Source: an uncultured Clostridia bacterium (GTDB lineage: Bacteria > Bacillota > Clostridia > Peptostreptococcales > Anaerovoracaceae). Taken from it: DNA of 64,000 nucleotides. The notes under the pieces are model-generated. The model did no database searches. It saw nothing but the letters and a program-made list of their open reading frames with translations, and was not told where the DNA came from. The stretch lies in contig CAKQVG010000003.1 of assembly GCA_934277695.1 (NCBI GenBank), positions 109,496 to 173,495 on the forward strand. Reading direction: 5' to 3'. This document shows, piece by piece, positions 1-64,000 of the stretch (the stretch's first letter is position 1; each line of letters starts with the position of its first letter). The position numbers and the translations under genes are program-made.

Positions 1-647
1 TGTTCGCTCTTTTCTTCTTCTCCGCCGATGTAAGGAATGATATTTTCCACCATTTCCGGCCACGACTTGAAGTCCTTGCCGGCTCCGGAAATTGCCTGAT
101 AAGTCGTGATGACACATTCATACGGCTCAAACTCTTTCCATGCGTCCAAAGCCGGAACATAGCTCTGAATCGAGCAGTTTGGCTTAACTGCGATGAAACC
201 GCGCTTCGTGCCCAGGCGTTTTTTCTGATGTTCGATTACCTCGAAATGCTGCGGGTTAATCTCCGGAATTACCATCGGAACATCCGGTGTCCAGCGATGC
301 GCACTGTTATTTGAAACAACCGGAGTTTCGGTCTTTGCATAAGCTTCTTCGATTGCCTTTATTTCATCCTTGCTCATGTCAACGGCACTGAATACGAAAT
401 CCACGGTTTCTGCAACCTTTTCGACCTCATTTACATTCATTACGGTAATGTTCTTTACAGCTTCCGGCATCGGTGTATCCATCTTCCATCTGCCTTCTAC
501 GGCTTTTTCATAAGGAAGCCCCGCGCTTCTTCCGCTTGCCGCCAATGTCACAACCTCAAACCATGGGTGATTTTCCAAAAGCGCGATAAACCGCTGTCCG
601 ACCATGCCTGTTGCTCCAAGTATTCCCACTCTTAATTTTTCACTCAT
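1..647 (-). CDS. asd: Aspartate-semialdehyde dehydrogenase, N-terminal part (C-terminus lies outside the window)
   Basis: My translation of the minus strand from the ATG at 645-647 gives MSEKLRVGILGATGMVGQRF (Rossmann GxxGxxG). It continues through SNNSAHR, KPNCS (active-site Cys context) and QAISGAG. The ORF runs off the left edge. Confidence 0.88.
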   Translation of the reverse strand, partial: MSEKLRVGILGATGMVGQRFIALLENHPWFEVVTLAASGRSAGLPYEKAVEGRWKMDTPMPEAVKNITVMNVNEVEKVAETVDFVFSAVDMSKDEIKAIEEAYAKTETPVVSNNSAHRWTPDVPMVIPEINPQHFEVIEHQKKRLGTKRGFIAVKPNCSIQSYVPALDAWKEFEPYECVITTYQAISGAGKDFKSWPEMVENIIPYIGGEEEKSE

Positions 648-741
648 TTTTCTACCCTCTCTATCCTTATATTTCTAATATTTTGATACTCTTATCCATA
701 ATATTCTATAACAATTTATTGTACCACCTTTTCGCGTGTAT

Positions 742-771
742 TTCAACAAAATAGCGTATGCTTCATATAAT
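742..771 (+). promoter_or_regulatory. Possible sigmaA promoter for dapA (TTCAAC-18 nt-TATAAT)
   Basis: The hexamers sit at 742-747 and 766-771 in the asd/dapA divergent intergenic region. Motif match only. Confidence 0.3.
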
Positions 772-809
772 AATTTAACGAATTTTTTAAAAAAACGGAG
801 GTGATTTTT

Positions 810-1688
810 TTGACATTGTTTAAAGGTGCGGCAACCGCCCTGATAACTCCGTTTAAAGACGGCAAAATCGACTATGTTTCCATGGGAAAACTTATAGAAT
901 GGCAGATTTCGCAGGGAATCGACGCCCTTGTAGTCTGCGGAACCACCGGAGAGGCTTCTACTCTCTCCAAAAAAGAAAAACTTGAACTTACGAAATTCAC
1001 CATAGATTTGACGGCCGGACGCGTTCCTGTCATCGCAGGCACCGGCGGAAACTGCACAGAAAGCACCCTTGAACTTACAAAGGAGGTTGAAGCGCTCGGT
1101 GCGGACGGACTTCTCATCATTACCCCATACTACAACAAGTGTACCGAAAACGGTTTGATTTCTCACTTTGAAAAAATTGCAAACGCCGTAACAACACCGA
1201 TTATCATGTACTCTGTCCCGTCCAGAACGGGTGTAAATATGACATCCGAAGCCGTGGACATATTGAAGGAACACCCGAACATAATCGGATTGAAGGAGGC
1301 TTCCGGAAACATTTCGCAGATATGTAAAATGGCAATGCATATCCGTGATAATTTCAACATTTACTCCGGAAATGACGACCAAACCGTACCCATCCTGTCG
1401 CTCGGCGGCATGGGCTGCATTTCAACGGTTTCCAATATTATCCCTGCGCGCTACAGTCTGATGATACATGATTTTCTTGATGGAAAGGTTACAGATGCGG
1501 GTCTCGAACAGGTCGCTCTCAAACCTTTGATTGATGTGATTTTCAGTGAGGTAAACCCGATTCCGATTAAGGCCGCGCTGAATATGATGGGAAAATGCGG
1601 GCTGGAATACAGACTCCCGCTCTGCCCTCCGAGCAGCAAAACGCAGTATGCATTATATGACGAGCTGCGTAATTATGGCATACTGTAA
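810..1688 (+). CDS. dapA: 4-hydroxy-tetrahydrodipicolinate synthase
   Basis: The ORF track lists 801-1688. The product has the typical DapA N-terminus (KGAATALITPFKDG, VVCGTTGE) and length. GGAGG at 797-801 favours the in-frame TTG at 810 over the GTG at 801. Confidence 0.9.
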   Translation: MTLFKGAATALITPFKDGKIDYVSMGKLIEWQISQGIDALVVCGTTGEASTLSKKEKLELTKFTIDLTAGRVPVIAGTGGNCTESTLELTKEVEALGADGLLIITPYYNKCTENGLISHFEKIANAVTTPIIMYSVPSRTGVNMTSEAVDILKEHPNIIGLKEASGNISQICKMAMHIRDNFNIYSGNDDQTVPILSLGGMGCISTVSNIIPARYSLMIHDFLDGKVTDAGLEQVALKPLIDVIFSEVNPIPIKAALNMMGKCGLEYRLPLCPPSSKTQYALYDELRNYGIL

Positions 1689-1703
1689 ACGGCTGTATTA
1701 CAA

Positions 1704-1729
1704 AACGGCAGACTGTTAAGTCTGCCGTT
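1704..1729 (-). terminator. Intrinsic terminator downstream of rpmF
   Basis: A 10-11 bp hairpin AACGGCAGAC(T)/(A)GTCTGCCGTT is followed on the minus strand by TTTTG. It lies between the convergent dapA and rpmF genes. Confidence 0.55.
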
Positions 1730-1749
1730 AAAGTCATTCCGTTATGAAA

Positions 1750-1932
1750 TTACGCTTCAGTTGCTACAACTTCTTTTCCGTCATAGTAGTTGCAGTTCGG
1801 GCAAACTCTATGTGGAAGTTTCGGTTCGTGGCACTGTGGACAAATTGCTAATCCAGGTGCTGTCTTCTTCATATTCGGTGATCTTCTCTTATCTCTTCTA
1901 GCTTTAGAAGTTCTTCGTTTAGGTACTGCCAT
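1750..1932 (-). CDS. rpmF: 50S ribosomal protein L32
   Basis: [17 protein letters not shown] plus a CPxC...CPxC zinc ribbon. The start is taken at the internal ATG (1930-1932) that gives the canonical 60-aa protein. Confidence 0.95.
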
Positions 1933-1996
1933 ATCGTAACACCTCCCTCGTGAGTATTTCCATATATTAATCCTCAATAATCGTCAACTATTAGAG

Positions 1997-2024
1997 TATA
2001 TACTGAAATTACATCATTTGTCAA
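1997..2024 (-). promoter_or_regulatory. Possible sigmaA promoter for rpmF (TTGACA-16 nt-TATATA)
   Basis: On the minus strand the -35 element is at 2024-2019 and the -10 element at 2002-1997. Motif match only. Confidence 0.35.
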
Positions 2025-2090
2025 CAGGAAATTTCAATATATTGTGCATATTTTGAGGATTTTCTGATAATTCGTCAATTCTGTGACAAA

Positions 2091-3293
2091 TTATTTGAGG
2101 CCTCTTACGATATTGTAAGTATCTCTTGCAATCATGAGCTCTTCGTTAGTCGGAACGAGGAGAATTTTAACTCTGGAATCGTCCATGGAGATAATTTTTT
2201 CCTTACCTCTTACCTTATTCTTAACAAGGTCAAGCTTAATTCCGAGGTTGCCCATTTCGTTGCAGATGAGTTCTCTCATTGGCACGTCGTTTTCGCCAAC
2301 GCCTGCAGTGAATACGATTGCGTCAACGCCGTTCATTTCAGCGATGTAAGCACCGATGTAGAATTTAACCTTATGTGCGAATACTTTGAGTGCAAGAGCC
2401 GCTCTTTCGTTTCCTTCAGCAACTGCTTCTTCAAGATCTCTGAAGTCACTGGATACGCCGGAAATGCCGAGTACGCCGGATTTCTTGTTCAGGATTTCGT
2501 TTGCCTTGCCCTGCGGAAGACCTTCTTTTTCTCTGATGAATGTAACGATAGCCGGGTCGATGTCACCGGATCTTGTTCCCATTACGAGACCTTCAAGCGG
2601 TGTGAATCCCATGGATGTATCGATACATTTACCTCTCTTGATTGCGGATACGGAAGCACCGTTTCCAAGGTGGCAAGTGATAATCTTCAAATCATCAAGG
2701 TTTACATTCAGCATCTGAGCAGCCTTTTCTGCTACATATTTATGAGAAGTTCCGTGGAAACCGTATCTTCTGATTCCGTACTTTGTATAGTATTCATACG
2801 GAAGTGCATAAATGTAGGATTCAGGCGGCATTGTCTGGTGGAACGCTGTATCGAAAACACCTACCATCGGAGTTGTCGGCATCAGTTCCTTGCAGGCTGC
2901 GATACCTAAAAGGTTAGGTGGGTTGTGAAGCGGAGCGAGTTCTACGCATTCTTCCAGAGCCTTTACAACATCGTCTGTGATTAAAACGGATGATGCATAT
3001 TTTTCGCCTGCGTGAACAACTCTGTGTCCTACAGCTCCGAGTTCGTCCATGGACTTGATTACACCGTGTTTCGGATCCTGAATTGCTGCGAGAACCTGAG
3101 CGATCGCATCTTTGTGATCCTTCATTGGAACTTCATTCTTAATCTTCTCCTGTCCAATCTTTTCGTGACCGATTACGGAACCTTCCATACCGATTCTTTC
3201 AACCAAACCTTTGCAAAGCAGATTTTCGTTTGTCATATCAAGAACCTGATATTTTAATGAAGAGCTGCCGCAGTTAATTACTAAAACTTTCAT
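2091..3293 (-). CDS. ackA: Acetate kinase
   Basis: A 400-aa ORF with [24 protein letters not shown]-like, HLGNGAS and TNEE motifs. Confidence 0.95.
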
Positions 3294-3439
3294 TTTTTTC
3301 CTCCGTATATTAAAATTTTACAAATTGATTAACAAATTCAAGCAATTAATTATACACCTTAAAAATCTCTATTTCAATGGGGTTTTAGTAAAATAAAGTT
3401 TTAACAATCCTGCAGCCTCCTTCGTATAATATCCTTTCG

Positions 3440-4255
3440 TCAATTACTTAAAACCATATTTTGGTTATGCAGTTCATTTTTTGCATCAAGCAGAAGATTT
3501 CTGAGAAAAAGTTCAAGATATTCTGTTGTTTCGTGGATGCCATTTTTTAAGTCGTTGTAGTTTGCTCTGACAAGGGCATTTCTGAAATACCACGCATTTT
3601 CCGCAAAAATATCATTTGTCACATCAAATCCCAGCGTTTTCAGATATTTTATGAAAAAGACAGCGGTTGTTCTTGTATTGCCTTCCCCGAAAACATGAAT
3701 CTGCCATAATCTTGAGACAAAAATTGCGAGGTGCCGGATTATCTCATCCATACTGAGACCTTTGTAGTCAAATTTCTTTTCTTCAGAAAAATCATATTCT
3801 AAAGTTGCCCGAAGTTCGGATGAGCTCCCGTATAACACAGTTGCGCCGTCAAGAACCCATTCTTTTTTCGTAATATTGTAATCTCGCAGTCTTCCGGCAT
3901 GCTTGTAAATCCCTATAAAAAGTTTTTTATGAATGGAAATATATTCATTCGGTGTAAAAGAAAAAGCTTTTTCTGATAATAACTTAGCTATTCTTAGGGA
4001 AACTTTATCCGCTTCCTCGGTTCTGTCCTGCCCGTCCTTTCCGGAGTTCTGCTCATAGTAAGTGTTTAATAACTCTTGGGCATCCTCAATTGATATTTTA
4101 CCTTCGATATTTTTAATTGCAGTGTCAATCAGATATTTGGACGGTCTTAGCCCGTCCACAGACTGCAGTCCGATAGCTGTGTGCCAAGCATAGCCTTTTT
4201 CTCTTATGCTCGGTTCCGATTGTTTTATATAGTCTTTAAATGGATCTCTGTGCAT
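3440..4255 (-). CDS. Fic/Fido-domain protein with a non-canonical active-site motif
   Basis: A 271-aa ORF with an AGGAG RBS. Its motif HVFGEGNTRTT deviates from the canonical HxFx(D/E)GNGRxxR (Gly to Thr, final Arg to Thr). The gene starts 21 nt downstream of the preceding gene. Confidence 0.8.
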   Translation of the reverse strand: MHRDPFKDYIKQSEPSIREKGYAWHTAIGLQSVDGLRPSKYLIDTAIKNIEGKISIEDAQELLNTYYEQNSGKDGQDRTEEADKVSLRIAKLLSEKAFSFTPNEYISIHKKLFIGIYKHAGRLRDYNITKKEWVLDGATVLYGSSSELRATLEYDFSEEKKFDYKGLSMDEIIRHLAIFVSRLWQIHVFGEGNTRTTAVFFIKYLKTLGFDVTNDIFAENAWYFRNALVRANYNDLKNGIHETTEYLELFLRNLLLDAKNELHNQNMVLSN

Positions 4256-4276
4256 CTTTTCTCCTTGTCGAAATGT

Positions 4277-5890
4277 TTATCTTTGAAATGGCATCGAAGT
4301 TGAATGGATATCCTTACGATAAAGATTAATCCGCAGACCGATTCCCATGTCAATAAACTCCGGTTCCTCCAATCCGTATTCGCGCATGCTCTCCATCAGC
4401 TTCGGAATTCCGCTTCCCCACGCCTCAATCATATTCATATACAGAAAGGCATGCGCCAGTGCGCGGTTTCGAATCTTCGAATAGCCTTCTTTCATTCGTT
4501 CTATCGTCACACCCGGAAGCAGTCCTCCCGGCGAGGTAATTTCCAGTCGGTCATCATAAACCGCAACCTGTATATGAGAATTTTGGAGAAAGCTGCAGTT
4601 CATTACGGCATTGATAATCAGTTCCCGTATGCTGTCCGGCGGCAGCTCGTAGATGTCCTGCCTGTAGATTCCTTCAATCCTCGCGCCTAGGCGGATATTT
4701 CGCAGTGCAAACTGAAACGCATCCTCAATCTGCTGCCAAAGCGGCCCGGTATATTCCCTTTTATCAACGAAGACGGCCCTGCTTTTTCCTTTAAACATCC
4801 CACATTGAATTTGTGAAAGGAATTGGTCTTTTCCCTGCAGGAAAATATATCCGTTGGTCGGGTGGATGCAACCATCCTCATCTTCTGCGAGAAGTCCCCA
4901 ACTGAGAAGCTGATTCTTCGTCAAATCCTTTACCGCAGCCTTCTGCGCTTCGGTCTTAGCATTCGCAATTGCGACCTGCTTCATCTGCCTGCATAACTCT
5001 TGTATTTCTTCTTCTGTAACAGTCAGATCTCTTCGGATTACGCAATCGTAAGAGCGGCTCTCATCTTCATAATACATTTCTTTCGCCAGTTCTCTGCCTG
5101 CAGGCCTTGAGGTTCCTGCCACACGAATATAGGTTCCTTCTGTGATTCCCTTTGACTTGATATAATACGGCCTTTGTTTTCCGGGGCTGATTTCCACCAC
5201 GATGATTGTCTTCTCTTCAATCGTCTGCAGGTATACATCGGGAATAACCATAGGTTCACAGCTATCGGAAATGGCAGAAGTAATTGCATCCATTTCTGCG
5301 AAAACATCGTCCTTTGGAATGCCGACCACATCTCGCGTCTTATCATCCACACCAAAAATAATTTTTCCACCCTCTCCATTAGAAAAAGCGATTACCGTTT
5401 TCATGTATTTCAAACTGTCCTTTGGTCGTTCAACCTTGTACTCTATGTTCTTTGATTCTCCTGCAAGCAGCTCTCCACTATCATGCTCAGTCTTTGATTC
5501 TTTGTAATAGAAATCCCGAGTATCTTCCCGCACCATGGATGCCGTGTGATAAAAATTCTTCTCAACCATATTCTGCAGCGCATTTTCCACGACACTGTTT
5601 AGACTCATGTTATTGTTCAACCCATACAACGCAGCCTCCCGGTGAAGGTTCTCAGAAACCCTTACATTAAAAGTCCCTTTATACGCCTTCTCCGGCTCTG
5701 TTCCCGCCTCACTGCAGTCCGCAAGGTAAGAGTCTACTGCTTCGTGAAAGTTGCGAATCAAACTGCGTACATCTTCCCCTGTATACGATATGTTCTTTCT
5801 GATTCCCAAAACATTCCCGAAAAAACATTCTTTCGCTTCCGAAAACTCTACGGAGCCGATGTAATCTCTATATTTCATTGTATTTTTCAT
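4277..5890 (-). CDS. Fusion protein: HicB-like antitoxin domain, AlbA_2 (Schlafen-type) domain and HATPase_c_4/wHTH putative regulator
   Basis: A 537-aa ORF with a GGAGGGG RBS. The N-terminal ~105 aa show the HicB pattern (KYRDYIGSVEF...EPEKAYKGTFNVRVSENLHREA). The middle has ESKNIEYK...AFSNGEGGKIIFGV (AlbA_2). The C-terminus has ELIINAV...LEITSPGGL...WGSGI (HATPase_c_4 type). Confidence 0.75.
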   Translation of the reverse strand: MKNTMKYRDYIGSVEFSEAKECFFGNVLGIRKNISYTGEDVRSLIRNFHEAVDSYLADCSEAGTEPEKAYKGTFNVRVSENLHREAALYGLNNNMSLNSVVENALQNMVEKNFYHTASMVREDTRDFYYKESKTEHDSGELLAGESKNIEYKVERPKDSLKYMKTVIAFSNGEGGKIIFGVDDKTRDVVGIPKDDVFAEMDAITSAISDSCEPMVIPDVYLQTIEEKTIIVVEISPGKQRPYYIKSKGITEGTYIRVAGTSRPAGRELAKEMYYEDESRSYDCVIRRDLTVTEEEIQELCRQMKQVAIANAKTEAQKAAVKDLTKNQLLSWGLLAEDEDGCIHPTNGYIFLQGKDQFLSQIQCGMFKGKSRAVFVDKREYTGPLWQQIEDAFQFALRNIRLGARIEGIYRQDIYELPPDSIRELIINAVMNCSFLQNSHIQVAVYDDRLEITSPGGLLPGVTIERMKEGYSKIRNRALAHAFLYMNMIEAWGSGIPKLMESMREYGLEEPEFIDMGIGLRINLYRKDIHSTSMPFQR

Positions 5891-5989
5891 CCGAATCCCC
5901 TCCGATGTATCGTTATTTCTCTCTGTCTGTTTTGTCCTGATAAAATTATATCACCCCTAAAGAAAAATTGCAACTATAAATAGTTGCAA

Positions 5990-7714
5990 TTAACATTCCG
6001 TAAAAACTCTTTCCATCGGTCTATCCCATGCATCTGCCGGAACCTTTTGTACCCGCTGGCACTCAAAAGCTGCCGCAGCAATGCGGGCATTGACGCATAA
6101 AGGCAGAAAACGGTCGTAGTATCCGGCTCCCATTCCCATGCGATTGCCCTCTTCATCAAACACCGTGCATGGACAAATCACCATGTCAATCTTCTCAGGT
6201 AGAATGAGTTCTGATTTTTCACGGACAGGTTCAAGGATGCCGTAGTGCCCCTTTTCCCATGCTTCATCAGAGCTTGGGTGAAGGGCAATCATTTCGGTTT
6301 TCGATATGCATAAAGGGTATACGGCGGTTTTCCCGTATTCCTGCATGAGTTCTTCCAGACGCTGCAGCCGCACTTCACCACGGACGGCTTTGTAAATCAT
6401 GATGACCTGCGCCCTGCGGAAAACATCCCATTCTGCAATCTTCTCACAAATAATAGCGGAGCGTCTGTTTCTTTCTTCTTTATCCATTGCATCTCTGGCA
6501 GCGATTCCGCGACGGCGGATTTCCTGCCTCCTCTCCATCCGAAACGGCATTTTCACATAATCCGAATTTGCATAGAGGTCATGTCCGCAGGCAAGATTAT
6601 ATATGTCCCCCGCCAAAACATCTTTTTCCAGCGTTTCTTTAATCTCAGGATACAGTTCCGCTTCCTTGTTTATGTTCGTCAAAACTGGAAGCTTGCAGCT
6701 TTCCGACTTTTTAAGTTCTTTCAAATATTGACTTCCTTTCTCGTCAAAAGCCAGCACGCGGATATAGTTCCGTGCGTTTTTCACATCCTCACGCTGCACG
6801 CCGAGCAGTGTCATCGCAAGCAGCCTTGTGATGCGCGTTCTCGTGTAGCGTTTGGATTTGAGGTCCTCAATCAGCTCGTCCATGTTCTTCCAATAGCGCA
6901 CGCTTGCCTTCATTTTGTTGCCAAGCCCCTCTTCCGCGCCGAAGATCTGATTTAATTCTTCATTTGAACTGAGCAGAATTTTTTCGCGCAGCAGCGGAAA
7001 CAGCTTGTCCTCGTCAGCAAACCTTGCCGAAGATTCCGTGAGTATTTCCCGGGTAATGCCGGAAACAAAATGGGAAATATCCTCGCTGCCTGCAAGCATC
7101 TTCCGTATTCCTGTCGCAGAAGCCATATCTTCTTTTGCGGTAAGTTCATGGTAGCCGCTTCCCTGCCTCTTCACTGTGATTGGCTGCGCGGATTTTATAA
7201 ATCGTAGATATTCCAATGCAAGCAGGTTATTCGGCGTGCTTAAAACTTCCGAAGCTTCCTCCCCAAGCAGTGCAGTGACAGCCTCATGGCGGGCCCTCGG
7301 ATATGTCAACCCTTTTTTCACTCCCTTTTTAATTGTCTCTTCCATTTCCGAGCGATGCGCCTCTGTTTCCCGGGAAATTTTCTGCAGCAGCGCGATATTT
7401 CCCGACTCGCTCCCGAAAGAAATAAAATCGCATCCCAGATTCTCCAGAATCTCCACGCCTCCGCGTGCGAAGTATCCTGCATTGTTGCACGCAAAGAGAA
7501 ACGGCATTTCCACGACCAGATTCACACCGTTTCTGACTGCAGTTTCCGCCCGTGTCCACTTGTCAAGAAGCGCAGGCTCGCCTCGCTGCGTAAAATTGCC
7601 GCTAATCACCGCGATGCTGATTTCTGCTCCCGTTTCCTTTAGTGAACGCTGTAAATGATATTGATGCCCGTTATGAAACGGATTGTACTCGGCAATGATT
7701 CCGACACTTCTCAT
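5990..7714 (-). CDS. tmcAL: Fusion of tRNA(Met) cytidine acetate ligase (TmcAL/YlbM family) and 5-formyltetrahydrofolate cyclo-ligase
   Basis: A 574-aa ORF. The N-terminus GIIAEYNPFHNGHQYHL is the YlbM/TmcAL HxGH nucleotidyltransferase signature. The C-terminal ~185 aa carry the MTHFS pattern (GILEP...IDMVICPCTVFDEEGNRMGMGAGYYDRFL). Confidence 0.8.
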   Translation of the reverse strand: MRSVGIIAEYNPFHNGHQYHLQRSLKETGAEISIAVISGNFTQRGEPALLDKWTRAETAVRNGVNLVVEMPFLFACNNAGYFARGGVEILENLGCDFISFGSESGNIALLQKISRETEAHRSEMEETIKKGVKKGLTYPRARHEAVTALLGEEASEVLSTPNNLLALEYLRFIKSAQPITVKRQGSGYHELTAKEDMASATGIRKMLAGSEDISHFVSGITREILTESSARFADEDKLFPLLREKILLSSNEELNQIFGAEEGLGNKMKASVRYWKNMDELIEDLKSKRYTRTRITRLLAMTLLGVQREDVKNARNYIRVLAFDEKGSQYLKELKKSESCKLPVLTNINKEAELYPEIKETLEKDVLAGDIYNLACGHDLYANSDYVKMPFRMERRQEIRRRGIAARDAMDKEERNRRSAIICEKIAEWDVFRRAQVIMIYKAVRGEVRLQRLEELMQEYGKTAVYPLCISKTEMIALHPSSDEAWEKGHYGILEPVREKSELILPEKIDMVICPCTVFDEEGNRMGMGAGYYDRFLPLCVNARIAAAAFECQRVQKVPADAWDRPMERVFTEC

Positions 7715-7762
7715 TTTTTCCTCCCGTGCTTTGCTGCTAAAATCCGCATTTTCCTCTTATTA

Positions 7763-8704
7763 TTATAACACAGCCCAAGAAAGAATAACAGAAATAATTC
7801 CGGCCAGAAGGCCATGCGTCAGCTTGATTTTCAGAATGGTTCCCGCACGGATTCCGCTTCCCGAAGTCATGGAGATCGACTGCCCCACTACCGAAAGACC
7901 TCCGAAAGAAACGACAAAGGATATGAGTGCGGTTTTAAGGCTCAGGTTGATGTCGCAGAGGCTGATCATGTTCGAGCCTGCGGTCATCTCGAGTAATCCT
8001 TTCAAAACCGATGAAACGGTTTCGTTGTTTATCATTTCGAAAAGCCCGGCAGCCTCGAGAAGATCGATTGCAATCATGAAGAGAATTAAATATGCAAGAA
8101 TTACTGCCATCGCTTTGAACCCTGCGGAAATTGCCGCCGTGAAATTCTCCAGCGGGGCTACCTGCCGATTTGCAGAGCTTACGCCGCGGCTTCGCATTTC
8201 ATCCGTGCCGATTCGATTATCAGAGCCTTTTCTTTTTTGCCTTTTCGGTTTCCGGTAAAGCAGTCCGTTTACTGCCGCACCCATGTAATGTGCCGCAGCT
8301 GCCACACCCGCCGCCTTGTAGCTTCCCAAAAAAGCTCCGATCGTGCCGATAATGAACGCAGGACCTGTAATAAGACTGTAGCTTAGAACCTCTTCCGCCT
8401 CCTCACGGCCAAGCCTGCCGCTTGAAACAAGGTCTGATACAACTTTTGCCCCGACAGGGTATCCCGACAAAAACGCAATAATAAACGGATACACCCGCTT
8501 AGGCAGCATTTCGGGGTTTCCCGTCCGCTTTATGAAATCCGCAAAGATAAAAAACGGCAGCAAAATCGGCACGATGGAATTTGCCCATATGATAATCGCG
8601 GTTTTGGAGCCGGATTCGGTTATATCCGGAAAAATCACCATCGCCGCAGCAAAAAACACGGCTGTCGCAAGTATGAAATTGGTACTGAATTTATTCTTAT
8701 CCAT
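7763..8704 (-). CDS. ylbJ: Polytopic membrane protein, YlbJ-like (nucleoside-recognition/sporulation integral membrane protein family)
   Basis: A 313-aa ORF with multiple hydrophobic helices. It resembles YlbJ and sits next to the ylbM-family gene, as in Bacillus. Confidence 0.65.
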   Translation of the reverse strand: MDKNKFSTNFILATAVFFAAAMVIFPDITESGSKTAIIIWANSIVPILLPFFIFADFIKRTGNPEMLPKRVYPFIIAFLSGYPVGAKVVSDLVSSGRLGREEAEEVLSYSLITGPAFIIGTIGAFLGSYKAAGVAAAAHYMGAAVNGLLYRKPKRQKRKGSDNRIGTDEMRSRGVSSANRQVAPLENFTAAISAGFKAMAVILAYLILFMIAIDLLEAAGLFEMINNETVSSVLKGLLEMTAGSNMISLCDINLSLKTALISFVVSFGGLSVVGQSISMTSGSGIRAGTILKIKLTHGLLAGIISVILSWAVL

Positions 8705-8743
8705 GTAACCAATCTATGCGGAAGCCGTGAAATTATCACCATC

Positions 8744-9004
8744 TTAGAACAGGCCGCCGAAAAGACCGCCGTTTCCGTTATTATCGTTGTTGCAGAACAA
8801 TAAGTATATTACCACAATCAGAATGATCAGCCAGATTCCGCTGCTGTTCCCGTCATTGCAAGAACACGGTGGTTTTGGCGGCGGGCAGCACGGGTCACAC
8901 GGCGGACAGCACGGCTCCGGCGGCGGGCAAGGCGGCGGACAGGAATGCTGTGGCGGGCAAGGCGGCGGGCAGCATTTTTGTTTTCTTTCAAATTGTTCTC
9001 CCAT
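8744..9004 (-). CDS. Small Cys/Pro-rich protein with a C-terminal transmembrane helix
   Basis: The ORF track lists 8744-9034. GGAGG at 9017-9013 lies 8 nt upstream of the internal ATG at 9004, giving MGEQFERKQKCCPPPCPP... (86 aa). There are 16 Cys and 24 Pro within about 45 residues, followed by IWLIILIVVIYLLF. Confidence 0.55.
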   Translation of the reverse strand: MGEQFERKQKCCPPPCPPQHSCPPPCPPPEPCCPPCDPCCPPPKPPCSCNDGNSSGIWLIILIVVIYLLFCNNDNNGNGGLFGGLF

Positions 9005-9058
9005 AAGAAAAACCTCCATACTATTTTTTATCATAATATGCAGGTTCTGCCTAAAACG

Positions 9059-9631
9059 CTAATCGGCTGTGCTGTTTTCGGTTTCTTCTTCCTCTTCGCC
9101 CATCGCAATCATATCCCCAAGGGATACAATGTACTCATCAAGCGGATAGTTCATGCACTCCGAAAAATCGTATTCATATTTGTTTGTATTTCCGTCAATG
9201 CCCTCAACACGGGAAGTCACAATCGCATCTCTCAGCGGCATCCTCGTTTCTTCCATCGTACCAAGATTCGTGCAATATGCCTCGCTGTCGATGGAATACC
9301 AGCGCCGGAATCTTTCAAGTTCTTCAATGAGTTTTGCTTCCAGATTCTCATCATCACTGCAGTTTCTGCACATCCCCACAAGGGCCCTTCTGACGTTTTC
9401 GAATATGGTAAAGACCTCCGTCTGGCTTCCCGGAACGAATCCGGATATTTCCTCAAAATAATTGTCGCAAAGCTGTGCAAGCACATCCTTATTCACTCCG
9501 TTAAAAAGCTCCGCAACATCCGTATAGTCGAGTTCCTCTTCGCATTCCAGATAATCCGCCAGATTTTCGAAATATTCAAATTCCTCCGGACTTTCGATAT
9601 CAAGAAGCGCATATAATTCTCTTTTGTTCAA
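9059..9631 (-). CDS. Hypothetical, strongly acidic cytoplasmic protein
   Basis: A 190-aa ORF co-directional with murI, starting 12 nt after it. It has a poly-Glu C-terminus. I recognise no family. Confidence 0.6.
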   Translation of the reverse strand: MNKRELYALLDIESPEEFEYFENLADYLECEEELDYTDVAELFNGVNKDVLAQLCDNYFEEISGFVPGSQTEVFTIFENVRRALVGMCRNCSDDENLEAKLIEELERFRRWYSIDSEAYCTNLGTMEETRMPLRDAIVTSRVEGIDGNTNKYEYDFSECMNYPLDEYIVSLGDMIAMGEEEEETENSTAD

Positions 9632-9643
9632 AATGTATCTCCT

Positions 9644-10456
9644 TTATAAATCAAGATTTTTAAATTTCAAAATGAGATCCGACTTCTCGGTCTCCAATAT
9701 TTTCTGTATCATATTTACGAAATTCTCCGAAAGGTCGCTCGCATAGAAGACATTCTCCCGATCATTCTCCTCCGCAAGAAGGTCCTCGTTTTCGAGAATC
9801 TGCTTGATTCTTGCGATAATTTCGTACGACGGATTGACAATCTTAAGCGAAGGATAAAGGTGCATGATGTTTTTTCGGATAATCGGATAATGCGTGCAGC
9901 CCAAAACCAGCGTGTCGATTTTGTTTTCGCTGAGAAAATCGTCAAGATAATACTTAATCGTAAGATCCATGATTTCATTGTCGATGATGCCTTCTTCGAT
10001 CAACGGAACAAATGCAGGTGCCGCCTTGCTGAAAACATGAAGGTTCGGGTTCAGTTTCTTAATTTCGCGGTTATAGTCGTCGCTGGCAATCGTAACCTTG
10101 GTTGCGATAACTCCGATTCGGTTGTTTTCATCACATGTTCTCGCAATCTTTCCAGCCGCCGGATTGATGATTCCGACAATCGGAATATCCGGGAAACGCT
10201 TCTGCAGATCGTAAAGGCAGGTCGCAGTAATCGTATTGCAGGCAATTACCATCATTTTCACATCTTTTGTATATAAGAAATCAGCAATCTGATTGGCATA
10301 ATGCTTGATCGTGCTTACGGCTTTCGATCCGTACGGCGTTCTTGCGGTATCCCCGAAGTAAATCACATGCTCGTTCGGTATCTGCGAAAAAAGATTCGGA
10401 ATGCACGTAAGGCCGCCCAGCCCCGAGTCAAAAAAACCTATTGCTCTGTTGTCCAT
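9644..10456 (-). CDS. murI: Glutamate racemase
   Basis: A 270-aa ORF with GFFDSGLGGLT, ACNT and GCTHYP motifs. Confidence 0.93.
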   Translation of the reverse strand: MDNRAIGFFDSGLGGLTCIPNLFSQIPNEHVIYFGDTARTPYGSKAVSTIKHYANQIADFLYTKDVKMMVIACNTITATCLYDLQKRFPDIPIVGIINPAAGKIARTCDENNRIGVIATKVTIASDDYNREIKKLNPNLHVFSKAAPAFVPLIEEGIIDNEIMDLTIKYYLDDFLSENKIDTLVLGCTHYPIIRKNIMHLYPSLKIVNPSYEIIARIKQILENEDLLAEENDRENVFYASDLSENFVNMIQKILETEKSDLILKFKNLDL

Positions 10457-10549
10457 TTAGGGTTATATTCCTTTCCGTTTTATGGTATACTATTTAATTA
10501 TAGTATTATACACCAAAAATAATTCTTTCGCTATATAAGGAGGACAAAA

Positions 10550-12349
10550 ATGTCTGATAAATTATGCAAGCAGCGCAGTGAAATTGATCAAAAGTTTAAA
10601 TGGGACATCGAGGCGATGTACCCCGACGAATCCCTGTGGGAAAAAGACCTTGAGGAATGCATGCAGGAAGCATCTGATTTCAGCCGTTTCAGGGGAAAAA
10701 TCACGGAGTCGGCTCATACACTCTATGATGCTCTCGAAGCAAAAGACCGTATTTTCCGCAAGCTGGAACATGCTTTTGTTTATGCTGCAATGAAAAAAGA
10801 CGAGGATAACCGCGTAACGAAATATCAGTCCATGGATGATAAATGCGGCAGTGCAATCGCAAAGATTTCCGCTTCGCTTTCGTTCTTTGCTCCTGAACTT
10901 CTTGAAGCCGAGCCGGAAACGATACAGAAATATATTGCAGAGAATCCGAAGCTTGAGCTCTATCGTTTTGCCTTGGAAGACGCTCTCCGCGAAAAGGAGC
11001 ATGTGCTTTCCACGGCAGAAGAAAACATTCTCGCACAGCTCAGTGAAGTAACGGGTGCATCCGGAGACATCTTTAAGATGCTCAACAATGCGGATTTGAC
11101 CTTCGGAACAGTGGTTGACGAAGACGGAGATACGGTAAACCTTACGCACGGCAACTACATTACTTTTATGGAAAGCCATGACAGAGAAGTCCGCAAATCT
11201 GCATTTTCCAACATGTACGAGGCATATAAGGCATTGATTAACACGATTGCGACAGCCTATAACTACAATGTAAAAGACGATGTCGTTACGGCAAGAATTC
11301 GCAAATACGCTTCCGCTCGTCAGGCTGCCCTTTCTTCCGGAAACATTCCCGAAGAGGTTTACGACAACTTAATCTCCGTTGTCCACGAATACCTTCCGGT
11401 GCTCCACCGCTATACAGTGCTTCGCAAGAAAGTTCTCGGCGTGGAGGATCTCAAGATGTACGATATTTACGTGCCTCTTGTTAAGCTTCCGAAGAGGGAT
11501 ATCCCTTATGAAGAGGCTCTTTCGATGATGCAGGAAGGACTTTCCCCTCTCGGCTCCGAATATCTCGCGCAGGTTGAGAAAGGAACCAAGGAAGGCTGGA
11601 TTGATGTCTACGAAAATCAAGGCAAGACAAGCGGTGCTTACAGTTTCGGTTCTTACGACAGCAAGCCGTACATTCTGCTCAACTACACGAACACGCTGAA
11701 GGATGTTTTCACGATTGTTCACGAGATGGGACACTCCATGCATTCTTTCTATACACGCAAAACACAGCCTTTCGCATACGGTGATCACTCAATTTTCACG
11801 GCGGAAGTTGCTTCCACGGTAAACGAATCACTCCTCATGCAGCACCTTCTGCAGAAGGAAACCGATCCGGAAATGCGTAAATATCTCGTTAACTACTATA
11901 TTGAAGAATTCCGCACCACCCTTTTCCGTCAGACAATGTTTGCCGAATTCGAAATGCTCACGCACAAAGAAGTGGAAAACGGCGGAGTTCTCACCGCGGA
12001 ATGGCTTTGCGAGATTTACGATAAGCTCAACAAAGATTACTTCGGCCCTGCCCTCGCAGAAGACGAATACATCAAGTACGAATGGGCGAGAATCCCGCAT
12101 TTTTACAGAAGTTTTTACGTTTATCAGTATGCAACGGGATATTCTGCTGCCACAGCGATTTCAAAACGTATCCTTACCGAAGGAGAAAAAGCCCGCACAG
12201 ACTATATCGAATTCCTCAAGAGCGGTTCGTCCGACTATCCGGTTGAACTTCTCAAGATTGCAGGTGTTGACATGTCAAGTCCGGCTCCGATTCGCGCGGC
12301 AATGGAAACCTTCCAATCACTTGTTGAAGAACTTGAAACCCTTTTGTAA
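10550..12349 (+). CDS. pepF: Oligoendopeptidase F (M3B metallopeptidase)
   Basis: A 599-aa ORF with the HEMGH zinc motif and an AGGAGG RBS. Confidence 0.93.
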   Translation: MSDKLCKQRSEIDQKFKWDIEAMYPDESLWEKDLEECMQEASDFSRFRGKITESAHTLYDALEAKDRIFRKLEHAFVYAAMKKDEDNRVTKYQSMDDKCGSAIAKISASLSFFAPELLEAEPETIQKYIAENPKLELYRFALEDALREKEHVLSTAEENILAQLSEVTGASGDIFKMLNNADLTFGTVVDEDGDTVNLTHGNYITFMESHDREVRKSAFSNMYEAYKALINTIATAYNYNVKDDVVTARIRKYASARQAALSSGNIPEEVYDNLISVVHEYLPVLHRYTVLRKKVLGVEDLKMYDIYVPLVKLPKRDIPYEEALSMMQEGLSPLGSEYLAQVEKGTKEGWIDVYENQGKTSGAYSFGSYDSKPYILLNYTNTLKDVFTIVHEMGHSMHSFYTRKTQPFAYGDHSIFTAEVASTVNESLLMQHLLQKETDPEMRKYLVNYYIEEFRTTLFRQTMFAEFEMLTHKEVENGGVLTAEWLCEIYDKLNKDYFGPALAEDEYIKYEWARIPHFYRSFYVYQYATGYSAATAISKRILTEGEKARTDYIEFLKSGSSDYPVELLKIAGVDMSSPAPIRAAMETFQSLVEELETLL

Positions 12350-12364
12350 ATCACGGAGAGGATT

Positions 12365-13168
12365 ATGGAAAACAAAAAAGTATTCATACATGCAAACGAC
12401 ACCGAAATGAGCAAGCGGATTGAAACGCTTCTCAGAGAAAAACTCGTAAAATCGGGACTCAGACCTTTCGATGAAATTCTGGAAGATACCGAACTCATCA
12501 TATGCATAGGCGGCGACGGCACTCTGCTCCGCTGCCTGCGTACATATAACTTCCCTACCATTCCGGTTGTCGGAATCAACACGGGACATCTTGGATTTTT
12601 CCAGGAAGTCCTTCCCGAAAAGATTGATGATTTCATATTTCAATACAATCAGGGCAAGTTCACGGTTGCTTCCTACAGCACGGTTCGTGCCAAGGTGGAA
12701 ACTCCTGACGGAATCTTCCGGCATATCGCTCTCAACGAAATCGCAATCAAAGGTGTTCCGACCTACCCTGCCCAGCTGAACATTTCCATCAATGACTCGT
12801 TCATAGAACGCTTCAGTGGGGATGGAATCTGCGTTTCCACGCCTGCAGGAAGCACCGCATACAATTATTCGCTCGGCGGAGGCATCGTCGACCCGCGTCT
12901 GAATCTCCTTCAGCTTGCACCGATTGCACCGATTAATACCGTCGCTTATCGCTCGTTTACTTCGAGCCTGCTGCTTCCTGCCAACGATAAACTGTCCATC
13001 ATACCGTGTGATGACGATCACAGAACGCTCAGCATCGTGGCGGACGGCTATGCGGTTGATTACGAACACATTCTCAAAATTGAGCTTTCCCTTTCCCGCA
13101 AAAAAGTCAACCTGATTCGTTTCGAATACAGCAACTTCTGGGAAAAAGCGAAGTCAAAATTCTTATAG
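12365..13168 (+). CDS. nadK: NAD kinase
   Basis: A 267-aa ORF with GGDGTLL and STPAGSTAYNxSxGG motifs. Confidence 0.92.
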   Translation: MENKKVFIHANDTEMSKRIETLLREKLVKSGLRPFDEILEDTELIICIGGDGTLLRCLRTYNFPTIPVVGINTGHLGFFQEVLPEKIDDFIFQYNQGKFTVASYSTVRAKVETPDGIFRHIALNEIAIKGVPTYPAQLNISINDSFIERFSGDGICVSTPAGSTAYNYSLGGGIVDPRLNLLQLAPIAPINTVAYRSFTSSLLLPANDKLSIIPCDDDHRTLSIVADGYAVDYEHILKIELSLSRKKVNLIRFEYSNFWEKAKSKFL

Positions 13169-13180
13169 AAAAGGTACCTT

Positions 13181-14182
13181 ATGTCAGAGTTTAAATATAT
13201 TGTAACCGCGGAAGATGTGAAAAGAAACCTTTCGGTAAAGCAGCTTGTCCGCAGCAATTTCACATTTTCCTCCCGCCTCATGACCAAACTCAAGCAGAAT
13301 CATCTTGTGTTACTGAACGGCGGCGATGTGCAGTGGTGGATAGCTCCCTCCGAGGGAGATGTCATCAGCATCCTGCTTCCCGAAGAAAAAAGCGATTTCC
13401 CGCCTGAGGATATCCCGATTTCGGCAGTCTATGAGGATGATGACCTCCTTGTGATAAACAAACAGCCCGGCGTTGTCGTCCACCCGACCAAAGGCAAGCC
13501 CTGTCATACGATTGCAAACGGTCTTATGAAAAAAATGCTTGATGAGGGTAAGAGCTATAAAATACGGTTTGTAAACCGCCTGGATATGAACACATCCGGG
13601 CTTCTTATCGTTGCAAAAAACAGCCACGCACAGGACAGTCTCACCAAACAGATGAATGCCGAGGCACGCGGCCTGCATAAGAAATATAAGGCGATTGTAG
13701 TTGGCGAAATGCCTGAGGACAGCGGCACGATTGATCTGCCGCTTGGCAGACCCGATGAAAATGAAGTGGAACGCTGGGTGCTGCCTGTCGAAAAAGGCGG
13801 CTATCCGTCCGTTACACATTACAAGGTTCTTGACCGTTTCGGCAGTTATTCCTTAGTCGAGCTGGAACTTGAAACGGGCCGCACGCACCAGATTCGCGTC
13901 CACCTTTCCTACATCGGTTATCCGATTTTAGGCGACCACCTGTACTGTCACGGCGACCCGTTTGAATATCGCAGAATCCACGGGGATCCGCGTGATGATG
14001 AAGATTACAATCCGGAATGCGGGCAAGGCGGTAAGGAAATCGTTTCCGGCCTCATTGACCGTCAGGCTCTGCACGCTTTTTCGCTCACTTTAAGACACCC
14101 TGTCAGCGGTAAAGAACTTCACCTTGAAGCACCGTTGCCTGCGGATATGCAGACGGTGATTGAAAGGCTGAAAAAAAACTAG
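13181..14182 (+). CDS. RluA/RluD-family 23S rRNA pseudouridine synthase
   Basis: A 333-aa ORF with an S4-like N-terminus plus HRLDMNTSGLL and HQIRVHL motifs. Confidence 0.88.
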   Translation: MSEFKYIVTAEDVKRNLSVKQLVRSNFTFSSRLMTKLKQNHLVLLNGGDVQWWIAPSEGDVISILLPEEKSDFPPEDIPISAVYEDDDLLVINKQPGVVVHPTKGKPCHTIANGLMKKMLDEGKSYKIRFVNRLDMNTSGLLIVAKNSHAQDSLTKQMNAEARGLHKKYKAIVVGEMPEDSGTIDLPLGRPDENEVERWVLPVEKGGYPSVTHYKVLDRFGSYSLVELELETGRTHQIRVHLSYIGYPILGDHLYCHGDPFEYRRIHGDPRDDEDYNPECGQGGKEIVSGLIDRQALHAFSLTLRHPVSGKELHLEAPLPADMQTVIERLKKN

Positions 14183-15378
14183 TAATCCTTACATAACAAA
14201 AAATCAGCTAAATGCATAATCTTGACCCCGTTGACATTTCCTGCGGCCATTTCGTCCATCGTTACCACATATTTCGGATAATGGTCTTTAATCTCAAGCA
14301 GATTGGCAATTTCACGATCGGAGTCCGCCGGCAGATTGCGGCACACCTGCACATAGATTCGCTCGTCACGCTGCACTGCTACGAAGTCAATTTCTTTATT
14401 CATATTTTTGCCGATATACACTTCATAGCCTTTCCGCCTGAGTTCGAAGTACACGAGGTTTTCCAGCATCGCCGCAACGGATTTGGGGTTAAAGCCCAAA
14501 ATACAGTATTTGAGGGATGAATCGGCAAGATAAAATTTCTCCTGCGTCTTGAGAACCGTTTTTCCCTGCATATCGTATCGCCGGCAGCGGTAGATTATAA
14601 ATGCTTTTTCCAGCCATTCCAGATAGTTGTACACGGACTCCACAGAAAGCGAACGCCCCTCGCTTTTCATAAATTTCACGATGGCATTTGCTGAAAAAGT
14701 TTTGCCTACATTCTCGACGACATACTTTACAACGCGATTGAACAAATCAAAGTTCGTAATATTGTGCCGCTTTGTGATATCTCCGGTAATAACGGAGCTG
14801 TAAATTCCCTCGACGATTTGATAAGCGGAGCGCTCATCAAAATTGCCAAGTGCGACAATCGGAAATCCACCTGTACGGATATATTCGTTCAAAAGTTCTT
14901 TTGCGGTATGTCCGCTTTCTTTTTTAAACTCCAAATATTCAGCAAAGGACAAGGTATAAACCGGAATGGAAATATAACGTCCCGTCAGATACGTGGATAT
15001 CTCACTGGACATCAGCTTGGAATTTGAACCTGTCACATAGATGTCAGTATTTGCATCCTCCAGCAAGCTATTGACTGCTTTTTCCCAACCGCTGACTTCC
15101 TGAACCTCATCCAGCAGAAGATAGTATCGTTCATTGTCCGTCATCTTCTCCTTGATATCACGGTACATCTGCTTCGCGCTCATATCATCATCCAGTTCTT
15201 CCGATGTATAACGCATATAGATGACATGATCTTCAGAAATACCGCTGCTAATCAGTTCAAACTTGAGCATATCCAAAATTGTTGATTTGCCACAGCGGCG
15301 AATCCCGGCGAGAATCTTCACAAGAGGAACATCCCGATAAGTTTTAAGTATATCTAAATAGTAAGGTCTGACAATCAT
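14179..15378 (-). CDS. AAA ATPase of the AAA_14/DUF4143 type
   Basis: A 399-aa ORF with Walker A GIRRCGKST. The domain order is typical of the DUF4143 ATPase family. It converges on the pseudouridine synthase gene and overlaps it by 4 nt. Confidence 0.8.
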   Translation of the reverse strand: MIVRPYYLDILKTYRDVPLVKILAGIRRCGKSTILDMLKFELISSGISEDHVIYMRYTSEELDDDMSAKQMYRDIKEKMTDNERYYLLLDEVQEVSGWEKAVNSLLEDANTDIYVTGSNSKLMSSEISTYLTGRYISIPVYTLSFAEYLEFKKESGHTAKELLNEYIRTGGFPIVALGNFDERSAYQIVEGIYSSVITGDITKRHNITNFDLFNRVVKYVVENVGKTFSANAIVKFMKSEGRSLSVESVYNYLEWLEKAFIIYRCRRYDMQGKTVLKTQEKFYLADSSLKYCILGFNPKSVAAMLENLVYFELRRKGYEVYIGKNMNKEIDFVAVQRDERIYVQVCRNLPADSDREIANLLEIKDHYPKYVVTMDEMAAGNVNGVKIMHLADFLLCKDY

Positions 15379-15471
15379 AGTAACACCTCCTTGTTATTTA
15401 GTATAATCAAAAACTTCTTAAATTTCAATGGTTTTTTCTTAAATTCCGTAAAAACAATTGAATTTTTAATA

Positions 15472-17010
15472 TTATTTCACGATTTTAGTTAAAAACTTCT
15501 GCACGCGCTCTCCGTCCGTATCGGATGGATATACCTTATTTCCGCGTTTCATATACGCATCCGAGCCGCCTGCCAGCACAAGCACGCAGTTTTCCATTCC
15601 TTCTGCCTTCTTAAGAGCCGTATAGACAGCAGTATCACGGTCTGTGATAATCTCCGCCTTTTCCTTATGGTCGATATAGCTGAGAATTTCGCCACAAATC
15701 TTATTAATATCTTCCATTCCCGGGTCAAGCTCTGTAATTACCACGAAATCCGCGTATTTCTCGGCGATTTCTCCGGCTTCCTTTCTGCGGTTGAATGCCT
15801 TGCCGCCGACGCAGCCGAACACAAATCCGACCTTGCGGTCAGGATACTGCTTCTTTACATAATCAAACAGCACCTGATAACTCATTTTATTATGCGCATA
15901 GTCCACGATAACATCTACGGAATCCTTAAGGCGATAGGTTTCCATTCTGCCCATTACCTTGACCGTTTCCAGTCCTTCGCGTATTATTTCCGTCGGCACG
16001 CCAAGCGATGCGGTCACCGCGATTGCAGCAAGCGCGTTATAAGCATTGTAAGCGCCGCCGATATTTACCGTAAACTCCTCTGTCTTGCCGAAAAGCTCAG
16101 CCTTCAGCAGAAGCCATCCCTGTTTTTCGTCCACAGAAATGCCGTAAACATCCGGCTTTCTGCCTCCCACCTTCTTCATGCCGAAGGTAACCGTTTTTTC
16201 ACAGTTTTGCTCGGCGAATGCCAGCGTCCGCTCCATATATACAGGGTCCATGTCCAGATTTACGCAGCCGATTCGGCTCTGCTCGAATATCTTCAGCTTT
16301 GATGTGAAATAGTCCTCCATGTCCTTATGCTCGGCATCCGAGATATGGTCTCTCGATATGTTCGTAAAAGCACATGCTTCATAATTCAGGTCGAGAGTCC
16401 GATCGTATTTCAGCGCCTGCGAAGAAACTTCCATCGCAAGATACTCACAGCCGTTCTTTACGCAGTTATCCAGTATTCTGTGAAGTTCAATCGTTTCGGG
16501 GGTCGTAAGCTTGTACGCCTTCTTCTTGTGGCAGCCGTCATAGGTATAGATGCCCGAAGAAAAACCGATTTCCCTGCCGCAATGGATGTCGAGGATAGCT
16601 TTAATCATGCTTGTCGTTGTTGACTTTCCTTTCGTCCCCGTAACACCAATCAATTTCATCTTGTCCCAGCTCCGGTCAAAAAAGAAAGCGGAAATCTTTG
16701 AAATGGCTCTCCGCATGTTGTTTACAACAATATACGGGATTGCTGCAAGCTCAGCATCCGCTTTGCAGGCCTCGTGAACCTTTGAACCCGTCTCACACAC
16801 AAATGCAGCGGCTCCTTTTGTGAGTGCGTCTTTCAGATATTCTTCCTTAAACCCCGCACCTTTGCAGATAAAAAGCGTTCCCTCGCCCGCTTCCAGCGAA
16901 TTGTAGGTAATATCCTTAATCGGTATATCAAAATCGGCAGAGTCGGAATTGTCGCCGGCGAGAAGTTCCGACTCCGCAAGCATATTCAAAAAATCAGTTA
17001 ACTTTTTCAT
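15472..17010 (-). CDS. murE: Mur ligase, MurE-like (UDP-MurNAc-L-Ala-D-Glu:diamino acid ligase)
   Basis: A 512-aa ORF with the GVTGTKGKSTT P-loop and a MurE-like N-terminal domain (ITYNSLEAGEGTLFICKGA). Confidence 0.78.
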   Translation of the reverse strand: MKKLTDFLNMLAESELLAGDNSDSADFDIPIKDITYNSLEAGEGTLFICKGAGFKEEYLKDALTKGAAAFVCETGSKVHEACKADAELAAIPYIVVNNMRRAISKISAFFFDRSWDKMKLIGVTGTKGKSTTTSMIKAILDIHCGREIGFSSGIYTYDGCHKKKAYKLTTPETIELHRILDNCVKNGCEYLAMEVSSQALKYDRTLDLNYEACAFTNISRDHISDAEHKDMEDYFTSKLKIFEQSRIGCVNLDMDPVYMERTLAFAEQNCEKTVTFGMKKVGGRKPDVYGISVDEKQGWLLLKAELFGKTEEFTVNIGGAYNAYNALAAIAVTASLGVPTEIIREGLETVKVMGRMETYRLKDSVDVIVDYAHNKMSYQVLFDYVKKQYPDRKVGFVFGCVGGKAFNRRKEAGEIAEKYADFVVITELDPGMEDINKICGEILSYIDHKEKAEIITDRDTAVYTALKKAEGMENCVLVLAGGSDAYMKRGNKVYPSDTDGERVQKFLTKIVK

Positions 17011-17064
17011 AAGTATTCTCCTGTTTTATTTATACAATCTGTTTCTATAATATCACAGTCACTG

Positions 17065-18201
17065 CTATTTTTCCATCAGTTCTCGGATAATATTCTCTGC
17101 GGTTTTTCCTACTTCGGTAAAGTTCATGTTCGGAATATACATGTCTTCCACCATCAAGTGCCTTGTTTTGGCATTCTTGAGGCATTTTATTGCTTTCTCG
17201 AGCAAAATATCAAATTCCTCACCCAGGCTTTCGATGAGCGGTGCGTTTTTTTCGATGCTGACGGCATCCATATAGTCACCCAGGTCGATAAGATAAATTT
17301 CGGGCAGTAAGAAAACGGTCTCTTCACCGCTTTCTTCTTCCGTGAAAATTTCCCATGGTTCTATGTCGTGATATTCGTTCACCGTCGTAAATGCAATCTT
17401 GAGTTCCGGAATGATAAGATGGTCGATTTTTTCCTCCGGGCAGACGGAGCAGTAGAACGATTCAACATCAAAACCGCGATAGATTGCTCCCTCTTTTATA
17501 ATCGTCATAAGGCTGCTGTTTGCATAGCCGACCGGTGCGTTAATGATATAGACTTTTTTCATGTTCCGAAAAAGCGTCTCCGGATAAGAAATCACGCCGT
17601 TTGCGGTTATCGCACTCGCAAATCGTTTCCGTTCTCTTCCCGGTCTCAGGGAAATGTCGTATGTGCTGTATTCCCTGTCTACAATATCTGCGGCCGCTTT
17701 GTATATTTCGCTGTATTCAATTGCCTTGTCATATACCCCTTCCAGGCTCCGAAATACGCTTTTGGCGGCATTTAAGTAGTTATACGCAATCTTATACCAC
17801 TCCGAGCATTCCTCGTTTAAATCTATGATTTCTTCCTTATTTGCTTTAATTCCTTCTTCGTTCCAAAACTCCCCTAGGTTTACAATGCGGTCAACCGCAC
17901 CCGGCGTTATCGGGTCTGTCATATGTGGACTCGTTCCGTCTATCAATGCGATGCTTCTGTCTGCCAAAACAACCCCGTCCAGGGAGTTTTCGTCTGCGGA
18001 GCAATGAAGATAATCGATGTTCTCACCCAGTTCTGCGAAGTGCGCACCGATTTTTTTCATAAAGGTTGACTTGCCGCTGCCCGGACCGCCCTTAATGCAT
18101 ATAATCTTCTTTGCCTCTCTCTGTCCCAAAATATACCTATAATACGAAAAAAATCCCAGCGGTGTATTATTACCGGGGAAATAATGTCTTTCAACGGACA
18201 A
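17065..18201 (-). CDS. Uncharacterised P-loop NTPase
   Basis: A 378-aa ORF with Walker A GGPGSGKST. It starts 54 nt downstream of... i.e. is co-directional with and upstream of the murE-like gene. Confidence 0.65.
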   Translation of the reverse strand: MSVERHYFPGNNTPLGFFSYYRYILGQREAKKIICIKGGPGSGKSTFMKKIGAHFAELGENIDYLHCSADENSLDGVVLADRSIALIDGTSPHMTDPITPGAVDRIVNLGEFWNEEGIKANKEEIIDLNEECSEWYKIAYNYLNAAKSVFRSLEGVYDKAIEYSEIYKAAADIVDREYSTYDISLRPGRERKRFASAITANGVISYPETLFRNMKKVYIINAPVGYANSSLMTIIKEGAIYRGFDVESFYCSVCPEEKIDHLIIPELKIAFTTVNEYHDIEPWEIFTEEESGEETVFLLPEIYLIDLGDYMDAVSIEKNAPLIESLGEEFDILLEKAIKCLKNAKTRHLMVEDMYIPNMNFTEVGKTAENIIRELMEK

Positions 18202-18288
18202 AGTATTACCTCCTTCAACACAATTTTGTGCAAGTTATATACCTAACTGCTTTATATTATGCGAAAGAGGTAATTATGTTCTCAATAG

Positions 18289-19179
18289 TTATTCATTCTT
18301 GTCAGCAGGCTCTGTTGGCTCTGTCGGTTCTTCCGGAGTTTCCTGTGGCTGCTGCGGTGCTTGTTCGTACACGGTGTAGGTTGTCTCAACCGTATTGGCC
18401 GTCGGTGCTCCCGGGAAAACAACAACAAGTCTTTCGGTAAGGAGTTCATAGAACGCCGTCTTTGAAACATATATGTATTCATACACGAAAATCGCAGGAA
18501 GTGCTGCAATCAGAGACGCAATAACCGCAAAGAATCCGAAATCCGGAAAGAGCGCAATGATCAATCCTGTAGGAATGGATGCAAGCAGTGCCCAGCCAAT
18601 AAAGGTAAGTTCCAGGTAAAACAATCTTCCTTTGTTGCCCATCATTAAGCGTTTGCTTTCTTCTACGCACTGCGTAACCGAATAGTCCGGGTTGTCAGCA
18701 AGAATATAAAATGCCTGACTGTATCTATAACCGGCTACAATTCCGGGAACAATAAACAGCAGCGTCCAAAGAAAGACTTTAATGCCTATGAGAAGCTGCA
18801 GCAGGAACGCTTTGACAAAAAAGCTGAATCCTTCAAAGTTCAGCGAATAGTCGACCCTCTTTGTTCTGAAGAAAGTAAGCAGAAGCATCGTAAATCCAAG
18901 CGTAAATGCCCCGCCCACAAGGAAATCATATATACTTCCACCATAGTCAACCGATGGGTAATTAATATAGCTGTCGGCAGGGAGTCCGAAGCTTACATAT
19001 ACTTCTCTTGTATCATAACTAAATACATAAGAAAGCACCTGTCCCACTCCGTTTGTCAGCAGATAAAATATCAGTGTAGCTACAAACATCGGCTTCCAAT
19101 ATCCTTTAAGTGCATTTCGTGCGATTTCTCTTATCTTCCAAGCCGGTTCTAAAATAATATGATTATTCATTTTCCCCAA
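18289..19179 (-). CDS. DUF975-like polytopic membrane protein
   Basis: A 296-aa ORF with several TM helices and a Pro/Glu-rich C-terminal tail. Confidence 0.6.
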   Translation of the reverse strand: MGKMNNHIILEPAWKIREIARNALKGYWKPMFVATLIFYLLTNGVGQVLSYVFSYDTREVYVSFGLPADSYINYPSVDYGGSIYDFLVGGAFTLGFTMLLLTFFRTKRVDYSLNFEGFSFFVKAFLLQLLIGIKVFLWTLLFIVPGIVAGYRYSQAFYILADNPDYSVTQCVEESKRLMMGNKGRLFYLELTFIGWALLASIPTGLIIALFPDFGFFAVIASLIAALPAIFVYEYIYVSKTAFYELLTERLVVVFPGAPTANTVETTYTVYEQAPQQPQETPEEPTEPTEPADKNE

Positions 19180-19257
19180 TATCCTCTCTCTTTCAATTTA
19201 CAATATATTATACTCCCTTTTTCTTACAAATTCAATGAATAGTTATAATATTTTCCC

Positions 19258-19286
19258 TTGACAAAAATAGATTTTAGTTATAGTAT
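19258..19286 (+). promoter_or_regulatory. Likely sigmaA promoter for the riboswitch-thiT transcript (TTGACA-17 nt-TAGTAT)
   Basis: TTGACA at 19258-19263 and TAGTAT at 19281-19286, about 10 nt upstream of the riboswitch. Confidence 0.45.
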
Positions 19287-19295
19287 GTCATTATT

Positions 19296-19396
19296 GCTAG
19301 GGGAGCTTTTGCTGAGATTTACCGAAATATGCAGGATGTCCCGCTTTCGGATAAACCCTCATAACCTGACCCGGTTAATGCCGGCGTAGGGAAGCA
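19296..19396 (+). promoter_or_regulatory. TPP (THI-box) riboswitch
   Basis: CTAGGGGAGC...GCTGAGA...AACCCTCATAACCTGACCCGGTTAATGCCGGCGTAGGGAAG matches the conserved THI-element core. It lies directly upstream of a ThiT-like gene. Confidence 0.9.
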
Positions 19397-19448
19397 TCAT
19401 CGTATATGAAACGGTTCCCCTCCCATTATTTTTTGAGGAGGTTTTTTT

Positions 19449-20009
19449 ATGTCACAAATCGAAACAAACAAAACGGGCAGACGCCCGGTCTACTGCCTTG
19501 TACTCTGCGCAGTTTTAATGGCACTTTCTTTCGTGCTTGGTATGGTAAAAATTATTCCGATGCCTTACGGCGGTTCCATTACCATGTTCAGCATGCTTGC
19601 CGCAACATTGGCGGGCTATTTCTGCGGCCCGAAATGGGGCCTTGCTTCCGGTGTGGCTTTAGGGCTTTTAAACCTGATCATTGACCCGGTTATCCTTTTC
19701 CCTATGCAGGTGGTTCTCGATTACATACTTGCTTTTGGCTGCCTTGGGCTTTCGGGCTTATTCTCCAATAAAAAGCATGGCCTCTATGTCGGATATCTTG
19801 TCGCAATCCTTGGCAGATTCTGCTGTTCCTTCCTTTCCGGTTTTCTCTTCTTCGGAGAATTTGCACCGGAGGGCATGAACCCTGTCTGGTACAGTTTCCT
19901 TTACAATATCTTTTACATCGGCGGAGAAGGCGTGCTCACGCTGATTGTACTGGCACTTCCGCCGGTTAAGAATACCATTTACCGCCTGAAAGCAGAACAC
20001 TTTGCGTAA
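19449..20009 (+). CDS. thiT: ECF-transporter S component for thiamine (ThiT-like)
   Basis: A 186-aa six-helix membrane protein with a GAGGAGG RBS, sitting under TPP riboswitch control. Confidence 0.8.
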   Translation: MSQIETNKTGRRPVYCLVLCAVLMALSFVLGMVKIIPMPYGGSITMFSMLAATLAGYFCGPKWGLASGVALGLLNLIIDPVILFPMQVVLDYILAFGCLGLSGLFSNKKHGLYVGYLVAILGRFCCSFLSGFLFFGEFAPEGMNPVWYSFLYNIFYIGGEGVLTLIVLALPPVKNTIYRLKAEHFA

Positions 20010-20023
20010 AGCGCTCTATAAGC

Positions 20024-20052
20024 AAGGCTGCCCGCATCAATTGCGGGCAGCC
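20024..20052. terminator. Intrinsic terminator between the convergent thiT and crt genes
   Basis: A 12-bp GC-rich stem AGGCTGCCCGCA/TGCGGGCAGCCT is followed by CTTTCTT on the plus strand. Confidence 0.7.
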
Positions 20053-20058
20053 TCTTTC

Positions 20059-20835
20059 TTATTTACCTTGATATTCGTATGTAGTTTTGTTCAGGAATGC
20101 TTTCATTCCTTCTTTCTGATCTTCTGTGCCGAAGCATACACCGAAGCCTTCTGCTTCGAGGGCGCATCCGCTGAAGAGGTCAAGGTGATATCCCTTGTTA
20201 ATGAGTGTCTTGCAGGCCATAACAGCAACCGGTGCGTTTGAAGCAATCTTCTTTGCAAGAGCCTCTACTGTCGGCAGCAGTTCTTCCGGTTCTACAACCT
20301 TCTGTACAAGACCCATTCTGAGTGCTTCGTCAGCCTTGATATTCTGAGCTGTGAGAATAAGCATTGCCGCATTTCCCGGCCCTACGATCTTCGAAAGTCG
20401 CTGTGTCCCGCCAAATCCCGGTGTGATTCCAAGGCCTGCTTCCGGCTGTCCGAATACAGCCTTTGCGGAAGCAATTCGGAAATCGCATGCCATTGCAAGT
20501 TCACATCCGCCGCCAAGCGCAAATCCGTTGATTGCTGCGATTACCGGCTTTTCAGTCTTTTCGATGAAGTTCATAACTCTGTGGCCTTTCTGTGCGAATC
20601 TCTTGCCTTCTACAGGATTAAGCGTTGACATCTCAGCAATGTCAGCTCCCGCTACGAATGATCTGCCCTCGCCTGTTACGATGACGCATCTTACCTCATC
20701 CTCTTTGTCGATAACATTGAATACATCGAAAAGTTCGTCAAGAACCGTCGAGTTAAGTGCATTCAGTGCCTCCGGTCTATTAATGGTAACTGTTGCTACT
20801 CTGTCTTTCACTTCGTACTTAATTGTGTGATACAT
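20059..20835 (-). CDS. crt: Short-chain enoyl-CoA hydratase (crotonase)
   Basis: A 258-aa ORF with the crotonase fold signature (RPEALNAL, GADIAEM, AAINGFALGGGCELAMACD). Confidence 0.9.
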   Translation of the reverse strand: MYHTIKYEVKDRVATVTINRPEALNALNSTVLDELFDVFNVIDKEDEVRCVIVTGEGRSFVAGADIAEMSTLNPVEGKRFAQKGHRVMNFIEKTEKPVIAAINGFALGGGCELAMACDFRIASAKAVFGQPEAGLGITPGFGGTQRLSKIVGPGNAAMLILTAQNIKADEALRMGLVQKVVEPEELLPTVEALAKKIASNAPVAVMACKTLINKGYHLDLFSGCALEAEGFGVCFGTEDQKEGMKAFLNKTTYEYQGK

Positions 20836-20931
20836 CTCTTTTTTCCTTTCTTTTTTGCAGAAAATATTCTGTTAATAGTTTAACACCTTTGGCAGATATA
20901 ATCAAGAGTGTGCTATGTTTTTATTCCAAAA

Positions 20932-20955
20932 CAGGCTCCCGATTTCGGGAGCCTG
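20932..20955 (-). terminator. Intrinsic terminator downstream of hppA
   Basis: The hairpin CAGGCTCCCGA/TCGGGAGCCTG is followed on the minus strand by TTTTGG. Confidence 0.7.
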
Positions 20956-20986
20956 AATGAATCCATGTTTTAATTAAACAATCGAA

Positions 20987-22999
20987 TTAGATTAATCCGC
21001 CAACAGATACGAATAACGGTGCAAATACAACTGCAACGATCGTCATAAGCTTGATTAAGATGTTGATGGACGGACCGGAAGTATCCTTGAACGGATCGCC
21101 TACCGTGTCGCCTACAACTGCAGCTTTGTGAGGTTCGGAACCCTTGCCGCCGAAGTGACCTTCTTCGATGTATTTCTTAGCGTTATCCCATGCACCACCT
21201 GCGTTTGCCATCATGATAGCAAGAAGCACGCCTGAGGAGAGTGCACCGCCGAGCATTCCGCCGAGTGCTGCAGGTCCTAAGATGAGACCAACCGCAAGCG
21301 GAGCGACGATAGCCATAATACCTGGAACAACCATTTCTTTTAAAGCAGCCTTTGTGGAAATATCTACGCAGTTAGCATAGTCCGGCTTTGAAGTTCCTTC
21401 CATGATTCCTGCATCGGATCTGAACTGTCTTCTAACTTCTTCAATCATCTGGTTAGCAGCTTTACCTACAGAGTTCATCGTCATAGCGGAGAATAAGAAC
21501 GGAAGCATAGCACCGATGAATAATCCGACGATTACGATAGGGCTGAGCAGGTCGATTGTTGTAAGGCTTGTAACTTCAGCATAGGAAGCAAACAGAGCCA
21601 GTGCTGTAAGAGCAGCGGAACCGATTGCGAAACCTTTACCGATAGCAGCTGTTGTGTTTCCTACGGAGTCAAGCTTGTCTGTGATTTCTCTTACTTCGTG
21701 AGGAAGTTCTGACATTTCTGCGATACCGCCCGCATTGTCGGAAACAGGACCGTAAGCGTCAACTGCAACCGTCATGCCTGTAGTGGAAAGCATACCTACT
21801 GCAGAAAGTGCAATACCATATAAACCTGCAACTGAGAAAGCAACATATACGCCAACGCAGATTAAGAGGATTGGCCATAATGTGGACATCATACCAACAC
21901 CAAGACCGCTGATGATTGTAGTTGCAGCACCTGTCTGAGACTGTTCAGCAATTTTCTGAACTGATTTATAGTCACCGGAAGTATAAACTTCTGTAATCTT
22001 ACCGATTGCAATACCTACAATGAGGCCGGCAATGATAGCAATTGCATATGTGTAGTCACCGAGCATTGTCTTGGAAAGAATAACAGTAGCGATGATAACG
22101 ATAATTCCGCTTACATATGTTCCCATATTTAAAGCAGATGCAGGGTTTCCACCGTCTTTTCCTCTAACGATCATGATGCCGATTACGGAAGCAAGAATAC
22201 CGATAGCGGAAATGATTAACGGGAATACAGCTGCCGTAGTTGTTGAGAATACAGCAGTTTCATCTGCGTTTGCAACAGCAACTGCTGCAAGAGTGATAGC
22301 AGAAATGATGGAACCTACATAAGATTCGAATAAGTCGGAACCCATACCTGCAACGTCACCTACGTTATCGCCTACATTATCTGCGATAACTGCAGGGTTA
22401 CGAGGGTCGTCTTCAGGGATTCCTGCTTCAACCTTACCTACAAGGTCAGCACCAACGTCAGCTGCCTTCGTGTAGATACCGCCGCCTACTCTTCCAAATA
22501 ATGCCATGGAAGAAGCCCCGAGACCGAAGCCTGTAACGCATTCAACAACTGTTGCAAGGTCAAGCACACATACAACCATGCCGAGTCCGAAAAGACCGAG
22601 GCCGGATACGCAAAGACCCATAACCGCACCGGATCTGAACGCAATCTTGAGAGCCTTGTTCATTCCGGATTCTCTTGCTGCGTTTGCAGTTCTTACGTTT
22701 CCGAGTGTCGCAACCTTCATGCCGAAGAAACCTGCAAGTACGGAAAGGAGTGCGCCGAACACATAAAGAACAGCGGTTATCCAGTTAATGCAAATACCGA
22801 TTAATAAGAATAACACAACAATAACGATAGCCATTGTCTTGTATTCTCTTCTCAGGAACGCCATAGCACCTTCTCTGATGTAGCCGGCGATTTCCTTCAT
22901 CCTGTCTGTCCCTTCGTCAGCTTTCTTGATCCATGCAGCTAAGCAGAATGCTACGATAAGACCAATGACAGCTGCGATGACAGCAAAATACTTTGTCAT
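20987..22999 (-). CDS. hppA: Membrane-bound proton/sodium-translocating pyrophosphatase
   Basis: About 670 aa with many TM helices and the motifs [17 protein letters not shown] and DNVGDNVGD. The start is taken at the ATG at 22997-22999, which lies 9 nt after AGGAGG. The ORF track starts at 23020. Confidence 0.93.
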
Positions 23000-23110
23000 A
23001 ACGTAATACCTCCTACTCACTAACGCCGAATAAGAGGCACATTATGTACCTCTTGCCGTAAGTGAAATATAATAAATAAAAATTAAAAACGAATTAATTT
23101 CGTGTATCAA

Positions 23111-23344
23111 TTACCCAAACAGAGTAACGATAACAAGGGAAAGAACTACGAAAAGAACAGCGCCTACGGTAGTTACTTTCTCTAAAATGGCTTCATAGCC
23201 TTTGCTCTTCTTCTTGCCGAATAACTGTTCCGCTCCGCCTGCGATGGAACCGGATAATCCTGCACTGTTACCGGATTGAAGCAGTACACTGGCAATCAAA
23301 ACGATACTTGCTAATGCCAGCAAAACCATCAATAAAGTCTTCAT
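23111..23344 (-). CDS. secG: Preprotein translocase subunit SecG
   Basis: A 77-aa protein with two TM helices and the Gly-rich loop GGAEQLFG. It sits downstream of tpiA, which is typical synteny. Confidence 0.85.
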   Translation of the reverse strand: MKTLLMVLLALASIVLIASVLLQSGNSAGLSGSIAGGAEQLFGKKKSKGYEAILEKVTTVGAVLFVVLSLVIVTLFG

Positions 23345-23404
23345 CTTTTACCTCCTCGTATTATAACTTGTTAATTGTACCACAGTATCTATGCTAAAAT
23401 CAAG

Positions 23405-24151
23405 TTAAAAGTTTACAATTTCAATAAATTTTAACGGCTCAAGACTTGCTCCGCCTACAAGCGCGCCGTCGATTTCTTCCATATTCAGAATTTCCGACGC
23501 ATTCTCCGGCTTTACGCTTCCGCCATATTGAATCACAACTTTGTCAGCCGTTTCTTCGTCGTATATTTCCTCAAGTTCATTGCGGATGACCTTGCACATG
23601 TGGTTTGCCTGAATCGGCGTTGCCGTTCTGCCCGTTCCGATTGCCCAAATCGGCTCGTAGGCAATGACAACTTTCGCCGCGTCTTCCGCCGGGATTCCTT
23701 CCATTGCGTTTGCGACCTGCTCTGCAACCAGTTTGTCCTGATAATTGTGTTCTCTCTGATAAAGGTCTTCCCCTACACAGATAACCGGTGTGATTCCCGC
23801 CTCGAGCAGTGCCTTTGCTTTGCGATTCACCGTATCATCGGTTTCATTGAAATACTGGCGTCTTTCGGAATGCCCGACAATACAATATTCCACACCGATC
23901 TCCTGAAGCATCGGAATGGATATTTCACCTGTAAAAGCGCCCTCTCGCTCGTAGTGAACATTCTGTGCGCCGAGACCGATTCCGGTTCCTTTGAATTCTT
24001 CCGCAAGCACAGCAAGCTGCGTGAAAGGAGCAAAAATCGCTGCTTTTACATCACTTGGCTGATAAATCTTTTTAAATTCCTGTGCAAATGCTTTTGCCTC
24101 TGCAGTGGTTTTGTACATCTTCCAATTTCCCGCAATAAAAGGATAACGCAT
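23405..24151 (-). CDS. tpiA: Triosephosphate isomerase
   Basis: A 248-aa ORF with GNWKM, GHSERR, AYEPIWAIGTG and GGASL motifs. Confidence 0.95.
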   Translation of the reverse strand: MRYPFIAGNWKMYKTTAEAKAFAQEFKKIYQPSDVKAAIFAPFTQLAVLAEEFKGTGIGLGAQNVHYEREGAFTGEISIPMLQEIGVEYCIVGHSERRQYFNETDDTVNRKAKALLEAGITPVICVGEDLYQREHNYQDKLVAEQVANAMEGIPAEDAAKVVIAYEPIWAIGTGRTATPIQANHMCKVIRNELEEIYDEETADKVVIQYGGSVKPENASEILNMEEIDGALVGGASLEPLKFIEIVNF

Positions 24152-24165
24152 CTTTTACCTCTCTC

Positions 24166-26405
<2,240 letters not shown>

Positions 26406-26452
26406 AATTGATCTCCTCTTAAATAATTTCTTTATGTATCTATTCTCGAGGA

Positions 26453-27469
26453 TTATTTGCAGTCTACTTCGTGCATATGCTTCAGCATGTTCAGCAGATT
26501 GCTGGAATATCCGAATTCATTGTCATAGTACGCGATGAGCTTGAAGAAATGGTCATTCAGCTCGATTGTCTGTCTGGAGTCGAAAATGGATGTGCAAGGG
26601 TCTCCCACGAAGTCGCCGGAAACAACTTCATCATCTACATATTCCAAAACACCCTTGAGGTATGTCTCGGAAGCTTCTTTAATTCTCTGTCTGAGTTCCG
26701 GGCCGCTTGTCGGTGTGTTGAGAACAACGTTTACATCGATAACGGAAACATCCGCTGTCGGAACTCTGTATGAAATACCTGTCATTTTGCCTTTAAGAGA
26801 AGGAATTACAAGACCTACGGCCTTTGCTGCACCTGTCGTTGACGGAATTACATTGCCGAATACGCTGCGGCCGGTTCTCCAGTCCTTGAGTGATTTCGCA
26901 TCAACAACTTTTTGTTTTGCGGTAGCTGCATGAATCGTGGACATAAGTCCTTCTTTGATTCCGTAGTTATCTTCGATAACCTTCATGAGCGGTGCGAGAC
27001 AGTTTGTAGTACAGGATGCATTGGAAACAACCTTCATATCCGAATTATATTCGTTATGATTTACGCCGTATACAAATGTCGGAGTATCCTTATCCTTTGC
27101 CGGTGCGGAAATGATAACATGCTTTGCACCTGCTTCAATGTGATCCATCGCTTTTTCCGTTGTTACATATGCACCGGTACAGTCGATTACATAATCAACG
27201 CCTGCTTCCTTCCACGGAATTTCGGATGCATCCGAGAACGAATATACATCAACATGCTTTCCGTCTATGTAAATTCCGGACTGGTCATGGTCAAGGCTCT
27301 TTGGGAATCTTCCGAAAATCGTGTCGTACTTAAGCATGTAAACCATGTATTCAAGGTCCGCATTTCTTAAGTTAATTGCCCTGATTTCAATTTCCGGCAT
27401 ATCCATTGCGGCACGGATTACTACCCTGCCAATTCTGCCAAAACCGTTAATACCTACTCTAATCGCCAT
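26453..27469 (-). CDS. gap: Second, divergent glyceraldehyde-3-phosphate dehydrogenase paralogue
   Basis: About 338 aa from the ATG at 27467-27469 (GGAGGAG RBS; the ORF track starts at 27502). It has INGFGRIGR and SCTTNC, but AINLRN in place of AINDL and KDWRTGRS in place of DLRRAR. Confidence 0.9.
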
Positions 27470-27532
27470 TTTTTCTCCTCCTAAAAACATTCCTGTTGAC
27501 AATGTTTGTATTATATTGTATTTTTATGTATT

Positions 27533-28951
27533 TTAATATCTTCTCCGTTTCGATGAAGATAAGATATTCATGCCCTCTCTGTACTTTGCCACGGTACGTC
27601 GCGAAATTTCAATTCCTTTTTGGCTGAGAATTTCCACCATGTCCTGATCGCTGTACGGCTTCTTCGGGTCTTCGCTTTCCACGATTTCCTTGATGAAAGT
27701 CTTAATGCTGTTCGAAGACATTCCTTCTCCGCCTGCGCCCGTAACACCGCTTGAGAAGAAATATTTAATCTCGAAAACCCCTCTCGGAGTCTGCATGTAT
27801 TTACCGTTTATGGAACGGCTGACCGTGGATTCGTGGATATTTAACGCTTCTGCCACTTGTTTCAGCGTCAGGGTCTTTAAATATTTCGGACCCTTGTCCA
27901 AGAATTCTTTCTGATACTCGACAACCGAAGCAACGACGTTATATATGGTCTGTCTTCTTTGCTCGATGCTCTTAATCAGCCACATTGCAGAGTTGTATTT
28001 GTCGTTCAGATACTTCGAAAGTTCCGCATCCTCGGAAGCCTTCTTTGCAAGGCTCATATAATAGGAACTTACCATCAGCCTCGGGATTGTGCCTTCGTTT
28101 GTTACGACCTGATATTCTCCGTCGATCTTTTCGACAACCACATCCGGAACCACATACTTCACCGTTTCTCCCGACGAAAAACGTCTGCCCGGCTTCGGTT
28201 CCAGTGTACGGATGAGATCCGTAATCATCTGCACCTGTGCAACCGTCAGCCCGGTTTCCTTCGAAACCTTGCTGAGTTTATTTTCTCCGATATCCTCCAA
28301 ATGATGTAAAATAATATATTCTACCGAATCTTCCAGCAGTCCCTTGGAAGCAAGCTGCAGAATCAAACATTCCTTGAGCGTTCTGGCACCCACTCCCGCA
28401 GGTTCAAACGTCTGAATGACATCGAGAATTTTCTCAACATGTTCCTCTGACACTTTAAACATCTTCGCAACTTTCGGAAGTTCGGATGTAAGATATCCGT
28501 TTTCGTCTATCGACTCGATAAGATACCTTCCGATTTTCATGTCATCGCCCTTAAGCTTTGAAAAAGTAAGCTGAAGAAGGAGATAGTCCTCCAAAGTTTC
28601 TTCCTTGCTCACAAACTGCTCAAATGTAGGCTCATCATTGTCCTTGCGATATTCCCACTGCTTATAGCTGATATCGTCATACTCCGCCTCTTTTACTTTT
28701 TCGCGCAAGTCAAAATCGGCCTCCTCCGCTTCTTTCTTATCCAAAGACTCGGATTTGGAAACCTCCTGTTCTCTGTCCCGTCTGTCCTCTCCTGCCTCGT
28801 ACTCCAAAACAGGATTTTGCATAAGTTCTTCCTGAACGTAATTTTCAAGCTCCTGCGAGTTAAACTGCAGAATCTGGATTGCCTGAATCAGTTCCGGCGT
28901 CATCGTCAATTTTTGGGACTGTTCAATTGTTAAATCATAACCAAGTTTCAC
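27533..28951 (-). CDS. rpoN: RNA polymerase sigma-54 factor
   Basis: A 472-aa ORF with the region I motif LTPELIQAIQILQ, an HTH, and the RpoN box ISRRTVAKYR at the C-terminus. Confidence 0.92.
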   Translation of the reverse strand: MKLGYDLTIEQSQKLTMTPELIQAIQILQFNSQELENYVQEELMQNPVLEYEAGEDRRDREQEVSKSESLDKKEAEEADFDLREKVKEAEYDDISYKQWEYRKDNDEPTFEQFVSKEETLEDYLLLQLTFSKLKGDDMKIGRYLIESIDENGYLTSELPKVAKMFKVSEEHVEKILDVIQTFEPAGVGARTLKECLILQLASKGLLEDSVEYIILHHLEDIGENKLSKVSKETGLTVAQVQMITDLIRTLEPKPGRRFSSGETVKYVVPDVVVEKIDGEYQVVTNEGTIPRLMVSSYYMSLAKKASEDAELSKYLNDKYNSAMWLIKSIEQRRQTIYNVVASVVEYQKEFLDKGPKYLKTLTLKQVAEALNIHESTVSRSINGKYMQTPRGVFEIKYFFSSGVTGAGGEGMSSNSIKTFIKEIVESEDPKKPYSDQDMVEILSQKGIEISRRTVAKYREGMNILSSSKRRRY

Positions 28952-28995
28952 TAATACACCTCAAAAGTTGTCCTAAAAAAATCTTTTATGCAAAT

Positions 28996-29024
28996 ATTAT
29001 ACCAAATCCGTTTCGTTATTTCAA
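28996..29024 (-). promoter_or_regulatory. Likely sigmaA promoter for rpoN (TTGAAA-17 nt-TATAAT)
   Basis: On the minus strand the -35 element is at 29024-29019, overlapping the trmL stop, and the -10 element is at 29001-28996. Confidence 0.55.
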
Positions 29025-29492
29025 GCCCGGGAAACCTAATTGACGCAAAGCCTCGAACAAAATGATATTTGCCGAATTTGCAAGGTTAAAAGAGCGCAGC
29101 CGCGTATCCGCACTCATCGGAATCCTTATGGCACTCTCTTCGTGCTCCGCAATAAAATCCCTCGGAAGCCCCGCCGTTTCCTTTCCGAAAAGGAACATGT
29201 CACCGTCACGGTATGCAGGCTCCGTATAAATATGCCCACCCTTTGTCGTTGCAAGAAAAAGCCGATGCGATCCGTCACCATATTTTTCCATGAAATCATC
29301 GAGACTTTCGTGCACTTCAAGCTTCACATACGGCCAGTAATCAAGTCCTGCCCGTTTAAGGCTTTTGTCATCTATGTTAAATCCGAGCGGTTTTACAAGA
29401 TGAAGCACTGTATCGGTTGCAGCGCATGTTCTTGCAATATTCCCCGTGTTTGGCGGTATTTCCGGCTCAACGAAAACGATGTGTAATGACAT
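29016..29492 (-). CDS. trmL: tRNA (cytidine/uridine-2'-O)-methyltransferase, TrmL/SpoU family
   Basis: A 158-aa ORF with the SpoU-type motifs PEIPPNTGNIARTC and LNLANSANI. Confidence 0.88.
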   Translation of the reverse strand: MSLHIVFVEPEIPPNTGNIARTCAATDTVLHLVKPLGFNIDDKSLKRAGLDYWPYVKLEVHESLDDFMEKYGDGSHRLFLATTKGGHIYTEPAYRDGDMFLFGKETAGLPRDFIAEHEESAIRIPMSADTRLRSFNLANSANIILFEALRQLGFPGLK

Positions 29493-29622
29493 TTTGTTAC
29501 CTCTTTTCCTTTTATAAATGAATCCAAAAACTATAATAACAAAAATTTCAAAAAAAGAAAGACAAATTCGAAGAAATGTTATATAATTCTCTCATTGCAA
29601 TCTTTCGCACGGAGGAACAGAA

Positions 29623-30570
29623 ATGAAAAAACTTAAAGTCGGCATTTTGGGTTATGGCACCGTCGGAAGCGGTACCCATGAAATCCTGACAAAAAACCAT
29701 GATTTGATTCAGAAGCGCACCGGCATTTCGGTTGAAGTCGTACGAATACTCAGAAGGAAGCCTTCCGATTCTCACCTTTTTACGGATGACCCGGATGTTA
29801 TTCTGAACGACCCGGATATTGATTTAATCGTAGAAGTTATCGGCGGAATCGAGCCCGCTGCCTCTTTCATGCTGAAAGCGATGAAAAACGGCAAACATGT
29901 CGTAACGGCAAACAAGGCTGCAGTCGCTGCAAATTATAAGACACTTACGGAAACCGCCCGGGAAAACGGTGTTGATTTTCTCTTTGAAGCCGCGGTTGCA
30001 GGCGGAATCCCTGTTCTCACCGCAATCCAAAATCCGCTTCAGGGGAATAACTTCCTTGAAGTTATGGGAATTTTGAACGGAACCACAAATTACATCCTGA
30101 CCAAAATGACCGAAGACGGTGCAAGCTATGAGGATGTCCTGAAAGACGCACAGGCGAAAGGCTTTGCCGAAGCAGATCCGACCGCAGATGTGGAAGGTCT
30201 GGATGCAGCAAACAAGCTTTCCATATTGATTGCGTTGCTTTTTGACAAGTACATCGCACCTTCCGATATTCCCACAACCGGAATTTCGAAGATTACGGCA
30301 GACGATATCAAGGCCGCTGCTTCCGAGGGCTGCAAAATCAAGCTTATCGGCCATGCGTACCTTGAAGACGGCGAAGTTAAGGCGAGTGTTGCTCCGGAAA
30401 GACTTCCTCTTTCTCACCCGCTCAGCGGCGTCAGCAATGAATTCAATGCGGTATATGTTACCGGTGACATGGTCGGCGAGCTGATGTTTTACGGAAAAGG
30501 CGCAGGCGCGCTCCCTACCGGCAGTGCTGTTGTCGGCGATATAATTAATGTAGCTAAAAAATTAAAATAA
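29623..30570 (+). CDS. hom: Homoserine dehydrogenase, short form without an ACT domain
   Basis: A 315-aa ORF with the GILGYGTVGSG Rossmann motif and the homoserine dehydrogenase catalytic-domain pattern (GILNGTTNYIL, ADPTADVEG). Confidence 0.85.
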   Translation: MKKLKVGILGYGTVGSGTHEILTKNHDLIQKRTGISVEVVRILRRKPSDSHLFTDDPDVILNDPDIDLIVEVIGGIEPAASFMLKAMKNGKHVVTANKAAVAANYKTLTETARENGVDFLFEAAVAGGIPVLTAIQNPLQGNNFLEVMGILNGTTNYILTKMTEDGASYEDVLKDAQAKGFAEADPTADVEGLDAANKLSILIALLFDKYIAPSDIPTTGISKITADDIKAAASEGCKIKLIGHAYLEDGEVKASVAPERLPLSHPLSGVSNEFNAVYVTGDMVGELMFYGKGAGALPTGSAVVGDIINVAKKLK

Positions 30571-30597
30571 AAATCACTTATCACACAGGAGGAAAAA

Positions 30598-31098
30598 ATG
30601 AGTTTATACAAGCAGTGGGTTGACCTCATGGAGGGTCAGACCGAAGAAACTTTTGAAGCATTCTGGGACGAATACAGCGGAACAGAGACGAGAATTTACG
30701 AAAACATCTTAGAAAACAAGGATACGCACCTTGCAGGCAAGTTCAGCGAACTCGTTGAGAAGTTCGATGCAAACCCTGTTATTTTCATGGGCTTCCTCGA
30801 CGGCATCCAGACAAGCCTGAACAACCCTTTCGATTTAGAGAAGATTGACGAAAATTCAGATATAGACCTCGATGTTGATTTTGAAAAACTTTTCTTCAAC
30901 ATGTTAAAGGCAGAGGCGGAATATCTCTACACGCTTCCGCAGTGGGAAAACATCCTTTCCGAAGAAAAAATGGTTGAAATCATCAAAGACTACAAGCGTT
31001 CCAAGACGGTCCACAAAGAAAAAGAACCGGGCAGAAACGACCCGTGTCCTTGCGGCAGCGGCAAGAAATACAAGAAATGCTGCGGCGCAAATAAATAA
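30598..31098 (+). CDS. SEC-C motif-containing protein
   Basis: A 166-aa ORF whose C-terminus [15 protein letters not shown] is the SEC-C zinc-binding motif. Confidence 0.7.
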
Positions 31099-31110
31099 GC
31101 CGGACGATAA

Positions 31111-31153
31111 AAAAGTTGTACTTTCAGGCAATGCTGCGTGAAGTACAACTTTT
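31111..31153. terminator. Bidirectional intrinsic terminator (SEC-C gene / queA)
   Basis: AAAAGTTGTACTT...AAGTACAACTTTT forms a 13-bp stem flanked by an A-run and a T-run. Confidence 0.7.
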
Positions 31154-31159
31154 TCTTTA

Positions 31160-32209
31160 TTATTCAATAAACATCGCATCCCCGTAACTGAAAAACCGAT
31201 ATTTCTCTTCCACCGCAATCCGATAAACTCTCAATATATCTTCGCGATTATAAAGTGCGGATATGAGCATGAGAAGTGTTGACTTCGGCAGATGGAAGTT
31301 CGTAATCAGTGCGCAGATAATCTTGAATTCATATCCCGGGTAAATGAAAATTCCCGTAGAACCATGCCCTGCCTTTACAAGGTATTTACCGCATTCTTCA
31401 TCATAAACGGCCGCGCTTTCGACGGTTCGGGTCGAAGTCGTTCCTACGGACACAATTCTGCCGCCCTCTTTAATTGTATCATTGATAGTCTTGGCGGTTT
31501 CTTCGTCGATGAAATACTCTTCAAAATGCATATGGTGCTCTTCGATATTTTCAACCTTTACCGGACGGAAAGTTCCGATTCCCACATGAAGCGTTACATA
31601 AGCAAGCTTCACGCCTTTTGCCTTTGCTTTTTCAAGCAGCTCCGGCGTAAAATGAAGTCCTGCGGTAGGTGCCGCAACAGAGCCTTCGTTTTTGGCATAC
31701 ACGGTCTGGTATCTGTCCTTATCCTCGGAATTGTTGTCACGCTCAATGTACGGAGGAAGCGGCATCTTGCCAAGTTCTTCGAGCCGTTCAAGGAAAATCC
31801 CCTCGTACTCGAATTCCACGATTCGGGTTCCGCCCTCACCGTAATCCTTTACAACTGCGCGAAACAGTTTATCATCCGAAAACGAAACCGCATCTCCGGG
31901 TTTCAGTCTTTTCCCCGGCCTTACCATAGTTTCCCATATATCGCCTTTGATTCGCTTAATCAGCAAAAACTCAATGTTCGCACCCGTTCCCTCTTTCCTG
32001 CCGTACAGCCTTGCCGGCAAAACCTTGGAGTTATTCATAACAAGGCAGTCTCCGGCCTTCAGATAATCAAGAATATCATAAAAGTGCTTATGTTCCACTT
32101 CTCCCGAATCACGGTGAACAACCATAAGCCTTGAAAAATCCCTCTTTTCTGCCGGAGTCTGTGCAATCAGTTCCTGCGGCAGCTCGTAATCAAAATCATT
32201 AATGTGCAT
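31160..32209 (-). CDS. queA: S-adenosylmethionine:tRNA ribosyltransferase-isomerase
   Basis: A 349-aa ORF with [22 protein letters not shown] and [12 protein letters not shown] motifs. Confidence 0.95.
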
Positions 32210-32212
32210 TCT

Positions 32213-33232
32213 TTATTCTTCGGTTTCCTCTTCCCCGCGCGGCTGAAGCCCCATGTGCTTATACCCTGCCGGTGAAACCATTCTTCCTTTCTGTGTACGG
32301 TAAAGCAGCCCGGTCTGAATCAGATAAGGCTCGTAAACATCCTCAATCGTAACACGCTCTTCCCCGATGGAAGCGGCAATCGTATCGATTCCCACCGGAC
32401 CTCCGTTAAAGCGTTCAATAATACCGCTGAGGATTTCCCTGTCCAGTCTTTCAAGACCAAGCTCATCTACACCGAGTGCCTCAAGTGCCTCGTGTGTAAT
32501 TTCCATATCTATTATACCATTTCCTTTTACCTGTGAAAAGTCCCTGATTCGTTTCAGCATGCGGTTTGCCACACGCGGAGTTCCGCGAGAGCGCTTCGCC
32601 ATTTCAACAAGCGAGTCCTCATCTGCCGTCACCCCCAGAATCCGTGCGGTTCTCCGTATAATCTCAGTGAGTTCTTCCACCGTGTAAAGTTCAAACTTGC
32701 TGATAACCCCAAATCGATCTCTGAGCGGAGCCGAAAGGCTTCCGGCTCTGGTCGTTGCGCCAATCAGCGTAAAGCGTGCAAGATCAAGCCTGATTGAACG
32801 CGCGGACGGTCCTTTGCCGATGATAATATCAAGTGCATAGTCTTCCATTGCGGAATACAGGACTTCTTCCACGGAGCGATTAAGTCTGTGGATTTCGTCG
32901 ATAAACAACACGTCGTTTTCTTCCAGATTTGTCAGAATTGCAGCCAAATCGCCGGCACGCTCGATTGCAGGCCCCGATGTTATCTTAATGTTCACACCGA
33001 GTTCGTTTGCGATGATTCCCGCAAGCGTCGTCTTACCAAGCCCCGGCGGACCGTAAAAGAGCACATGATCGAGCGGCTCCCCTCTGCGCCTTGCTGCTTC
33101 AATAAAAATCTTTAAGTTTTCTTTGACACCTTTCTGTCCTATGTAATCATCCAGATACTGCGGCCGGAGGCTCACTTCCTGCCTTGCTTCGCCCGGATTG
33201 ATTCCGGCGGATGTAATTCTTTCGTTTTCCAT
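32213..33232 (-). CDS. ruvB: Holliday junction branch migration helicase RuvB
   Basis: A 339-aa ORF with the GPPGLGKTT Walker A and DEIHRL motifs. Confidence 0.95.
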
Positions 33233-33280
33233 TCGTTTTCCCCTTGGATTTCTTCGTTTGTCTCTGTACCATTATACACC

Positions 33281-33892
33281 TTAAAAGAGATTTTTTAAGG
33301 CTTTTTTGATGTAGTCTTCGCAGGAAAGTCCCTCTTCCGGCACCTTCGATACAGCACCGAATGCTTCTGCCTTCGTATAGCCGAGTGCGGCAAGTGCGCT
33401 GATAGCCTCGGTTCTGGCATCGTCCCCTGCAGAATCGTCTGCATTGGCATAGGCCGCAGCAGTCTGCGCCGCATCGCTGCGTTCAAAGCTTCCGATTTTA
33501 TCTTTCAGCTCTAAAATCAGGCGTTCGGCGGTTTTCTTTCCCACGCCGTTCGCTTTGCTGACCGCCTTGACATCCTCAAACAGAATGGCCTGCCTCAGTT
33601 CGTCGGTCGACATGGAGCCCATAATTGCCATTGCGGCTTTCGCTCCGATTCCGTTGACCGTAATCAGCAGGCGGAACAGCTCCAGACTTTCTCTGTTATG
33701 AAATCCGTAAAGGCTGATGTCGTCTTCTTTCACCATCATGGCGGTATAGACGAGCACTTCCTCACCTTCGCCGTACCGATAGAGCGGCGAGCCTGCCGGA
33801 ATATTGACTTCAAATCCCATGCCTGAGCCGTTTTCAACGACAATGCCGTTTTCGAAAGTCATCGCATAAATTCCTTTTATATATCGAATCAT
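33281..33892 (-). CDS. ruvA: Holliday junction DNA helicase RuvA
   Basis: A 203-aa ORF with INGIGAKAA and ANGVGKKTAERL HhH motifs. Confidence 0.93.
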   Translation of the reverse strand: MIRYIKGIYAMTFENGIVVENGSGMGFEVNIPAGSPLYRYGEGEEVLVYTAMMVKEDDISLYGFHNRESLELFRLLITVNGIGAKAAMAIMGSMSTDELRQAILFEDVKAVSKANGVGKKTAERLILELKDKIGSFERSDAAQTAAAYANADDSAGDDARTEAISALAALGYTKAEAFGAVSKVPEEGLSCEDYIKKALKNLF

Positions 33893-33894
33893 CC

Positions 33895-34398
33895 TTAAAT
33901 TCCCTCCTTAATCCGAAGCGGTCTTTTGTGTCCTCCACTGTGCCCGTGGCAAATCGCAGCAGCAACGGCATCCGCCGTATCATCAGGCTTCGGTACCTCA
34001 TCCAGATTTAAAATTGCCTTAACCATCGCCTGCACCTGCTTCTTATCCGCCCTTCCATATCCGACAAGCGCCTGTTTAATCTGCAGCGGCGTGTACTCGC
34101 TGATTTTCAGTCCTTGCTTCGCGCAGGCAAGAACGGCAACGCCCCTTGCCTCACCGACCAGGATCGCCGTCTTTGCGTTGTTATTGAAAAAAAGTTCTTC
34201 AATCGAAGCCTCTTCCGGCTTATAGGTCTGTATAATCTCTGTCAGCCCGTCATACAGTGCGACGAGCCGTTCAGGCATTTCCATCTTGCTGTCCGTTGTA
34301 ATGGAGCCGTAAGCGACCGTCACAAATTTATTTCCTATTTTATCCAAAACCCCGTAGCCCAGAATCGCATAACCGGGGTCAATTCCCAAAATTCTCAC
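33895..34398 (-). CDS. ruvC: Crossover junction endodeoxyribonuclease RuvC
   Basis: A 167-aa ORF with MRILGIDPG, a YxP motif and [12 protein letters not shown]. Confidence 0.93.
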
Positions 34399-34549
34399 CT
34401 CAAAGCTCCTTGTTCGCAGTTTGTTCTTACAAAATTATATCACGCAAACATTTGTTTGTCTACATATATTTTTATATTGAAATTTACAACCAAATATGTT
34501 AAAATTTTGGTAAGAAAACACAAGTATACAATTACTTTGGGAGGTAAAC

Positions 34550-35017
34550 ATGAGATATTCCAGACAGAATAAGATTATTGAACTCATTACGAACAATGAA
34601 ATTGATACACAAGAAAAACTTGTGACCATGCTCAGAGAATGCGGCTACGAGGTTACCCAGGCCACGATTTCCAGAGATATCAAGGAACTTCAGCTTGTAA
34701 AGACCCTTTCGTCTTCGGGCAAATACAAATACTCGGTTCACAAGTCGCAGGATCTTCCTGTCTCGGATCGTTTTGTCAAAATATTCCGCGAAACCATTAC
34801 TTCCATTGACTCCTCAGGAAACATTATCGTTGTAAAAACACTCTCCGGATGTGCAAATGCCGCAGGCGAAGCAATTGACACCTCCAATTTCGAGCACATT
34901 ATCGGCTCCCTTGCCGGCGACAATACGCTCCTTCTCATTGCGGACGATGAGAAAAACGTTCCTGAAATCGTAGACGGATTCAATGAAATGCTTAACAGGG
35001 GGAAGAGAAATGATTGA
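34550..35017 (+). CDS. argR: Arginine repressor
   Basis: A 155-aa ORF with the wHTH motif TQATISRDIKEL and the GTLAGDNT-like arginine-binding motif (GSLAGDNTLL). Confidence 0.9.
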   Translation: MRYSRQNKIIELITNNEIDTQEKLVTMLRECGYEVTQATISRDIKELQLVKTLSSSGKYKYSVHKSQDLPVSDRFVKIFRETITSIDSSGNIIVVKTLSGCANAAGEAIDTSNFEHIIGSLAGDNTLLLIADDEKNVPEIVDGFNEMLNRGKRND

Positions 35018-36626
35018 TCACATCAGTATTAAGAATTTTGCCATAATCGAAAATACAGATGTTGATTTTGAAGAAGGTCTTAATATAATTACCGGAGAAA
35101 CCGGCAGCGGCAAATCCATCGCCGTGGAAGCAATCAGCCTTGCTCTCGGAAGCCGTGCGGATACCTCTGCCATACGCACCGGGGCCGACAAAGCAGTCGT
35201 GCAGCTTCTCGGAACGCTCGACGGCGAAGAAGTGGTCATAACAAGAGAAGTCTCCTCTTCCGGCAAGAATCTCTGCAAACTCAACGGTGAAATTGTCACA
35301 TTGGCGCAGCTGAACGCTGTATCACGCCGCCTTGCCGACATTCACGGTCAATACGACAACCAGTCTCTGCTCAATCCCGAATATCACATTACACTTTTAG
35401 ATATGTACAAGAACGACGCTTCCGCCGCCAAGAAAGCAGAAGTCAGCGTTTTTTTCCATAAATACCATGAAATCCGGCAGCAGCTTTCTTCCCTCCTTTC
35501 ACAGGAAAAAGAAAACGCCCGCAAACAGGATTTTTACCGATTTGAGGCTGCTGAAATCAAGAAAGCTGCCCTTAAACCGGGTGAAGACGCAGAACTTCAG
35601 AAACGCATTTTTCTCCTCCAAAACAGCGAGAAAATTTTTGAAAACATCGAAAAAACATACGCAATTCTTTTTGAGGAATCCCCTTCGGCAACGGATGAAC
35701 TTGGCATGTGCCTCCGTTCTTTGGAAGAAGTTTCATCCTGTTCCGATGAACTTTCGGCAATTTCCGAAGAATTCAGCGACATCTACTACCGGCTTCAAGA
35801 TTTGTCCGGAGAATTGCGGAATATCAGGGAAAGTCTCAACTTTTCGCCTGAAGAGATGGATCTTGCGATCTCGCGCTTAAATACAATTGAAGGTCTCAAG
35901 AAAAAATATGGTTCTTCCATTGAAGATGTTTTGGAATACGAACAGAAGATTCTGAAAGAACTGCAAATCATCGAAAACTTTGATGATGAGAAAGCCCGTC
36001 TCGAAGCCGAGCTTTCCGAAGCGAAGAAGGATCTTCTTGCAGCATGCAGCAAGCTCACGGAAATCAGAACAGAAACGGCTGCCGAACTGGAACAAAGGAT
36101 TACCGCTGAACTTGCGGATCTTAACTTTAAGGACGCAAAGCTGAGCATATCCATTACCCCGCTTTCGGTTCCTGCCGAGAACGGAATGGATCATGTGGAA
36201 ATTCTGATTGCCGCAAACCGCGGCGAGCCTCTGAAACCTCTCGCAAAAATTGCTTCGGGCGGTGAAATGTCCAGAATCATGCTGGCTTTCAAGAATGTAA
36301 TCAGCTCCTGCGACAACATTCCGACCTTGATTTTTGACGAAATCGATGCAGGCATAAGCGGCATCACGGCAAGCATCGTCGGCCGCAAACTCAAAGAAAT
36401 CTCAAAACATCACCAGATTATATGCATCACCCACCTCCCGCAGATTGCAGCGTGCGGCGTGAGCAATTACCGGATCTACAAAGAAACCGACGATGAGAAA
36501 ACCTACACAAACATTCAGAAACTGTCTGAGGAAGGCAGAATCGAAGAAATCGCAAGGCTGCTCGGCGGTGCCTCGGTTACGGAAACCACACTGGCCAATG
36601 CCCGCGAATTAATTGCAAATTCATAA
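35010..36626 (+). CDS. recN: DNA repair protein RecN
   Basis: Start taken at MIDHISIKNFAIIE, an ATG that overlaps the argR stop by 8 nt (the ORF track starts at 34983). It has the Walker A GETGSGKS, a long coiled coil, and SGGE...LIFDEIDAGISG. Confidence 0.92.
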   Translation: MIDHISIKNFAIIENTDVDFEEGLNIITGETGSGKSIAVEAISLALGSRADTSAIRTGADKAVVQLLGTLDGEEVVITREVSSSGKNLCKLNGEIVTLAQLNAVSRRLADIHGQYDNQSLLNPEYHITLLDMYKNDASAAKKAEVSVFFHKYHEIRQQLSSLLSQEKENARKQDFYRFEAAEIKKAALKPGEDAELQKRIFLLQNSEKIFENIEKTYAILFEESPSATDELGMCLRSLEEVSSCSDELSAISEEFSDIYYRLQDLSGELRNIRESLNFSPEEMDLAISRLNTIEGLKKKYGSSIEDVLEYEQKILKELQIIENFDDEKARLEAELSEAKKDLLAACSKLTEIRTETAAELEQRITAELADLNFKDAKLSISITPLSVPAENGMDHVEILIAANRGEPLKPLAKIASGGEMSRIMLAFKNVISSCDNIPTLIFDEIDAGISGITASIVGRKLKEISKHHQIICITHLPQIAACGVSNYRIYKETDDEKTYTNIQKLSEEGRIEEIARLLGGASVTETTLANARELIANS

Positions 36627-36650
36627 AGAATCAAAATTTAGCCATAAAAA

Positions 36651-36710
36651 GCAAAACGGCCGGAATCGCACCTTCCCTTTCACGGGAATCAAGCATTCTG
36701 ACCGTTTTGC
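36651..36710 (-). terminator. Possible terminator downstream of the 36727-37731 gene
   Basis: A 9-bp stem GCAAAACGG/CCGTTTTGC closes a 42-nt loop with an internal small hairpin. It is followed on the minus strand by TTTTTA. The loop is unusually large. Confidence 0.35.
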
Positions 36711-36726
36711 TATATTGACTTCAATC

Positions 36727-37731
36727 TTACTTGTAATCCATTACCAAAAACATCGGTTTAATTGCCACGATTTCATCGTATTCTTCCTGCTCAACAACGA
36801 CATCGGAATTCAGAGCCTTCAAATCACTCTTGAGAATCTTAAGTGCCTCCGGAATCGTTTTTGCACGCCCCTCTTTCAAAATGTCCTGCATTCTTTTGAG
36901 TACAATCGGGTGCGCATAATGCGCCGGTACCGGAAAATCCGGATACTCTCTGATGTATTCTTGCATCTGTCTGATGGATTTTGCAAGCTGCTCTTCGATA
37001 TACCTCCTGTTGTTCTTGGAAGTCGGAAGAACATTGGCTCCGGCAAACAGGAAAACGGCTGCAAGACCGAACAATAGGAAATACATTCCGAAACCCGCAT
37101 GTGTCACCAGTGCATAGATTCCATAAGCAAATGCTCCTGCGCCCATAACCACGATTGCAAGTGCGACCCATTTATACGCCGGATTGCTTCGATCGTATAC
37201 GCGCTTTTTCTTTGCTGACTGGCTTAAATCCATGTAATAGTCGGATTTCTTCTTCAGATACTGTTCTGCCTGTTCAAGCTGCAGAAGATATGCTTTGGCT
37301 TCCTCGGGCACCTCTTTCTCCTTCCGTTTCTCCGCCAGCCATCTTTCTTTTTCTGCCAGCTTTCTTTCGGCTTCCAGGCTGTGCACCGGGATGTCCGGAA
37401 ATTCCTCCTCGATGTATGCAAGGAATCTGTCTACATCTTCTTCATGCTTAAAATTGCACTGTTTCTCATGTCCGTTTTCGTATACTACCACAAGATAGGA
37501 TAATGTTGCAAACGCGCCTTTTCCGGTGAATCCGCCTTTGCTCATGGCAATTCTCTTAAAGACTCTTTTTATGGAAGCAATCGGTATGTAATACCGTCGG
37601 TCAATATAAAAGCTGTTCAAATAAACCGCCTTCCGACCCAGTCCGCAAGGTCCGATTTTCTTCGCTTCTTTTTTGTCTTTTATCAATTCGTCATCAGGGA
37701 TGGATACACTGCCCAGTCTTTGTGGTTTCAT
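36727..37731 (-). CDS. Hypothetical two-TM membrane protein
   Basis: A 334-aa ORF with a soluble N-terminal domain, a Lys/Glu-rich coiled segment, two adjacent TM helices and a C-terminal soluble domain. I recognise no family. Confidence 0.6.
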   Translation of the reverse strand: MKPQRLGSVSIPDDELIKDKKEAKKIGPCGLGRKAVYLNSFYIDRRYYIPIASIKRVFKRIAMSKGGFTGKGAFATLSYLVVVYENGHEKQCNFKHEEDVDRFLAYIEEEFPDIPVHSLEAERKLAEKERWLAEKRKEKEVPEEAKAYLLQLEQAEQYLKKKSDYYMDLSQSAKKKRVYDRSNPAYKWVALAIVVMGAGAFAYGIYALVTHAGFGMYFLLFGLAAVFLFAGANVLPTSKNNRRYIEEQLAKSIRQMQEYIREYPDFPVPAHYAHPIVLKRMQDILKEGRAKTIPEALKILKSDLKALNSDVVVEQEEYDEIVAIKPMFLVMDYK

Positions 37732-37770
37732 GATATCGCCCTCTCATTTCTGTATATGATAATTTGCCTT

Positions 37771-39210
37771 TTATGCCTTCATAGGCTTCTTCGTTGCGTG
37801 AAGGAAGATTCCGAGGAATACTACCGCAAGGATAATTCCAACCGGATAAGCAATTGTTGTGGAAAGTCCAAGGCACTCGTCCGCACAGAAGAAATAGGTC
37901 ATGGAAACTGCACTCATAAAGGTTGCAGGTACCGCTGTAATCCAGTAATTTTTCTTTTCACGGAACAAATACATACTTGCTGTCCACAGAACGATCATTG
38001 CTAATGTCTGGTTTGTCCAGCTGAAATATCTCCATACGACTGCGTAATCCAAATGTCCGATGAATGCACCGACTGCCAAAAGCGGTACACACAGCATAAG
38101 TCTCTTCTTCATGTCGTTCTGATTAATGCCGAACCAGTCTGCCAAAGTCAGACGCGCACTACGAAATGCCGTGTCGCCTGAAGTGATTGGGCATGCAATT
38201 ACTCCAACCATTGCAAGAACGACACCGACGCTGCCCATCGTCTTGATGCATACATCATAGATAGCTGCGGACTGTCCGTTTGCCAAAATCTCACTCAATC
38301 CTGTGTTAAGTCCGCCGGTTACTTCATACAGTGCACATCCTGCAGCTGCCCAAATCAGTGCAATTATGCCCTCTGCAACCATAGCCCCGTAGAATACGAA
38401 ATGTCCCTGTTTCTCGGATTTCATGCAGCGTGCCATCAGCGGCGACTGTGTCGAATGGAATCCGGAAATCGCACCGCAGGCAACGGTGATGAACATAAAG
38501 CTCCAAACCGGTCTTCCGTCCGGATGCATATTGGTAAAGTTGCTCCAAATCTCCGGAATTGTATAATCGGCATTGGTAAATATGCCAAAGATAACTCCAA
38601 GCGCCATGACAATCAAGCATATACCGAAGAGCGGATAAATACGCCCGATAATCTTGTCGATGGAAAGGAATGTTGCAACAAAGTAGTATGCAAGGATAAT
38701 CCAAAGCCATACTTCCGCATTCGTCATGACCCCTTTCACTCCGCTGTTGCCAAGCAAGGTAACAATCAGACCCGCAGGACCTACCGCAAATACCGTACCT
38801 ACCATAACAAGAAGCACTACACTAAATACACGCATAACATTCTTCATTGTGTTTCCCAGATAAATGCCGCATACTTCAGAAATGGATGCCCCATCGTTTC
38901 TTTCAGAAAGCATACCAGAGAAGTAGTCGTGCACACCGCCTGCGAAAATCGTACCAAAGGTAATCCAAAGGAATACAATCGGTCCCCACAATGCGCCCTG
39001 AAGTGCTCCGAAAATAGGACCAAGTCCTGCGATATTCAGCAGTTGTACCAAGAACAATTTCCACTTCGGCATTACTACATAATCAACACCGTCATTAATC
39101 CGAACCGCCGGTGTTTCTCTGTCATCCGGTACAAAAGTGTTCTCAACCACTTTACCATAAATGAAATAGCCTCCAATCAGGAGCGCCAAGCAAATGATAA
39201 AACTAATCAT
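37771..39210 (-). CDS. cstA: Carbon starvation protein A (peptide/pyruvate transporter family)
   Basis: A 479-aa polytopic ORF with the CstA N-terminal pattern (GPIFGALQGALWGP, VHDYFSGM). Confidence 0.9.
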   Translation of the reverse strand: MISFIICLALLIGGYFIYGKVVENTFVPDDRETPAVRINDGVDYVVMPKWKLFLVQLLNIAGLGPIFGALQGALWGPIVFLWITFGTIFAGGVHDYFSGMLSERNDGASISEVCGIYLGNTMKNVMRVFSVVLLVMVGTVFAVGPAGLIVTLLGNSGVKGVMTNAEVWLWIILAYYFVATFLSIDKIIGRIYPLFGICLIVMALGVIFGIFTNADYTIPEIWSNFTNMHPDGRPVWSFMFITVACGAISGFHSTQSPLMARCMKSEKQGHFVFYGAMVAEGIIALIWAAAGCALYEVTGGLNTGLSEILANGQSAAIYDVCIKTMGSVGVVLAMVGVIACPITSGDTAFRSARLTLADWFGINQNDMKKRLMLCVPLLAVGAFIGHLDYAVVWRYFSWTNQTLAMIVLWTASMYLFREKKNYWITAVPATFMSAVSMTYFFCADECLGLSTTIAYPVGIILAVVFLGIFLHATKKPMKA

Positions 39211-39265
39211 AATAACGCCTCCTATATTCCGTCTGCATTAATGAATGCTCTCTAATTTCACCTTC

Positions 39266-39293
39266 ATTATAGTATTTCGGACAAAAAAATCAA
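39266..39293 (-). promoter_or_regulatory. Likely sigmaA promoter for cstA (TTGATT-16 nt-TATAAT)
   Basis: On the minus strand the -35 element is at 39293-39288 and the -10 element at 39271-39266. Confidence 0.45.
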
Positions 39294-39432
39294 TATTTTT
39301 TTATGTATTTTTGTGTTTTTTTGCAAATTTTGTGCCGGATATGACGAATCAGGCAACCGGTACGTATGCGTCCGATTGCCTGAGTTCTGATTTGGAGTGT
39401 TTTTAAATTATAGTTTGAATGGCAATGTCTGC

Positions 39433-42400
39433 CTATTCTTTATGATTTTTTCTTGATGCTGCGAAAAGTCCTGCACCTGCGCCCAAGCATATGAGCATCC
39501 AAAGAGTGAACATCATTTCGTCACCGGTCTTTGGTGTACCGTCATCCGGACGCTGTGGGAACTTGCCGTCGGAATCCCTGTCTCCCGGTTTTACCGGCGG
39601 TTTTCCGTCATCATCACGGCCTTTGTTTATAAAGGTATTTGTTTCTGCACCGTTCTTGGTATAACTTACCTCTGCAAGAAGCTGTCCGTATTCGTCTCGA
39701 TATACTCGAACCGTTGCATATACCTTCTGCTTGTCATAGCTGATATTTTTCTTGCTTGACATTTGAAGCTCTCTGATTTCATAACGATATGTTCCGACCT
39801 CAGTAAAAGTTATACTGTCGAAAACAACATCGCCGGCAGCGGTATTCTTAACTTGCTGCGATTTTCCCGGTGCACCGTTAAGCGGAGTTAATCGGAACGT
39901 AAAGTCATTTGCCTCAAGTTCTCCGCCTTGTAAAATCTTTTGAGCATACAGTCTTACGCTGGTCTTGTCAGGATCAATTCCGTTTTTATTAACGAAAACA
40001 TTTGTTTCCTGTCCATTCTTGTCATACTTCACATCAGCAACCAGTTTGTATCTGTCCTGACGCACGGTTACGGTTACCTTAATCTGAGCCTTATCATAAC
40101 CAATGTTTCTGTCGCTTCCCGCAACCTCGCTCAGGATATATTCATATACGCCTTCTCTGAAATATATGAATTTGCCGAAGTTGATGCTTCCGTCTTTTTC
40201 ATTGTAGGCTGTACGGACATAGCCTTCGGTCTTATTCACCGGTTCAAGTTTAAATGTGAAGTCTTTGCCGTTTAAAACGCCTCCCTCAAATTGTTTGCTT
40301 GCGGTAATGTCAACTACCACACTCGGAACTGACGGACTGTATGTATTAGAGAATGTGATGTTATCAACATCTTTTTCGTCTTTCACATATTTTACTTCTG
40401 TAATCTCAATCTTGTTTTGTGCGTTTTTGATAACATGAATTTTTATCGTATAAACGCTCTTATCGTAGATTACCGCAGATAAATTACCTTTCACTTCTCG
40501 AACGCTGTAAACATAATCTTTTGCATCCGCATCTTCGGTAAATGTCAGTTCTTTGAAACGAATCTTACCATCAGCGTCATTAACTGCGGTGTCAATCACA
40601 TTTCCTTCCGCATCCAAAAGCTCGAATGTGAATTCGCCGTCCTTCAGCGTTCTTCCGGTCAGTTTTTTCGCTGCTTCCGGAGTGAAGCTTGTCGGCTCCG
40701 GCTCCGTATACAAGTTCGTTACCGTTTTTTGACCTTCTGCAAAGGCTGTCTCACCTTTCATCTTATAGCTTACGCTTACATCAATCTTATTCGCTGCATC
40801 GCTGTATGCACCGGCTGCTTTTGCTTTGCTGTAAACAACCTTTGCAATTACCTCCGGATTCTCGCACTTAATGCTCGGATTCGTTGGAGCTTTTTCGCGA
40901 ATCAGATAGTATTCCGTCACAGAGTCTCCCGGCTTCATATCCTGTTCGTGTCTCAGAGTCAGGAAGGTCAGGGTCTGTCTTGAAATGTCTGCACCACTCG
41001 CTTGTTTAGTGTCGATTGCTGTTGCACCTTCTGCCAGTGTTCCGTTTTCATCTTCCGCTTTGAACAGCTCGAAAGTAAATACTTCTCTGCCAAACTTCTT
41101 GTCTGCCTTTGCGGTCTTATCGTAGAAGTATTTTTCTACCGTCAGTGCCGTTTCAGCCGGTGTCGGCGTCTTATAAGTATTTGTGATTGTTGGATTGTTG
41201 GTCGGATTGCCGCCTATCGTGTAAGCCTCGGTTGCTTTCAGTTTGTTGTCCTTTGCGTCTTTTTCAAAGACAACTTTGTAGACAATCGCTGTTGTATCGT
41301 AATTGATACTGATATTGTCGCCCTGTGCTTCCTTGATGACATAGTATTTTGTCACTTTGTCGCCCGGCTCAATATCCTTCGTGTAGCTTATTGGCTTAAA
41401 CTTCAAAAGTTCCTGTGCTACGTCTTCCTTTGTAGTCTTAATTGTTTCGATTGGCGTTGCGTCTTCTGCCAGTGTTCCGTTTTCATCCTTTGCTTCATAA
41501 AGCTCGAATGTAAATATATCGTCCCCGAGGTTTCTTGCAGTGCCGTCTGCATTTACGAGTTTCTTTGTTACCTTCGGCGTTACACTTATCTCGGATGGCT
41601 TTGTATAGGTGTTTATAATTACCTTAGCCTCTGCGCCGGTCTTTTCAGCCTTCGTGTAGATTGCTGTTGCCTGCAGTGTATTTCCGACTTTCTCTACCTT
41701 TACCGTAAGCAGAATGCCTTCAGTATCATACGTGATACTTGGGTTATTTCCCTTTACTTCCTTTATCAGGTAGTATTCGGTAAGTTCTCTGTCTTCCGTG
41801 TAGGAACGTGTACGGAACTGGATTGTCTCCTCCGATACATTTTTCGCACTTGTAGTCTTGGTTTCTACCAAATCTCCTTGTATTCCGTTTGCAGCGGACT
41901 TGTAAAGGTTAAATGTGAATACATCGTTTCCGAAGTTTCTGTCTTTCGGGTAATCTTCCTTCGTGTAATCCAAAAGTCTCTTCGTTACTTCCGGTATCAG
42001 GCTAGTAGATGACGGCAATGTATATGTATTCGTTACCGTAAGCCATCCATCAACCTTCGATTTCTCACCGTCTCTGCTGTAAGTTATCGTCTTCGTGTAT
42101 GTATTCGTTGTCTCATCCAGTCCGATAACTACCGTTGCCGTAATCGGTGTAGTATCATAGCTGATGCTTGCATTTGAACCTTTTTCCTCTGCAATCGTAT
42201 AGGTGTAGGTTCCTGCTTCTGTATAGCTGATGCTTCCGAACAGAACATCTGTCTTACCGCTTGCCGCCGCATTCGTCGTTACCGTCTTTTTGCCATCCAC
42301 TGCGCCGTTCGGCATCGGTGCATTGTTCTTTGCTGTCAGTACGAAACTGAACTGGCCTTCAGCGATTGCCATCGCTGCTCCGCCGTCTGCATTCACATAC

Positions 42401-45400
42401 AACTTGTTTACTCCAAGCTCTGCCTCTGTCGGATTCGGCTTCGTGTAAGTGTTTACGAATGTCGGGTCTTGCGTTTCTGTTCCGTCCATGCTGTAGGTTA
42501 CCGTTGTAACCAGCTTATTATCCGCATTCTTTCCAACATGTACAGTTACCTTAATAACCTTACCTGAGTATTCATATCCCGCTTTACCATCGTTTACTTC
42601 ACGAATTTCGTATTCGTAATCTGCGTCTACATCTTTGTTGTAGTTAAGCGTAAATTTAACCTTACCATCCGCATCATTCTTTACGGTTACAGGCTGTGCC
42701 AATGTTTCGCCTGCCGGTACCTTTGTGTTGGTAAGCGTGAAGCTGAACATATTTGCTGTCAGCACTTTTCCGGTCAGTTCTTTGCTTACCTCAATCTCCG
42801 CCTGTGTGCCGGTCGGTGGTGTATAGGTGTTCACGAAACTTGCCTTACCAGCCGCCGTTCCGTCTGCCTTTTCATATACAATGCTCGTAATCTCAAGCGT
42901 GTTTTCACTTGCCTTACGTGCTGCCGTTACCGTTACTTTGTAGGTGTCGGTTGAATAGGTAATTCCCGTTTCCTTATTCGCCGGAATTACTTCGCTGATG
43001 GTGTAGGTGTAGGTTCCTGCATCCTTGATTGTAATCTTCGGGAAGGTAATCGTTCCGTCTTTCGCATTCTTTGCGGTTGATACAACCTTACCGTCTGCAT
43101 CTTTAACTTCAAAGCTGTAAGCACCTGCCGCCAGTGTCGGTACGCTTCCGATGGTTGCTTCAAGTCTCTTTTCTGCCTCAAGAACAACTTCCGTCGGACT
43201 TGGCTTCGTATAAGTATTCGTAATTGCAGGTGCACTTGTTTCTGTTCCATCCAGTTTATACTTGATGGACGAGATGCTCAGTACATGATCTGCGGATTCC
43301 GTTACAGTCACGGTTGCTGTAATGGTAGCGGTCTTGTTCACCGTGATGCTTGGGTCCTCCATACCATCTACGAAACCCTTTTCCTTGATTTCATAGGTAT
43401 AGGTTCCCGCTTCCGTAAATTTCGGTAAGTTGAAGGTTATCTTTCCGGATGCGTCGTTGCTTGCTGTTCCGTTCCAGTTGTTGCCACTGATTAAGAATAC
43501 GTATTGTCCTGCAAGGAAGGTTGTCGGTGCTCCTTCTCCTGTGAACTTCTTGGAAATCTGAAGCGTTCCTGTTACCGGCTGCTTATACAGGTTTGCAAAC
43601 GTCGGGACTTCTTCCGCTCCGTCATAGGAAACAGTTGCTTCCATTTCCGTTCCGTTCTGTACCACACTTACCGTAACATTTACGGTCTTACTGTCGATGA
43701 CAACGCTTTCATCATTTACCGCCTCTTCTGTAATTGTATAGCGGTAGGTTCCTTCATCTTCATAGGCAATGCTTCCAAAATCAACGCTCTGCGTTCCGCT
43801 TCCTGCTGGAACTGCAAGTGTCAGTTTGTCGTTTGCTGCGCCTTTCGGCATCGGTGCATCATCGACTGCTGTCAGCGTTAAGTGGAACTGGTCGCTTCCG
43901 ATTGCAACCGTTTCTTTCGTTGCTGCATTCGTGTACGTCTTGTTTGCTACCAGCTTTACTGCTCCCGGCGTTGGCTTCGTATACGTGTTTGTTACCGTAA
44001 ACAGTTCCGGCTGCGCTTTCGCGTTTCTGCTGTAGCTTACGCTTGCATTGTACTTATTCGTTGCTTCATCCAGTGTTACCGTTACCGTTGCTGTAATCGG
44101 TGTTGTATCATAGCTGATTGTCGGGTCTGTACCTGCTGCTTCTGCAATCGTATAGGTGTAGGTTCCTGCTTCTGTATAGCTGATGCTTTCGAACAGAACA
44201 TCTGTCTTACCGCCTGCCGCCGCATTCGTCGTTACCGTCATCGTGTCTGCGCCTTTGGCTGCTTCCGGCATCGGTGCATTATTCTTTGCTGTCAGTACGA
44301 AGCGGAACTGGTCCTTAGCGATTGCCATCGCCTCTCCGCTGTCTGCATTCTCATACGACTTCTTTACTCCAAGCTCTGCCTGAATTGGGCTTGGCTTCGT
44401 GTAGGTATTTGCAAGCGTTGGACTGCTTGTTGCAGCTCCATCAATCTTGTAGCTTACATCTGCCTTCAGCGTGTTATCCGCCTCTTTTGTAACTACTACC
44501 GTTACATTTACCGTCTTATCCGAGTAGGTGTAGCCTGCTTTTCCTTCCTTTACTTCTGTAATGGTATATTCGTAGGTTCCTTCCTTCTCGTATCCAATCT
44601 GGCCGAAGTCTACCCTGCCGTTTGCTGCATTCTTTACCGTCTTGTCTGCTGCAAGCGTTACCCCTTGCGGTGCAGAAGTATTCTTCAGTACGAAGCTGAA
44701 CTGATTTGCACTTAATGTTTTTCCGCTCAGCGTCTTTGTGATGGCAAGGCCTGCCTGTGTACCCGTCGGTGGTGTATAGGTGTTCACGAAACTTGCCTTA
44801 CCAGCCGCCGTTCCGTCTGCCTTTTCATATACAACACTCGTAATTTCAAGCTCGTTCGTATCCGCCTTACGTGCTGCCGTTACCGTTGCCTTGTACTTAT
44901 CGGTTGTATAGGTAATTCCCGTTTCCTTATCATCCGGAATTACTTCGCTTATAGTGTAAGTGTAGGTTCCTGCATCATTGATTGCAATCTGCGGGAAGGT
45001 AATCGTTCCGTCTGCTGCATTCTTAGCTTCTGCTACAACCTTATCGTCTGCATCCTTAACCTCAAAGCTGTAAGCACCTGCCGCCAGTGTCGGTGCGTCT
45101 CCGCTTGTTGCTCTAAGGCTCTTTTCTGCCTCAAGAACAACTTCCGTCGGACTTGGCTTCGTGTAAGTATTCGTAATTGCAGGGGCACTTGTCTCTTCTC
45201 CATTCAGTTCATACTTGATGGACGAAACGCTCAGTACATGGTTTGCGGATTCGCTCACGGTTACGGTTGCCTTAATCACTTCGCTGCTTAAGGAAATGCT
45301 TACATCTTCCGGTGTCATCGCCGTTTCGCGAATTTCATACGTGTAGGTCCCTGCCTTCGTGTAGGTCGGAAGGGTAAAGCTTACCTTTCCGTTCGCATCG

Positions 45401-48400
45401 TTGCTTGCCGTTCCGCTTAAGTTATCTCCGCTGATTGCGAACTGGTATTGTCCTGCAAGGAAGGTTGTCGGTGCTCCTTCTCCTGTGAACTTCTTGGAAA
45501 TCTGAAGTGTTCCTGTTACCGGCTGCTTATACAGGTTTGCAAACGTCGGTACTGCAGCCGCTCCGTCATAGGAAACGGTTGCTTCCATTTCCGTTCCATT
45601 CTGCGCCACAGTTACCGTAACATTTACTGTCTTTCTGTCGATGACAACGCTTTCATCATTTACCGTTTCTTCTGTAATTGTATAGCGATATTCACCTGCC
45701 TCACTATAGGAAATGCTTCCGAAATCAACGCTCTGCATTCCGCTTCCTGCCGGGACTGCAAGCGTCAATTTGCCGTTTGCTGCGCCTGCCGGCATCGGTG
45801 CAGTTCCAACTGCTGTCAGCGTTAAGTGGAATCGGTCGCTTCCGATTGCAACCGTTGTACCATCTTTCGCATTTTTGTACGTCTTGTTTGCTACAATATG
45901 TACAGATCCCGGCGTTGGCTTCGTATACTTGTTTGTTACCGTAAGCAGATTTCCTGTTGGCTCTTCGCCTTCTCTGCTGTAAGTTATCGTCTTCGTGTAA
46001 GTATTCGTTGTCTCATCCAGTCCGATAACTACTGTTGCCGTAATCGGTGTTGTATCATAGCTGATTGTCGGATCTGTACCTGCTGTTTCTTCAATCGTGT
46101 AGGTGTAAGTTCCGGCTTCCGTGTAGGAAATGTCCCCGAAGTTTACAAGCGTACTTCCGCCTGCTGCTGCAGGAGTCTTCACCGTCTTCTTTGTAGGATT
46201 TCCTTCATCGGTTCCTGCCGGCATCGGTCCGCCATCAGTTTGGGTCAACACGAAGCTGAACTGACCCTCTGTGATTTCCTTTGAAATTTCTTGACCGCCC
46301 GTTTGCTCTACATATGACTTGTATACACCAAGCTCTGCCGTAGTTGAAACCGGATGGGTGTAAGTGTTTGTAATGCTCGGATTCTCAAGTTTTTCACCGT
46401 TCTTATTGAAGTATTCAACCGTGGTATAAAGGTTGTTATCCGCCCCTGCACTTACCGTCACTGTCACAGTTATCTCTTCCGTCGAATAGCCATATCCTGC
46501 AAGGGTTCCTTTCTTTTCTTTTATCTTATAAGTAAAGGTCTTGCCCGCGTCTGCATAGTTATACCTCAAAGCATCAAGGTTTGAGAAAACGACTTTGCCG
46601 GATGCATCATTTTTTTCTGTATTGAGCAGTTTATCATCGGCACTATACAGTTCAAATTCAAAGAGGTTCGCTCTCACCGGTCCTGCACTGCCCTCAATAT
46701 GCTTGAACAGACTCAATTCTGCAGAAGCTTCTGCGTACTGAATGTTTGTGATTGTCGGCTGTGCTTCTGTGAGAATTTCTCCGTTGCGAATATATCGCAG
46801 ATCTGCCTGCAGTTCCGTGCCGCTTTTCGCAGTTACAAGTACTGAAAGTTTTATCGGTGTTTCATCATATTTAATATTTTTGTCTTTTCCGGCTGCTTCG
46901 CGAATCTCATAGCTGTAATTTCCTTCTTTTTCGAAAGAAATTTCGCCAAAATCAATCGTCCCATCTGCACCTGCTGTAACAGTTTTCTCGAACTGCGGTG
47001 TGCCTGCTTCATTTTTTATTGTAAACTTGAACGCACCTTCGCTGATGTCTCCGCCGATTAAAAGCTTTTTCAGTTTCGGGTTAACAGTAACAGCTTTTGG
47101 AACTGTGCGTTTATTTACAAAAGTCGGCACCTTTCCATCTTCGAGATTTACACCGTTCATATAATAGATAACTTTGCCTACTATAAGTTCTTCTTCCGGA
47201 CATGTTACCTCGACAGTAGCCGTTATCGTCGCCGGATCCTTGGTTATAAAGATGGAGGAAGGCGTTCTTTCCGTAATCGTAAATGTATAGGTTCCTGCTT
47301 TGCTGATTCCCTCTCGTGTAAAGGAAACCTTTCCGTCAGCATCATTGGTTACGGTTTCAGTTATCTCTGCACCTTCATCATTTTTGTATGTAACATCAAA
47401 CATAAAGTCACCCGCATTAACGGAAAGCAGCTCATCCGCTTCAGATTTTAATTGCTTAGCGAACTCTAGTTTGATGCTCGTTGAACCCGGCGGATTATAA
47501 GTATTGCTGATTTTAAAGTTCAAAGTCTGGTTACCGTTTTTGTCTTCGGTTTTTTTTGTTTCCTCTATTATGCCTTTCGTGTATTTCGTTACTTTTGTTT
47601 CTGTGATGGTATAGATATATTCTCTGCCATCCGTATCATAGCGCGGAAGATTTTTTACCGTGAACATCCAGTTTTCGGAAGCTTTTACAGTAATCTTCCT
47701 CAGCTCCTTATTATTTTGTAAAAGTTTCAGTTCAATAGATTCCGGTCTGCTTCCATATTGATTGTTGCCGTCATACCAGTATTTCTGTCCGGAAATGTTG
47801 ACGCTTGCCGCTAAAGTGTTCGTTACGGTTAATTCCACAAGACCCTCAGTTTCCGTTACCTGTGTTGTCGCCTTATATTTTTCATTTCCGCTTTCTTCTA
47901 TTGAGTATACAATCTTGCTTCCGTCCTCATTATATACCGGAAGTTTGCCAAATTCCTTTTTCCAACCCGTTAAGGCATTGAGAGTATCACTCCGTTCAAT
48001 GACTCCATCGGCTAAAAGCTTGATATTGATTGAAGTCGGTCTATTTGCATCATCTCCGTCTTTCCAAACTTTTGTTACTTTAAGCTTTGTAAGTAAGGTA
48101 TTGGTAAAATTTCCGATTACATCTGCGTCTTCTTCGCATTTGTATCCGCCTACCGAAACTTCCTCTACCTTATACAGAATCGGAAGTCCGTTTTCATCAA
48201 TTGCCGGAAGATCATCAAATACATACTTCTGAATATGCTTAATTCCATCGCTTTCCTGTCCGCTTGGAATTGCAACATCCGTCCATGTTGGTGTCTTATC
48301 GGTTACCTTTACCCATCCGCCGCCGCTATATTTCAGGAGTTTTAACTGCGGTACATCGTGTGTTTCCTTTCCGTCGTTCCATGTCTTTAGACCGCTGATT

Positions 48401-51400
48401 TCCTTTTTCTGCGTATTGACAAATGTGAAAAGCGGATTTCCCTCTTCGTCCGTTCCTTCATCTGACAATCTGATAGTATAGCCTGTAACGGAATTTTCTT
48501 CTTCTGCCGTATAGATTAAATCCTTGCCTTCGTATCGAATCGGAAGCCCTGAAATTTTTGCAGTCCATGTCTTGTCATCCGACTCTGTCCATGCGATGTC
48601 ACTATGAACTTGTTCATAGCCTACCTGTCCCTCCGCGGTCTTTCCAATTACACGAATCTTTACACCGCCTCCAAGCGCAGGTCTTGTATAGCCGGTAATA
48701 TCTTCCCATTTTTTCTTTAAGGAAATTTCTTTTCCGTAAATTTTGATGCCGACCTTAGCCGGTTCTGCATACAGGCGCTGAGATGTGTTTGTACCCTTAT
48801 ATGCATAGCCGAAGGAGTTCCATGCTATTTCGCCGATTGCGGCATCTGTGCCGACTTTTGCATCAAAAGTAACCGTAATAGTTTCACCTCGAGCTACATT
48901 AACACCCGAAAGATTGATTCGGATTACGTTGCTTCCTTCCTGCTTTTCGTTTGTCCAGTCATTGCCGGCACCTGCCCAATCATTTTTTGTAAATGCAGCG
49001 TCTGCTACAGCCTCTTTATAGCTAATGACAGCCTGACTTGTGATGTCCATGTCTCCTTTTTTAACAGTTACCTTTGGAGAATCCGCCAAGTTGACGGAGA
49101 ACTCACTTTCTCTTCCGGCATAGGTTTCCAGTGTGCCGGTATCTCCAACCTGCGGAAGTTTATCAATCAGCACAAAATCAGACAGTGCGGATGTGCTGCT
49201 GTTTGTAACTTTTAAGGTATATATCGCAGAGTCTCCTGTCGAAATCGCTTTCACATAGTTCGCTTCGTCACTTCCCCATGCGGTTTCACTTGCTTCATTG
49301 GTAACTCCTTTCAGAGATGTCGTTTCAAAACCCAAGGACGGATATACATAGTCTTTGGCAGTGATTCCCACGGTTCTTTTTTTCGAGTCACGTACGGGAT
49401 TCCCTGAAATTACAGTCTTAATTTCCCCTGCATTTCCGGAGGCATCTATTATTTCCAGTTTGACACTGTTCTCATAGTTCTTGCTCCTGTAAAATGCGTT
49501 ACTGTCGTAGCGTGCCAGAATGCGGAAGGTTGTTGTTCTATTCGCATCCAAAGTTACTTTATCTGCGATAACTCTCTGCACCTTTCCTTTTTTTGCATCT
49601 GTTACGGTTTCTACGGTCCCTGCAATGTCATCCCATTTGTCTGTTTCTGCGTTATACCGCTGCATTACATATTTTCCGTTTTCTTCCGTAATCGCTTTAT
49701 ATGGGTCTGGAAGCTCGTCTGTAATCCGTACATCGCTGCGTTGGATGCCCCCATTCTGCACTTCAATTTTCCATTCGACAACATCTGCAAAGTTCACTTT
49801 CTTGTTACTTGTCGAAAGTTCAGCACGAACCTTATCATTTGCTGCTTTCTCTTTATCTGCTGTGTCAATCGTATTGATTGTGGAAAGTGTTGCTTCATCA
49901 AAACCGTCTGGATACTTCGCCGCCTGATATTTGCCGGAAGAAGTTTTCGTAATTCCCAAGCTGCTTTCCGGCGGATAAATGTTTACTGTGCTGGAGAACT
50001 GTGTATTGCTGAGCTTCACACACTCCCCTTCGTTTCTCTTCGCATTCTCATTTTGATCTGCCGGTCTGCTCTTGATTGTGATGTCGTCATTGATTTCAAA
50101 CGGATTGCTCTTATCTTTGGTTGCCGCAATGTTCAAAACCGCCGTGTTCGTCCAAACATAAGGATCCGAACCGGAGCGATCGATAGGAACCGCATAGGAG
50201 AATGTCAGACCTTCTCCGGGTTTAAGGACTATGTTTCCGCCTTCACCATTAACAAAGCATTCGTACGTTCTATCAAACTTAATTTTATCAGTCCACCATT
50301 TTTTTGCTATTGTTTGCTTCAAATCTACACAATATTCTGGACTAAGATACTTGTCCCTCAGTTTTGCAAAATATGCTTCTATAGGATCGTTCAAACATTT
50401 AGAAATACCGTTGCGGTCGTACAATCCATTATATCCATAGCGCAGCATTGCCTTGACAGGACGTAAATCGTAATTATTAGCACTATATCCCTCTTTTTCC
50501 GTAGAGCCTGATAGCAAAAAGCTCCCAGAATCGTATCCTAATGCGTTTTGTGGGAATAAATCTTTAATATTTTTAATAACTAAGTCTTCATTACTGCTCT
50601 CATCGTTAATGACTGTGATTCCGTAGCGAACTACATCGACTTGACGATATATGAAATTAAATTTAACGTTTTCTCTATATTTACTATCTTCCCATTGGTT
50701 ATATGCTCTACTTTCCCAAACATTTAAATCACCAGACGTTGTATCGTCTCCTGTTTGATTTGTAGTAGTATATGCTCCATAGCCTGTTGGGATATTACCT
50801 GCTGAGTTTAGACCGTTCCATTTAGGATATACACTTCCGAATCCGAGTACGCTCTTCTGCATATTCAGGCGGTTCTTACCTTTTTGGTAGTAGTATCCGG
50901 TTTCCGTACTGATTTTATCCTCACCTACTTGATAAGAAGCTTCATTATGGATAATTGTCGAATTATTATGCGTCTGATTCCAGTTGCTCTCATCAATCAC
51001 ACCTGTGTTCTTATCCTTCTGGCTTTCCGCAAACCTTTCACCAACAATCAAAGCATAGGTAATGCGGAGTGTGTGATTGCTCGGTATTTGAAATACGTTT
51101 CCGCTTTCATCAAAGTATGTAAACGAAACTTTTTTTGCTTTGTTTGAGTCGATTTCGCTTTGTAAAACTGTAATCGACTCTTCTCCATCTGCTTTCAGAA
51201 TCCCTTGGACAGCCGCCTTGTCTCCCGATGCATCAAGAAGCACAGCTGAAATCGGATAAGTGCCTGCCTTAAAGCCTTTGGTCGTCATATTGTCAACAAT
51301 CGGATTGTCTGTTCCAATCTGCGTTGGTTCGCTTCCCGTGTTTTTATATTCAATTTTAAACGTTACCTGATCTCCTACAGATAGCGGATTTTTCTCATTA

Positions 51401-54400
51401 TCAACCGCTTTCCCGTCAACCATGGCGGCCTTCCGTAAGGTCTGTCCTCCTACGGTTCGAATGGCGGCTTCTGCCTCAGCCTCATATGTGTCATAATAGA
51501 TGGTCGCAACATTCTTTCCCACTCCGCCTCGATTCTGATCTGGTATGGTAACGGTCACCTTCGGATTAACCTTTATTTCCATAGAAGCAACATCGCCGCC
51601 GTCTTCAAACTCCCATCTGATGGCGATTGGACGGGCAGATTTGTTCGAGCTCAGGACAAGATTCGAATCTTTAAGAATGTAGGAACTGGTGCATTTATAC
51701 TGTGACGCATTGTTGAAACTGAAAGTTTTCGTCAAATTTTTCCCATTTGAGGTCTTGTCATATACAATAACCAGCTTATACTTTTCAATTCCGGTATAGG
51801 CTCCTGTCCGTATGTCCTTTACTTCGGAAAGTCCGTAAATTCCGCTGAGATTGTCTACCAATCTATAGTTGCTGACTGCCGCACTCGTTCCGAAATCCGA
51901 GATTGTGAAGGTTGCGGTGTCTCCGGCCTGCAGTGCAGTGTTTGGCGTTACTTTCTTGCTGATTGTCAGTTCTGTGCGCTCGAAATTATGTTTAACTTCA
52001 GCTTCCAAAGTCTTCGCAATTCCGGCTTCTCCATACACAAGCGTTACATGATTATTATCATCACCCTCTTCACGTTTGCCTAAGAATCTATTTTCGAAAT
52101 CTCCGCTGCTTGGATAGTCTACTTCAACCATTATCGTCAGCGTATCGTTCGCATATACTTCAACTTCTCCCCATCTTAAGAAATTCTGCGCAGGATTCAG
52201 CACCGGTGTTATATTAAATTTCCTTCCGGATGTGAATTTTGCACTGATTATCTTTACATTGCCGCTTGGGTTTGATTCTTTATCGTACAGACTGTAATAT
52301 GTGTTACCATTCACTTGTCCCGCACGTGGTAATCTATCAATCAGGTTTGCCTTATATACAGAAAGATTGCCGCTATTTTTGATTTTTATTTCGTATACGA
52401 GCTTGTCCCCTGAATTGACCTCGCATTCTTTTTCTGTGTTTCCTCTTGTTCGCTGTCCATTTATTGAATAGATGATCTTAGTCAGTGATGGATCCGGTAC
52501 CAGCCCGGTTGTCGTGCTGGTATACTCTCCGTCAATGTATGCATTGTTTGACACCGTTAATGCGTCTGCCGCTGACGAAACATACCCTACATAGGAAAGC
52601 TTTCCTGTTTGGAACAAGGAAGTTTCCGTCGCATATCTCAATTCTTTAATTTTCCATTTTATTACGAAATTGCCTTTACTATCTTTTTCATATTCTCCGG
52701 AAATTTCACATGTTGTTTTCCCCGTAATGTAGGTCCCCGAAATGGTTCCGCTCTCTTTATCTTCCTTCTCCGGACGCAGACCACCGCTCATAACATCCGT
52801 AATTATTTTTTCACCATCGGTTTCAAAATCATAGTCATCACCGATATTTTGGATATCAAGTTCATAAGGTATGGAATATACACCGTCCCCAACCGGTGTG
52901 CTCTGTGTGTTTTTTACCTCTTTCTTTAGTTTAAATGCAAGTTTACGGTCTTTTACCTGCACTGAAGCAGCACTGCGTTTTTCTTTATCCTCATTAATGT
53001 ATACGGTATTGGTTATCGTATCGCCAGCCTTCAATCCGTCTTCTTTAATGCCTGTAAGTTTTGCAGTATATGAAATGACTGCCTTGTGATAGCTGCGTTT
53101 GCTGAGTGTCTGGGTTTCGAAAACCAAAACATTGCTGCCGCTTGCGTCTTTCCTTTTTGAAACAATAATGTTCCTGCTGCTCCGCACTACATTTTGAGAA
53201 TCGTAATACAAAATTCGTGCTTCTGATGAAACAGAGTCTATGTCAATGTACTTTGGTAACGTGTCGACTGCCGTAAAATCCATAGGCATGCCACTGTCAT
53301 TGGTTAATGTGATTGAATATCTCACGCTGTTTCCATCGGCAACCGGCTTATCTCCGATAAGGTATGCGCTTTTCTCAATTTGACGCACCGATGCACCGGT
53401 ATAGTAAACATCGGTAACTTCGTTTGTTTTATATTCTTTGCCGCCCATCTTAATGGTTGCCGCATTTTTAATCCTTGTCTCATCTTTCAGTTCCTGACCT
53501 TTTTCGTTCTTATCTTTAATTTTTACGGTAAATGTCAGTTTGACTTCTTTGTCCTTAGGAATGGATACATTCTCTGCTTGGTACGCTAATGTCCATACAC
53601 CGTTGTCCTGTTTGAATGCCTTATCAGGCACAGCTGTTGTTTTTTCTGTTCCATTTATATCATATCCTTGCAGCTTTGCACTGCCGTCCACATATTCGAG
53701 GTAGCCGGACAGCACATCTGAGAACTGAAGCGTCCTGTTGATTGGATATTCGGAATCGTTTGTAACAATAAGCGTGTAGCTAATTTTCTCACCCGGTGCT
53801 ACATTAGCCGGATTGCTGCTTCTCTTTGATACGGACACAGAGTCTTGCGGATCATTGATGATCGTCTTCACATTGCCTTCGCTTCTTGTTTCTTCCCCAA
53901 ACAGGGATGATGCAATGAACTCTGTTTCATTTGTAATTGCAAGTTCTGCACCCTTTTCTTCGTAATGCTTCTTGATTCCTTCAATATTCGCCAGAATATT
54001 CTTTAATGTAACCTTATATTGCGGGTCATCCACCTCGGCTTTAACCGACTCTTCATTGCTCTTTTTTATCTTAAACTGCAAGATATTACCTGCCACTGTA
54101 GCATCGCTGACCATTGCGTCAACTTCTGCAATAACCGTATCTCCTGCTTTAATAACCGACCCGTTGTCCTTACCTTCAATTGTTATATCTCCTGTCGGAT
54201 ATGAAACATATTGTGGAAGGGTTATTCTCTCATTAATGCTGTACTCTTTTGTGAAAATCTCATTTGAAGTCCCTTGGTTTAAGGATTTATTTGAAATTAC
54301 ATAGATAATGTCATTTACAACTTTATTGTTTTTTACATTTACATTATTTTGTGATGTCGAGACTTCAACATTTTCCCATTCGAAGTCAGCAACAAATTTT

Positions 54401-54999
54401 AAAGTGCCGCCGACTTTCGTTTCAGTCATGTAGATTCCTGCGGTTGTGATTGTAATGTCATCTTTGGTAATCGTCGCTTCAAGTGGTTTTTCTTCCGAAA
54501 CTTCCGTAATTCCGTTCGGGAAAGATACCAAAAAGTCGTGTGATAACGAGCTTCCTGTTTTTAAATCAAATGTGAGGAAATAATCTTCGCCTTCCTTGAT
54601 AAGCGAAATCATGGTCTCGTTTTCAGAAATGCTTGTTACGCTACTGTCTTCAAAGTCATGTATATAACATTTTCTTTGTCCGTCCTCTTCTGCAAAAAGC
54701 GTTGCCGGAAGCTTGATTTTTACATTTGAAGTCGTTTGCCGGGTAGAAGCAATACTTGCTTCTAATCTGAAAATACCCGTCTTCCCCATTTCAATAATGG
54801 CTTTCCTTCCGTCGCCATCAAGATCGTCATCGGACGGTATACAAGTAGTGCCGTCCGCATCTACAGCATACATTGCAACATATACCCCTGTCTCGACAAC
54901 TTCATCATCTGCATATGTACTGATACTCAGTGAGCTCAGTACAAGAATGAAACTAATCACAATGGCGATTACTCGTGAAAGATTTTTGTTTGTCTTCAT
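39433..54999 (-). CDS. Giant (5188 aa) cell-wall-anchored multidomain surface protein / adhesin
   Basis: A single uninterrupted 15,567-nt ORF with a GGGAGAG RBS. It has an N-terminal signal peptide, repeated DUF11/TIGR01451-like segments, four CnaB-like domains and twenty Spy0128/FctA-like domains. The C-terminus carries TPKTG, a hydrophobic helix and a basic tail. Confidence 0.92.
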   Translation of the reverse strand: MKTNKNLSRVIAIVISFILVLSSLSISTYADDEVVETGVYVAMYAVDADGTTCIPSDDDLDGDGRKAIIEMGKTGIFRLEASIASTRQTTSNVKIKLPATLFAEEDGQRKCYIHDFEDSSVTSISENETMISLIKEGEDYFLTFDLKTGSSLSHDFLVSFPNGITEVSEEKPLEATITKDDITITTAGIYMTETKVGGTLKFVADFEWENVEVSTSQNNVNVKNNKVVNDIIYVISNKSLNQGTSNEIFTKEYSINERITLPQYVSYPTGDITIEGKDNGSVIKAGDTVIAEVDAMVSDATVAGNILQFKIKKSNEESVKAEVDDPQYKVTLKNILANIEGIKKHYEEKGAELAITNETEFIASSLFGEETRSEGNVKTIINDPQDSVSVSKRSSNPANVAPGEKISYTLIVTNDSEYPINRTLQFSDVLSGYLEYVDGSAKLQGYDINGTEKTTAVPDKAFKQDNGVWTLAYQAENVSIPKDKEVKLTFTVKIKDKNEKGQELKDETRIKNAATIKMGGKEYKTNEVTDVYYTGASVRQIEKSAYLIGDKPVADGNSVRYSITLTNDSGMPMDFTAVDTLPKYIDIDSVSSEARILYYDSQNVVRSSRNIIVSKRKDASGSNVLVFETQTLSKRSYHKAVISYTAKLTGIKEDGLKAGDTITNTVYINEDKEKRSAASVQVKDRKLAFKLKKEVKNTQSTPVGDGVYSIPYELDIQNIGDDYDFETDGEKIITDVMSGGLRPEKEDKESGTISGTYITGKTTCEISGEYEKDSKGNFVIKWKIKELRYATETSLFQTGKLSYVGYVSSAADALTVSNNAYIDGEYTSTTTGLVPDPSLTKIIYSINGQRTRGNTEKECEVNSGDKLVYEIKIKNSGNLSVYKANLIDRLPRAGQVNGNTYYSLYDKESNPSGNVKIISAKFTSGRKFNITPVLNPAQNFLRWGEVEVYANDTLTIMVEVDYPSSGDFENRFLGKREEGDDNNHVTLVYGEAGIAKTLEAEVKHNFERTELTISKKVTPNTALQAGDTATFTISDFGTSAAVSNYRLVDNLSGIYGLSEVKDIRTGAYTGIEKYKLVIVYDKTSNGKNLTKTFSFNNASQYKCTSSYILKDSNLVLSSNKSARPIAIRWEFEDGGDVASMEIKVNPKVTVTIPDQNRGGVGKNVATIYYDTYEAEAEAAIRTVGGQTLRKAAMVDGKAVDNEKNPLSVGDQVTFKIEYKNTGSEPTQIGTDNPIVDNMTTKGFKAGTYPISAVLLDASGDKAAVQGILKADGEESITVLQSEIDSNKAKKVSFTYFDESGNVFQIPSNHTLRITYALIVGERFAESQKDKNTGVIDESNWNQTHNNSTIIHNEASYQVGEDKISTETGYYYQKGKNRLNMQKSVLGFGSVYPKWNGLNSAGNIPTGYGAYTTTNQTGDDTTSGDLNVWESRAYNQWEDSKYRENVKFNFIYRQVDVVRYGITVINDESSNEDLVIKNIKDLFPQNALGYDSGSFLLSGSTEKEGYSANNYDLRPVKAMLRYGYNGLYDRNGISKCLNDPIEAYFAKLRDKYLSPEYCVDLKQTIAKKWWTDKIKFDRTYECFVNGEGGNIVLKPGEGLTFSYAVPIDRSGSDPYVWTNTAVLNIAATKDKSNPFEINDDITIKSRPADQNENAKRNEGECVKLSNTQFSSTVNIYPPESSLGITKTSSGKYQAAKYPDGFDEATLSTINTIDTADKEKAANDKVRAELSTSNKKVNFADVVEWKIEVQNGGIQRSDVRITDELPDPYKAITEENGKYVMQRYNAETDKWDDIAGTVETVTDAKKGKVQRVIADKVTLDANRTTTFRILARYDSNAFYRSKNYENSVKLEIIDASGNAGEIKTVISGNPVRDSKKRTVGITAKDYVYPSLGFETTSLKGVTNEASETAWGSDEANYVKAISTGDSAIYTLKVTNSSTSALSDFVLIDKLPQVGDTGTLETYAGRESEFSVNLADSPKVTVKKGDMDITSQAVISYKEAVADAAFTKNDWAGAGNDWTNEKQEGSNVIRINLSGVNVARGETITVTFDAKVGTDAAIGEIAWNSFGYAYKGTNTSQRLYAEPAKVGIKIYGKEISLKKKWEDITGYTRPALGGGVKIRVIGKTAEGQVGYEQVHSDIAWTESDDKTWTAKISGLPIRYEGKDLIYTAEEENSVTGYTIRLSDEGTDEEGNPLFTFVNTQKKEISGLKTWNDGKETHDVPQLKLLKYSGGGWVKVTDKTPTWTDVAIPSGQESDGIKHIQKYVFDDLPAIDENGLPILYKVEEVSVGGYKCEEDADVIGNFTNTLLTKLKVTKVWKDGDDANRPTSINIKLLADGVIERSDTLNALTGWKKEFGKLPVYNEDGSKIVYSIEESGNEKYKATTQVTETEGLVELTVTNTLAASVNISGQKYWYDGNNQYGSRPESIELKLLQNNKELRKITVKASENWMFTVKNLPRYDTDGREYIYTITETKVTKYTKGIIEETKKTEDKNGNQTLNFKISNTYNPPGSTSIKLEFAKQLKSEADELLSVNAGDFMFDVTYKNDEGAEITETVTNDADGKVSFTREGISKAGTYTFTITERTPSSIFITKDPATITATVEVTCPEEELIVGKVIYYMNGVNLEDGKVPTFVNKRTVPKAVTVNPKLKKLLIGGDISEGAFKFTIKNEAGTPQFEKTVTAGADGTIDFGEISFEKEGNYSYEIREAAGKDKNIKYDETPIKLSVLVTAKSGTELQADLRYIRNGEILTEAQPTITNIQYAEASAELSLFKHIEGSAGPVRANLFEFELYSADDKLLNTEKNDASGKVVFSNLDALRYNYADAGKTFTYKIKEKKGTLAGYGYSTEEITVTVTVSAGADNNLYTTVEYFNKNGEKLENPSITNTYTHPVSTTAELGVYKSYVEQTGGQEISKEITEGQFSFVLTQTDGGPMPAGTDEGNPTKKTVKTPAAAGGSTLVNFGDISYTEAGTYTYTIEETAGTDPTISYDTTPITATVVIGLDETTNTYTKTITYSREGEEPTGNLLTVTNKYTKPTPGSVHIVANKTYKNAKDGTTVAIGSDRFHLTLTAVGTAPMPAGAANGKLTLAVPAGSGMQSVDFGSISYSEAGEYRYTITEETVNDESVVIDRKTVNVTVTVAQNGTEMEATVSYDGAAAVPTFANLYKQPVTGTLQISKKFTGEGAPTTFLAGQYQFAISGDNLSGTASNDANGKVSFTLPTYTKAGTYTYEIRETAMTPEDVSISLSSEVIKATVTVSESANHVLSVSSIKYELNGEETSAPAITNTYTKPSPTEVVLEAEKSLRATSGDAPTLAAGAYSFEVKDADDKVVAEAKNAADGTITFPQIAINDAGTYTYTISEVIPDDKETGITYTTDKYKATVTAARKADTNELEITSVVYEKADGTAAGKASFVNTYTPPTGTQAGLAITKTLSGKTLSANQFSFVLKNTSAPQGVTLAADKTVKNAANGRVDFGQIGYEKEGTYEYTITEVKEGKAGYTYSDKTVNVTVVVTKEADNTLKADVSYKIDGAATSSPTLANTYTKPSPIQAELGVKKSYENADSGEAMAIAKDQFRFVLTAKNNAPMPEAAKGADTMTVTTNAAAGGKTDVLFESISYTEAGTYTYTIAEAAGTDPTISYDTTPITATVTVTLDEATNKYNASVSYSRNAKAQPELFTVTNTYTKPTPGAVKLVANKTYTNAATKETVAIGSDQFHLTLTAVDDAPMPKGAANDKLTLAVPAGSGTQSVDFGSIAYEDEGTYRYTITEEAVNDESVVIDSKTVNVTVSVVQNGTEMEATVSYDGAEEVPTFANLYKQPVTGTLQISKKFTGEGAPTTFLAGQYVFLISGNNWNGTASNDASGKITFNLPKFTEAGTYTYEIKEKGFVDGMEDPSITVNKTATITATVTVTESADHVLSISSIKYKLDGTETSAPAITNTYTKPSPTEVVLEAEKRLEATIGSVPTLAAGAYSFEVKDADGKVVSTAKNAKDGTITFPKITIKDAGTYTYTISEVIPANKETGITYSTDTYKVTVTAARKASENTLEITSIVYEKADGTAAGKASFVNTYTPPTGTQAEIEVSKELTGKVLTANMFSFTLTNTKVPAGETLAQPVTVKNDADGKVKFTLNYNKDVDADYEYEIREVNDGKAGYEYSGKVIKVTVHVGKNADNKLVTTVTYSMDGTETQDPTFVNTYTKPNPTEAELGVNKLYVNADGGAAMAIAEGQFSFVLTAKNNAPMPNGAVDGKKTVTTNAAASGKTDVLFGSISYTEAGTYTYTIAEEKGSNASISYDTTPITATVVIGLDETTNTYTKTITYSRDGEKSKVDGWLTVTNTYTLPSSTSLIPEVTKRLLDYTKEDYPKDRNFGNDVFTFNLYKSAANGIQGDLVETKTTSAKNVSEETIQFRTRSYTEDRELTEYYLIKEVKGNNPSITYDTEGILLTVKVEKVGNTLQATAIYTKAEKTGAEAKVIINTYTKPSEISVTPKVTKKLVNADGTARNLGDDIFTFELYEAKDENGTLAEDATPIETIKTTKEDVAQELLKFKPISYTKDIEPGDKVTKYYVIKEAQGDNISINYDTTAIVYKVVFEKDAKDNKLKATEAYTIGGNPTNNPTITNTYKTPTPAETALTVEKYFYDKTAKADKKFGREVFTFELFKAEDENGTLAEGATAIDTKQASGADISRQTLTFLTLRHEQDMKPGDSVTEYYLIREKAPTNPSIKCENPEVIAKVVYSKAKAAGAYSDAANKIDVSVSYKMKGETAFAEGQKTVTNLYTEPEPTSFTPEAAKKLTGRTLKDGEFTFELLDAEGNVIDTAVNDADGKIRFKELTFTEDADAKDYVYSVREVKGNLSAVIYDKSVYTIKIHVIKNAQNKIEITEVKYVKDEKDVDNITFSNTYSPSVPSVVVDITASKQFEGGVLNGKDFTFKLEPVNKTEGYVRTAYNEKDGSINFGKFIYFREGVYEYILSEVAGSDRNIGYDKAQIKVTVTVRQDRYKLVADVKYDKNGQETNVFVNKNGIDPDKTSVRLYAQKILQGGELEANDFTFRLTPLNGAPGKSQQVKNTAAGDVVFDSITFTEVGTYRYEIRELQMSSKKNISYDKQKVYATVRVYRDEYGQLLAEVSYTKNGAETNTFINKGRDDDGKPPVKPGDRDSDGKFPQRPDDGTPKTGDEMMFTLWMLICLGAGAGLFAASRKNHKE
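39523..39537 (-). other. Sortase recognition motif TPKTG within the C-terminal sorting signal
   Basis: GTPKTGD is followed by EMMFTLWMLICLGAGAGLFAA and RKNHKE-stop. This is the classical tripartite sorting-signal layout. Confidence 0.65.
42019..46356 (-). repeat. Intragenic tandem super-repeat: two full units of ~1.95 kb (five domains each) plus a partial third unit
   Basis: Unit A spans about 46356-44399, unit B about 44398-42442, and partial unit C 42441-42019. Equivalent positions are offset by exactly 1944 nt (for example KPTPG codons at 45921 and 43977; antisense ORFs 45448-45825 and 43504-43881 are near-identical). Confidence 0.85.
54910..54999 (-). other. Signal peptide of the giant surface protein
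   Basis: MKTNKNLSRVIAIVISFILVLSSLSISTYA/DD has a basic n-region, a hydrophobic core and an AxA-like cleavage site. Confidence 0.7.
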
Positions 55000-55053
55000 T
55001 TTTTCTCTCCCATCATACTCTTTTCAATTCTATCCTATAAATTACATTTTCGA

Positions 55054-55671
55054 TCATTCAAAAATTTGATTTTCGACTTGATCCTGAAGATAGGCTTGGC
55101 GTAAGCCGTTCTCCTCGGCATATTCACGGAATGTGTCCCCGTATGTTTCTTTAAAGCCTTCCTCGGTAAGCCCGTTAGCTTCCATGAGCTGTGCCAAATA
55201 TTGCTCGTACTCTGCATCCTCTACATGAATGTCTTCAAGTGCCGCAATTCGGTAGAGAACTAAAGTCTCCGCAATTTTATTCTTGCAAAAGTTCTCGGAA
55301 TTCTCATCAAATTGTACTCTTGTAATCGACATTTCCTTGTCCAAAAAATCATCCAAATTGTCATATCCGGAGTTTTTTGCCAGTTTCTCGTAATTTGCAA
55401 GGTTTTCTTTCTTCATCTTTTCAAGTTCCTTGTCCGGATACTTAAATATCTCGGAATATGCAACAATTTCATTCCATATTTCATCCTTTTCCTTGCCCTC
55501 TTCTCTGTCTGCCTGTATGATCGCCTTATAATCACATACTTGCACATATTCATCCGTGCTCGCATATGTTTCCCAGCCTCTTTTTGCTGTCAGTATCAAA
55601 TATGCGGCAATGCAGATGACTGTCAAAAGCAGTACTGCGGAAGTGACTTTTAATACCTTCTTGTCTTTCAT
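55054..55671 (-). CDS. Membrane-anchored protein with a trigger-factor C-terminal-like (chaperone arm) domain
   Basis: Start taken at MKDKKVLKV (ATG at 55669-55671, preceded by AAGGAAGAAAGAG). It has one N-terminal TM helix and then an Asp/Glu-rich helical domain resembling Trigger_C/SurA_N. The ORF-track start at 55749 has no RBS and would translate through the inverted-repeat hairpin. Confidence 0.6.
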   Translation of the reverse strand: MKDKKVLKVTSAVLLLTVICIAAYLILTAKRGWETYASTDEYVQVCDYKAIIQADREEGKEKDEIWNEIVAYSEIFKYPDKELEKMKKENLANYEKLAKNSGYDNLDDFLDKEMSITRVQFDENSENFCKNKIAETLVLYRIAALEDIHVEDAEYEQYLAQLMEANGLTEEGFKETYGDTFREYAEENGLRQAYLQDQVENQIFE

Positions 55672-55708
55672 ACTCTTTCTTCCTTTTTTACTTCTAAAAA
55701 TAATAACG

Positions 55709-55728
55709 GACAGAATCAATATTCTGTC
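55709..55728. repeat. Left inverted repeat (IR-L) GACAGAATCAATATTCTGTC
   Basis: It is the exact reverse complement of 56052-56071. Internally it consists of 8-nt inverted arms around the asymmetric centre CAAT. Confidence 0.95.
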
Positions 55729-55762
55729 TACTAGTGTAAAACTATCCACTTTAGCTTACTAA

Positions 55763-55791
55763 ACTATACACAAAACCATAGAAAAAATCAA
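55763..55791 (-). promoter_or_regulatory. Candidate sigmaA promoter inside the IR-bounded segment, pointing at the chaperone/adhesin genes (TTGATT-17 nt-TATAGT)
   Basis: On the minus strand the -35 element is at 55791-55786 and the -10 element at 55768-55763. Motif match only. Confidence 0.4.
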
Positions 55792-56051
55792 TAGTTTTTG
55801 GTAATTTTGTTCAAATAATGTTTAAATTTACCTCACCGTTTGCACAAAAAAGAGGCTGAAGGATCGTTTGTACATACTCAAGGAAAGAATCACGGCAACA
55901 CAAAAAAGCCAATCAAAGGGAATTTGCATTGGTTTGTGTTTTATATGCAAAAAAATCCAATGTTTTACCGACGTTCTTGCAAAATTCATGTCAATCCGCG
56001 TTTTTGGGCTTTCTATTCCGATTAATGATTTGAGCAGTTTCAAGTTTAAGG

Positions 56052-56071
56052 GACAGAATATTGATTCTGTC
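56052..56071. repeat. Right inverted repeat (IR-R) GACAGAATATTGATTCTGTC
   Basis: It is the exact reverse complement of IR-L. It is followed on the plus strand by T7, so it also looks like an intrinsic terminator for rightward transcription. It lies 30 nt from the recombinase stop codon. Confidence 0.95.
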
Positions 56072-56101
56072 TTTTTTTGCGCTTTGTTTGGATGCAAGCC
56101 G

Positions 56102-56923
56102 TCAGCAAATTAATCTCAGTTTTTCGAGTTTGCGTCTGTGCTCCTGCCCTGTCTCGCGCAGATAGATGCGTGTCGTTTCGATGCTGCTGTGTCCCAGCAC
56201 GTCCGCAAGTTCGGCAATGTTTCCGCTGACTTTGAAGAACATTCTTGCAAACAGATGACGCAGGTTGTGCGGAAAGACCTTATCCGCTTCCACCCCGGCA
56301 GTTTTACACAGCCGTTTCATCTCCGCCCAGATTTGCTTTCGCCCGATGGGTGTTCCGCATCTTGTTTTAAAAATAATTCCTGATAGAATTTTATTTTGTT
56401 TGATGTACTTTTTCAGTTTTTTGCATAGTCTGTTCGGAAGCAGAATCAGCCTGTCTTTTCCCTTTAAGCGGATGTGCAGGCTGCCGCACAGCACACTCTC
56501 GACGGTCACATATTGAAGTTCCGATATGCGCATGCCGGTTGAACCTATCGTCTCCATAATCATTGCCAAACGCTCCCTGCCTTCTGCGCGTGCCGTATGG
56601 ATGAGTTTCTCATATTCGGCTTTCGTCAGCTGGCGTTCCGCCTTTATGAAGTTGCTTCTCTGTGTCCTTACATACTTGAGGCGGTACTCGGGTTTTTGCA
56701 TAAAGTCTGCATAAGCATTCATGGCTGCAAGTGCCGCATTAATTGTTGCGGCTGCGTAGTTTTGCGACAGCAGATAATCTTTCCATCCACATAACTTTTC
56801 TTTTGTGAACGCAGCGTCTTCTTCCTCTGCCCATTTTTGAAACGCTGAGACATCGTGTACATACTTTTCGATCGTTGCAGGGCTGAGTTCCTTTTCCTTT
56901 AGGTAAATTCTGAATTGTTTCAT
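56102..56923 (-). CDS. Tyrosine-type site-specific recombinase/integrase
   Basis: A 273-aa ORF with an N-terminal SAM-like core-binding domain. The catalytic signature is GMRISEL (Arg), HNLRHLF (HxxR) and GHSSIETTRIYL (His...Tyr). Confidence 0.9.
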   Translation of the reverse strand: MKQFRIYLKEKELSPATIEKYVHDVSAFQKWAEEEDAAFTKEKLCGWKDYLLSQNYAAATINAALAAMNAYADFMQKPEYRLKYVRTQRSNFIKAERQLTKAEYEKLIHTARAEGRERLAMIMETIGSTGMRISELQYVTVESVLCGSLHIRLKGKDRLILLPNRLCKKLKKYIKQNKILSGIIFKTRCGTPIGRKQIWAEMKRLCKTAGVEADKVFPHNLRHLFARMFFKVSGNIAELADVLGHSSIETTRIYLRETGQEHRRKLEKLRLIC

Positions 56924-56960
56924 TTTTTCACCCCCTTGATTATTCTTTGCAATAAAAAAA

Positions 56961-56993
56961 GCATTCCAGGTTATTAATTTTAACCTTAAATGC
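56961..56993. terminator. Bidirectional intrinsic terminator between the Rpn fragment and the recombinase gene
   Basis: An interrupted hairpin GCATT..AGGTTA/TAACCT..AATGC is flanked by A7 (56954-56960) and T7 (56994-57000). Confidence 0.6.
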
Positions 56994-57043
56994 TTTTTTT
57001 ATTGATATTTGTCTGATATTTGAGGAGTTTCCCTGTCTTTCTT

Positions 57044-57298
57044 TTAAAGCTCGGCGATTTCCTCTTCGCTGAGTCCGGTGTTCTTCGCAATCACGTCAAT
57101 CGGGATGCCGGATTCTCGTAGGCTCTTGGCAATTTCGCATTGCTTCTGCATCGCACCACGTTCAGCACCGGCGCGTTCGCCTTTGGTGAAGCCGGCACGT
57201 TCGCCTTCCTCGTAGCCGTCCAGTCTCGATATTTCAAGATCTTCTTCTCTTGTTAATTCTTTGAATAACATCTCTACAATCTCCGTTCCTTGTTTCAT
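57044..57298 (-). pseudogene. 3' fragment of an Rpn/PD-(D/E)XK putative transposase gene
   Basis: Bases 57064-57289 duplicate 57595-57796, which is the C-terminal coding part of the neighbouring intact gene, at high identity. The fragment also has a 24-nt internal duplication (GERAGFTKGERAG). The N-terminal nuclease domain is missing. Confidence 0.7.
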
Positions 57299-57490
57299 TC
57301 GGGCTGGAATTTTCTGGGTTCATGCGGTTTTTACATTTTTTTGCCCTTTTTGACCCATTTAATATAACAAATCCGCCTTCTGAGGCGGTTTTACCGCTCA
57401 TTTCACCCATAATCCTCATGTTTCGGCTCTTTGGGGTGGGCTGGGCGAAGAACCCGAATACAATATGTAGTGTCCATCTTCGCTTGTATA

Positions 57491-58474
57491 CTATATGTCG
57501 GAAGTCTCCAAAGAGCATCTTACATTTTTGCCTTCAAAACGGCATTTTAATGTAATTATGGGCTGCACGGGCAGTCCGTGCAGCTCGATTTCTGCTTCGC
57601 TGAGTCCGGTGTTCTTCGCAATCACGTCAATCGGGATGCCGGATTCTCGTAGGCTCTTGGCAATTTCGCATTGCTTCTGCTTCGCACCACGTTCAGCGCC
57701 GGCGCGTTCGCCTTCCTCGTAGCCGTCCAGTCTCGATATTTCAAGATCTTCTTCTCTTGTCAGTTCTTTGAATAACATCTCTACAATCTCCGTTCCGTAC
57801 TTATCCAGGAATTCCGTGAGAATGCCTTCCTTCTTGCATTTGTCAAGGACTTCGACAATCACATCGTTTGTCAGTTCGCTGTCCTCTTTGTAGCTTCGCA
57901 TGATTTCCACGAAGCGGCTGTACTGCCTAAGCGTCTCACATCTTCCAAGGATTTCTGAGTTTTTCTCTGTATTGATATTATACACCTTAACGATGAGTTG
58001 TAAAGCATCCTCTTCGTCTTTTTGCTTCTCCCCGAGAAAGGAATCCGAGAGGCGCAGTTCCCGGTAGGCAGGAAAATCCTTCGTGCCGTTGTAAAGTACC
58101 ACGAAGGAGGGACGTGGTATCATCAGGCGTTTCTCGCGGTAAAGCCGGGTTGTATCAATCATGCGTTTTAGGACGGTGGAGATGTACATGAGGTCCCTAA
58201 GCGGCATGTTTTCGTTGATGCTTGACTGGTGCTCGACGAGCACCACAAATCGGCCGCCCAGGACAAAGGCAAGATCATTCTTTAGCGTGCGGAAGAGGAC
58301 ATCTTTGATTGTGACGATGTCAATCGGCGCGCTTTCATCATAGTTTGCATCAAAGAGGGCGTTGTAGAGTTCAATCAGTTTCGACTTGTCGTGAAAGATT
58401 GTGACAAAGACGGAATCCTTGTAGGTTCGTTTGACTTCCTGCGCTTGCGTCTGCCCTTGTGCTTGTTTATTCAT
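57491..58474 (-). CDS. Rpn-family recombination-promoting nuclease / putative transposase (PD-(D/E)XK)
   Basis: A 327-aa ORF with YKDSVFVTIFHDKSKLIELYNAL and FVVLVEHQSSINENMPLR, which are typical of this family. The C-terminus appears extended by about 35 aa through a hairpin sequence when compared with the fragment copy. Confidence 0.82.
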   Translation of the reverse strand: MNKQAQGQTQAQEVKRTYKDSVFVTIFHDKSKLIELYNALFDANYDESAPIDIVTIKDVLFRTLKNDLAFVLGGRFVVLVEHQSSINENMPLRDLMYISTVLKRMIDTTRLYREKRLMIPRPSFVVLYNGTKDFPAYRELRLSDSFLGEKQKDEEDALQLIVKVYNINTEKNSEILGRCETLRQYSRFVEIMRSYKEDSELTNDVIVEVLDKCKKEGILTEFLDKYGTEIVEMLFKELTREEDLEISRLDGYEEGERAGAERGAKQKQCEIAKSLRESGIPIDVIAKNTGLSEAEIELHGLPVQPIITLKCRFEGKNVRCSLETSDI

Positions 58475-58633
58475 ATTCTTTGTTCTCCTTTTCGTTCATA
58501 GGAGAATAGTACTATTCTTTGTAATTATTTTACATCTAATCCCATATATTGTCAATACATATTTTTACAATTCATCCTCCAATTTGTTTCAAATGTTTAT
58601 TTTTTGTATTTGTCAAAAAAATATCAAAATAAT

Positions 58634-58655
58634 CATTGACAATCTTTTGTCAATG
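58634..58655 (+). promoter_or_regulatory. Perfect palindrome CATTGACAA-TCTT-TTGTCAATG overlapping a TTGACA -35 element: candidate operator/promoter of the CAP-domain gene
   Basis: 9-nt inverted arms. TTGACA at 58636-58641 is followed by 17 nt and then TATTTT (58659-58664). Further TTGTCAA half-sites lie at 58549-58556 and 58610-58616. Confidence 0.4.
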
Positions 58656-58768
58656 TTGTATTTTTTAAGTACAAGAATTCTTATTTTCGATATCGACTTT
58701 TGCACGCTTGATGAAGTGGGCGTTTGTGAACTTTAGTGTGTTAAATTAAGAAAGTAATAGGTGGAAAT

Positions 58769-59770
58769 ATGAAGACATTGTTTTTTAGTACAAAGAAGAT
58801 TACCTCTGCGCTTGCGTTTACATTGATGCTGATTGCCGTTACGGCATACTCTTACGGTGGTGAACGTGATCTTAATGTTGACTATCGAACGCCGGAGGAT
58901 ATTAATGCGTTTCTGCAATCTCATCCTGTCGCACATGATGCGTTTAGTGATTCCTATGAATTTTCTTATTCCGATTCTCCACAGCTCGGTTCGTCGTATG
59001 AACCCGGTTCCCTCTCAAAATCTGATTTGAATTCAGCTCTTCATATGCTTGAAAATATCCGTTATATTGCAGGACTCCCTGCGGATCTTAAACTTTCAAA
59101 CGATTACAATCGTATGGCTCAGGCCGCTTCACTGGTAAACTATTCTAATGATTCCATTTCACATTATCCCGAATTTCCTTCAAACATTTCATCAAAAACA
59201 GCAAAATCCGGTATAAAAGCCTGTGCTGAATCCAATCTAGCGTGGGATTCCTGGCAGAATACCAGTCTTGAACATTCAATCTTAAATGTCTGGATGAAAG
59301 ATGCCAATGCTTCCAATATTAAGGCATTGGGACATCGTCGTTGGATCCTGAGCCCGGAAATGAAAAGAACCGGCTTCGGTGCGGTATCCGGTTCCCGTGG
59401 CACCTACAGCACAATGTATGTTTTCGATTTCGGCAGAAAAGTTAAGACAAATTATCAGGTTGCCTGGCCTGCACAGCAAATGCCTGTCTCCTATTTCCCG
59501 GAAGGTACTCCGTGGAGTCTTTCTCTCGGTAAAGTATTAAACTCAGAAAAAATCAAAGTAACTCTTACAAGACTTTCAGATAACAAAGTATGGAATTTCT
59601 CAAAGAAACAAGCCGACGGTGATTTTTATGTAAACAACGACGGCTATGGTCAAAAAGGCTGTATTATTTTTAATCCGAAGAATATCGGCCACTGCAAAAG
59701 CGGCGACAGATTTATTGTTAAAGTTTCGGGAGCTGGCAAAGGAATCAGCTACAGCGTGAATTTCTTCTAG
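58769..59770 (+). CDS. Secreted CAP/SCP (PR-1-like) domain protein
   Basis: A 333-aa ORF with a signal peptide (MKTLFFSTKKITSALAFTLMLIAVTAYS), the CAP-like motif GHRRWILSPEMKRTGFG and an extra C-terminal beta-rich region. Confidence 0.72.
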   Translation: MKTLFFSTKKITSALAFTLMLIAVTAYSYGGERDLNVDYRTPEDINAFLQSHPVAHDAFSDSYEFSYSDSPQLGSSYEPGSLSKSDLNSALHMLENIRYIAGLPADLKLSNDYNRMAQAASLVNYSNDSISHYPEFPSNISSKTAKSGIKACAESNLAWDSWQNTSLEHSILNVWMKDANASNIKALGHRRWILSPEMKRTGFGAVSGSRGTYSTMYVFDFGRKVKTNYQVAWPAQQMPVSYFPEGTPWSLSLGKVLNSEKIKVTLTRLSDNKVWNFSKKQADGDFYVNNDGYGQKGCIIFNPKNIGHCKSGDRFIVKVSGAGKGISYSVNFF

Positions 59771-59801
59771 TCGGTGTCTGAGAATTAATTGCAAATGTAA
59801 A

Positions 59802-59831
59802 AAAATGTGCATCGAACTTGATGCACATTTT
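59802..59831. terminator. Bidirectional intrinsic terminator (CAP gene / hydA)
   Basis: AAAATGTGCATC-GAACTT-GATGCACATTTT forms a 12-bp stem with A/T runs on both sides. Confidence 0.7.
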
Positions 59832-59834
59832 GCT

Positions 59835-61571
59835 TTATTTATTATTCATCGACAGGCTCCATTCCTCGAGATTGGTGTGGAGCAGTTTGTGTGCACGATC
59901 GGAAAGCGGTTCTCCGAGGAATTCTTCATAGGTAAGCTGTACGGCTTTGTTTTCGTGGGAAAACCTCAAATTGTTCACCTTATCAAGCCCGTAAAGTTTC
60001 TTCGCTCTCTCGGAGGCAAGTTCCTGACCGTCTCTGAACGGTTGTCCGCCTCCGCCTACGCAGCCTCCCGGACATGCCATGATTTCAACAAAATCATACT
60101 CTGCCTTTCCGCTTCTGACAGCGTCTATCAGTGCTCTTGCGTTGCCTAGGCCGTTTGCTACGGCAACCTTAAGCTGTGTTCCCGCTAAATCAAATTTTGC
60201 TTCTTTCCAGCCCTTCATGCCTCTGACTTCCTTAAACGCATCAGGCTGTGGATTTTCGCCGGTTACGAGGTAATATGCGCTTCTGAGTGCTGCTTCCATA
60301 ACACCTCCGGTTGTTCCGAAAATCGTTGCCGCACCGGACCCTTCACCGAAAATGTCGTCAAACGGCATGTCCGTAAGATCCTGCGGTTTAATGCTGTCGC
60401 TTCTTATGAAGCGGTCGAGTTCTCTTGTTGTGAGCACAAGGTCTACATCCCTGCCGTGCTGGCTGTCGTTTACCTGAGGAACCGTCATCTCATATTTTTT
60501 TGCAACGCAAGGCATGATGGATACCGAGAAGATCCTATCGGGATCAATTCCGAGTTTATATGCGATAAAGGTCTTCGACATACTGCCGAACATCTGCTGC
60601 GGCGACTTCGCTGTGGACAAGTCCTCTACCAAATCCGGGTACTGTGTCTTGGCGAAACGAACCCAGCCCGGGCAGCAGGAAGTAAACATCGGCCATCTGT
60701 GACGGTTTCTGTTTGCAAGTCTTTCGAGGAACTCACTGCCTTCTTCCATAATGGTAAGGTCCGCTGTGTAATTCGTATCGAAAACATAGTCGATTCCGAT
60801 TTTCTTGAGGGCACATACAAGCTTGCCAAGTGTTGCATCCTTGTCTTTCAGTCCGATCTGCTCGCCCCAGGCGGTTCTTACGGCCGGTGCAATCTGCACC
60901 ATCGTGATGATGTCCGGATCCGCAAGCGCATCGTTTAAGTCAAATCTGTCGTCTCTTTCCCGCAAAGCCCCCACCGGGCAATGGGTAATGCACTGTCCGC
61001 AAAGTGCACAGTCTACACTGTTAATATCGCTGTTGTCTCTTACGCCGATGGTAGTTCTGTATCCGGAGCCCGACAAATTCCATACACCCAGCCCCTGTAT
61101 TTTTTCGCAGACCTGTATGCAGCGCATGCATTTCACACACTTGGATGCGTCTCTTATGATCGGCATTTCCTTGTCCCACCGGTCGATTTCGGCTGTGTTT
61201 TCGTAATCGCTTATGATAATACCCAAATCGTTTGCGATCGTCTGCAATGTGCAGTTTCCGCTCTTGATGCAGCTTGCACAGTTCGAGTTGTGGTCGGAAA
61301 GAATCAGTTCAACGTTGATTCTCCTTGTTCTCCTGACACGCGGGCTGTTTGTCATAATTTCCATGCCGTCCTCGCATACGGTATTGCACGCGGTTACCAG
61401 CTTTTCCATGCCTTTAATCTCGACGAGGCAGACTCTGCACGCACCGATTTCATTTAAGTCTTTCAGATAGCAGAGATGCGGAATATGGATGCCTACCTTT
61501 TCGGCAGCTTCCATGATGGTGGTTCCGTCTTCAACAGCTATGTTTTGTCCGTTTATAATCAGTTTTACCAT
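59835..61571 (-). CDS. hydA: [FeFe]-hydrogenase catalytic subunit (M3 architecture)
   Basis: A 578-aa ORF with an N-terminal 2Fe-2S domain, a His-ligated cluster (DHNSNCASCIKSGNC) and two ferredoxin-type CxxCxxCxxxC motifs. The H-cluster motifs are TSCCPGW, MPCVAKKYE and EIMACPGGCVGGGGQP. Confidence 0.93.
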   Translation of the reverse strand: MVKLIINGQNIAVEDGTTIMEAAEKVGIHIPHLCYLKDLNEIGACRVCLVEIKGMEKLVTACNTVCEDGMEIMTNSPRVRRTRRINVELILSDHNSNCASCIKSGNCTLQTIANDLGIIISDYENTAEIDRWDKEMPIIRDASKCVKCMRCIQVCEKIQGLGVWNLSGSGYRTTIGVRDNSDINSVDCALCGQCITHCPVGALRERDDRFDLNDALADPDIITMVQIAPAVRTAWGEQIGLKDKDATLGKLVCALKKIGIDYVFDTNYTADLTIMEEGSEFLERLANRNRHRWPMFTSCCPGWVRFAKTQYPDLVEDLSTAKSPQQMFGSMSKTFIAYKLGIDPDRIFSVSIMPCVAKKYEMTVPQVNDSQHGRDVDLVLTTRELDRFIRSDSIKPQDLTDMPFDDIFGEGSGAATIFGTTGGVMEAALRSAYYLVTGENPQPDAFKEVRGMKGWKEAKFDLAGTQLKVAVANGLGNARALIDAVRSGKAEYDFVEIMACPGGCVGGGGQPFRDGQELASERAKKLYGLDKVNNLRFSHENKAVQLTYEEFLGEPLSDRAHKLLHTNLEEWSLSMNNK

Positions 61572-63415
61572 TTTGTATTCCTACCTCCTCTGAATGATCC
61601 GAAGCCGTGATAATCGCATCTTAAGCATCGTGATGCTTCCTGCATTGCTTCTTCAAGGCTCATTCCTTGCTCGACCTCATCAAAGTCGTTGCCTCTCTGG
61701 TTTGCGAATCTTTCTTTCAGTTCCGTTCTTCCGCAAGGCATATTGTCATCAGGAGTCGGAAGCGGAATGTCTACATCGACTTCAATTTCATGGTTGAATC
61801 CGAGGTAGGAGTCAATGTTTGCGGCTGCGACCTTTCCGGCTGCAATCGCATTGATAACAGTTGACGGTCCCGTTACGCAGTCACCGCCTGCATATGTACC
61901 CTTAACATTTGCGATTACGCTGCTTTTCTTTGCCTGTATGTTTCCGCGGAATACAGGAATTCCATACTCTTCAAAGAATCGAATATCGGTTGCCTGTCCG
62001 ATTGCGGAAATAACAATATCGCAAGGAATCTTTTCTTCCGGCTCGGAAGAATCCATAGGCTTCGGTCTTCCCGAATTATCCGCTTTCCCGGCAATCTGCG
62101 GCTTCACCCAAAGAGCCTCAACTTCACCGTACTTATTGGTTTCGATTCTCGAAGGTGCCCTGAGCTGCAGGAGGTTACAGCCTTCTGCAATTGCCCCACC
62201 GATTTCGTCAGCAAGTGCGGTCATGTCATTTCTTCTTCTTCTGTAAACGATGCTTACATCTGTTGCTCCGAGACGTTTTGCTGTTCTTGCTACATCCATT
62301 GCCACATTGCCGCCGCCGATTACCACAACCACTTTGTCACGGAAGTCCGGCATCGCATCGTCTCCGATGCCTCTGAGCATTTCGACTGCCGGAATAACGC
62401 CTTTTGCGTATTCCCCCGGTATGCCGATGCTCTTTGCATTATGGGAACCAATTGAAATATAGGCGGCATCGAAATTGTTTCGGATTTCAGCCATGGCTTC
62501 CGGAGTCGAAACATCGTAATCGGTTTTTACTTCAATTCCGGTGGAAAGAATCGCATCAATATCCCACTGAAGTCTTTCTCTCGGCAAGCGGTAGTTCGGG
62601 ATTCCGTAGCGCAGCATTCCGCCGAGCTGTGCCCTCTTTTCGTATACGGTTACTTTGTGTCCCATAATGGCAAGGAAAAATGCAGCACTCAGCCCTGACG
62701 GACCTCCACCGATAACCGCAATCTTTTTGTTCGTGCTGTCCATCTTCTCCGGAACCGGAACATCGCCGCAGTTGTCAACTGCATAGCGCTTGAGTCCTCT
62801 GATATTAACAGGTGCGTCGATAAGCGTTCTTCTGCATCTTTGCTCGCAAGGATGTTCGCAAATCAACGCACAGACAGTTGGGAACGGATTGTCCTTTCGA
62901 ATCAGTCTTACCGCATCCGCATATCTTTCGCTTCTGAGAAGCGCCACATAGCCCGGTACATCCACGCCTGCAGGACACATCGCCACACAAGGCACCGGCT
63001 GCGCCTGATTGCGTATTCTGTCGGTACAGGTATGGTTCAAAATATGGGACTCAAAGTCCTCCCTGTATCCTTTCAGCCCTCTGAGTACCATGTTTGCGGC
63101 TTCGGTACCGATGGCACAGTCCGCCGAAACACTGATGGCCTCCGCTGTTCTTTCCAAAAGTTTCAGCTTGTCCATTTCTGTTTCATTATCAATGTCGACG
63201 ATGTCATCGATGATGTGCTGCAGCTGCCCGAGCCCGACACGGCACGGCACACATTTACCGCAGCTTTGCGAATGACAAAGCCTCAGGAAAGAAGCCGTTA
63301 AGTCAACCGGGCACTGCCCCGGTGGGCTTGCGATGATTCTTCTCTCCAAATCCTTGTACAGACCTTCCATGGTCTTTTGAGCAGTATCGTGTGATTTAAT
63401 GTATAATCGATTCAC
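61565..63415 (-). CDS. Iron-sulfur flavoprotein: NuoF-type 4Fe-4S module fused to a GltD-like NAD(P)H oxidoreductase
   Basis: A 616-aa ORF with a GTG start 7 nt after AGGAGG. It has SCGKCVPCRVG (NuoF C-terminal cluster motif), two GltD-type FeS motifs, and the Rossmann motifs IAVIGGGPSGLSAA and VVVIGGGNVAMDVA. Its stop overlaps the hydA start by 7 nt. Confidence 0.85.
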   Translation of the reverse strand: MNRLYIKSHDTAQKTMEGLYKDLERRIIASPPGQCPVDLTASFLRLCHSQSCGKCVPCRVGLGQLQHIIDDIVDIDNETEMDKLKLLERTAEAISVSADCAIGTEAANMVLRGLKGYREDFESHILNHTCTDRIRNQAQPVPCVAMCPAGVDVPGYVALLRSERYADAVRLIRKDNPFPTVCALICEHPCEQRCRRTLIDAPVNIRGLKRYAVDNCGDVPVPEKMDSTNKKIAVIGGGPSGLSAAFFLAIMGHKVTVYEKRAQLGGMLRYGIPNYRLPRERLQWDIDAILSTGIEVKTDYDVSTPEAMAEIRNNFDAAYISIGSHNAKSIGIPGEYAKGVIPAVEMLRGIGDDAMPDFRDKVVVVIGGGNVAMDVARTAKRLGATDVSIVYRRRRNDMTALADEIGGAIAEGCNLLQLRAPSRIETNKYGEVEALWVKPQIAGKADNSGRPKPMDSSEPEEKIPCDIVISAIGQATDIRFFEEYGIPVFRGNIQAKKSSVIANVKGTYAGGDCVTGPSTVINAIAAGKVAAANIDSYLGFNHEIEVDVDIPLPTPDDNMPCGRTELKERFANQRGNDFDEVEQGMSLEEAMQEASRCLRCDYHGFGSFRGGRNTKW

Positions 63416-64000
63416 TTGCTTGCCTCCTTTTCTTCTGCTCCAATACTTCTACATCTTTTGATTTTTTATTTCCAATGGCACTGAAGTCGATTTCCATAAT
63501 GAAAATACTCGCCACCATAAGAAAGGCACCTAAATATGATTTAAACGAAAGTATCTCATGTGCAAATACCGCAGCGACTACGCCTGCAAATACCGGCTCA
63601 AGCGCAAAGATTACACCTGTATGAGATGCCGTTGTGTATTGCTGTGCAACCGGCTGCACGATGAATGCCACACCTGTACAAAATACAGCAAGAAACAGTG
63701 CTGAGCCCCATACGGCTGCCGTTGTCGGCAGATGCGGTGTTTCAACAAGGAAGGACATAATGAGGTTCAATGTCCCCGTTACTCCCAGCTGGAATACCCC
63801 CATCTGATACGCATCCACTTCTTCATTCGACACAGCCTTTTCCGTAACAAGCAAATCAATAGCATAAGCGATGCCGCACATAATGCAAAGCAAGTCACCC
63901 TTTAAATTGTCCCTGTTAATCGAAAAATCATCCTTTAATGTGAGGAGCGCAATGCCTGCAAGACACATAAGAACGACAATGGTCAGTTTCTTGTTTGGTT
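63396..64000 (-). CDS. EamA/DMT-family transporter, C-terminal part (N-terminus lies outside the window)
   Basis: A hydrophobic multi-helix ORF that stays open to the right edge of the window, with the EamA repeat pattern. Its stop overlaps the start of the next gene by 20 nt. Confidence 0.72.
   Translation of the reverse strand, partial: PNKKLTIVVLMCLAGIALLTLKDDFSINRDNLKGDLLCIMCGIAYAIDLLVTEKAVSNEEVDAYQMGVFQLGVTGTLNLIMSFLVETPHLPTTAAVWGSALFLAVFCTGVAFIVQPVAQQYTTASHTGVIFALEPVFAGVVAAVFAHEILSFKSYLGAFLMVASIFIMEIDFSAIGNKKSKDVEVLEQKKRRQASESIIH

Follow-up and report, generated by a model that had tools for sequence, protein, structure and literature searches.

Giant isopeptide-stalk adhesins are thought to set where gut commensals attach, yet they are poorly annotated, because short-read assemblies break on them and structure-database size limits are exceeded. 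In Gram-positive fibrillar adhesins of this type, a signal peptide and a distinct N-terminal module are followed by CnaA-like and CnaB-like domains in long tandem arrays, their Lys/Asn/acidic triads conserved, and the chain is anchored to the wall at its C terminus (bioRxiv 10.1101/2025.04.25.650565); the protein described here shares this layout. DUF11 corresponds to CLIPPER, a CnaA-like stalk domain with a Lys–Asn isopeptide bond and an Asp catalyst, and the bond has been demonstrated experimentally in PDB 9IFR (triad K715, D748 and N806; bioRxiv 10.1101/2025.04.25.650565). Clostridioides difficile SrtB cleaves SPKTGDE and SPKTGDS substrates in vitro, and the motifs tested with this enzyme did not include one with Thr at position 1 (PMC4155245). 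Its substrates CD2831 and CD3392 are likewise surface adhesin-type proteins in Clostridia and carry the same xPKTGD(E/S) motif, hydrophobic segment and basic tail as the protein studied here (PMC4155245, PMC5569036). With regard to expression, the Escherichia coli fim switch and gut invertons (PMC11892184, PMC11602134) share the same plan: inverted repeats flank a short element that has a promoter-like site inside, a tyrosine recombinase lies next to it, a gene for surface adhesion lies downstream, and natural populations contain both orientations. A further parallel is C. difficile cwpV/RecV, with a recombinase of the same Clostridial XerC/D family, a large phase-variable wall protein and strong differences between strains (PMC2784873, PMC3080850).

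Here we describe a locus in a 64-kb stretch of DNA (the window, 64,000 nt). All parts of the reading considered jointly, its product is probably a stand-alone wall-anchored fibrillar adhesin, consisting of an isopeptide rod and a tip, that is phase-variable in an uncultured human-gut Firmicute. The adhesin is of a known kind, and none of its individual elements is new in kind.

Architecture of the 5,188-residue surface protein

The giant adhesin gene (39433..54999, minus strand) encodes 5,188 aa from an ATG start with zero internal stops, and a Shine–Dalgarno sequence (GGGAGAG) lies ~6 nt 5′ of the ATG. A frame of 5,188 open codons at a GC content of ~44 % has a probability of (61/64)^5188, or ~e^-249, making a chance origin impossible. 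The preliminary description of this DNA, which reported one unbroken 15.6-kb ORF with a good ribosome-binding site, was thus accurate. The signal peptide and every motif it quoted were found in the ORF exactly as given, its domain coordinates were off by a few codons at most, and its view of the product as a large, secreted, C-terminally anchored single surface protein was supported. The predicted signal peptide (54910..54999, minus strand; aa 1–30, MKTNKNLSRVIAIVISFILVLSSLSISTYA / DD), as read from the sequence, has a basic n-region, a hydrophobic core and a TYA/DD site, and the AYA/TYA cleavage-type motif was kept in relatives. Without the signal peptide and the sortase-cleaved end, the mature protein was computed to comprise ~5,128 aa, with a mass of 560 kDa and a pI of 5.0.

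Most of this length is stalk. Four Cna_B domains (47497..48744, minus strand; aa 2086–2501) were identified by Pfam (PF05738; 159 bits against a cut-off of 22.3, E 3e-47, four stretches), each with a KxWxD first strand, at aa 2096, 2205, 2310 and 2406, and an xxNT last strand. Twenty FctA/Spy0128-type isopeptide domains of 119–155 aa apiece follow (39619..47496, minus strand; aa 2502–5127). Scored on two overlapping pieces of the protein, these gave 399 and 469 bits to FctA (PF12892; cut-off 22.1; E 1e-121 and 1e-143) and 324 and 380 bits to TIGR03786 (cut-off 31.85), in 9+11 stretches, and our own segmentation returned exactly 20 domains. A first-strand Lys, a catalytic Glu (YxIxE) and a last-strand Asn were invariant in all 20. 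Pfam and NCBIfam therefore back the four CnaB-like and twenty pilin-linker-type domains that had been proposed from the letters alone, and with them a very long, presumably isopeptide-stabilised stalk.

The region N-terminal to these domains had been described as a 2,085-aa, probably ligand-binding head. It proved to be mostly stalk as well, since ~1,700 aa of it (aa 386–2085; 48745..53844, minus strand) consist of nine CLIPPER/DUF11-type (CnaA-like) modules of the DUF11, DUF7507 and DUF7927 types, here D1–D9, recognised through HMMs, hhalign and residue triads. Against models of the CLIPPER/DUF11 clan (PF01345, PF24346 and PF25549; TIGR01451 and TIGR04226), the whole head exceeded the cut-offs for DUF11 (53.9 bits against 24.6), DUF7927 (42.9 against 31), DUF7507 (35.6 against 27), TIGR01451 (68.9 against 24) and TIGR04226 (39.2 against 30). 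When modules were scored singly, five of the nine matched clan HMMs at E<1e-3, only D1 and D8 above the DUF11 cut-off and D2, D4 and D9 below it; D3, D5, D6 and D7 returned no match to these HMMs. Comparison by hhalign of shallow, five-sequence profiles linked D1, D2, D4, D6, D8 and D9 at 50–96 % probability, with D3 at 30 % and D5 and D7 at ≤17 %. Membership is accordingly weak for D3, and for D5 and D7 it comes from motif and triad only; D7 (aa 1373–1685) also has two long insertions and a poor model (pLDDT 54). A candidate Lys/Asp/Asn isopeptide triad was found in 9/9 modules and was conserved across six sequences of 24–97 % identity, being kept even in relatives just 24–45 % identical. The exceptions were the D4 Asn, where the alignment is ambiguous, and the D9 Asn, which is Gly or Ala in two relatives. 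The triad Asp derives from the 'D-x-LP' motif that had been remarked on earlier. The previous count of at least eight DUF11-like segments is thus upheld by triads, which give nine modules, but only in part by homology, which gives five modules matched singly at E<1e-3 and six linked by profile–profile comparison.

Across the nine CLIPPER-like, four Cna_B and twenty FctA domains, ~33 domains in total carry the residues for self-crosslinking and probably form such bonds. The rod would then be a series of 33 β-sandwich modules, each with residues for an autocatalytic Lys–Asn bond and an Asp or Glu catalyst. Known structures suggest a span of 3–5 nm per module. At our estimate of 3–5 nm for each module here, the rod would hold the ~355-aa tip ~100–150 nm from the cell.

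That tip (53845..54909, minus strand; approximately aa 31–385) is a rare all-β module and the candidate ligand-binding part. Its family had 18 relatives among 1.84 billion representatives, mostly located at the N-terminal end of giant proteins. A GTDB genome scan with the tip alone as query returned zero relatives, and a profile scan returned only Gallibacter intestinalis and Intestinibacter bartlettii. No Pfam match was obtained for aa 31 to ~388, and the whole head, searched by sequence against the PDB, had 0 matches at E<=1. The AF2 model of the tip (pLDDT 88, pTM 0.79) displayed tandem Ig-like β-sandwiches, for which Foldseek matched integrin legs, PrgB Ig domains, MSCRAMM N2N3 and Als3, with SpaD among many others, at low TM-scores of 0.2–0.4. 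A thioester domain was considered and discarded, as Cys53 and Cys111 were not kept in relatives. Judged by the fibrillar-adhesin definition of Monzon et al. (PMC8286594), the protein has the stalk and the anchor, and no recognised adhesive domain was found in the tip. Residues 31–385 are nevertheless the sole plausible adhesive tip of the protein, with ligand binding assumed solely from position, given the absence of a recognised adhesive domain and the low-TM structural matches.

At the opposite end, a Pro/Asp-rich spacer and sorting signal (39436..39618, minus strand) comprise TPKTG, the hydrophobic segment DEMMFTLWMLICLGAGAGLFAA and the positively charged tail SRKNHKE. A spacer and a sorting signal had been proposed previously; the pentapeptide is TPKTG rather than canonical LPXTG, and the score against TIGR01167 was 15.6 bits, 0.3 bit short of the 15.9-bit cut-off. 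The stretch TPKTGDE comes very near the SPKTGDE and SPKTGDS substrates of C. difficile SrtB, and the motif fits the Clostridial (S/P)PxTG variant save for Thr at position 1, and an Intestinibacter relative has the C-terminal motif DVQTGD. After Sec export, TPKTG would probably be cut between Thr and Gly, and linkage to peptidoglycan would fall to a Clostridial (S/P)PxTG-type sortase whose gene lies elsewhere in the genome. The sortase motif TLxTC was absent from every ORF of ≥120 aa in the window, where the neighbouring genes are housekeeping genes, in agreement with the earlier statement that a sortase and pilus partners are lacking there.

Two readings of the protein itself were weighed against that of a stand-alone adhesin. 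An assembly artefact, either a chimera or collapsed or expanded repeats, might be feared as the stalk is repetitive and one public fragment (P0002) is clearly chimeric beyond aa ~1770. However, the exact 5,188-aa sequence recurred on 14 independent public contigs, built from several metagenome samples by several assemblers and up to 250 kb long, which rules out an assembly chimera and answers the concern about one raised in the preliminary description. The internal repeat, a diverged five-domain super-repeat (F4–F8 and F9–F13) with a unit of ~1.95 kb, was seen by a separate repeat search (Tandem Repeats Finder, with a period limit of 500, reported no long-period repeat), and its copies are just ~80 % identical at the DNA level. 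Full-length alleles of 4,696 and 5,167 aa at the same locus, and gene calls of 5,658 and 5,797 aa behind the same switch module, likewise speak against an artefact, the chance of which we regard as negligible. It is also very unlikely that the adhesin is a pilus subunit, whether of the tip or of the backbone, assembled into polymers by a class C sortase. The FctA, Cna_B and TIGR04226 matches do stem from pilin families, and SpaD is a pilus-side entry among the Foldseek matches, but no sortase or second pilin gene occurred in the 64 kb or in syntenic loci, and 5,188 aa is far above pilin size. The WxxxVxVYPK motif was also absent; the only YPK-like string, YPKW (aa 1391), was not kept in relatives.

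An invertible element and recombinase upstream of the adhesin

A 363-bp invertible DNA element (55709..56071) lies upstream of the adhesin gene and consists of two 20-bp sites (GACAGAA-TATTGA-TTCTGTC; 55709–55728 and 56052–56071) in inverted orientation around 323 bp. The element inverts, as one allele occurs in both orientations in different samples: in locus L015, which carries the same allele, the element is 100 % identical and reversed, the right flank matches at 100 % along 1,868 nt and the recombinase has the same protein sequence. The breakpoints of the inversion fall exactly at the inverted sites. The element was also flipped in L006, L011, L022, L024 and L025, and both orientations were common among other alleles. 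Next to it, a tyrosine recombinase gene of the XerC/D/A-like type (56102..56923, minus strand; 273 aa) encodes the presumed invertase. A distance of 30 bp separates its stop codon from the left inverted site, and this gene adjoined the switch in every locus examined. The switch with its recombinase, the small ORF described below and the strong allelic variation had all been missed in the preliminary description.

Inside the element, a candidate sigma-70-like promoter (TTGATT-17-TATAGT; 55763..55791, minus strand), called by consensus match, falls in the part best conserved across alleles. In the window orientation (ON) it reads toward the small ORF and the adhesin gene. Promoter consensus matches in the region were no more frequent than in shuffled sequence (five, against 3.5–3.9 expected). 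We infer that the element acts as a promoter switch on expression: inversion at the two 20-bp sites, between the recombinase gene and the operon, would point the internal promoter toward the small ORF and adhesin in the window orientation and away from them when flipped. Terminator-like hairpins were formed by the inverted sites alone and in both states (8 versus 9 pairs); one of them, scored from the right inverted site and the T-rich run after it, separates the switch promoter from the operon whichever way the element is turned. A terminator switch of the cwpV type was considered and found unsupported, there being no orientation-specific terminator and a promoter-like site inside the element. 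A 12-nt perfect complement between the element (55847–55858) and the small ORF (55574–55585) was also set aside, being at about chance level in 3.8 kb.

The small ORF (55054..55671, minus strand; 205 aa), between the switch and the adhesin gene, is membrane-anchored. Its body looks like a trigger-factor C-terminal chaperone domain in sequence, a resemblance rather than membership: two alleles scored 20.0 and 18.2 bits against PF05698 (Trigger_C), below the cut-off of 22.7, and the match to TIGR00115 (26.8 bits, E 2e-6, model positions 270–400 of 410) compares with an equivalog cut-off of 180. PDB searches with the single sequence and with a three-sequence profile gave chance-level matches only. 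The N-terminal anchor would place the protein at the membrane where the adhesin emerges, and it may there help the 5,188-aa chain to fold or to be exported. We know of no dedicated trigger-factor-like partner for fibrillar adhesins.

Whether the switch acts on the adhesin, and what the adhesin is for, were each open to another explanation. The switch might act on the small ORF alone, or on how stable the recombinase transcript is, with constitutive transcription of the giant gene from its own promoter. Weaker promoter-like sites do occur 3′ of the switch, within the small ORF (55626→55599, 10/12) and in the 54 nt that separate it from the adhesin ATG (55041→55012 and 55027→54998), such that the adhesin could be partly switch-independent, and the terminator-like hairpin ahead of the operon is present in either orientation. 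These downstream matches are, however, no commoner than in shuffled sequence, and the small ORF and adhesin gene are co-oriented and 54 nt apart. In other strains, moreover, cargo classes C and D have the switch directly upstream of the adhesin without the small ORF, which identifies the adhesin as the conserved partner of the switch, and we hold control of the small ORF or the recombinase transcript alone to be distinctly unlikely. Somewhat less improbable, albeit still unlikely, is that the phase-variable protein, like C. difficile CwpV, works primarily as a surface coat or in aggregation rather than as a host or ligand adhesin. Under that account it would act in auto-aggregation, biofilm formation or phage shielding, and phage or immune pressure would drive stalk length and strain variation. 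CwpV likewise is a very large surface protein under an inversion switch, with an XerC/D-family recombinase and strong strain variation (PMC3080850), and the tip of the present protein is without a recognised ligand-binding domain. Against this, an N-terminal module, a long isopeptide stalk and a C-terminal wall anchor form the canonical fibrillar-adhesin layout. CwpV differs from the present protein in architecture and anchoring.

Variation of the locus between strains

Alleles drawn from Hadza and other gut metagenomes revealed that the locus varies by strain in three ways, namely in how many domains the stalk has, in the sequence of the tip/head and by exchange of the entire cargo. The 4,696-aa allele, which has the same synteny, is 97 % identical in the head and carries 16 FctA domains. 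In other strains the same switch module preceded adhesin cargo of four or more different classes, and the small ORF was found only with classes A and B and only alongside an adhesin of the present type. Tentatively, and with slightly less than even confidence in the whole, we propose that the locus is a dedicated phase-variable 'adhesin expression site' with a fixed module, swapped cargo and its own chaperone. The tyrosine recombinase and the 363-bp fim-like invertible promoter would stay fixed in the chromosome, and the cargo, giant surface proteins of 3.7–5.8 thousand aa, would be swapped among four or more classes, two of them with unrelated architectures. The CLIPPER/Cna_B/FctA class would bring its own membrane-anchored trigger-factor-like chaperone, co-diverging with the adhesin. 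If true, this would amount to a cassette system with which gut Firmicutes switch and swap half-megadalton adhesins.

The locus provides a giant adhesin fully assembled many times over, with 33 candidate isopeptide modules, a rare small tip, a TPKTG anchor and an observed inversion switch. It opens the questions of whether Clostridial (S/P)PxTG sortase specificity reaches Thr at position 1, whether very long adhesins are exported with the aid of a trigger-factor-like membrane protein, and how strain-level colonisation in human populations is shaped by phase variation and by the swapping of cargo at a single locus.

Comparison with known adhesins and switches

Set against known fibrillar adhesins, the protein has unusually many and mixed modules (9+4+20 = 33) in one 5,188-aa chain, together with a tip from a rare unannotated family and a TPKTG anchor. 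That anchor differs from the (S/P)PxTG motifs of C. difficile SrtB substrates in having Thr at position 1, and in occurring in another gut Firmicute host. The small ORF resembles the chaperone arm of the trigger-factor C-terminal domain (TIGR00115 positions 270–400; PF05698) and may be compared with PrsA-type extracytoplasmic foldases, but unlike trigger factor it lacks the ribosome-binding and PPIase domains, and its scores fall under the family thresholds. With respect to the switch, the cwpV promoter lies outside a 195-bp element, the OFF state arises via a terminator and recV is not adjacent (PMC2784873, PMC3080850), whereas here the recombinase is adjacent and the promoter-like site is within the element. 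From the fim switch and gut invertons this locus differs in the 20-bp palindrome-like cores (7+6+7) of its sites, in a single-gene cargo of up to 17 kb, and in the linkage of the same module to at least four cargo classes.

Authenticity of the giant gene and its closest relatives

The adhesin gene occupies positions 39433-54999 on the minus strand as an ATG-initiated frame of 5,188 codons lacking an internal stop, is preceded by a ribosome-binding site (GGGAGAG), and contains every sequence cited in the preliminary description. Chance cannot account for an open frame of such length. Its composition resembles that of the remainder of the window, with the strong AT skew usual for long coding strands. 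The alternative, that the frame is an assembly chimera, was ruled out in practice by the divergence of its repeats and by independent recovery of the protein. A super-repeat of approximately 1.95 kb is present in about 2.3 copies with a DNA identity of only 78-84 %, and Tandem Repeats Finder (TRF) analysis of the gene revealed nothing beyond it. The exact 5,188-aa protein was found on 14 contigs in a public protein collection, the longest of 249,953 nt; four of these 14, from different samples, were fetched and displayed an identical translation and the same gene neighbourhood. A 4,696-aa allele from another sample (P0007) also shared the synteny of the window. The preliminary observation was correct, and this is a real gene. 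Separately, a public metagenome-derived fragment (P0002) matched the window protein at 100 % through EENGKYV (aa ~1770) and continued into unrelated sequence; the contig behind it is probably chimeric after that point.

Comparison of alleles indicated where the protein varies. P0007 was 97.4 % identical to the window protein over the head and Cna_B domains and 90-100 % identical in the terminal FctA domains, with an identity of only 30-55 % in the middle FctA domains. It carries only 16 FctA domains, and a five-domain super-repeat of the window protein (F4-F8 resembling F9-F13) is present as a single hybrid copy. A second relative of 5,167 aa (P0081) had the same architecture and locus with a near-identical C-terminal stalk and anchor, yet its head was only ~37 % identical and its tip 45 %. 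For the whole head, relatives were very scarce in a set of 5.8 billion proteins. Collinear homologues were identified in Gallibacter intestinalis DSM 108706 (>3,900 aa, the gene being truncated by the contig end) and Intestinibacter bartlettii N19 (3,796 aa), both with 24-26 % identity and the same head followed by SpaA/Cna_B stalks. In the I. bartlettii locus (L004; 7513-9358 and 20000-20971), an ECF sigma factor gene and a DUF4179 anti-sigma gene precede the homologue in place of the switch, and the homologue has a ~230-aa Pro-rich PxxPEEPxKPD spacer ahead of its DVQTGD anchor.

Tip, rod and anchor of the adhesin

The domain classes named in the preliminary description proved right. Pfam matched Cna_B in four stretches (aa 2086-2501), each domain starting with KxWxD and ending with xxNT, and the Spy0128-like FctA family in 9 and 11 stretches over two overlapping pieces, with which NCBIfam TIGR03786 concurred. 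Cutting at the last-strand Asn divided aa 2502-5127 into exactly 20 FctA domains, each 119-155 aa long. In a MAFFT alignment, the isopeptide triad of first-strand Lys, Glu of YxIxE and last-strand Asn was invariant in all 20.

The assignment of the preceding region to a head, one tier of a three-tier architecture, did not stand. Residues 386-2085 matched DUF11, DUF7507 and DUF7927 (Pfam) as well as TIGR01451 and TIGR04226 (NCBIfam), the last of these defined as an 'isopeptide-forming domain-containing fimbrial protein'. Scanned individually, five of the nine modules (D1, D2, D4, D8 and D9) matched DUF11-type families at E<1e-3 and D5 was marginal, with no match to these families for D3, D6 and D7. 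Profile-profile comparison using module alignments linked D1, D2, D4, D6, D8 and D9, weakly supported D3 and left D5 and D7 unsupported. Two long insertions are present in D7 (aa 1373-1685), whose AlphaFold model was poor (pLDDT 54), with confidence limited to the core strands. DUF11 is now defined as CLIPPER, a CnaA-like stalk domain, and DUF7507 as CLIPPER_2; in the crystal structure 9IFR, Lys715 and Asn806 are joined by an isopeptide bond, probably catalysed by Asp748 (bioRxiv 10.1101/2025.04.25.650565). All nine modules had a candidate triad: Lys on the first strand, Asp from the previously noted D-x-LP motif and Asn on the last strand. The three columns were kept across six sequences of 24-97 % identity (the window protein, P0007, P0081, P0083 and the Gallibacter and Intestinibacter homologues), except for the Asn of D4, where the alignment is ambiguous, and the Asn of D9. 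From the family matches, the CLIPPER literature and these conserved residues, we conclude that aa 386-2085 is predicted to be mainly further isopeptide-type stalk and not a ligand-binding head.

No Pfam family covers the tip (aa 31-385), and a PDB sequence search yielded no relative. In an exhaustive HMMER search of 1.84 billion cluster representatives, no more than 18 relatives reached E<=1e-3, and most of them were situated N-terminally in proteins 1,500-5,200 aa long. A word-index homologue search with the tip (53836-54909) produced zero matches; this null result is weak evidence, as it missed P0001, P0002 and P0007, which are 97-100 % identical and in the same database. An AlphaFold2 model from a 15-sequence alignment was confident and all-beta (pLDDT 88.3, pTM 0.79). 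Foldseek comparison with the PDB matched it, always at ~10 % identity and a low TM-score, to tandem Ig-like assemblies including integrin alpha-V leg domains (TM 0.41), PrgB Ig-like domains, the N2N3 regions of SdrG, SdrE, ClfA, Bbp and UafA, and Als3, SpaD, a cohesin dyad and a CLIPPER domain; no enzyme fold was found. The confident all-beta model and the Ig-like matches indicate that beta-sandwiches, adhesin-like in character, make up the tip; no specific ligand can be inferred from them. A thioester domain was also considered and is unlikely, since the tip cysteines are not conserved among relatives.

The C-terminus reads PQRPDDG-TPKTG-DEMMFTLWMLICLGAGAGLFAA-SRKNHKE and scored 15.6 bits against the LPXTG-anchor model, below the cut-off of 15.9. 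The Clostridioides difficile sortase SrtB cuts SPKTG, PPKTG, SPSTG and SPQTG between Thr and Gly, leaves LPETG uncut and has substrates containing SPKTGDE and SPKTGDS (PMC4155245). The Intestinibacter homologue ends in DVQTGD, a TM segment and KRRRNL, an anchor reminiscent of NVQTG in CbpA. TPKTG is accordingly read as a Clostridial variant of the xPxTG type whose first residue is Thr. None of the genes in the 64-kb window encodes a sortase, as the preliminary description had reported. In sum, the adhesin appears to consist of a small, rare tip, a rod of ~33 modules with isopeptide-type triads and a non-canonical Clostridial anchor. It belongs to the fibrillar adhesins, an already known kind of protein.

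Cargo classes and chromosomal neighbourhood

Just upstream lies the more interesting biology: inversion of a DNA switch was observed directly, a small ORF may encode a dedicated chaperone, and strains carry different giant adhesins, exchanged at this locus. Comparison of the first 620 aa of genes behind the recombinase-switch module defined four cargo classes. Members of class A, the window type, shared 93-100 % identity with one another. Class B, the P0081 type, shared 41 % with class A, and its full-length gene calls were 5,167, 5,658 and 5,797 aa long. The same type of module also fronts unrelated giant surface proteins, namely class C (L011, 458-2947, and L022), with GLUG-like IGGFAG repeats, and class D (L028, L029 and L031), a 3,759-aa SpaA/SdrD_B/DUF7601 protein; classes C and D have a common signal peptide (MSKDLITVKKLLAA...).

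A small ORF of 205 aa with an N-terminal membrane anchor (55054-55671, minus strand) lies between the switch and the adhesin gene. It is restricted to classes A and B, missing from C and D, and diverges along with the adhesin allele, the two alleles being 54 % identical. Trigger_C (PF05698) matched these alleles at 20.0 and 18.2 bits, both below the cut-off of 22.7, and residues 55-189 aligned to positions 270-400 of the 410-position trigger factor model TIGR00115 (E 2e-6). PDB sequence searches with this ORF were uninformative. We infer a possible dedicated membrane-side chaperone.

Housekeeping proteins of the window recurred with identical sequence on contigs assembled from the human gut metagenomes of Hadza and further cohorts. 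Neighbours of the adhesin gene include Fe-hydrogenase, RuvABC and CstA, which point to the chromosome of an anaerobic Firmicute. A 334-aa ORF (36727-37731, minus strand) with no family, from a 90 % cluster of 373 members, lies directly downstream of CstA in all loci. Upstream of a 75-aa HTH ORF, the chromosome varies (at ~57300-57600) among assemblies with an identical adhesin: the window and L007 carry hydrogenase, CAP and an Rpn-like gene, and L008 carries Lon through RNase J and uridine kinase. The difference places a rearrangement breakpoint beside the Rpn/YhgA-like nuclease gene (57491-58474). A direct repeat of ~235 bp with 87 % identity is present at 57055-57289 and 57586-57796. The 75-aa ORF, with a weak match to HTH_Rpn_C, spans 57044-57271 and so overlaps the first copy, and the second is found at the 3' end of the Rpn-like gene. 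The ORF may therefore derive from a duplication of this gene's C-terminal part.

An invertible element upstream of the adhesin operon

A 273-aa XerC/D/A-like tyrosine recombinase gene (56102-56923, minus strand) precedes the adhesin operon in every locus examined. The interval from its stop codon (56102) to the next ORF contains two 20-bp sites in opposite orientation, 323 bp apart, one on the recombinase side (GACAGAATCAATATTCTGTC, 56071-56052 in gene orientation) and one on the operon side (GACAGAATATTGATTCTGTC, 55728-55709). In each, 7-bp inverted half-sites flank an asymmetric 6-bp core (GACAGAA-TATTGA-TTCTGTC). Together the sites bound a 363-bp invertible element (55709-56071), which adjoins the recombinase gene and falls beyond the coordinates of the preliminary description.

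Mapping the orientation across fetched loci revealed both states. The window orientation was present in 12 loci, each contig counted once (L005, L007-L010, L012-L014, L016 and L017-L021), and the flipped orientation in L006, L011 and L015, of which L011 was found by searching a metagenome collection for the inverted junction. Reverse-complemented, the inner 323 bp of L006 matched the window at 89 % identity, against 60 % in the same orientation, and the flanks were collinear. In L015, the recombinase was identical to that of the window, the right flank was 100 % identical over 1,868 nt and the 363-bp element was 100 % identical in reverse orientation; the same allele therefore occurs in both switch states, in different samples. 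In a second allele set, three loci were window-like, three were flipped and four gave no orientation call.

The best-conserved part of the element contains a sigma-70-like site (TTGATT-17-TATAGT), assigned purely by consensus match, which faces the operon in the window. In L015 the site faces the recombinase gene, into the left-site hairpin and a T7 tract. Weak promoter-like sites are present downstream of the switch too. Switches of the cwpV type have their promoter outside the element and form a terminator in the OFF state (PMC2784873), whereas the candidate promoter here lies inside. The sigma-70-like site would change direction with inversion, an arrangement that appears closer to invertible promoters of the fim type than to cwpV.

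Follow-up and report, generated by a model that had tools for sequence, protein, structure and literature searches.

The type 1 fimbriae of E. coli are controlled by fimS, a 314-bp invertible promoter with 9-bp repeats that is acted upon by the adjacently encoded FimB and FimE, single-domain invertases of about 200 aa, and that also needs IHF and Lrp. In C. difficile, a single recombinase, RecV, works at several distant sites whose imperfect repeats are dissimilar, and the switches under its control include cwpV, the flagellar switch, and pdcB; at cwpV, a terminator forms in one orientation. The lox, FRT, and dif sites of other tyrosine recombinases have arms of 11-13 bp.

Among gut commensals, a tyrosine recombinase gene is often adjacent to the inverton, and capsules, fimbriae, and surface proteins are under inverton control (PMC11892184). 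In the hCom2 defined community (Microbiome 2025), inverton group 139, with invertase group 35, comprises 33 invertons, 32 of them from Clostridia, in 17 strains (PMC11892184). Nearly all of these lie beside a tyrosine-type recombinase, examples measure about 230-255 bp, and orientation changed from one culture passage to another and differed between attached cells and those in the supernatant; the group includes an inverton of Intestinimonas butyriciproducens (PMC11892184). That study probably detected the same Clostridia inverton group as the one considered here, the match being one of host class, size, recombinase adjacency, and one species, as I. butyriciproducens carries a member of the present family (L053). 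It contains no description of the locus, organism, site anatomy, or giant adhesin reported below.

The locus described here was analyzed within a 64-kb stretch of DNA (the window) from an uncultured lineage of Clostridia (Firmicutes bacterium CAG:238 and relatives) and is an additional member of a well-known class of switches. We put at about 0.88 the probability that it is an inverton-type phase-variation switch, in which an invertible segment would supply a predicted promoter to an adhesin operon through the action of a candidate recombinase. With Bacteroides and other gut-commensal invertons it shares a predicted intergenic promoter between short inverted repeats, surface or adhesion cargo, a nearby tyrosine recombinase gene oriented beyond the switch's regulation, many cassettes per genome, and both orientations in metagenomes. 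It differs from those of Bacteroides in its Clostridia host, in a promoter of the sigma-70 form TTGnnn-17-TGnTAnAAT rather than the Bacteroides type, in having a recombinase for every cassette, with the first site 0-50 nt past the stop codon, and in a near-palindromic site with conserved 8-bp arms and a locus-specific center.

The RecV switches likewise belong to Firmicutes and combine a tyrosine recombinase with a short intergenic inversion 5' of surface, flagellar, or signaling genes and an ON/OFF outcome, but, going by their description, they differ from the present family, which has a dedicated adjacent recombinase per switch and a site conserved family-wide. The predicted invertible promoter, short inverted repeats, adjacent tyrosine recombinase gene, and adhesin cargo all have their counterparts in fimS. 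With Xer-dif, Cre-lox, and Flp-FRT, the locus has in common a site of two inverted arms around an asymmetric, partner-matched center, the polarity of which dictates inversion rather than excision. The conserved arms here are only 7-8 bp long, however, shorter than those of lox, FRT, and dif, and, in contrast to Xer-dif, inverted site pairs stand 200-430 bp apart beside the gene, with up to 5 cassettes per MAG retrieved.

Sequence anatomy of the locus

Two 20-bp sequences bound the locus: IR-L (GACAGAATCAATATTCTGTC, positions 55709-55728), the putative recombinase-distal recombination site, and IR-R (GACAGAATATTGATTCTGTC, 56052-56071), the exact reverse complement of GACAGAATCAATATTCTGTC and the putative recombinase-proximal site. 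A first-pass annotation of the window had described them as exact inverted repeats around 323 non-coding bp (55729-56051), and the sequence, a repeat scan, and shuffled controls all bear this out. The pair is the top inverted repeat of the scan, with 323 nt between the arms, and when the flanks are included it grows to 27 nt at 89% complementarity. IR-R reads GACAGAAT-ATTG-ATTCTGTC on the + strand and GACAGAAT-CAAT-ATTCTGTC from the recombinase side. The pattern GACAGAAT-N4-ATTCTGTC, with up to 2 mismatches, occurs twice in the 64 kb, at IR-L and IR-R alone, against a chance expectation of 0.02 (100 shuffles) and with two or more occurrences in 0 of 100 shuffles; the sites exist beyond chance.

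Each repeat folds as an 8-bp/4-nt hairpin. That of IR-R (-13.1 kcal/mol, z = -3.0) is followed on the + strand by a T7 run (56072-56078), the two together resembling an intrinsic terminator, and IR-L, read on the - strand, which is that of the ON transcript, is followed by the T-rich tract CGTTATTATTTTT and is classed as terminator-like by a terminator scan. The T-rich tract after IR-L is a point that the earlier annotation did not contain. A central hairpin (55898-55940), flanked by an A-tract and, on its opposite side, a T-tract, is terminator-like on both strands and folds at -14.3 kcal/mol (+ strand) and -13.4 kcal/mol (- strand), with z about -2.1. An Rfam scan of 55000-57500 at E <= 1 gave two sub-threshold chance matches (mir-1252 and SAM_alpha) and no known RNA element.

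The ORF at 56102-56923 on the - strand encodes a 273-aa Xer-like tyrosine recombinase, our candidate invertase, and its stop codon lies 30 nt beyond IR-R, as previously annotated. Matches to Phage_int_SAM_1 (PF02899, E = 2e-10) and Phage_integrase (PF00589, E = 8e-26, 91 bits against a cut-off of 27) correspond to an N-terminal SAM-like core-binding domain and a catalytic domain, and the catalytic motifs GMRISEL (Arg), KGKDR (Lys), HNLRH (His-x-x-Arg), GHSS (His), and RIY (Tyr) align with those of the closest solved structures, XerA/XerC-like 4a8e and XerD 1a0p. With PF00589 above its cut-off and the motifs aligned with 4a8e, the protein is a member of the tyrosine recombinase superfamily. Assignment as a XerC/XerD chromosome-dimer resolvase was rejected on account of NCBIfam scores below the equivalog cut-offs (XerD TIGR02225, 124 against 330; XerC TIGR02224, 115 against 335; XerA, 146 against 220), inverted site pairs beside the gene, and several paralogues per MAG. 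A FimB/FimE-type DNA invertase was rejected as well, as scores are far under the cut-offs of NF007370 (20.7 bits against 221) and NF007371 (18 against 222), and the 273-aa, two-domain, Xer-like protein differs in build from FimB and FimE. No promoter of the recombinase gene's own was found. A palindrome occupies positions 56950-57004, just 5' of the recombinase start.

On the other side of the segment, 37 nt from IR-L, is the ATG of the first of two genes proposed to be controlled by the switch (55054-55671, - strand). Its product is a membrane-anchored protein of 205 aa that weakly matches the chaperone-like trigger-factor C-terminal domain (PF05698, E = 7.5e-4, under the cut-off). The gene is preceded by the RBS AAAAGGAAG, and the identical protein is encoded 3' of the switch in many metagenome contigs. 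The product of the second (39433-54999, - strand) is a surface adhesin of 5,188 aa that contains Cna_B and FctA domains (PF05738 and PF12892). It begins with a signal peptide and ends in a sortase-type sorting signal made up of the motif TPKTGDE, a hydrophobic stretch, and a basic tail. No tandem repeats with a period of up to 500 were found in the adhesin gene; the pattern of ORFs in this region hints at longer internal repeats.

The earlier annotation placed a promoter, TTGATT-17-TATAGT, on the - strand beside IR-L and aimed at the ATG at 55671, and this element is present at 55791..55763. Our promoter scan predicts a sigma-70-type promoter there (55763-55791, - strand) that exits the segment through IR-L toward the operon, with 9 of 12 consensus matches and a -10 box that ends 34 nt from IR-L, though it lacks a clean TGn extension; the best promoter score in the opposite orientation is 5.3, against 9.3 for the operon-facing one. 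No alternative operon promoter is evident in the 37 nt between IR-L and the ATG. The prediction, with which the comparative data agree, supports the reading of the window as the ON state, as had been proposed.

The accompanying proposal that inversion would place a strong terminator in front of the promoter fared less evenly. The flipped contig L113 does have the expected series of promoter, 34 nt, hairpin, and T7, but the argument that a terminator is met only after inversion is weakened by the terminator-like IR-L hairpin, which the ON transcript also meets. ON expression may be attenuated, since the transcript must cross the IR-L hairpin and its T-rich tract.

Orientation of the segment in other assemblies

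Comparison of orthologous loci for a flipped state had been named in advance as a check, and it returned 4 flipped loci and about 20 in the orientation of the window. The set consists of loci with segments at least 87% identical to that of the window behind recombinases that are 96-97% identical, and orientation was compared between different assemblies, flipped and unflipped copies never coming from one assembly. In 4 of about 24 independent assemblies (L113, L121, L141, and L142), the segment is precisely inverted with flanks and site centers unchanged, and L121, L141, and L142 are flipped relative to L126, L135, and L136 as well as to the window. The window orientation is that of L001-L010, L012, L013, L116-L118, L126, L135, L136, and L122/L134. 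The flipped contigs are metagenomic, with recombinases 96-97% identical to the window's, and 2 of the 4 are confirmed to carry the adhesin operon; the downstream flank of the window was confirmed for L113, L142, and L116-L118.

The comparison of L113 (OFF) with L116 and L117 (ON) is the most exact, as the 363-bp block from IR to IR is an exact reverse complement with 0 mismatches, and the downstream flanks of L113 and L117 agree over 2,655 nt with 0 mismatches. In the inner arm, a SNP at site position 19 inverts with the segment, leaving the proximal site for the distal one, and the crossover therefore lies inside the 20-bp site. IR-R keeps its position and center in flipped and unflipped assemblies alike. 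All 13 assemblies with a recombinase identical or nearest to that of the window are ON, and switching in this exact strain would be an extrapolation, because the flipped assemblies carry recombinases 96-97% identical to its own. An exact search of JGI metagenomes for one predicted flipped junction gave no match, which is explained by SNPs that the flipped relatives have in the part of the segment included in the query, as seen with a search for the bare 20-bp site.

Homologous cassettes across the family

Inversion is also found at loci beyond this one. For the P0061 cassette, whose recombinase is 56% identical to that of the window, 8 contigs have one orientation and 2 are exact inversions, and for the P0003 cassette (recombinase 70% identical) the two orientations stand at 3 and 7, with the same synteny as in the window, the cassette following a CAP-domain gene and preceding a SpaA adhesin. 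P0061 and P0003 are paralogous or orthologous cassettes, each seen in both orientations. As is characteristic of invertons, the segment is bounded by inverted repeats, and both orientations with unchanged flanks are found at this locus, in P0061, and in P0003.

Among 80 GTDB loci with recombinases 48-98% identical to the window's, the site pair begins 0-50 nt past the stop codon in 52, and in 77 a site of this type comes immediately after the homologous recombinase. In a further 15 GTDB contigs, the sequence breaks off no more than about 330 nt from the first site, and in 11 of these no more than about 150 nt from it. Such breaks in the 11 contigs would be expected where both orientations coexist in one sample, an indirect hint of switching within a clonal population. 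Up to 5 copies of the recombinase occur per MAG among the loci retrieved. The recombinase search itself yielded 7,991 proteins at E <= 1e-30, an upper bound that includes ordinary Xer-type recombinases.

The sites of 49 non-redundant homologous cassettes follow the consensus GACAAAAT-NNN-T-ATTTTGTC, which IR-R also fits. Within these 49 loci, partner sites never differ at positions 8-13, whereas their arms carry 55 mismatches; there are 29 different centers, and 1 of the 49 is palindromic. Centers of cassettes from the same genome differ in 21 of 22 pairs by hand count, which by our own estimate is about what random draws would give and so provides no evidence of selection for orthogonal centers within a genome.

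A predicted TTGnnn-17-TGnTAnAAT promoter 30-60 nt from the repeat that it faces is present in 44 of the 49 segments, against a mean of 7.3 and a maximum of 13 in shuffled sequences. Of these 44 positioned promoters, 13 point toward the downstream gene (ON) and 31 toward the recombinase (OFF), so that the outward promoter sits at either end of the segment, depending on the locus. The site, the position of the promoter, and the linkage to the recombinase are conserved across the family. Behind the promoter, most family members have a comparable most-stable hairpin. By a strict count of tails, it is two-sided in 6 of 45, a low figure because the fold prediction often takes the A and T tracts into the stem, and in 20 of 45 a T-tract lies on the strand that would be transcribed in the OFF state; we limit our family-wide claim to a recurrent, predicted stable hairpin. 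Apart from this promoter-and-hairpin architecture, segment interiors are unrelated beyond close relatives.

When segments from different species were compared by all-versus-all blastn, the matches were nearly always in the same orientation, which at first argued against inversion. The promoter positions and the sets of contigs with the same protein resolved this: among close relatives one assembled orientation is preferred, and the family taken whole shows both.

At most loci, the downstream genes are co-oriented with the recombinase gene, and their start is no more than about 75 nt away from the distal site. They encode mostly large surface proteins with BspA-LRR/SLH, VWA, Cna_B, or SpaA domains, and also DUF4379, which is typical phase-variable cargo. 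Near-identical cassettes are found 5' of different genes, as in the window and L012/L013, and in L126 this site and segment accompany a recombinase of only 58% identity.

Discussion

It is clear from these comparisons that the segment is precisely inverted between assemblies, both here and at homologous loci. We infer that the adjacent recombinase is the catalyst of this inversion, that the promoter and the terminator-like elements are functional, and that switching is reversible within a clone. The Xer-like recombinase would join the inverted 20-bp sites at 55709-55728 and 56052-56071, each made up of 7-8-bp palindromic arms around an asymmetric 4-6-bp crossover center, and so flip the 323-bp segment. 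In the ON state, transcription from the predicted promoter would cross IR-L into the two-gene operon for the 205-aa chaperone-like protein and the 5,188-aa Cna_B/FctA adhesin. In the OFF state, the promoter would face the 3' end of the recombinase gene and meet the IR-R hairpin and T7, which would stop transcripts leaving the segment in that direction, and the operon would be left without a promoter. In both orientations, the central hairpin may shield the operon from transcription that runs on out of the recombinase gene, and in the OFF state it would be this hairpin that blocks such read-through.

The segment may instead invert with a different main output, either an antisense or small RNA acting on the recombinase or, were the operon to have another promoter, a modulation of read-through. 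Such an output would be in keeping with the predominance of promoters that face the recombinase gene (31 of the 44 members with a positioned promoter) and with the ON transcript running into a terminator-like hairpin, and antisense transcription of the recombinase is plausible given that the site mostly abuts the stop codon with no terminator between. We nevertheless regard it as improbable, as the 37 nt from IR-L to the ATG, with a good RBS, leave no space for a second promoter, the downstream genes at most loci are co-directional with the recombinase and start at most about 75 nt from the distal site, and the cargo is a typical phase-variable surface protein. ON/OFF control of the adhesin and an alternative output of the promoter are not mutually exclusive.

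Inversion itself would not be needed if the 363-bp unit were a MITE-like or other small mobile element that lies beside an integrase by chance and whose two orientations were independent insertions. Small size and terminal inverted repeats are common to such elements, a neighboring Rpn/transposase-like gene is variably present, and a precise "empty" version of the locus, with a single site and without the segment, exists in L011 and L127. Yet L011 retains the full 20-bp site with the distal center, which is the expected product of a deletion between the sites and not the expected form of a target that never received an insertion. Moreover, flipped and unflipped copies occupy the identical position with the same site centers and no target-site duplication, the unit is always paired with its own recombinase, it is present in a single copy in the 64 kb, and family interiors are non-homologous but for the promoter and hairpin. 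A MITE or small non-autonomous transposon was rejected on these grounds, and we consider the mobile-element explanation very unlikely.

Still less can be said for reading the two repeats as a pair of intrinsic-terminator hairpins, one rightward and one leftward, that never recombine. Both hairpins do have T-rich sequence behind them on the outward strand (+ strand, T7 at IR-R; - strand, CGTTATTATTTTT at IR-L), but this reading leaves unexplained the exact inversion of the interior with constant flanks, loops that are reverse-complementary within the 52 GTDB loci yet differ between loci, and a first hairpin that abuts the stop codon of one recombinase family, and a terminator between a promoter and its own gene would be odd. 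The comparative data support the main proposal of the first-pass annotation, a recombinase-linked invertible promoter for the adhesin operon that is assembled ON. Terminators and a MITE were the alternatives raised in that annotation, and they account for neither the exact inversion nor the partner-matched centers.

That the inversions arose by RecA-dependent recombination or replication slippage beside an unrelated Xer/phage integrase is just as hard to credit: any inverted repeat may occasionally recombine, but 20-bp repeats are very short for RecA-dependent recombination, the protein is far under the Xer equivalog cut-offs, its up to 5 copies per MAG among the retrieved loci are unlike XerC/D, and arms, matched centers, and stop-codon coupling persist with recombinases only about 50% identical, which indicates co-evolving enzyme-site pairs.

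Returning to the recombinase-driven promoter switch, a wider reading, which we offer tentatively and think somewhat doubtful as it stands, is that the locus belongs to a very large family of portable cassettes in Oscillospiraceae-like Clostridia, each consisting of a recombinase and a 200-400-bp promoter inverton. The arms GACAAAAT/ATTTTGTC would be common to all, specificity would come from the 4-6-nt crossover center of each cassette, and cassettes would be shuffled whole in front of different surface-protein genes. If this is the case, a genome could carry several independent switches without cross-recombination, and the family would amount to a naturally occurring collection of compact inversion switches that each use one protein and are mutually orthogonal. 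The site model is simple, consisting of short arms and a partner-matched center, and the design of one protein and a 20-bp site could serve as a synthetic inversion switch. Clostridia invertons are also much less characterized than those of Bacteroides, and the family provides a searchable signature, namely a recombinase stop codon, GACAAAAT-NNNT-ATTTTGTC, 200-400 bp that include a hairpin and, about 45 nt from one repeat, a promoter, and the reverse-complement site.

For the organism itself, our proposal is that a 15.6-kb operon for a sortase-anchored adhesin in uncultured human-gut Clostridia is turned ON and OFF by DNA inversion. Metagenome assemblies differ in their state, with about 20 ON, 4 OFF, and some apparently locked by deletion, and under control by inversion the presence of the adhesin could therefore not be read from gene content alone.

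Organization of the switch locus

The two 20-bp repeats that the first-pass annotation placed around a 323-bp segment are exact as claimed: IR-L (55709-55728, GACAGAATCAATATTCTGTC) is the perfect reverse complement of IR-R (56052-56071), and the pattern GACAGAAT-N4-ATTCTGTC, allowing up to 2 mismatches, occurs only twice in the 64-kb window, both times at these sites (shuffle expectation, 0.02). Each copy folds as an 8-bp/4-nt hairpin, and when the copies are aligned as direct repeats, their sole difference is the 4-nt centre, CAAT versus ATTG. The claims that a tyrosine recombinase gene ends 30 nt from IR-R and that a TTGATT-17-TATAGT promoter faces the 205-aa gene were both borne out by the sequence: the recombinase (273 aa; 56102-56923, minus strand) carries Phage_integrase and SAM-like domains, and the predicted promoter lies at 55791..55763 on the minus strand. 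The 205-aa gene starts at an ATG at 55671, 37 nt past IR-L, with a good ribosome-binding site, and is followed by a 5,188-aa ORF (39433-54999). The 205-aa protein is membrane-anchored at its N-terminus and matches trigger-factor-C weakly; the 5,188-aa adhesin has a signal peptide, Cna_B and FctA domains, and a C-terminus (39433-39680) made up of TPKTGDE, a hydrophobic segment, and the basic tail SRKNHKE. There is no LPxTG motif in this protein; TPKTGDE is a variant sorting signal, which we take to resemble the (S/P)PxTG signals of clostridial sortase substrates. An Rfam scan of the switch region detected no known RNA.

No promoter of the recombinase gene itself was identified in the window. 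A palindrome at 56950-57004 (24-nt arms, 92% complementary, with A and T tracts alongside) lies between the upstream ORF and the recombinase start at 56923 and leaves ~27 nt as promoter space before the start codon. Upstream of the recombinase, the minus strand of 57044-58474 holds a gene for a 327-aa Rpn-family/YhgA-like protein ("transposase_31") and an ORF of 75-84 aa that weakly matches HTH_Rpn_C. Contigs with an identical recombinase diverge beyond these genes (L001 versus L003), and many stop there (L004-L010), indicating that this region is variable or repeated.

The segment is found in both orientations

All 10 metagenome contigs encoding the identical recombinase are in the window orientation (0 flipped), as are both of the nearest GTDB representatives (L012 and L013), and a search of JGI metagenomes for one predicted flipped junction returned no match. 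More distant strains were recovered by a search with the bare 20-bp site and from contigs encoding an identical 205-aa protein; their recombinases are 96-97% and their segments 87-91% identical to those of the window. The window orientation is present in L116, L117, L118, L126, L135, L136, and L122/L134, and the flipped state that had been sought in orthologous loci is present in L113, L121, L141, and L142. The comparison of L113 with L116 and L117 is the most precise: past the distal site, a downstream stretch of 2,655 nt that spans the 205-aa gene and the first part of the adhesin gene has 0-1 mismatches, and the 363-bp site-to-site block of L113 is the exact reverse complement of that in L116/L117. 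In L117, position 19 of the proximal site has a SNP (ATTCTGGC) that L113 carries in the distal site, on its inner arm (GCCAGAAT). The outer arms and centres are unmoved, and the inner arm goes with the invertible DNA, which places the exchange point within the 20-bp site, as conservative site-specific recombination would predict. RecA-type recombination between the repeats could be invoked for the inversions, yet repeats of 20 bp make it unlikely, and it would leave the conserved arms of the sites unexplained.

Homologous cassettes also flip. For two homologous recombinases, P0061 and P0003 (56% and 70% identical to that of the window), we compared contigs encoding exactly the same protein within each set. 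Among 10 P0061 contigs with identical sites, the 230-bp interior is in one orientation in 8 and is the exact reverse complement in 2; the P0003 contigs divide into 3 and 7, and their synteny is that of the window: a CAP-domain gene lies upstream of the cassette, and the gene for a giant adhesin with a SpaA domain follows it.

Several loci depart from this arrangement. The segment is precisely absent from "Firmicutes bacterium CAG:238" (L011:1725-1744; also L127), whose recombinase is 98% identical; the flank on the recombinase side runs directly into a lone 20-bp site with the distal centre ATTG, past which the downstream flank and gene are the same as in L012. The locus appears to have lost the DNA between its two sites by deletion, which would leave it promoterless and locked OFF. 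A second group (L111:1400-1965; also L114, L115, and L137) shares the adhesin operon, including its 205-aa gene, as well as the distal site and, in the ON orientation, 206 promoter-proximal bp of the segment. The proximal site and the recombinase are missing from these strains; upstream is instead a gene on the other strand for a 1,016-aa SpaA/TQ protein. This is apparently a locked-ON rearrangement. L126 (reverse strand 1812-3020, ON) has exactly the same 20-bp sites and an 88% identical segment beside a recombinase only 58% identical, a combination that suggests mosaic exchange between cassettes.

Promoter and hairpin architecture

In 44 of 49 non-redundant segments, the -10 box of the top-scoring sigma-70 match is 30-60 nt away from the repeat that the promoter faces, compared with a mean of 7.3 and a maximum of 13 such placements in shuffled segments, and the mean top score is 11.8 versus 7.6 in shuffles. 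The family promoter is typically TTGnnn-17-TGnTAnAAT, usually ~45 nt from the repeat, and points toward the downstream gene in 13 of the 44 segments and toward the recombinase in 31. The window promoter (distance, 34 nt) belongs to the class facing the downstream gene, the ON state; the opposite orientation of the window segment has no comparable promoter (best score, 5.3 versus 9.3). The switch might mainly serve another output, for instance antisense regulation of the recombinase; this would be compatible with operon control, and we regard it as quite improbable.

In most segments, the most stable hairpin lies behind the promoter, and A and T tracts frequently border or lengthen it. In the window, this central hairpin (~55898-55940) has stabilities of -14.3 and -13.4 kcal/mol on the two strands (z ~-2.1), with a T-tract following on each, and it would insulate against read-through from the recombinase gene in either state. 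The OFF layout predicted earlier, in which the flipped promoter runs into the IR-R hairpin and T7, is realized in L113, where 34 nt separate the promoter from the proximal-site hairpin plus T7. In the ON state, the transcript would pass through the IR-L hairpin followed by CGUUAUUAUUUUU, and because the scan rated this element as terminator-like, ON expression may be attenuated. The terminator scan listed the IR-L hairpin (minus strand) and omitted the IR-R hairpin plus T7 (56052-56078, plus strand), which judged by eye fits the scan criteria better, and its list may thus be incomplete.

A clostridial cassette family with locus-specific crossover sites

Scanning one genome per GTDB species with the recombinase yielded 80 loci. 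Only 3 are close relatives, including CAG:238 at 98% identity; the recombinases of the other 77 are 48-56% identical and belong for the most part to MAGs and isolates of Oscillospiraceae and other Clostridia, among them Intestinimonas, Flavonifractor, Lawsonibacter, Agathobaculum, Butyricicoccus, Evtepia, and Acutalibacter, with up to five cassette copies per MAG. A site of the same type lies 0-50 nt (usually 0-2 nt) past the recombinase stop in 52 of the 80 loci, with its reverse complement 200-430 bp downstream (mode, ~250 bp). A further 15 contigs stop no more than ~330 nt from the first site, and 11 of these no more than ~150 nt from it, as would be expected of assemblers where both orientations are present.

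Across 49 non-redundant loci, the site logo is GACAAAAT-NNN-T-ATTTTGTC. The 4-nt centre takes 29 different forms, 1 of them palindromic, and partner sites show 0 differences at positions 8-13 versus 55 mismatches in arm positions. This pattern fits arms that would be bound by the recombinase and a centre that would serve as a crossover region needing partner homology, whose polarity, opposite in the two sites, would dictate inversion. In six loci (L019, L021, L039, L055, L057, and L076), the proximal or distal site is present two or three times in tandem, at spacings of 22-62 nt, opposite a single partner site; the extra copies may allow alternative inversion end-points or reflect past duplications. 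In L123, L125, L133, L138, and L140, the identical site GACAGAATCAATATTCTGTC surrounds an unrelated 218-bp segment; the adjacent recombinase is only 50% identical, and another recombinase homologue, more distant still, is encoded directly downstream. One site sequence thus serves distant family members.

The window recombinase is a two-domain, Xer-like tyrosine recombinase whose nearest solved relatives are the XerA/XerC-like 4a8e and XerD 1a0p; its Arg, Lys, His-x-x-Arg, His, and Tyr motifs can be aligned with theirs. Its scores are well short of the NCBIfam cut-offs for XerA, XerC, XerD, and XerS, and likewise for integron integrases and FimB/E-type invertases, and it therefore falls outside these families. 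From its invariant linkage to the site pair, we infer that it is the invertase.

In other family members, the gene past the distal site is co-directional and starts within ~75 nt. The cargo includes BspA-type LRR/SLH proteins, VWA/Cna_B or SpaA adhesins, occasionally another recombinase, and a treble-clef zinc-finger protein (DUF4379) whose gene precedes that of a giant fn3 protein. The DUF4379 gene (~300-380 aa, four repeats; PF14311, E = 2e-82 in L014) recurs as the first downstream gene in L091-L100, L014, L018, L031, L035, L039, L040, L053, and others; in L091, it precedes a gene for a 4,144-aa fn3-repeat protein.

Discussion

The flipped orthologous loci, together with homologous cassettes in both orientations, support the original proposal of an invertible promoter switch: comparison of sequences strongly favors a real inverton, assembled ON, whose predicted promoter would control the giant adhesin operon. 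Two independent terminators would leave unexplained the inversions, the partner-matched, locus-specific centres, and the coupling of the sites to the recombinase stop. A MITE is excluded because the window has one copy only, the interiors are not homologous, and flipping occurs at the same position without target duplication.

Invertible promoters beside tyrosine recombinases that control surface structures are well established, as in fimS, the Bacteroides invertons, and the RecV switches of C. difficile. Our literature search found no description of the window locus or its organism's switch, nor of how the sites are built or how promoter and hairpin are arranged. For the hCom2 community, a 2025 study (PMC11892184) defined "inverton group 139", which has 33 members across 17 strains; 32 of these members are clostridial, and nearly all adjoin a tyrosine recombinase of "invertase group 35". 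Intestinimonas butyriciproducens and Clostridium sp. D5 provide examples of ~230-255 bp, whose orientation shifted across passages and between attached and planktonic cells (PMC11892184). Judged by host class, segment size, recombinase adjacency, and one shared species, group 139 is probably the cassette family described here. The family-level anatomy is a useful but incremental addition to the known invertons.
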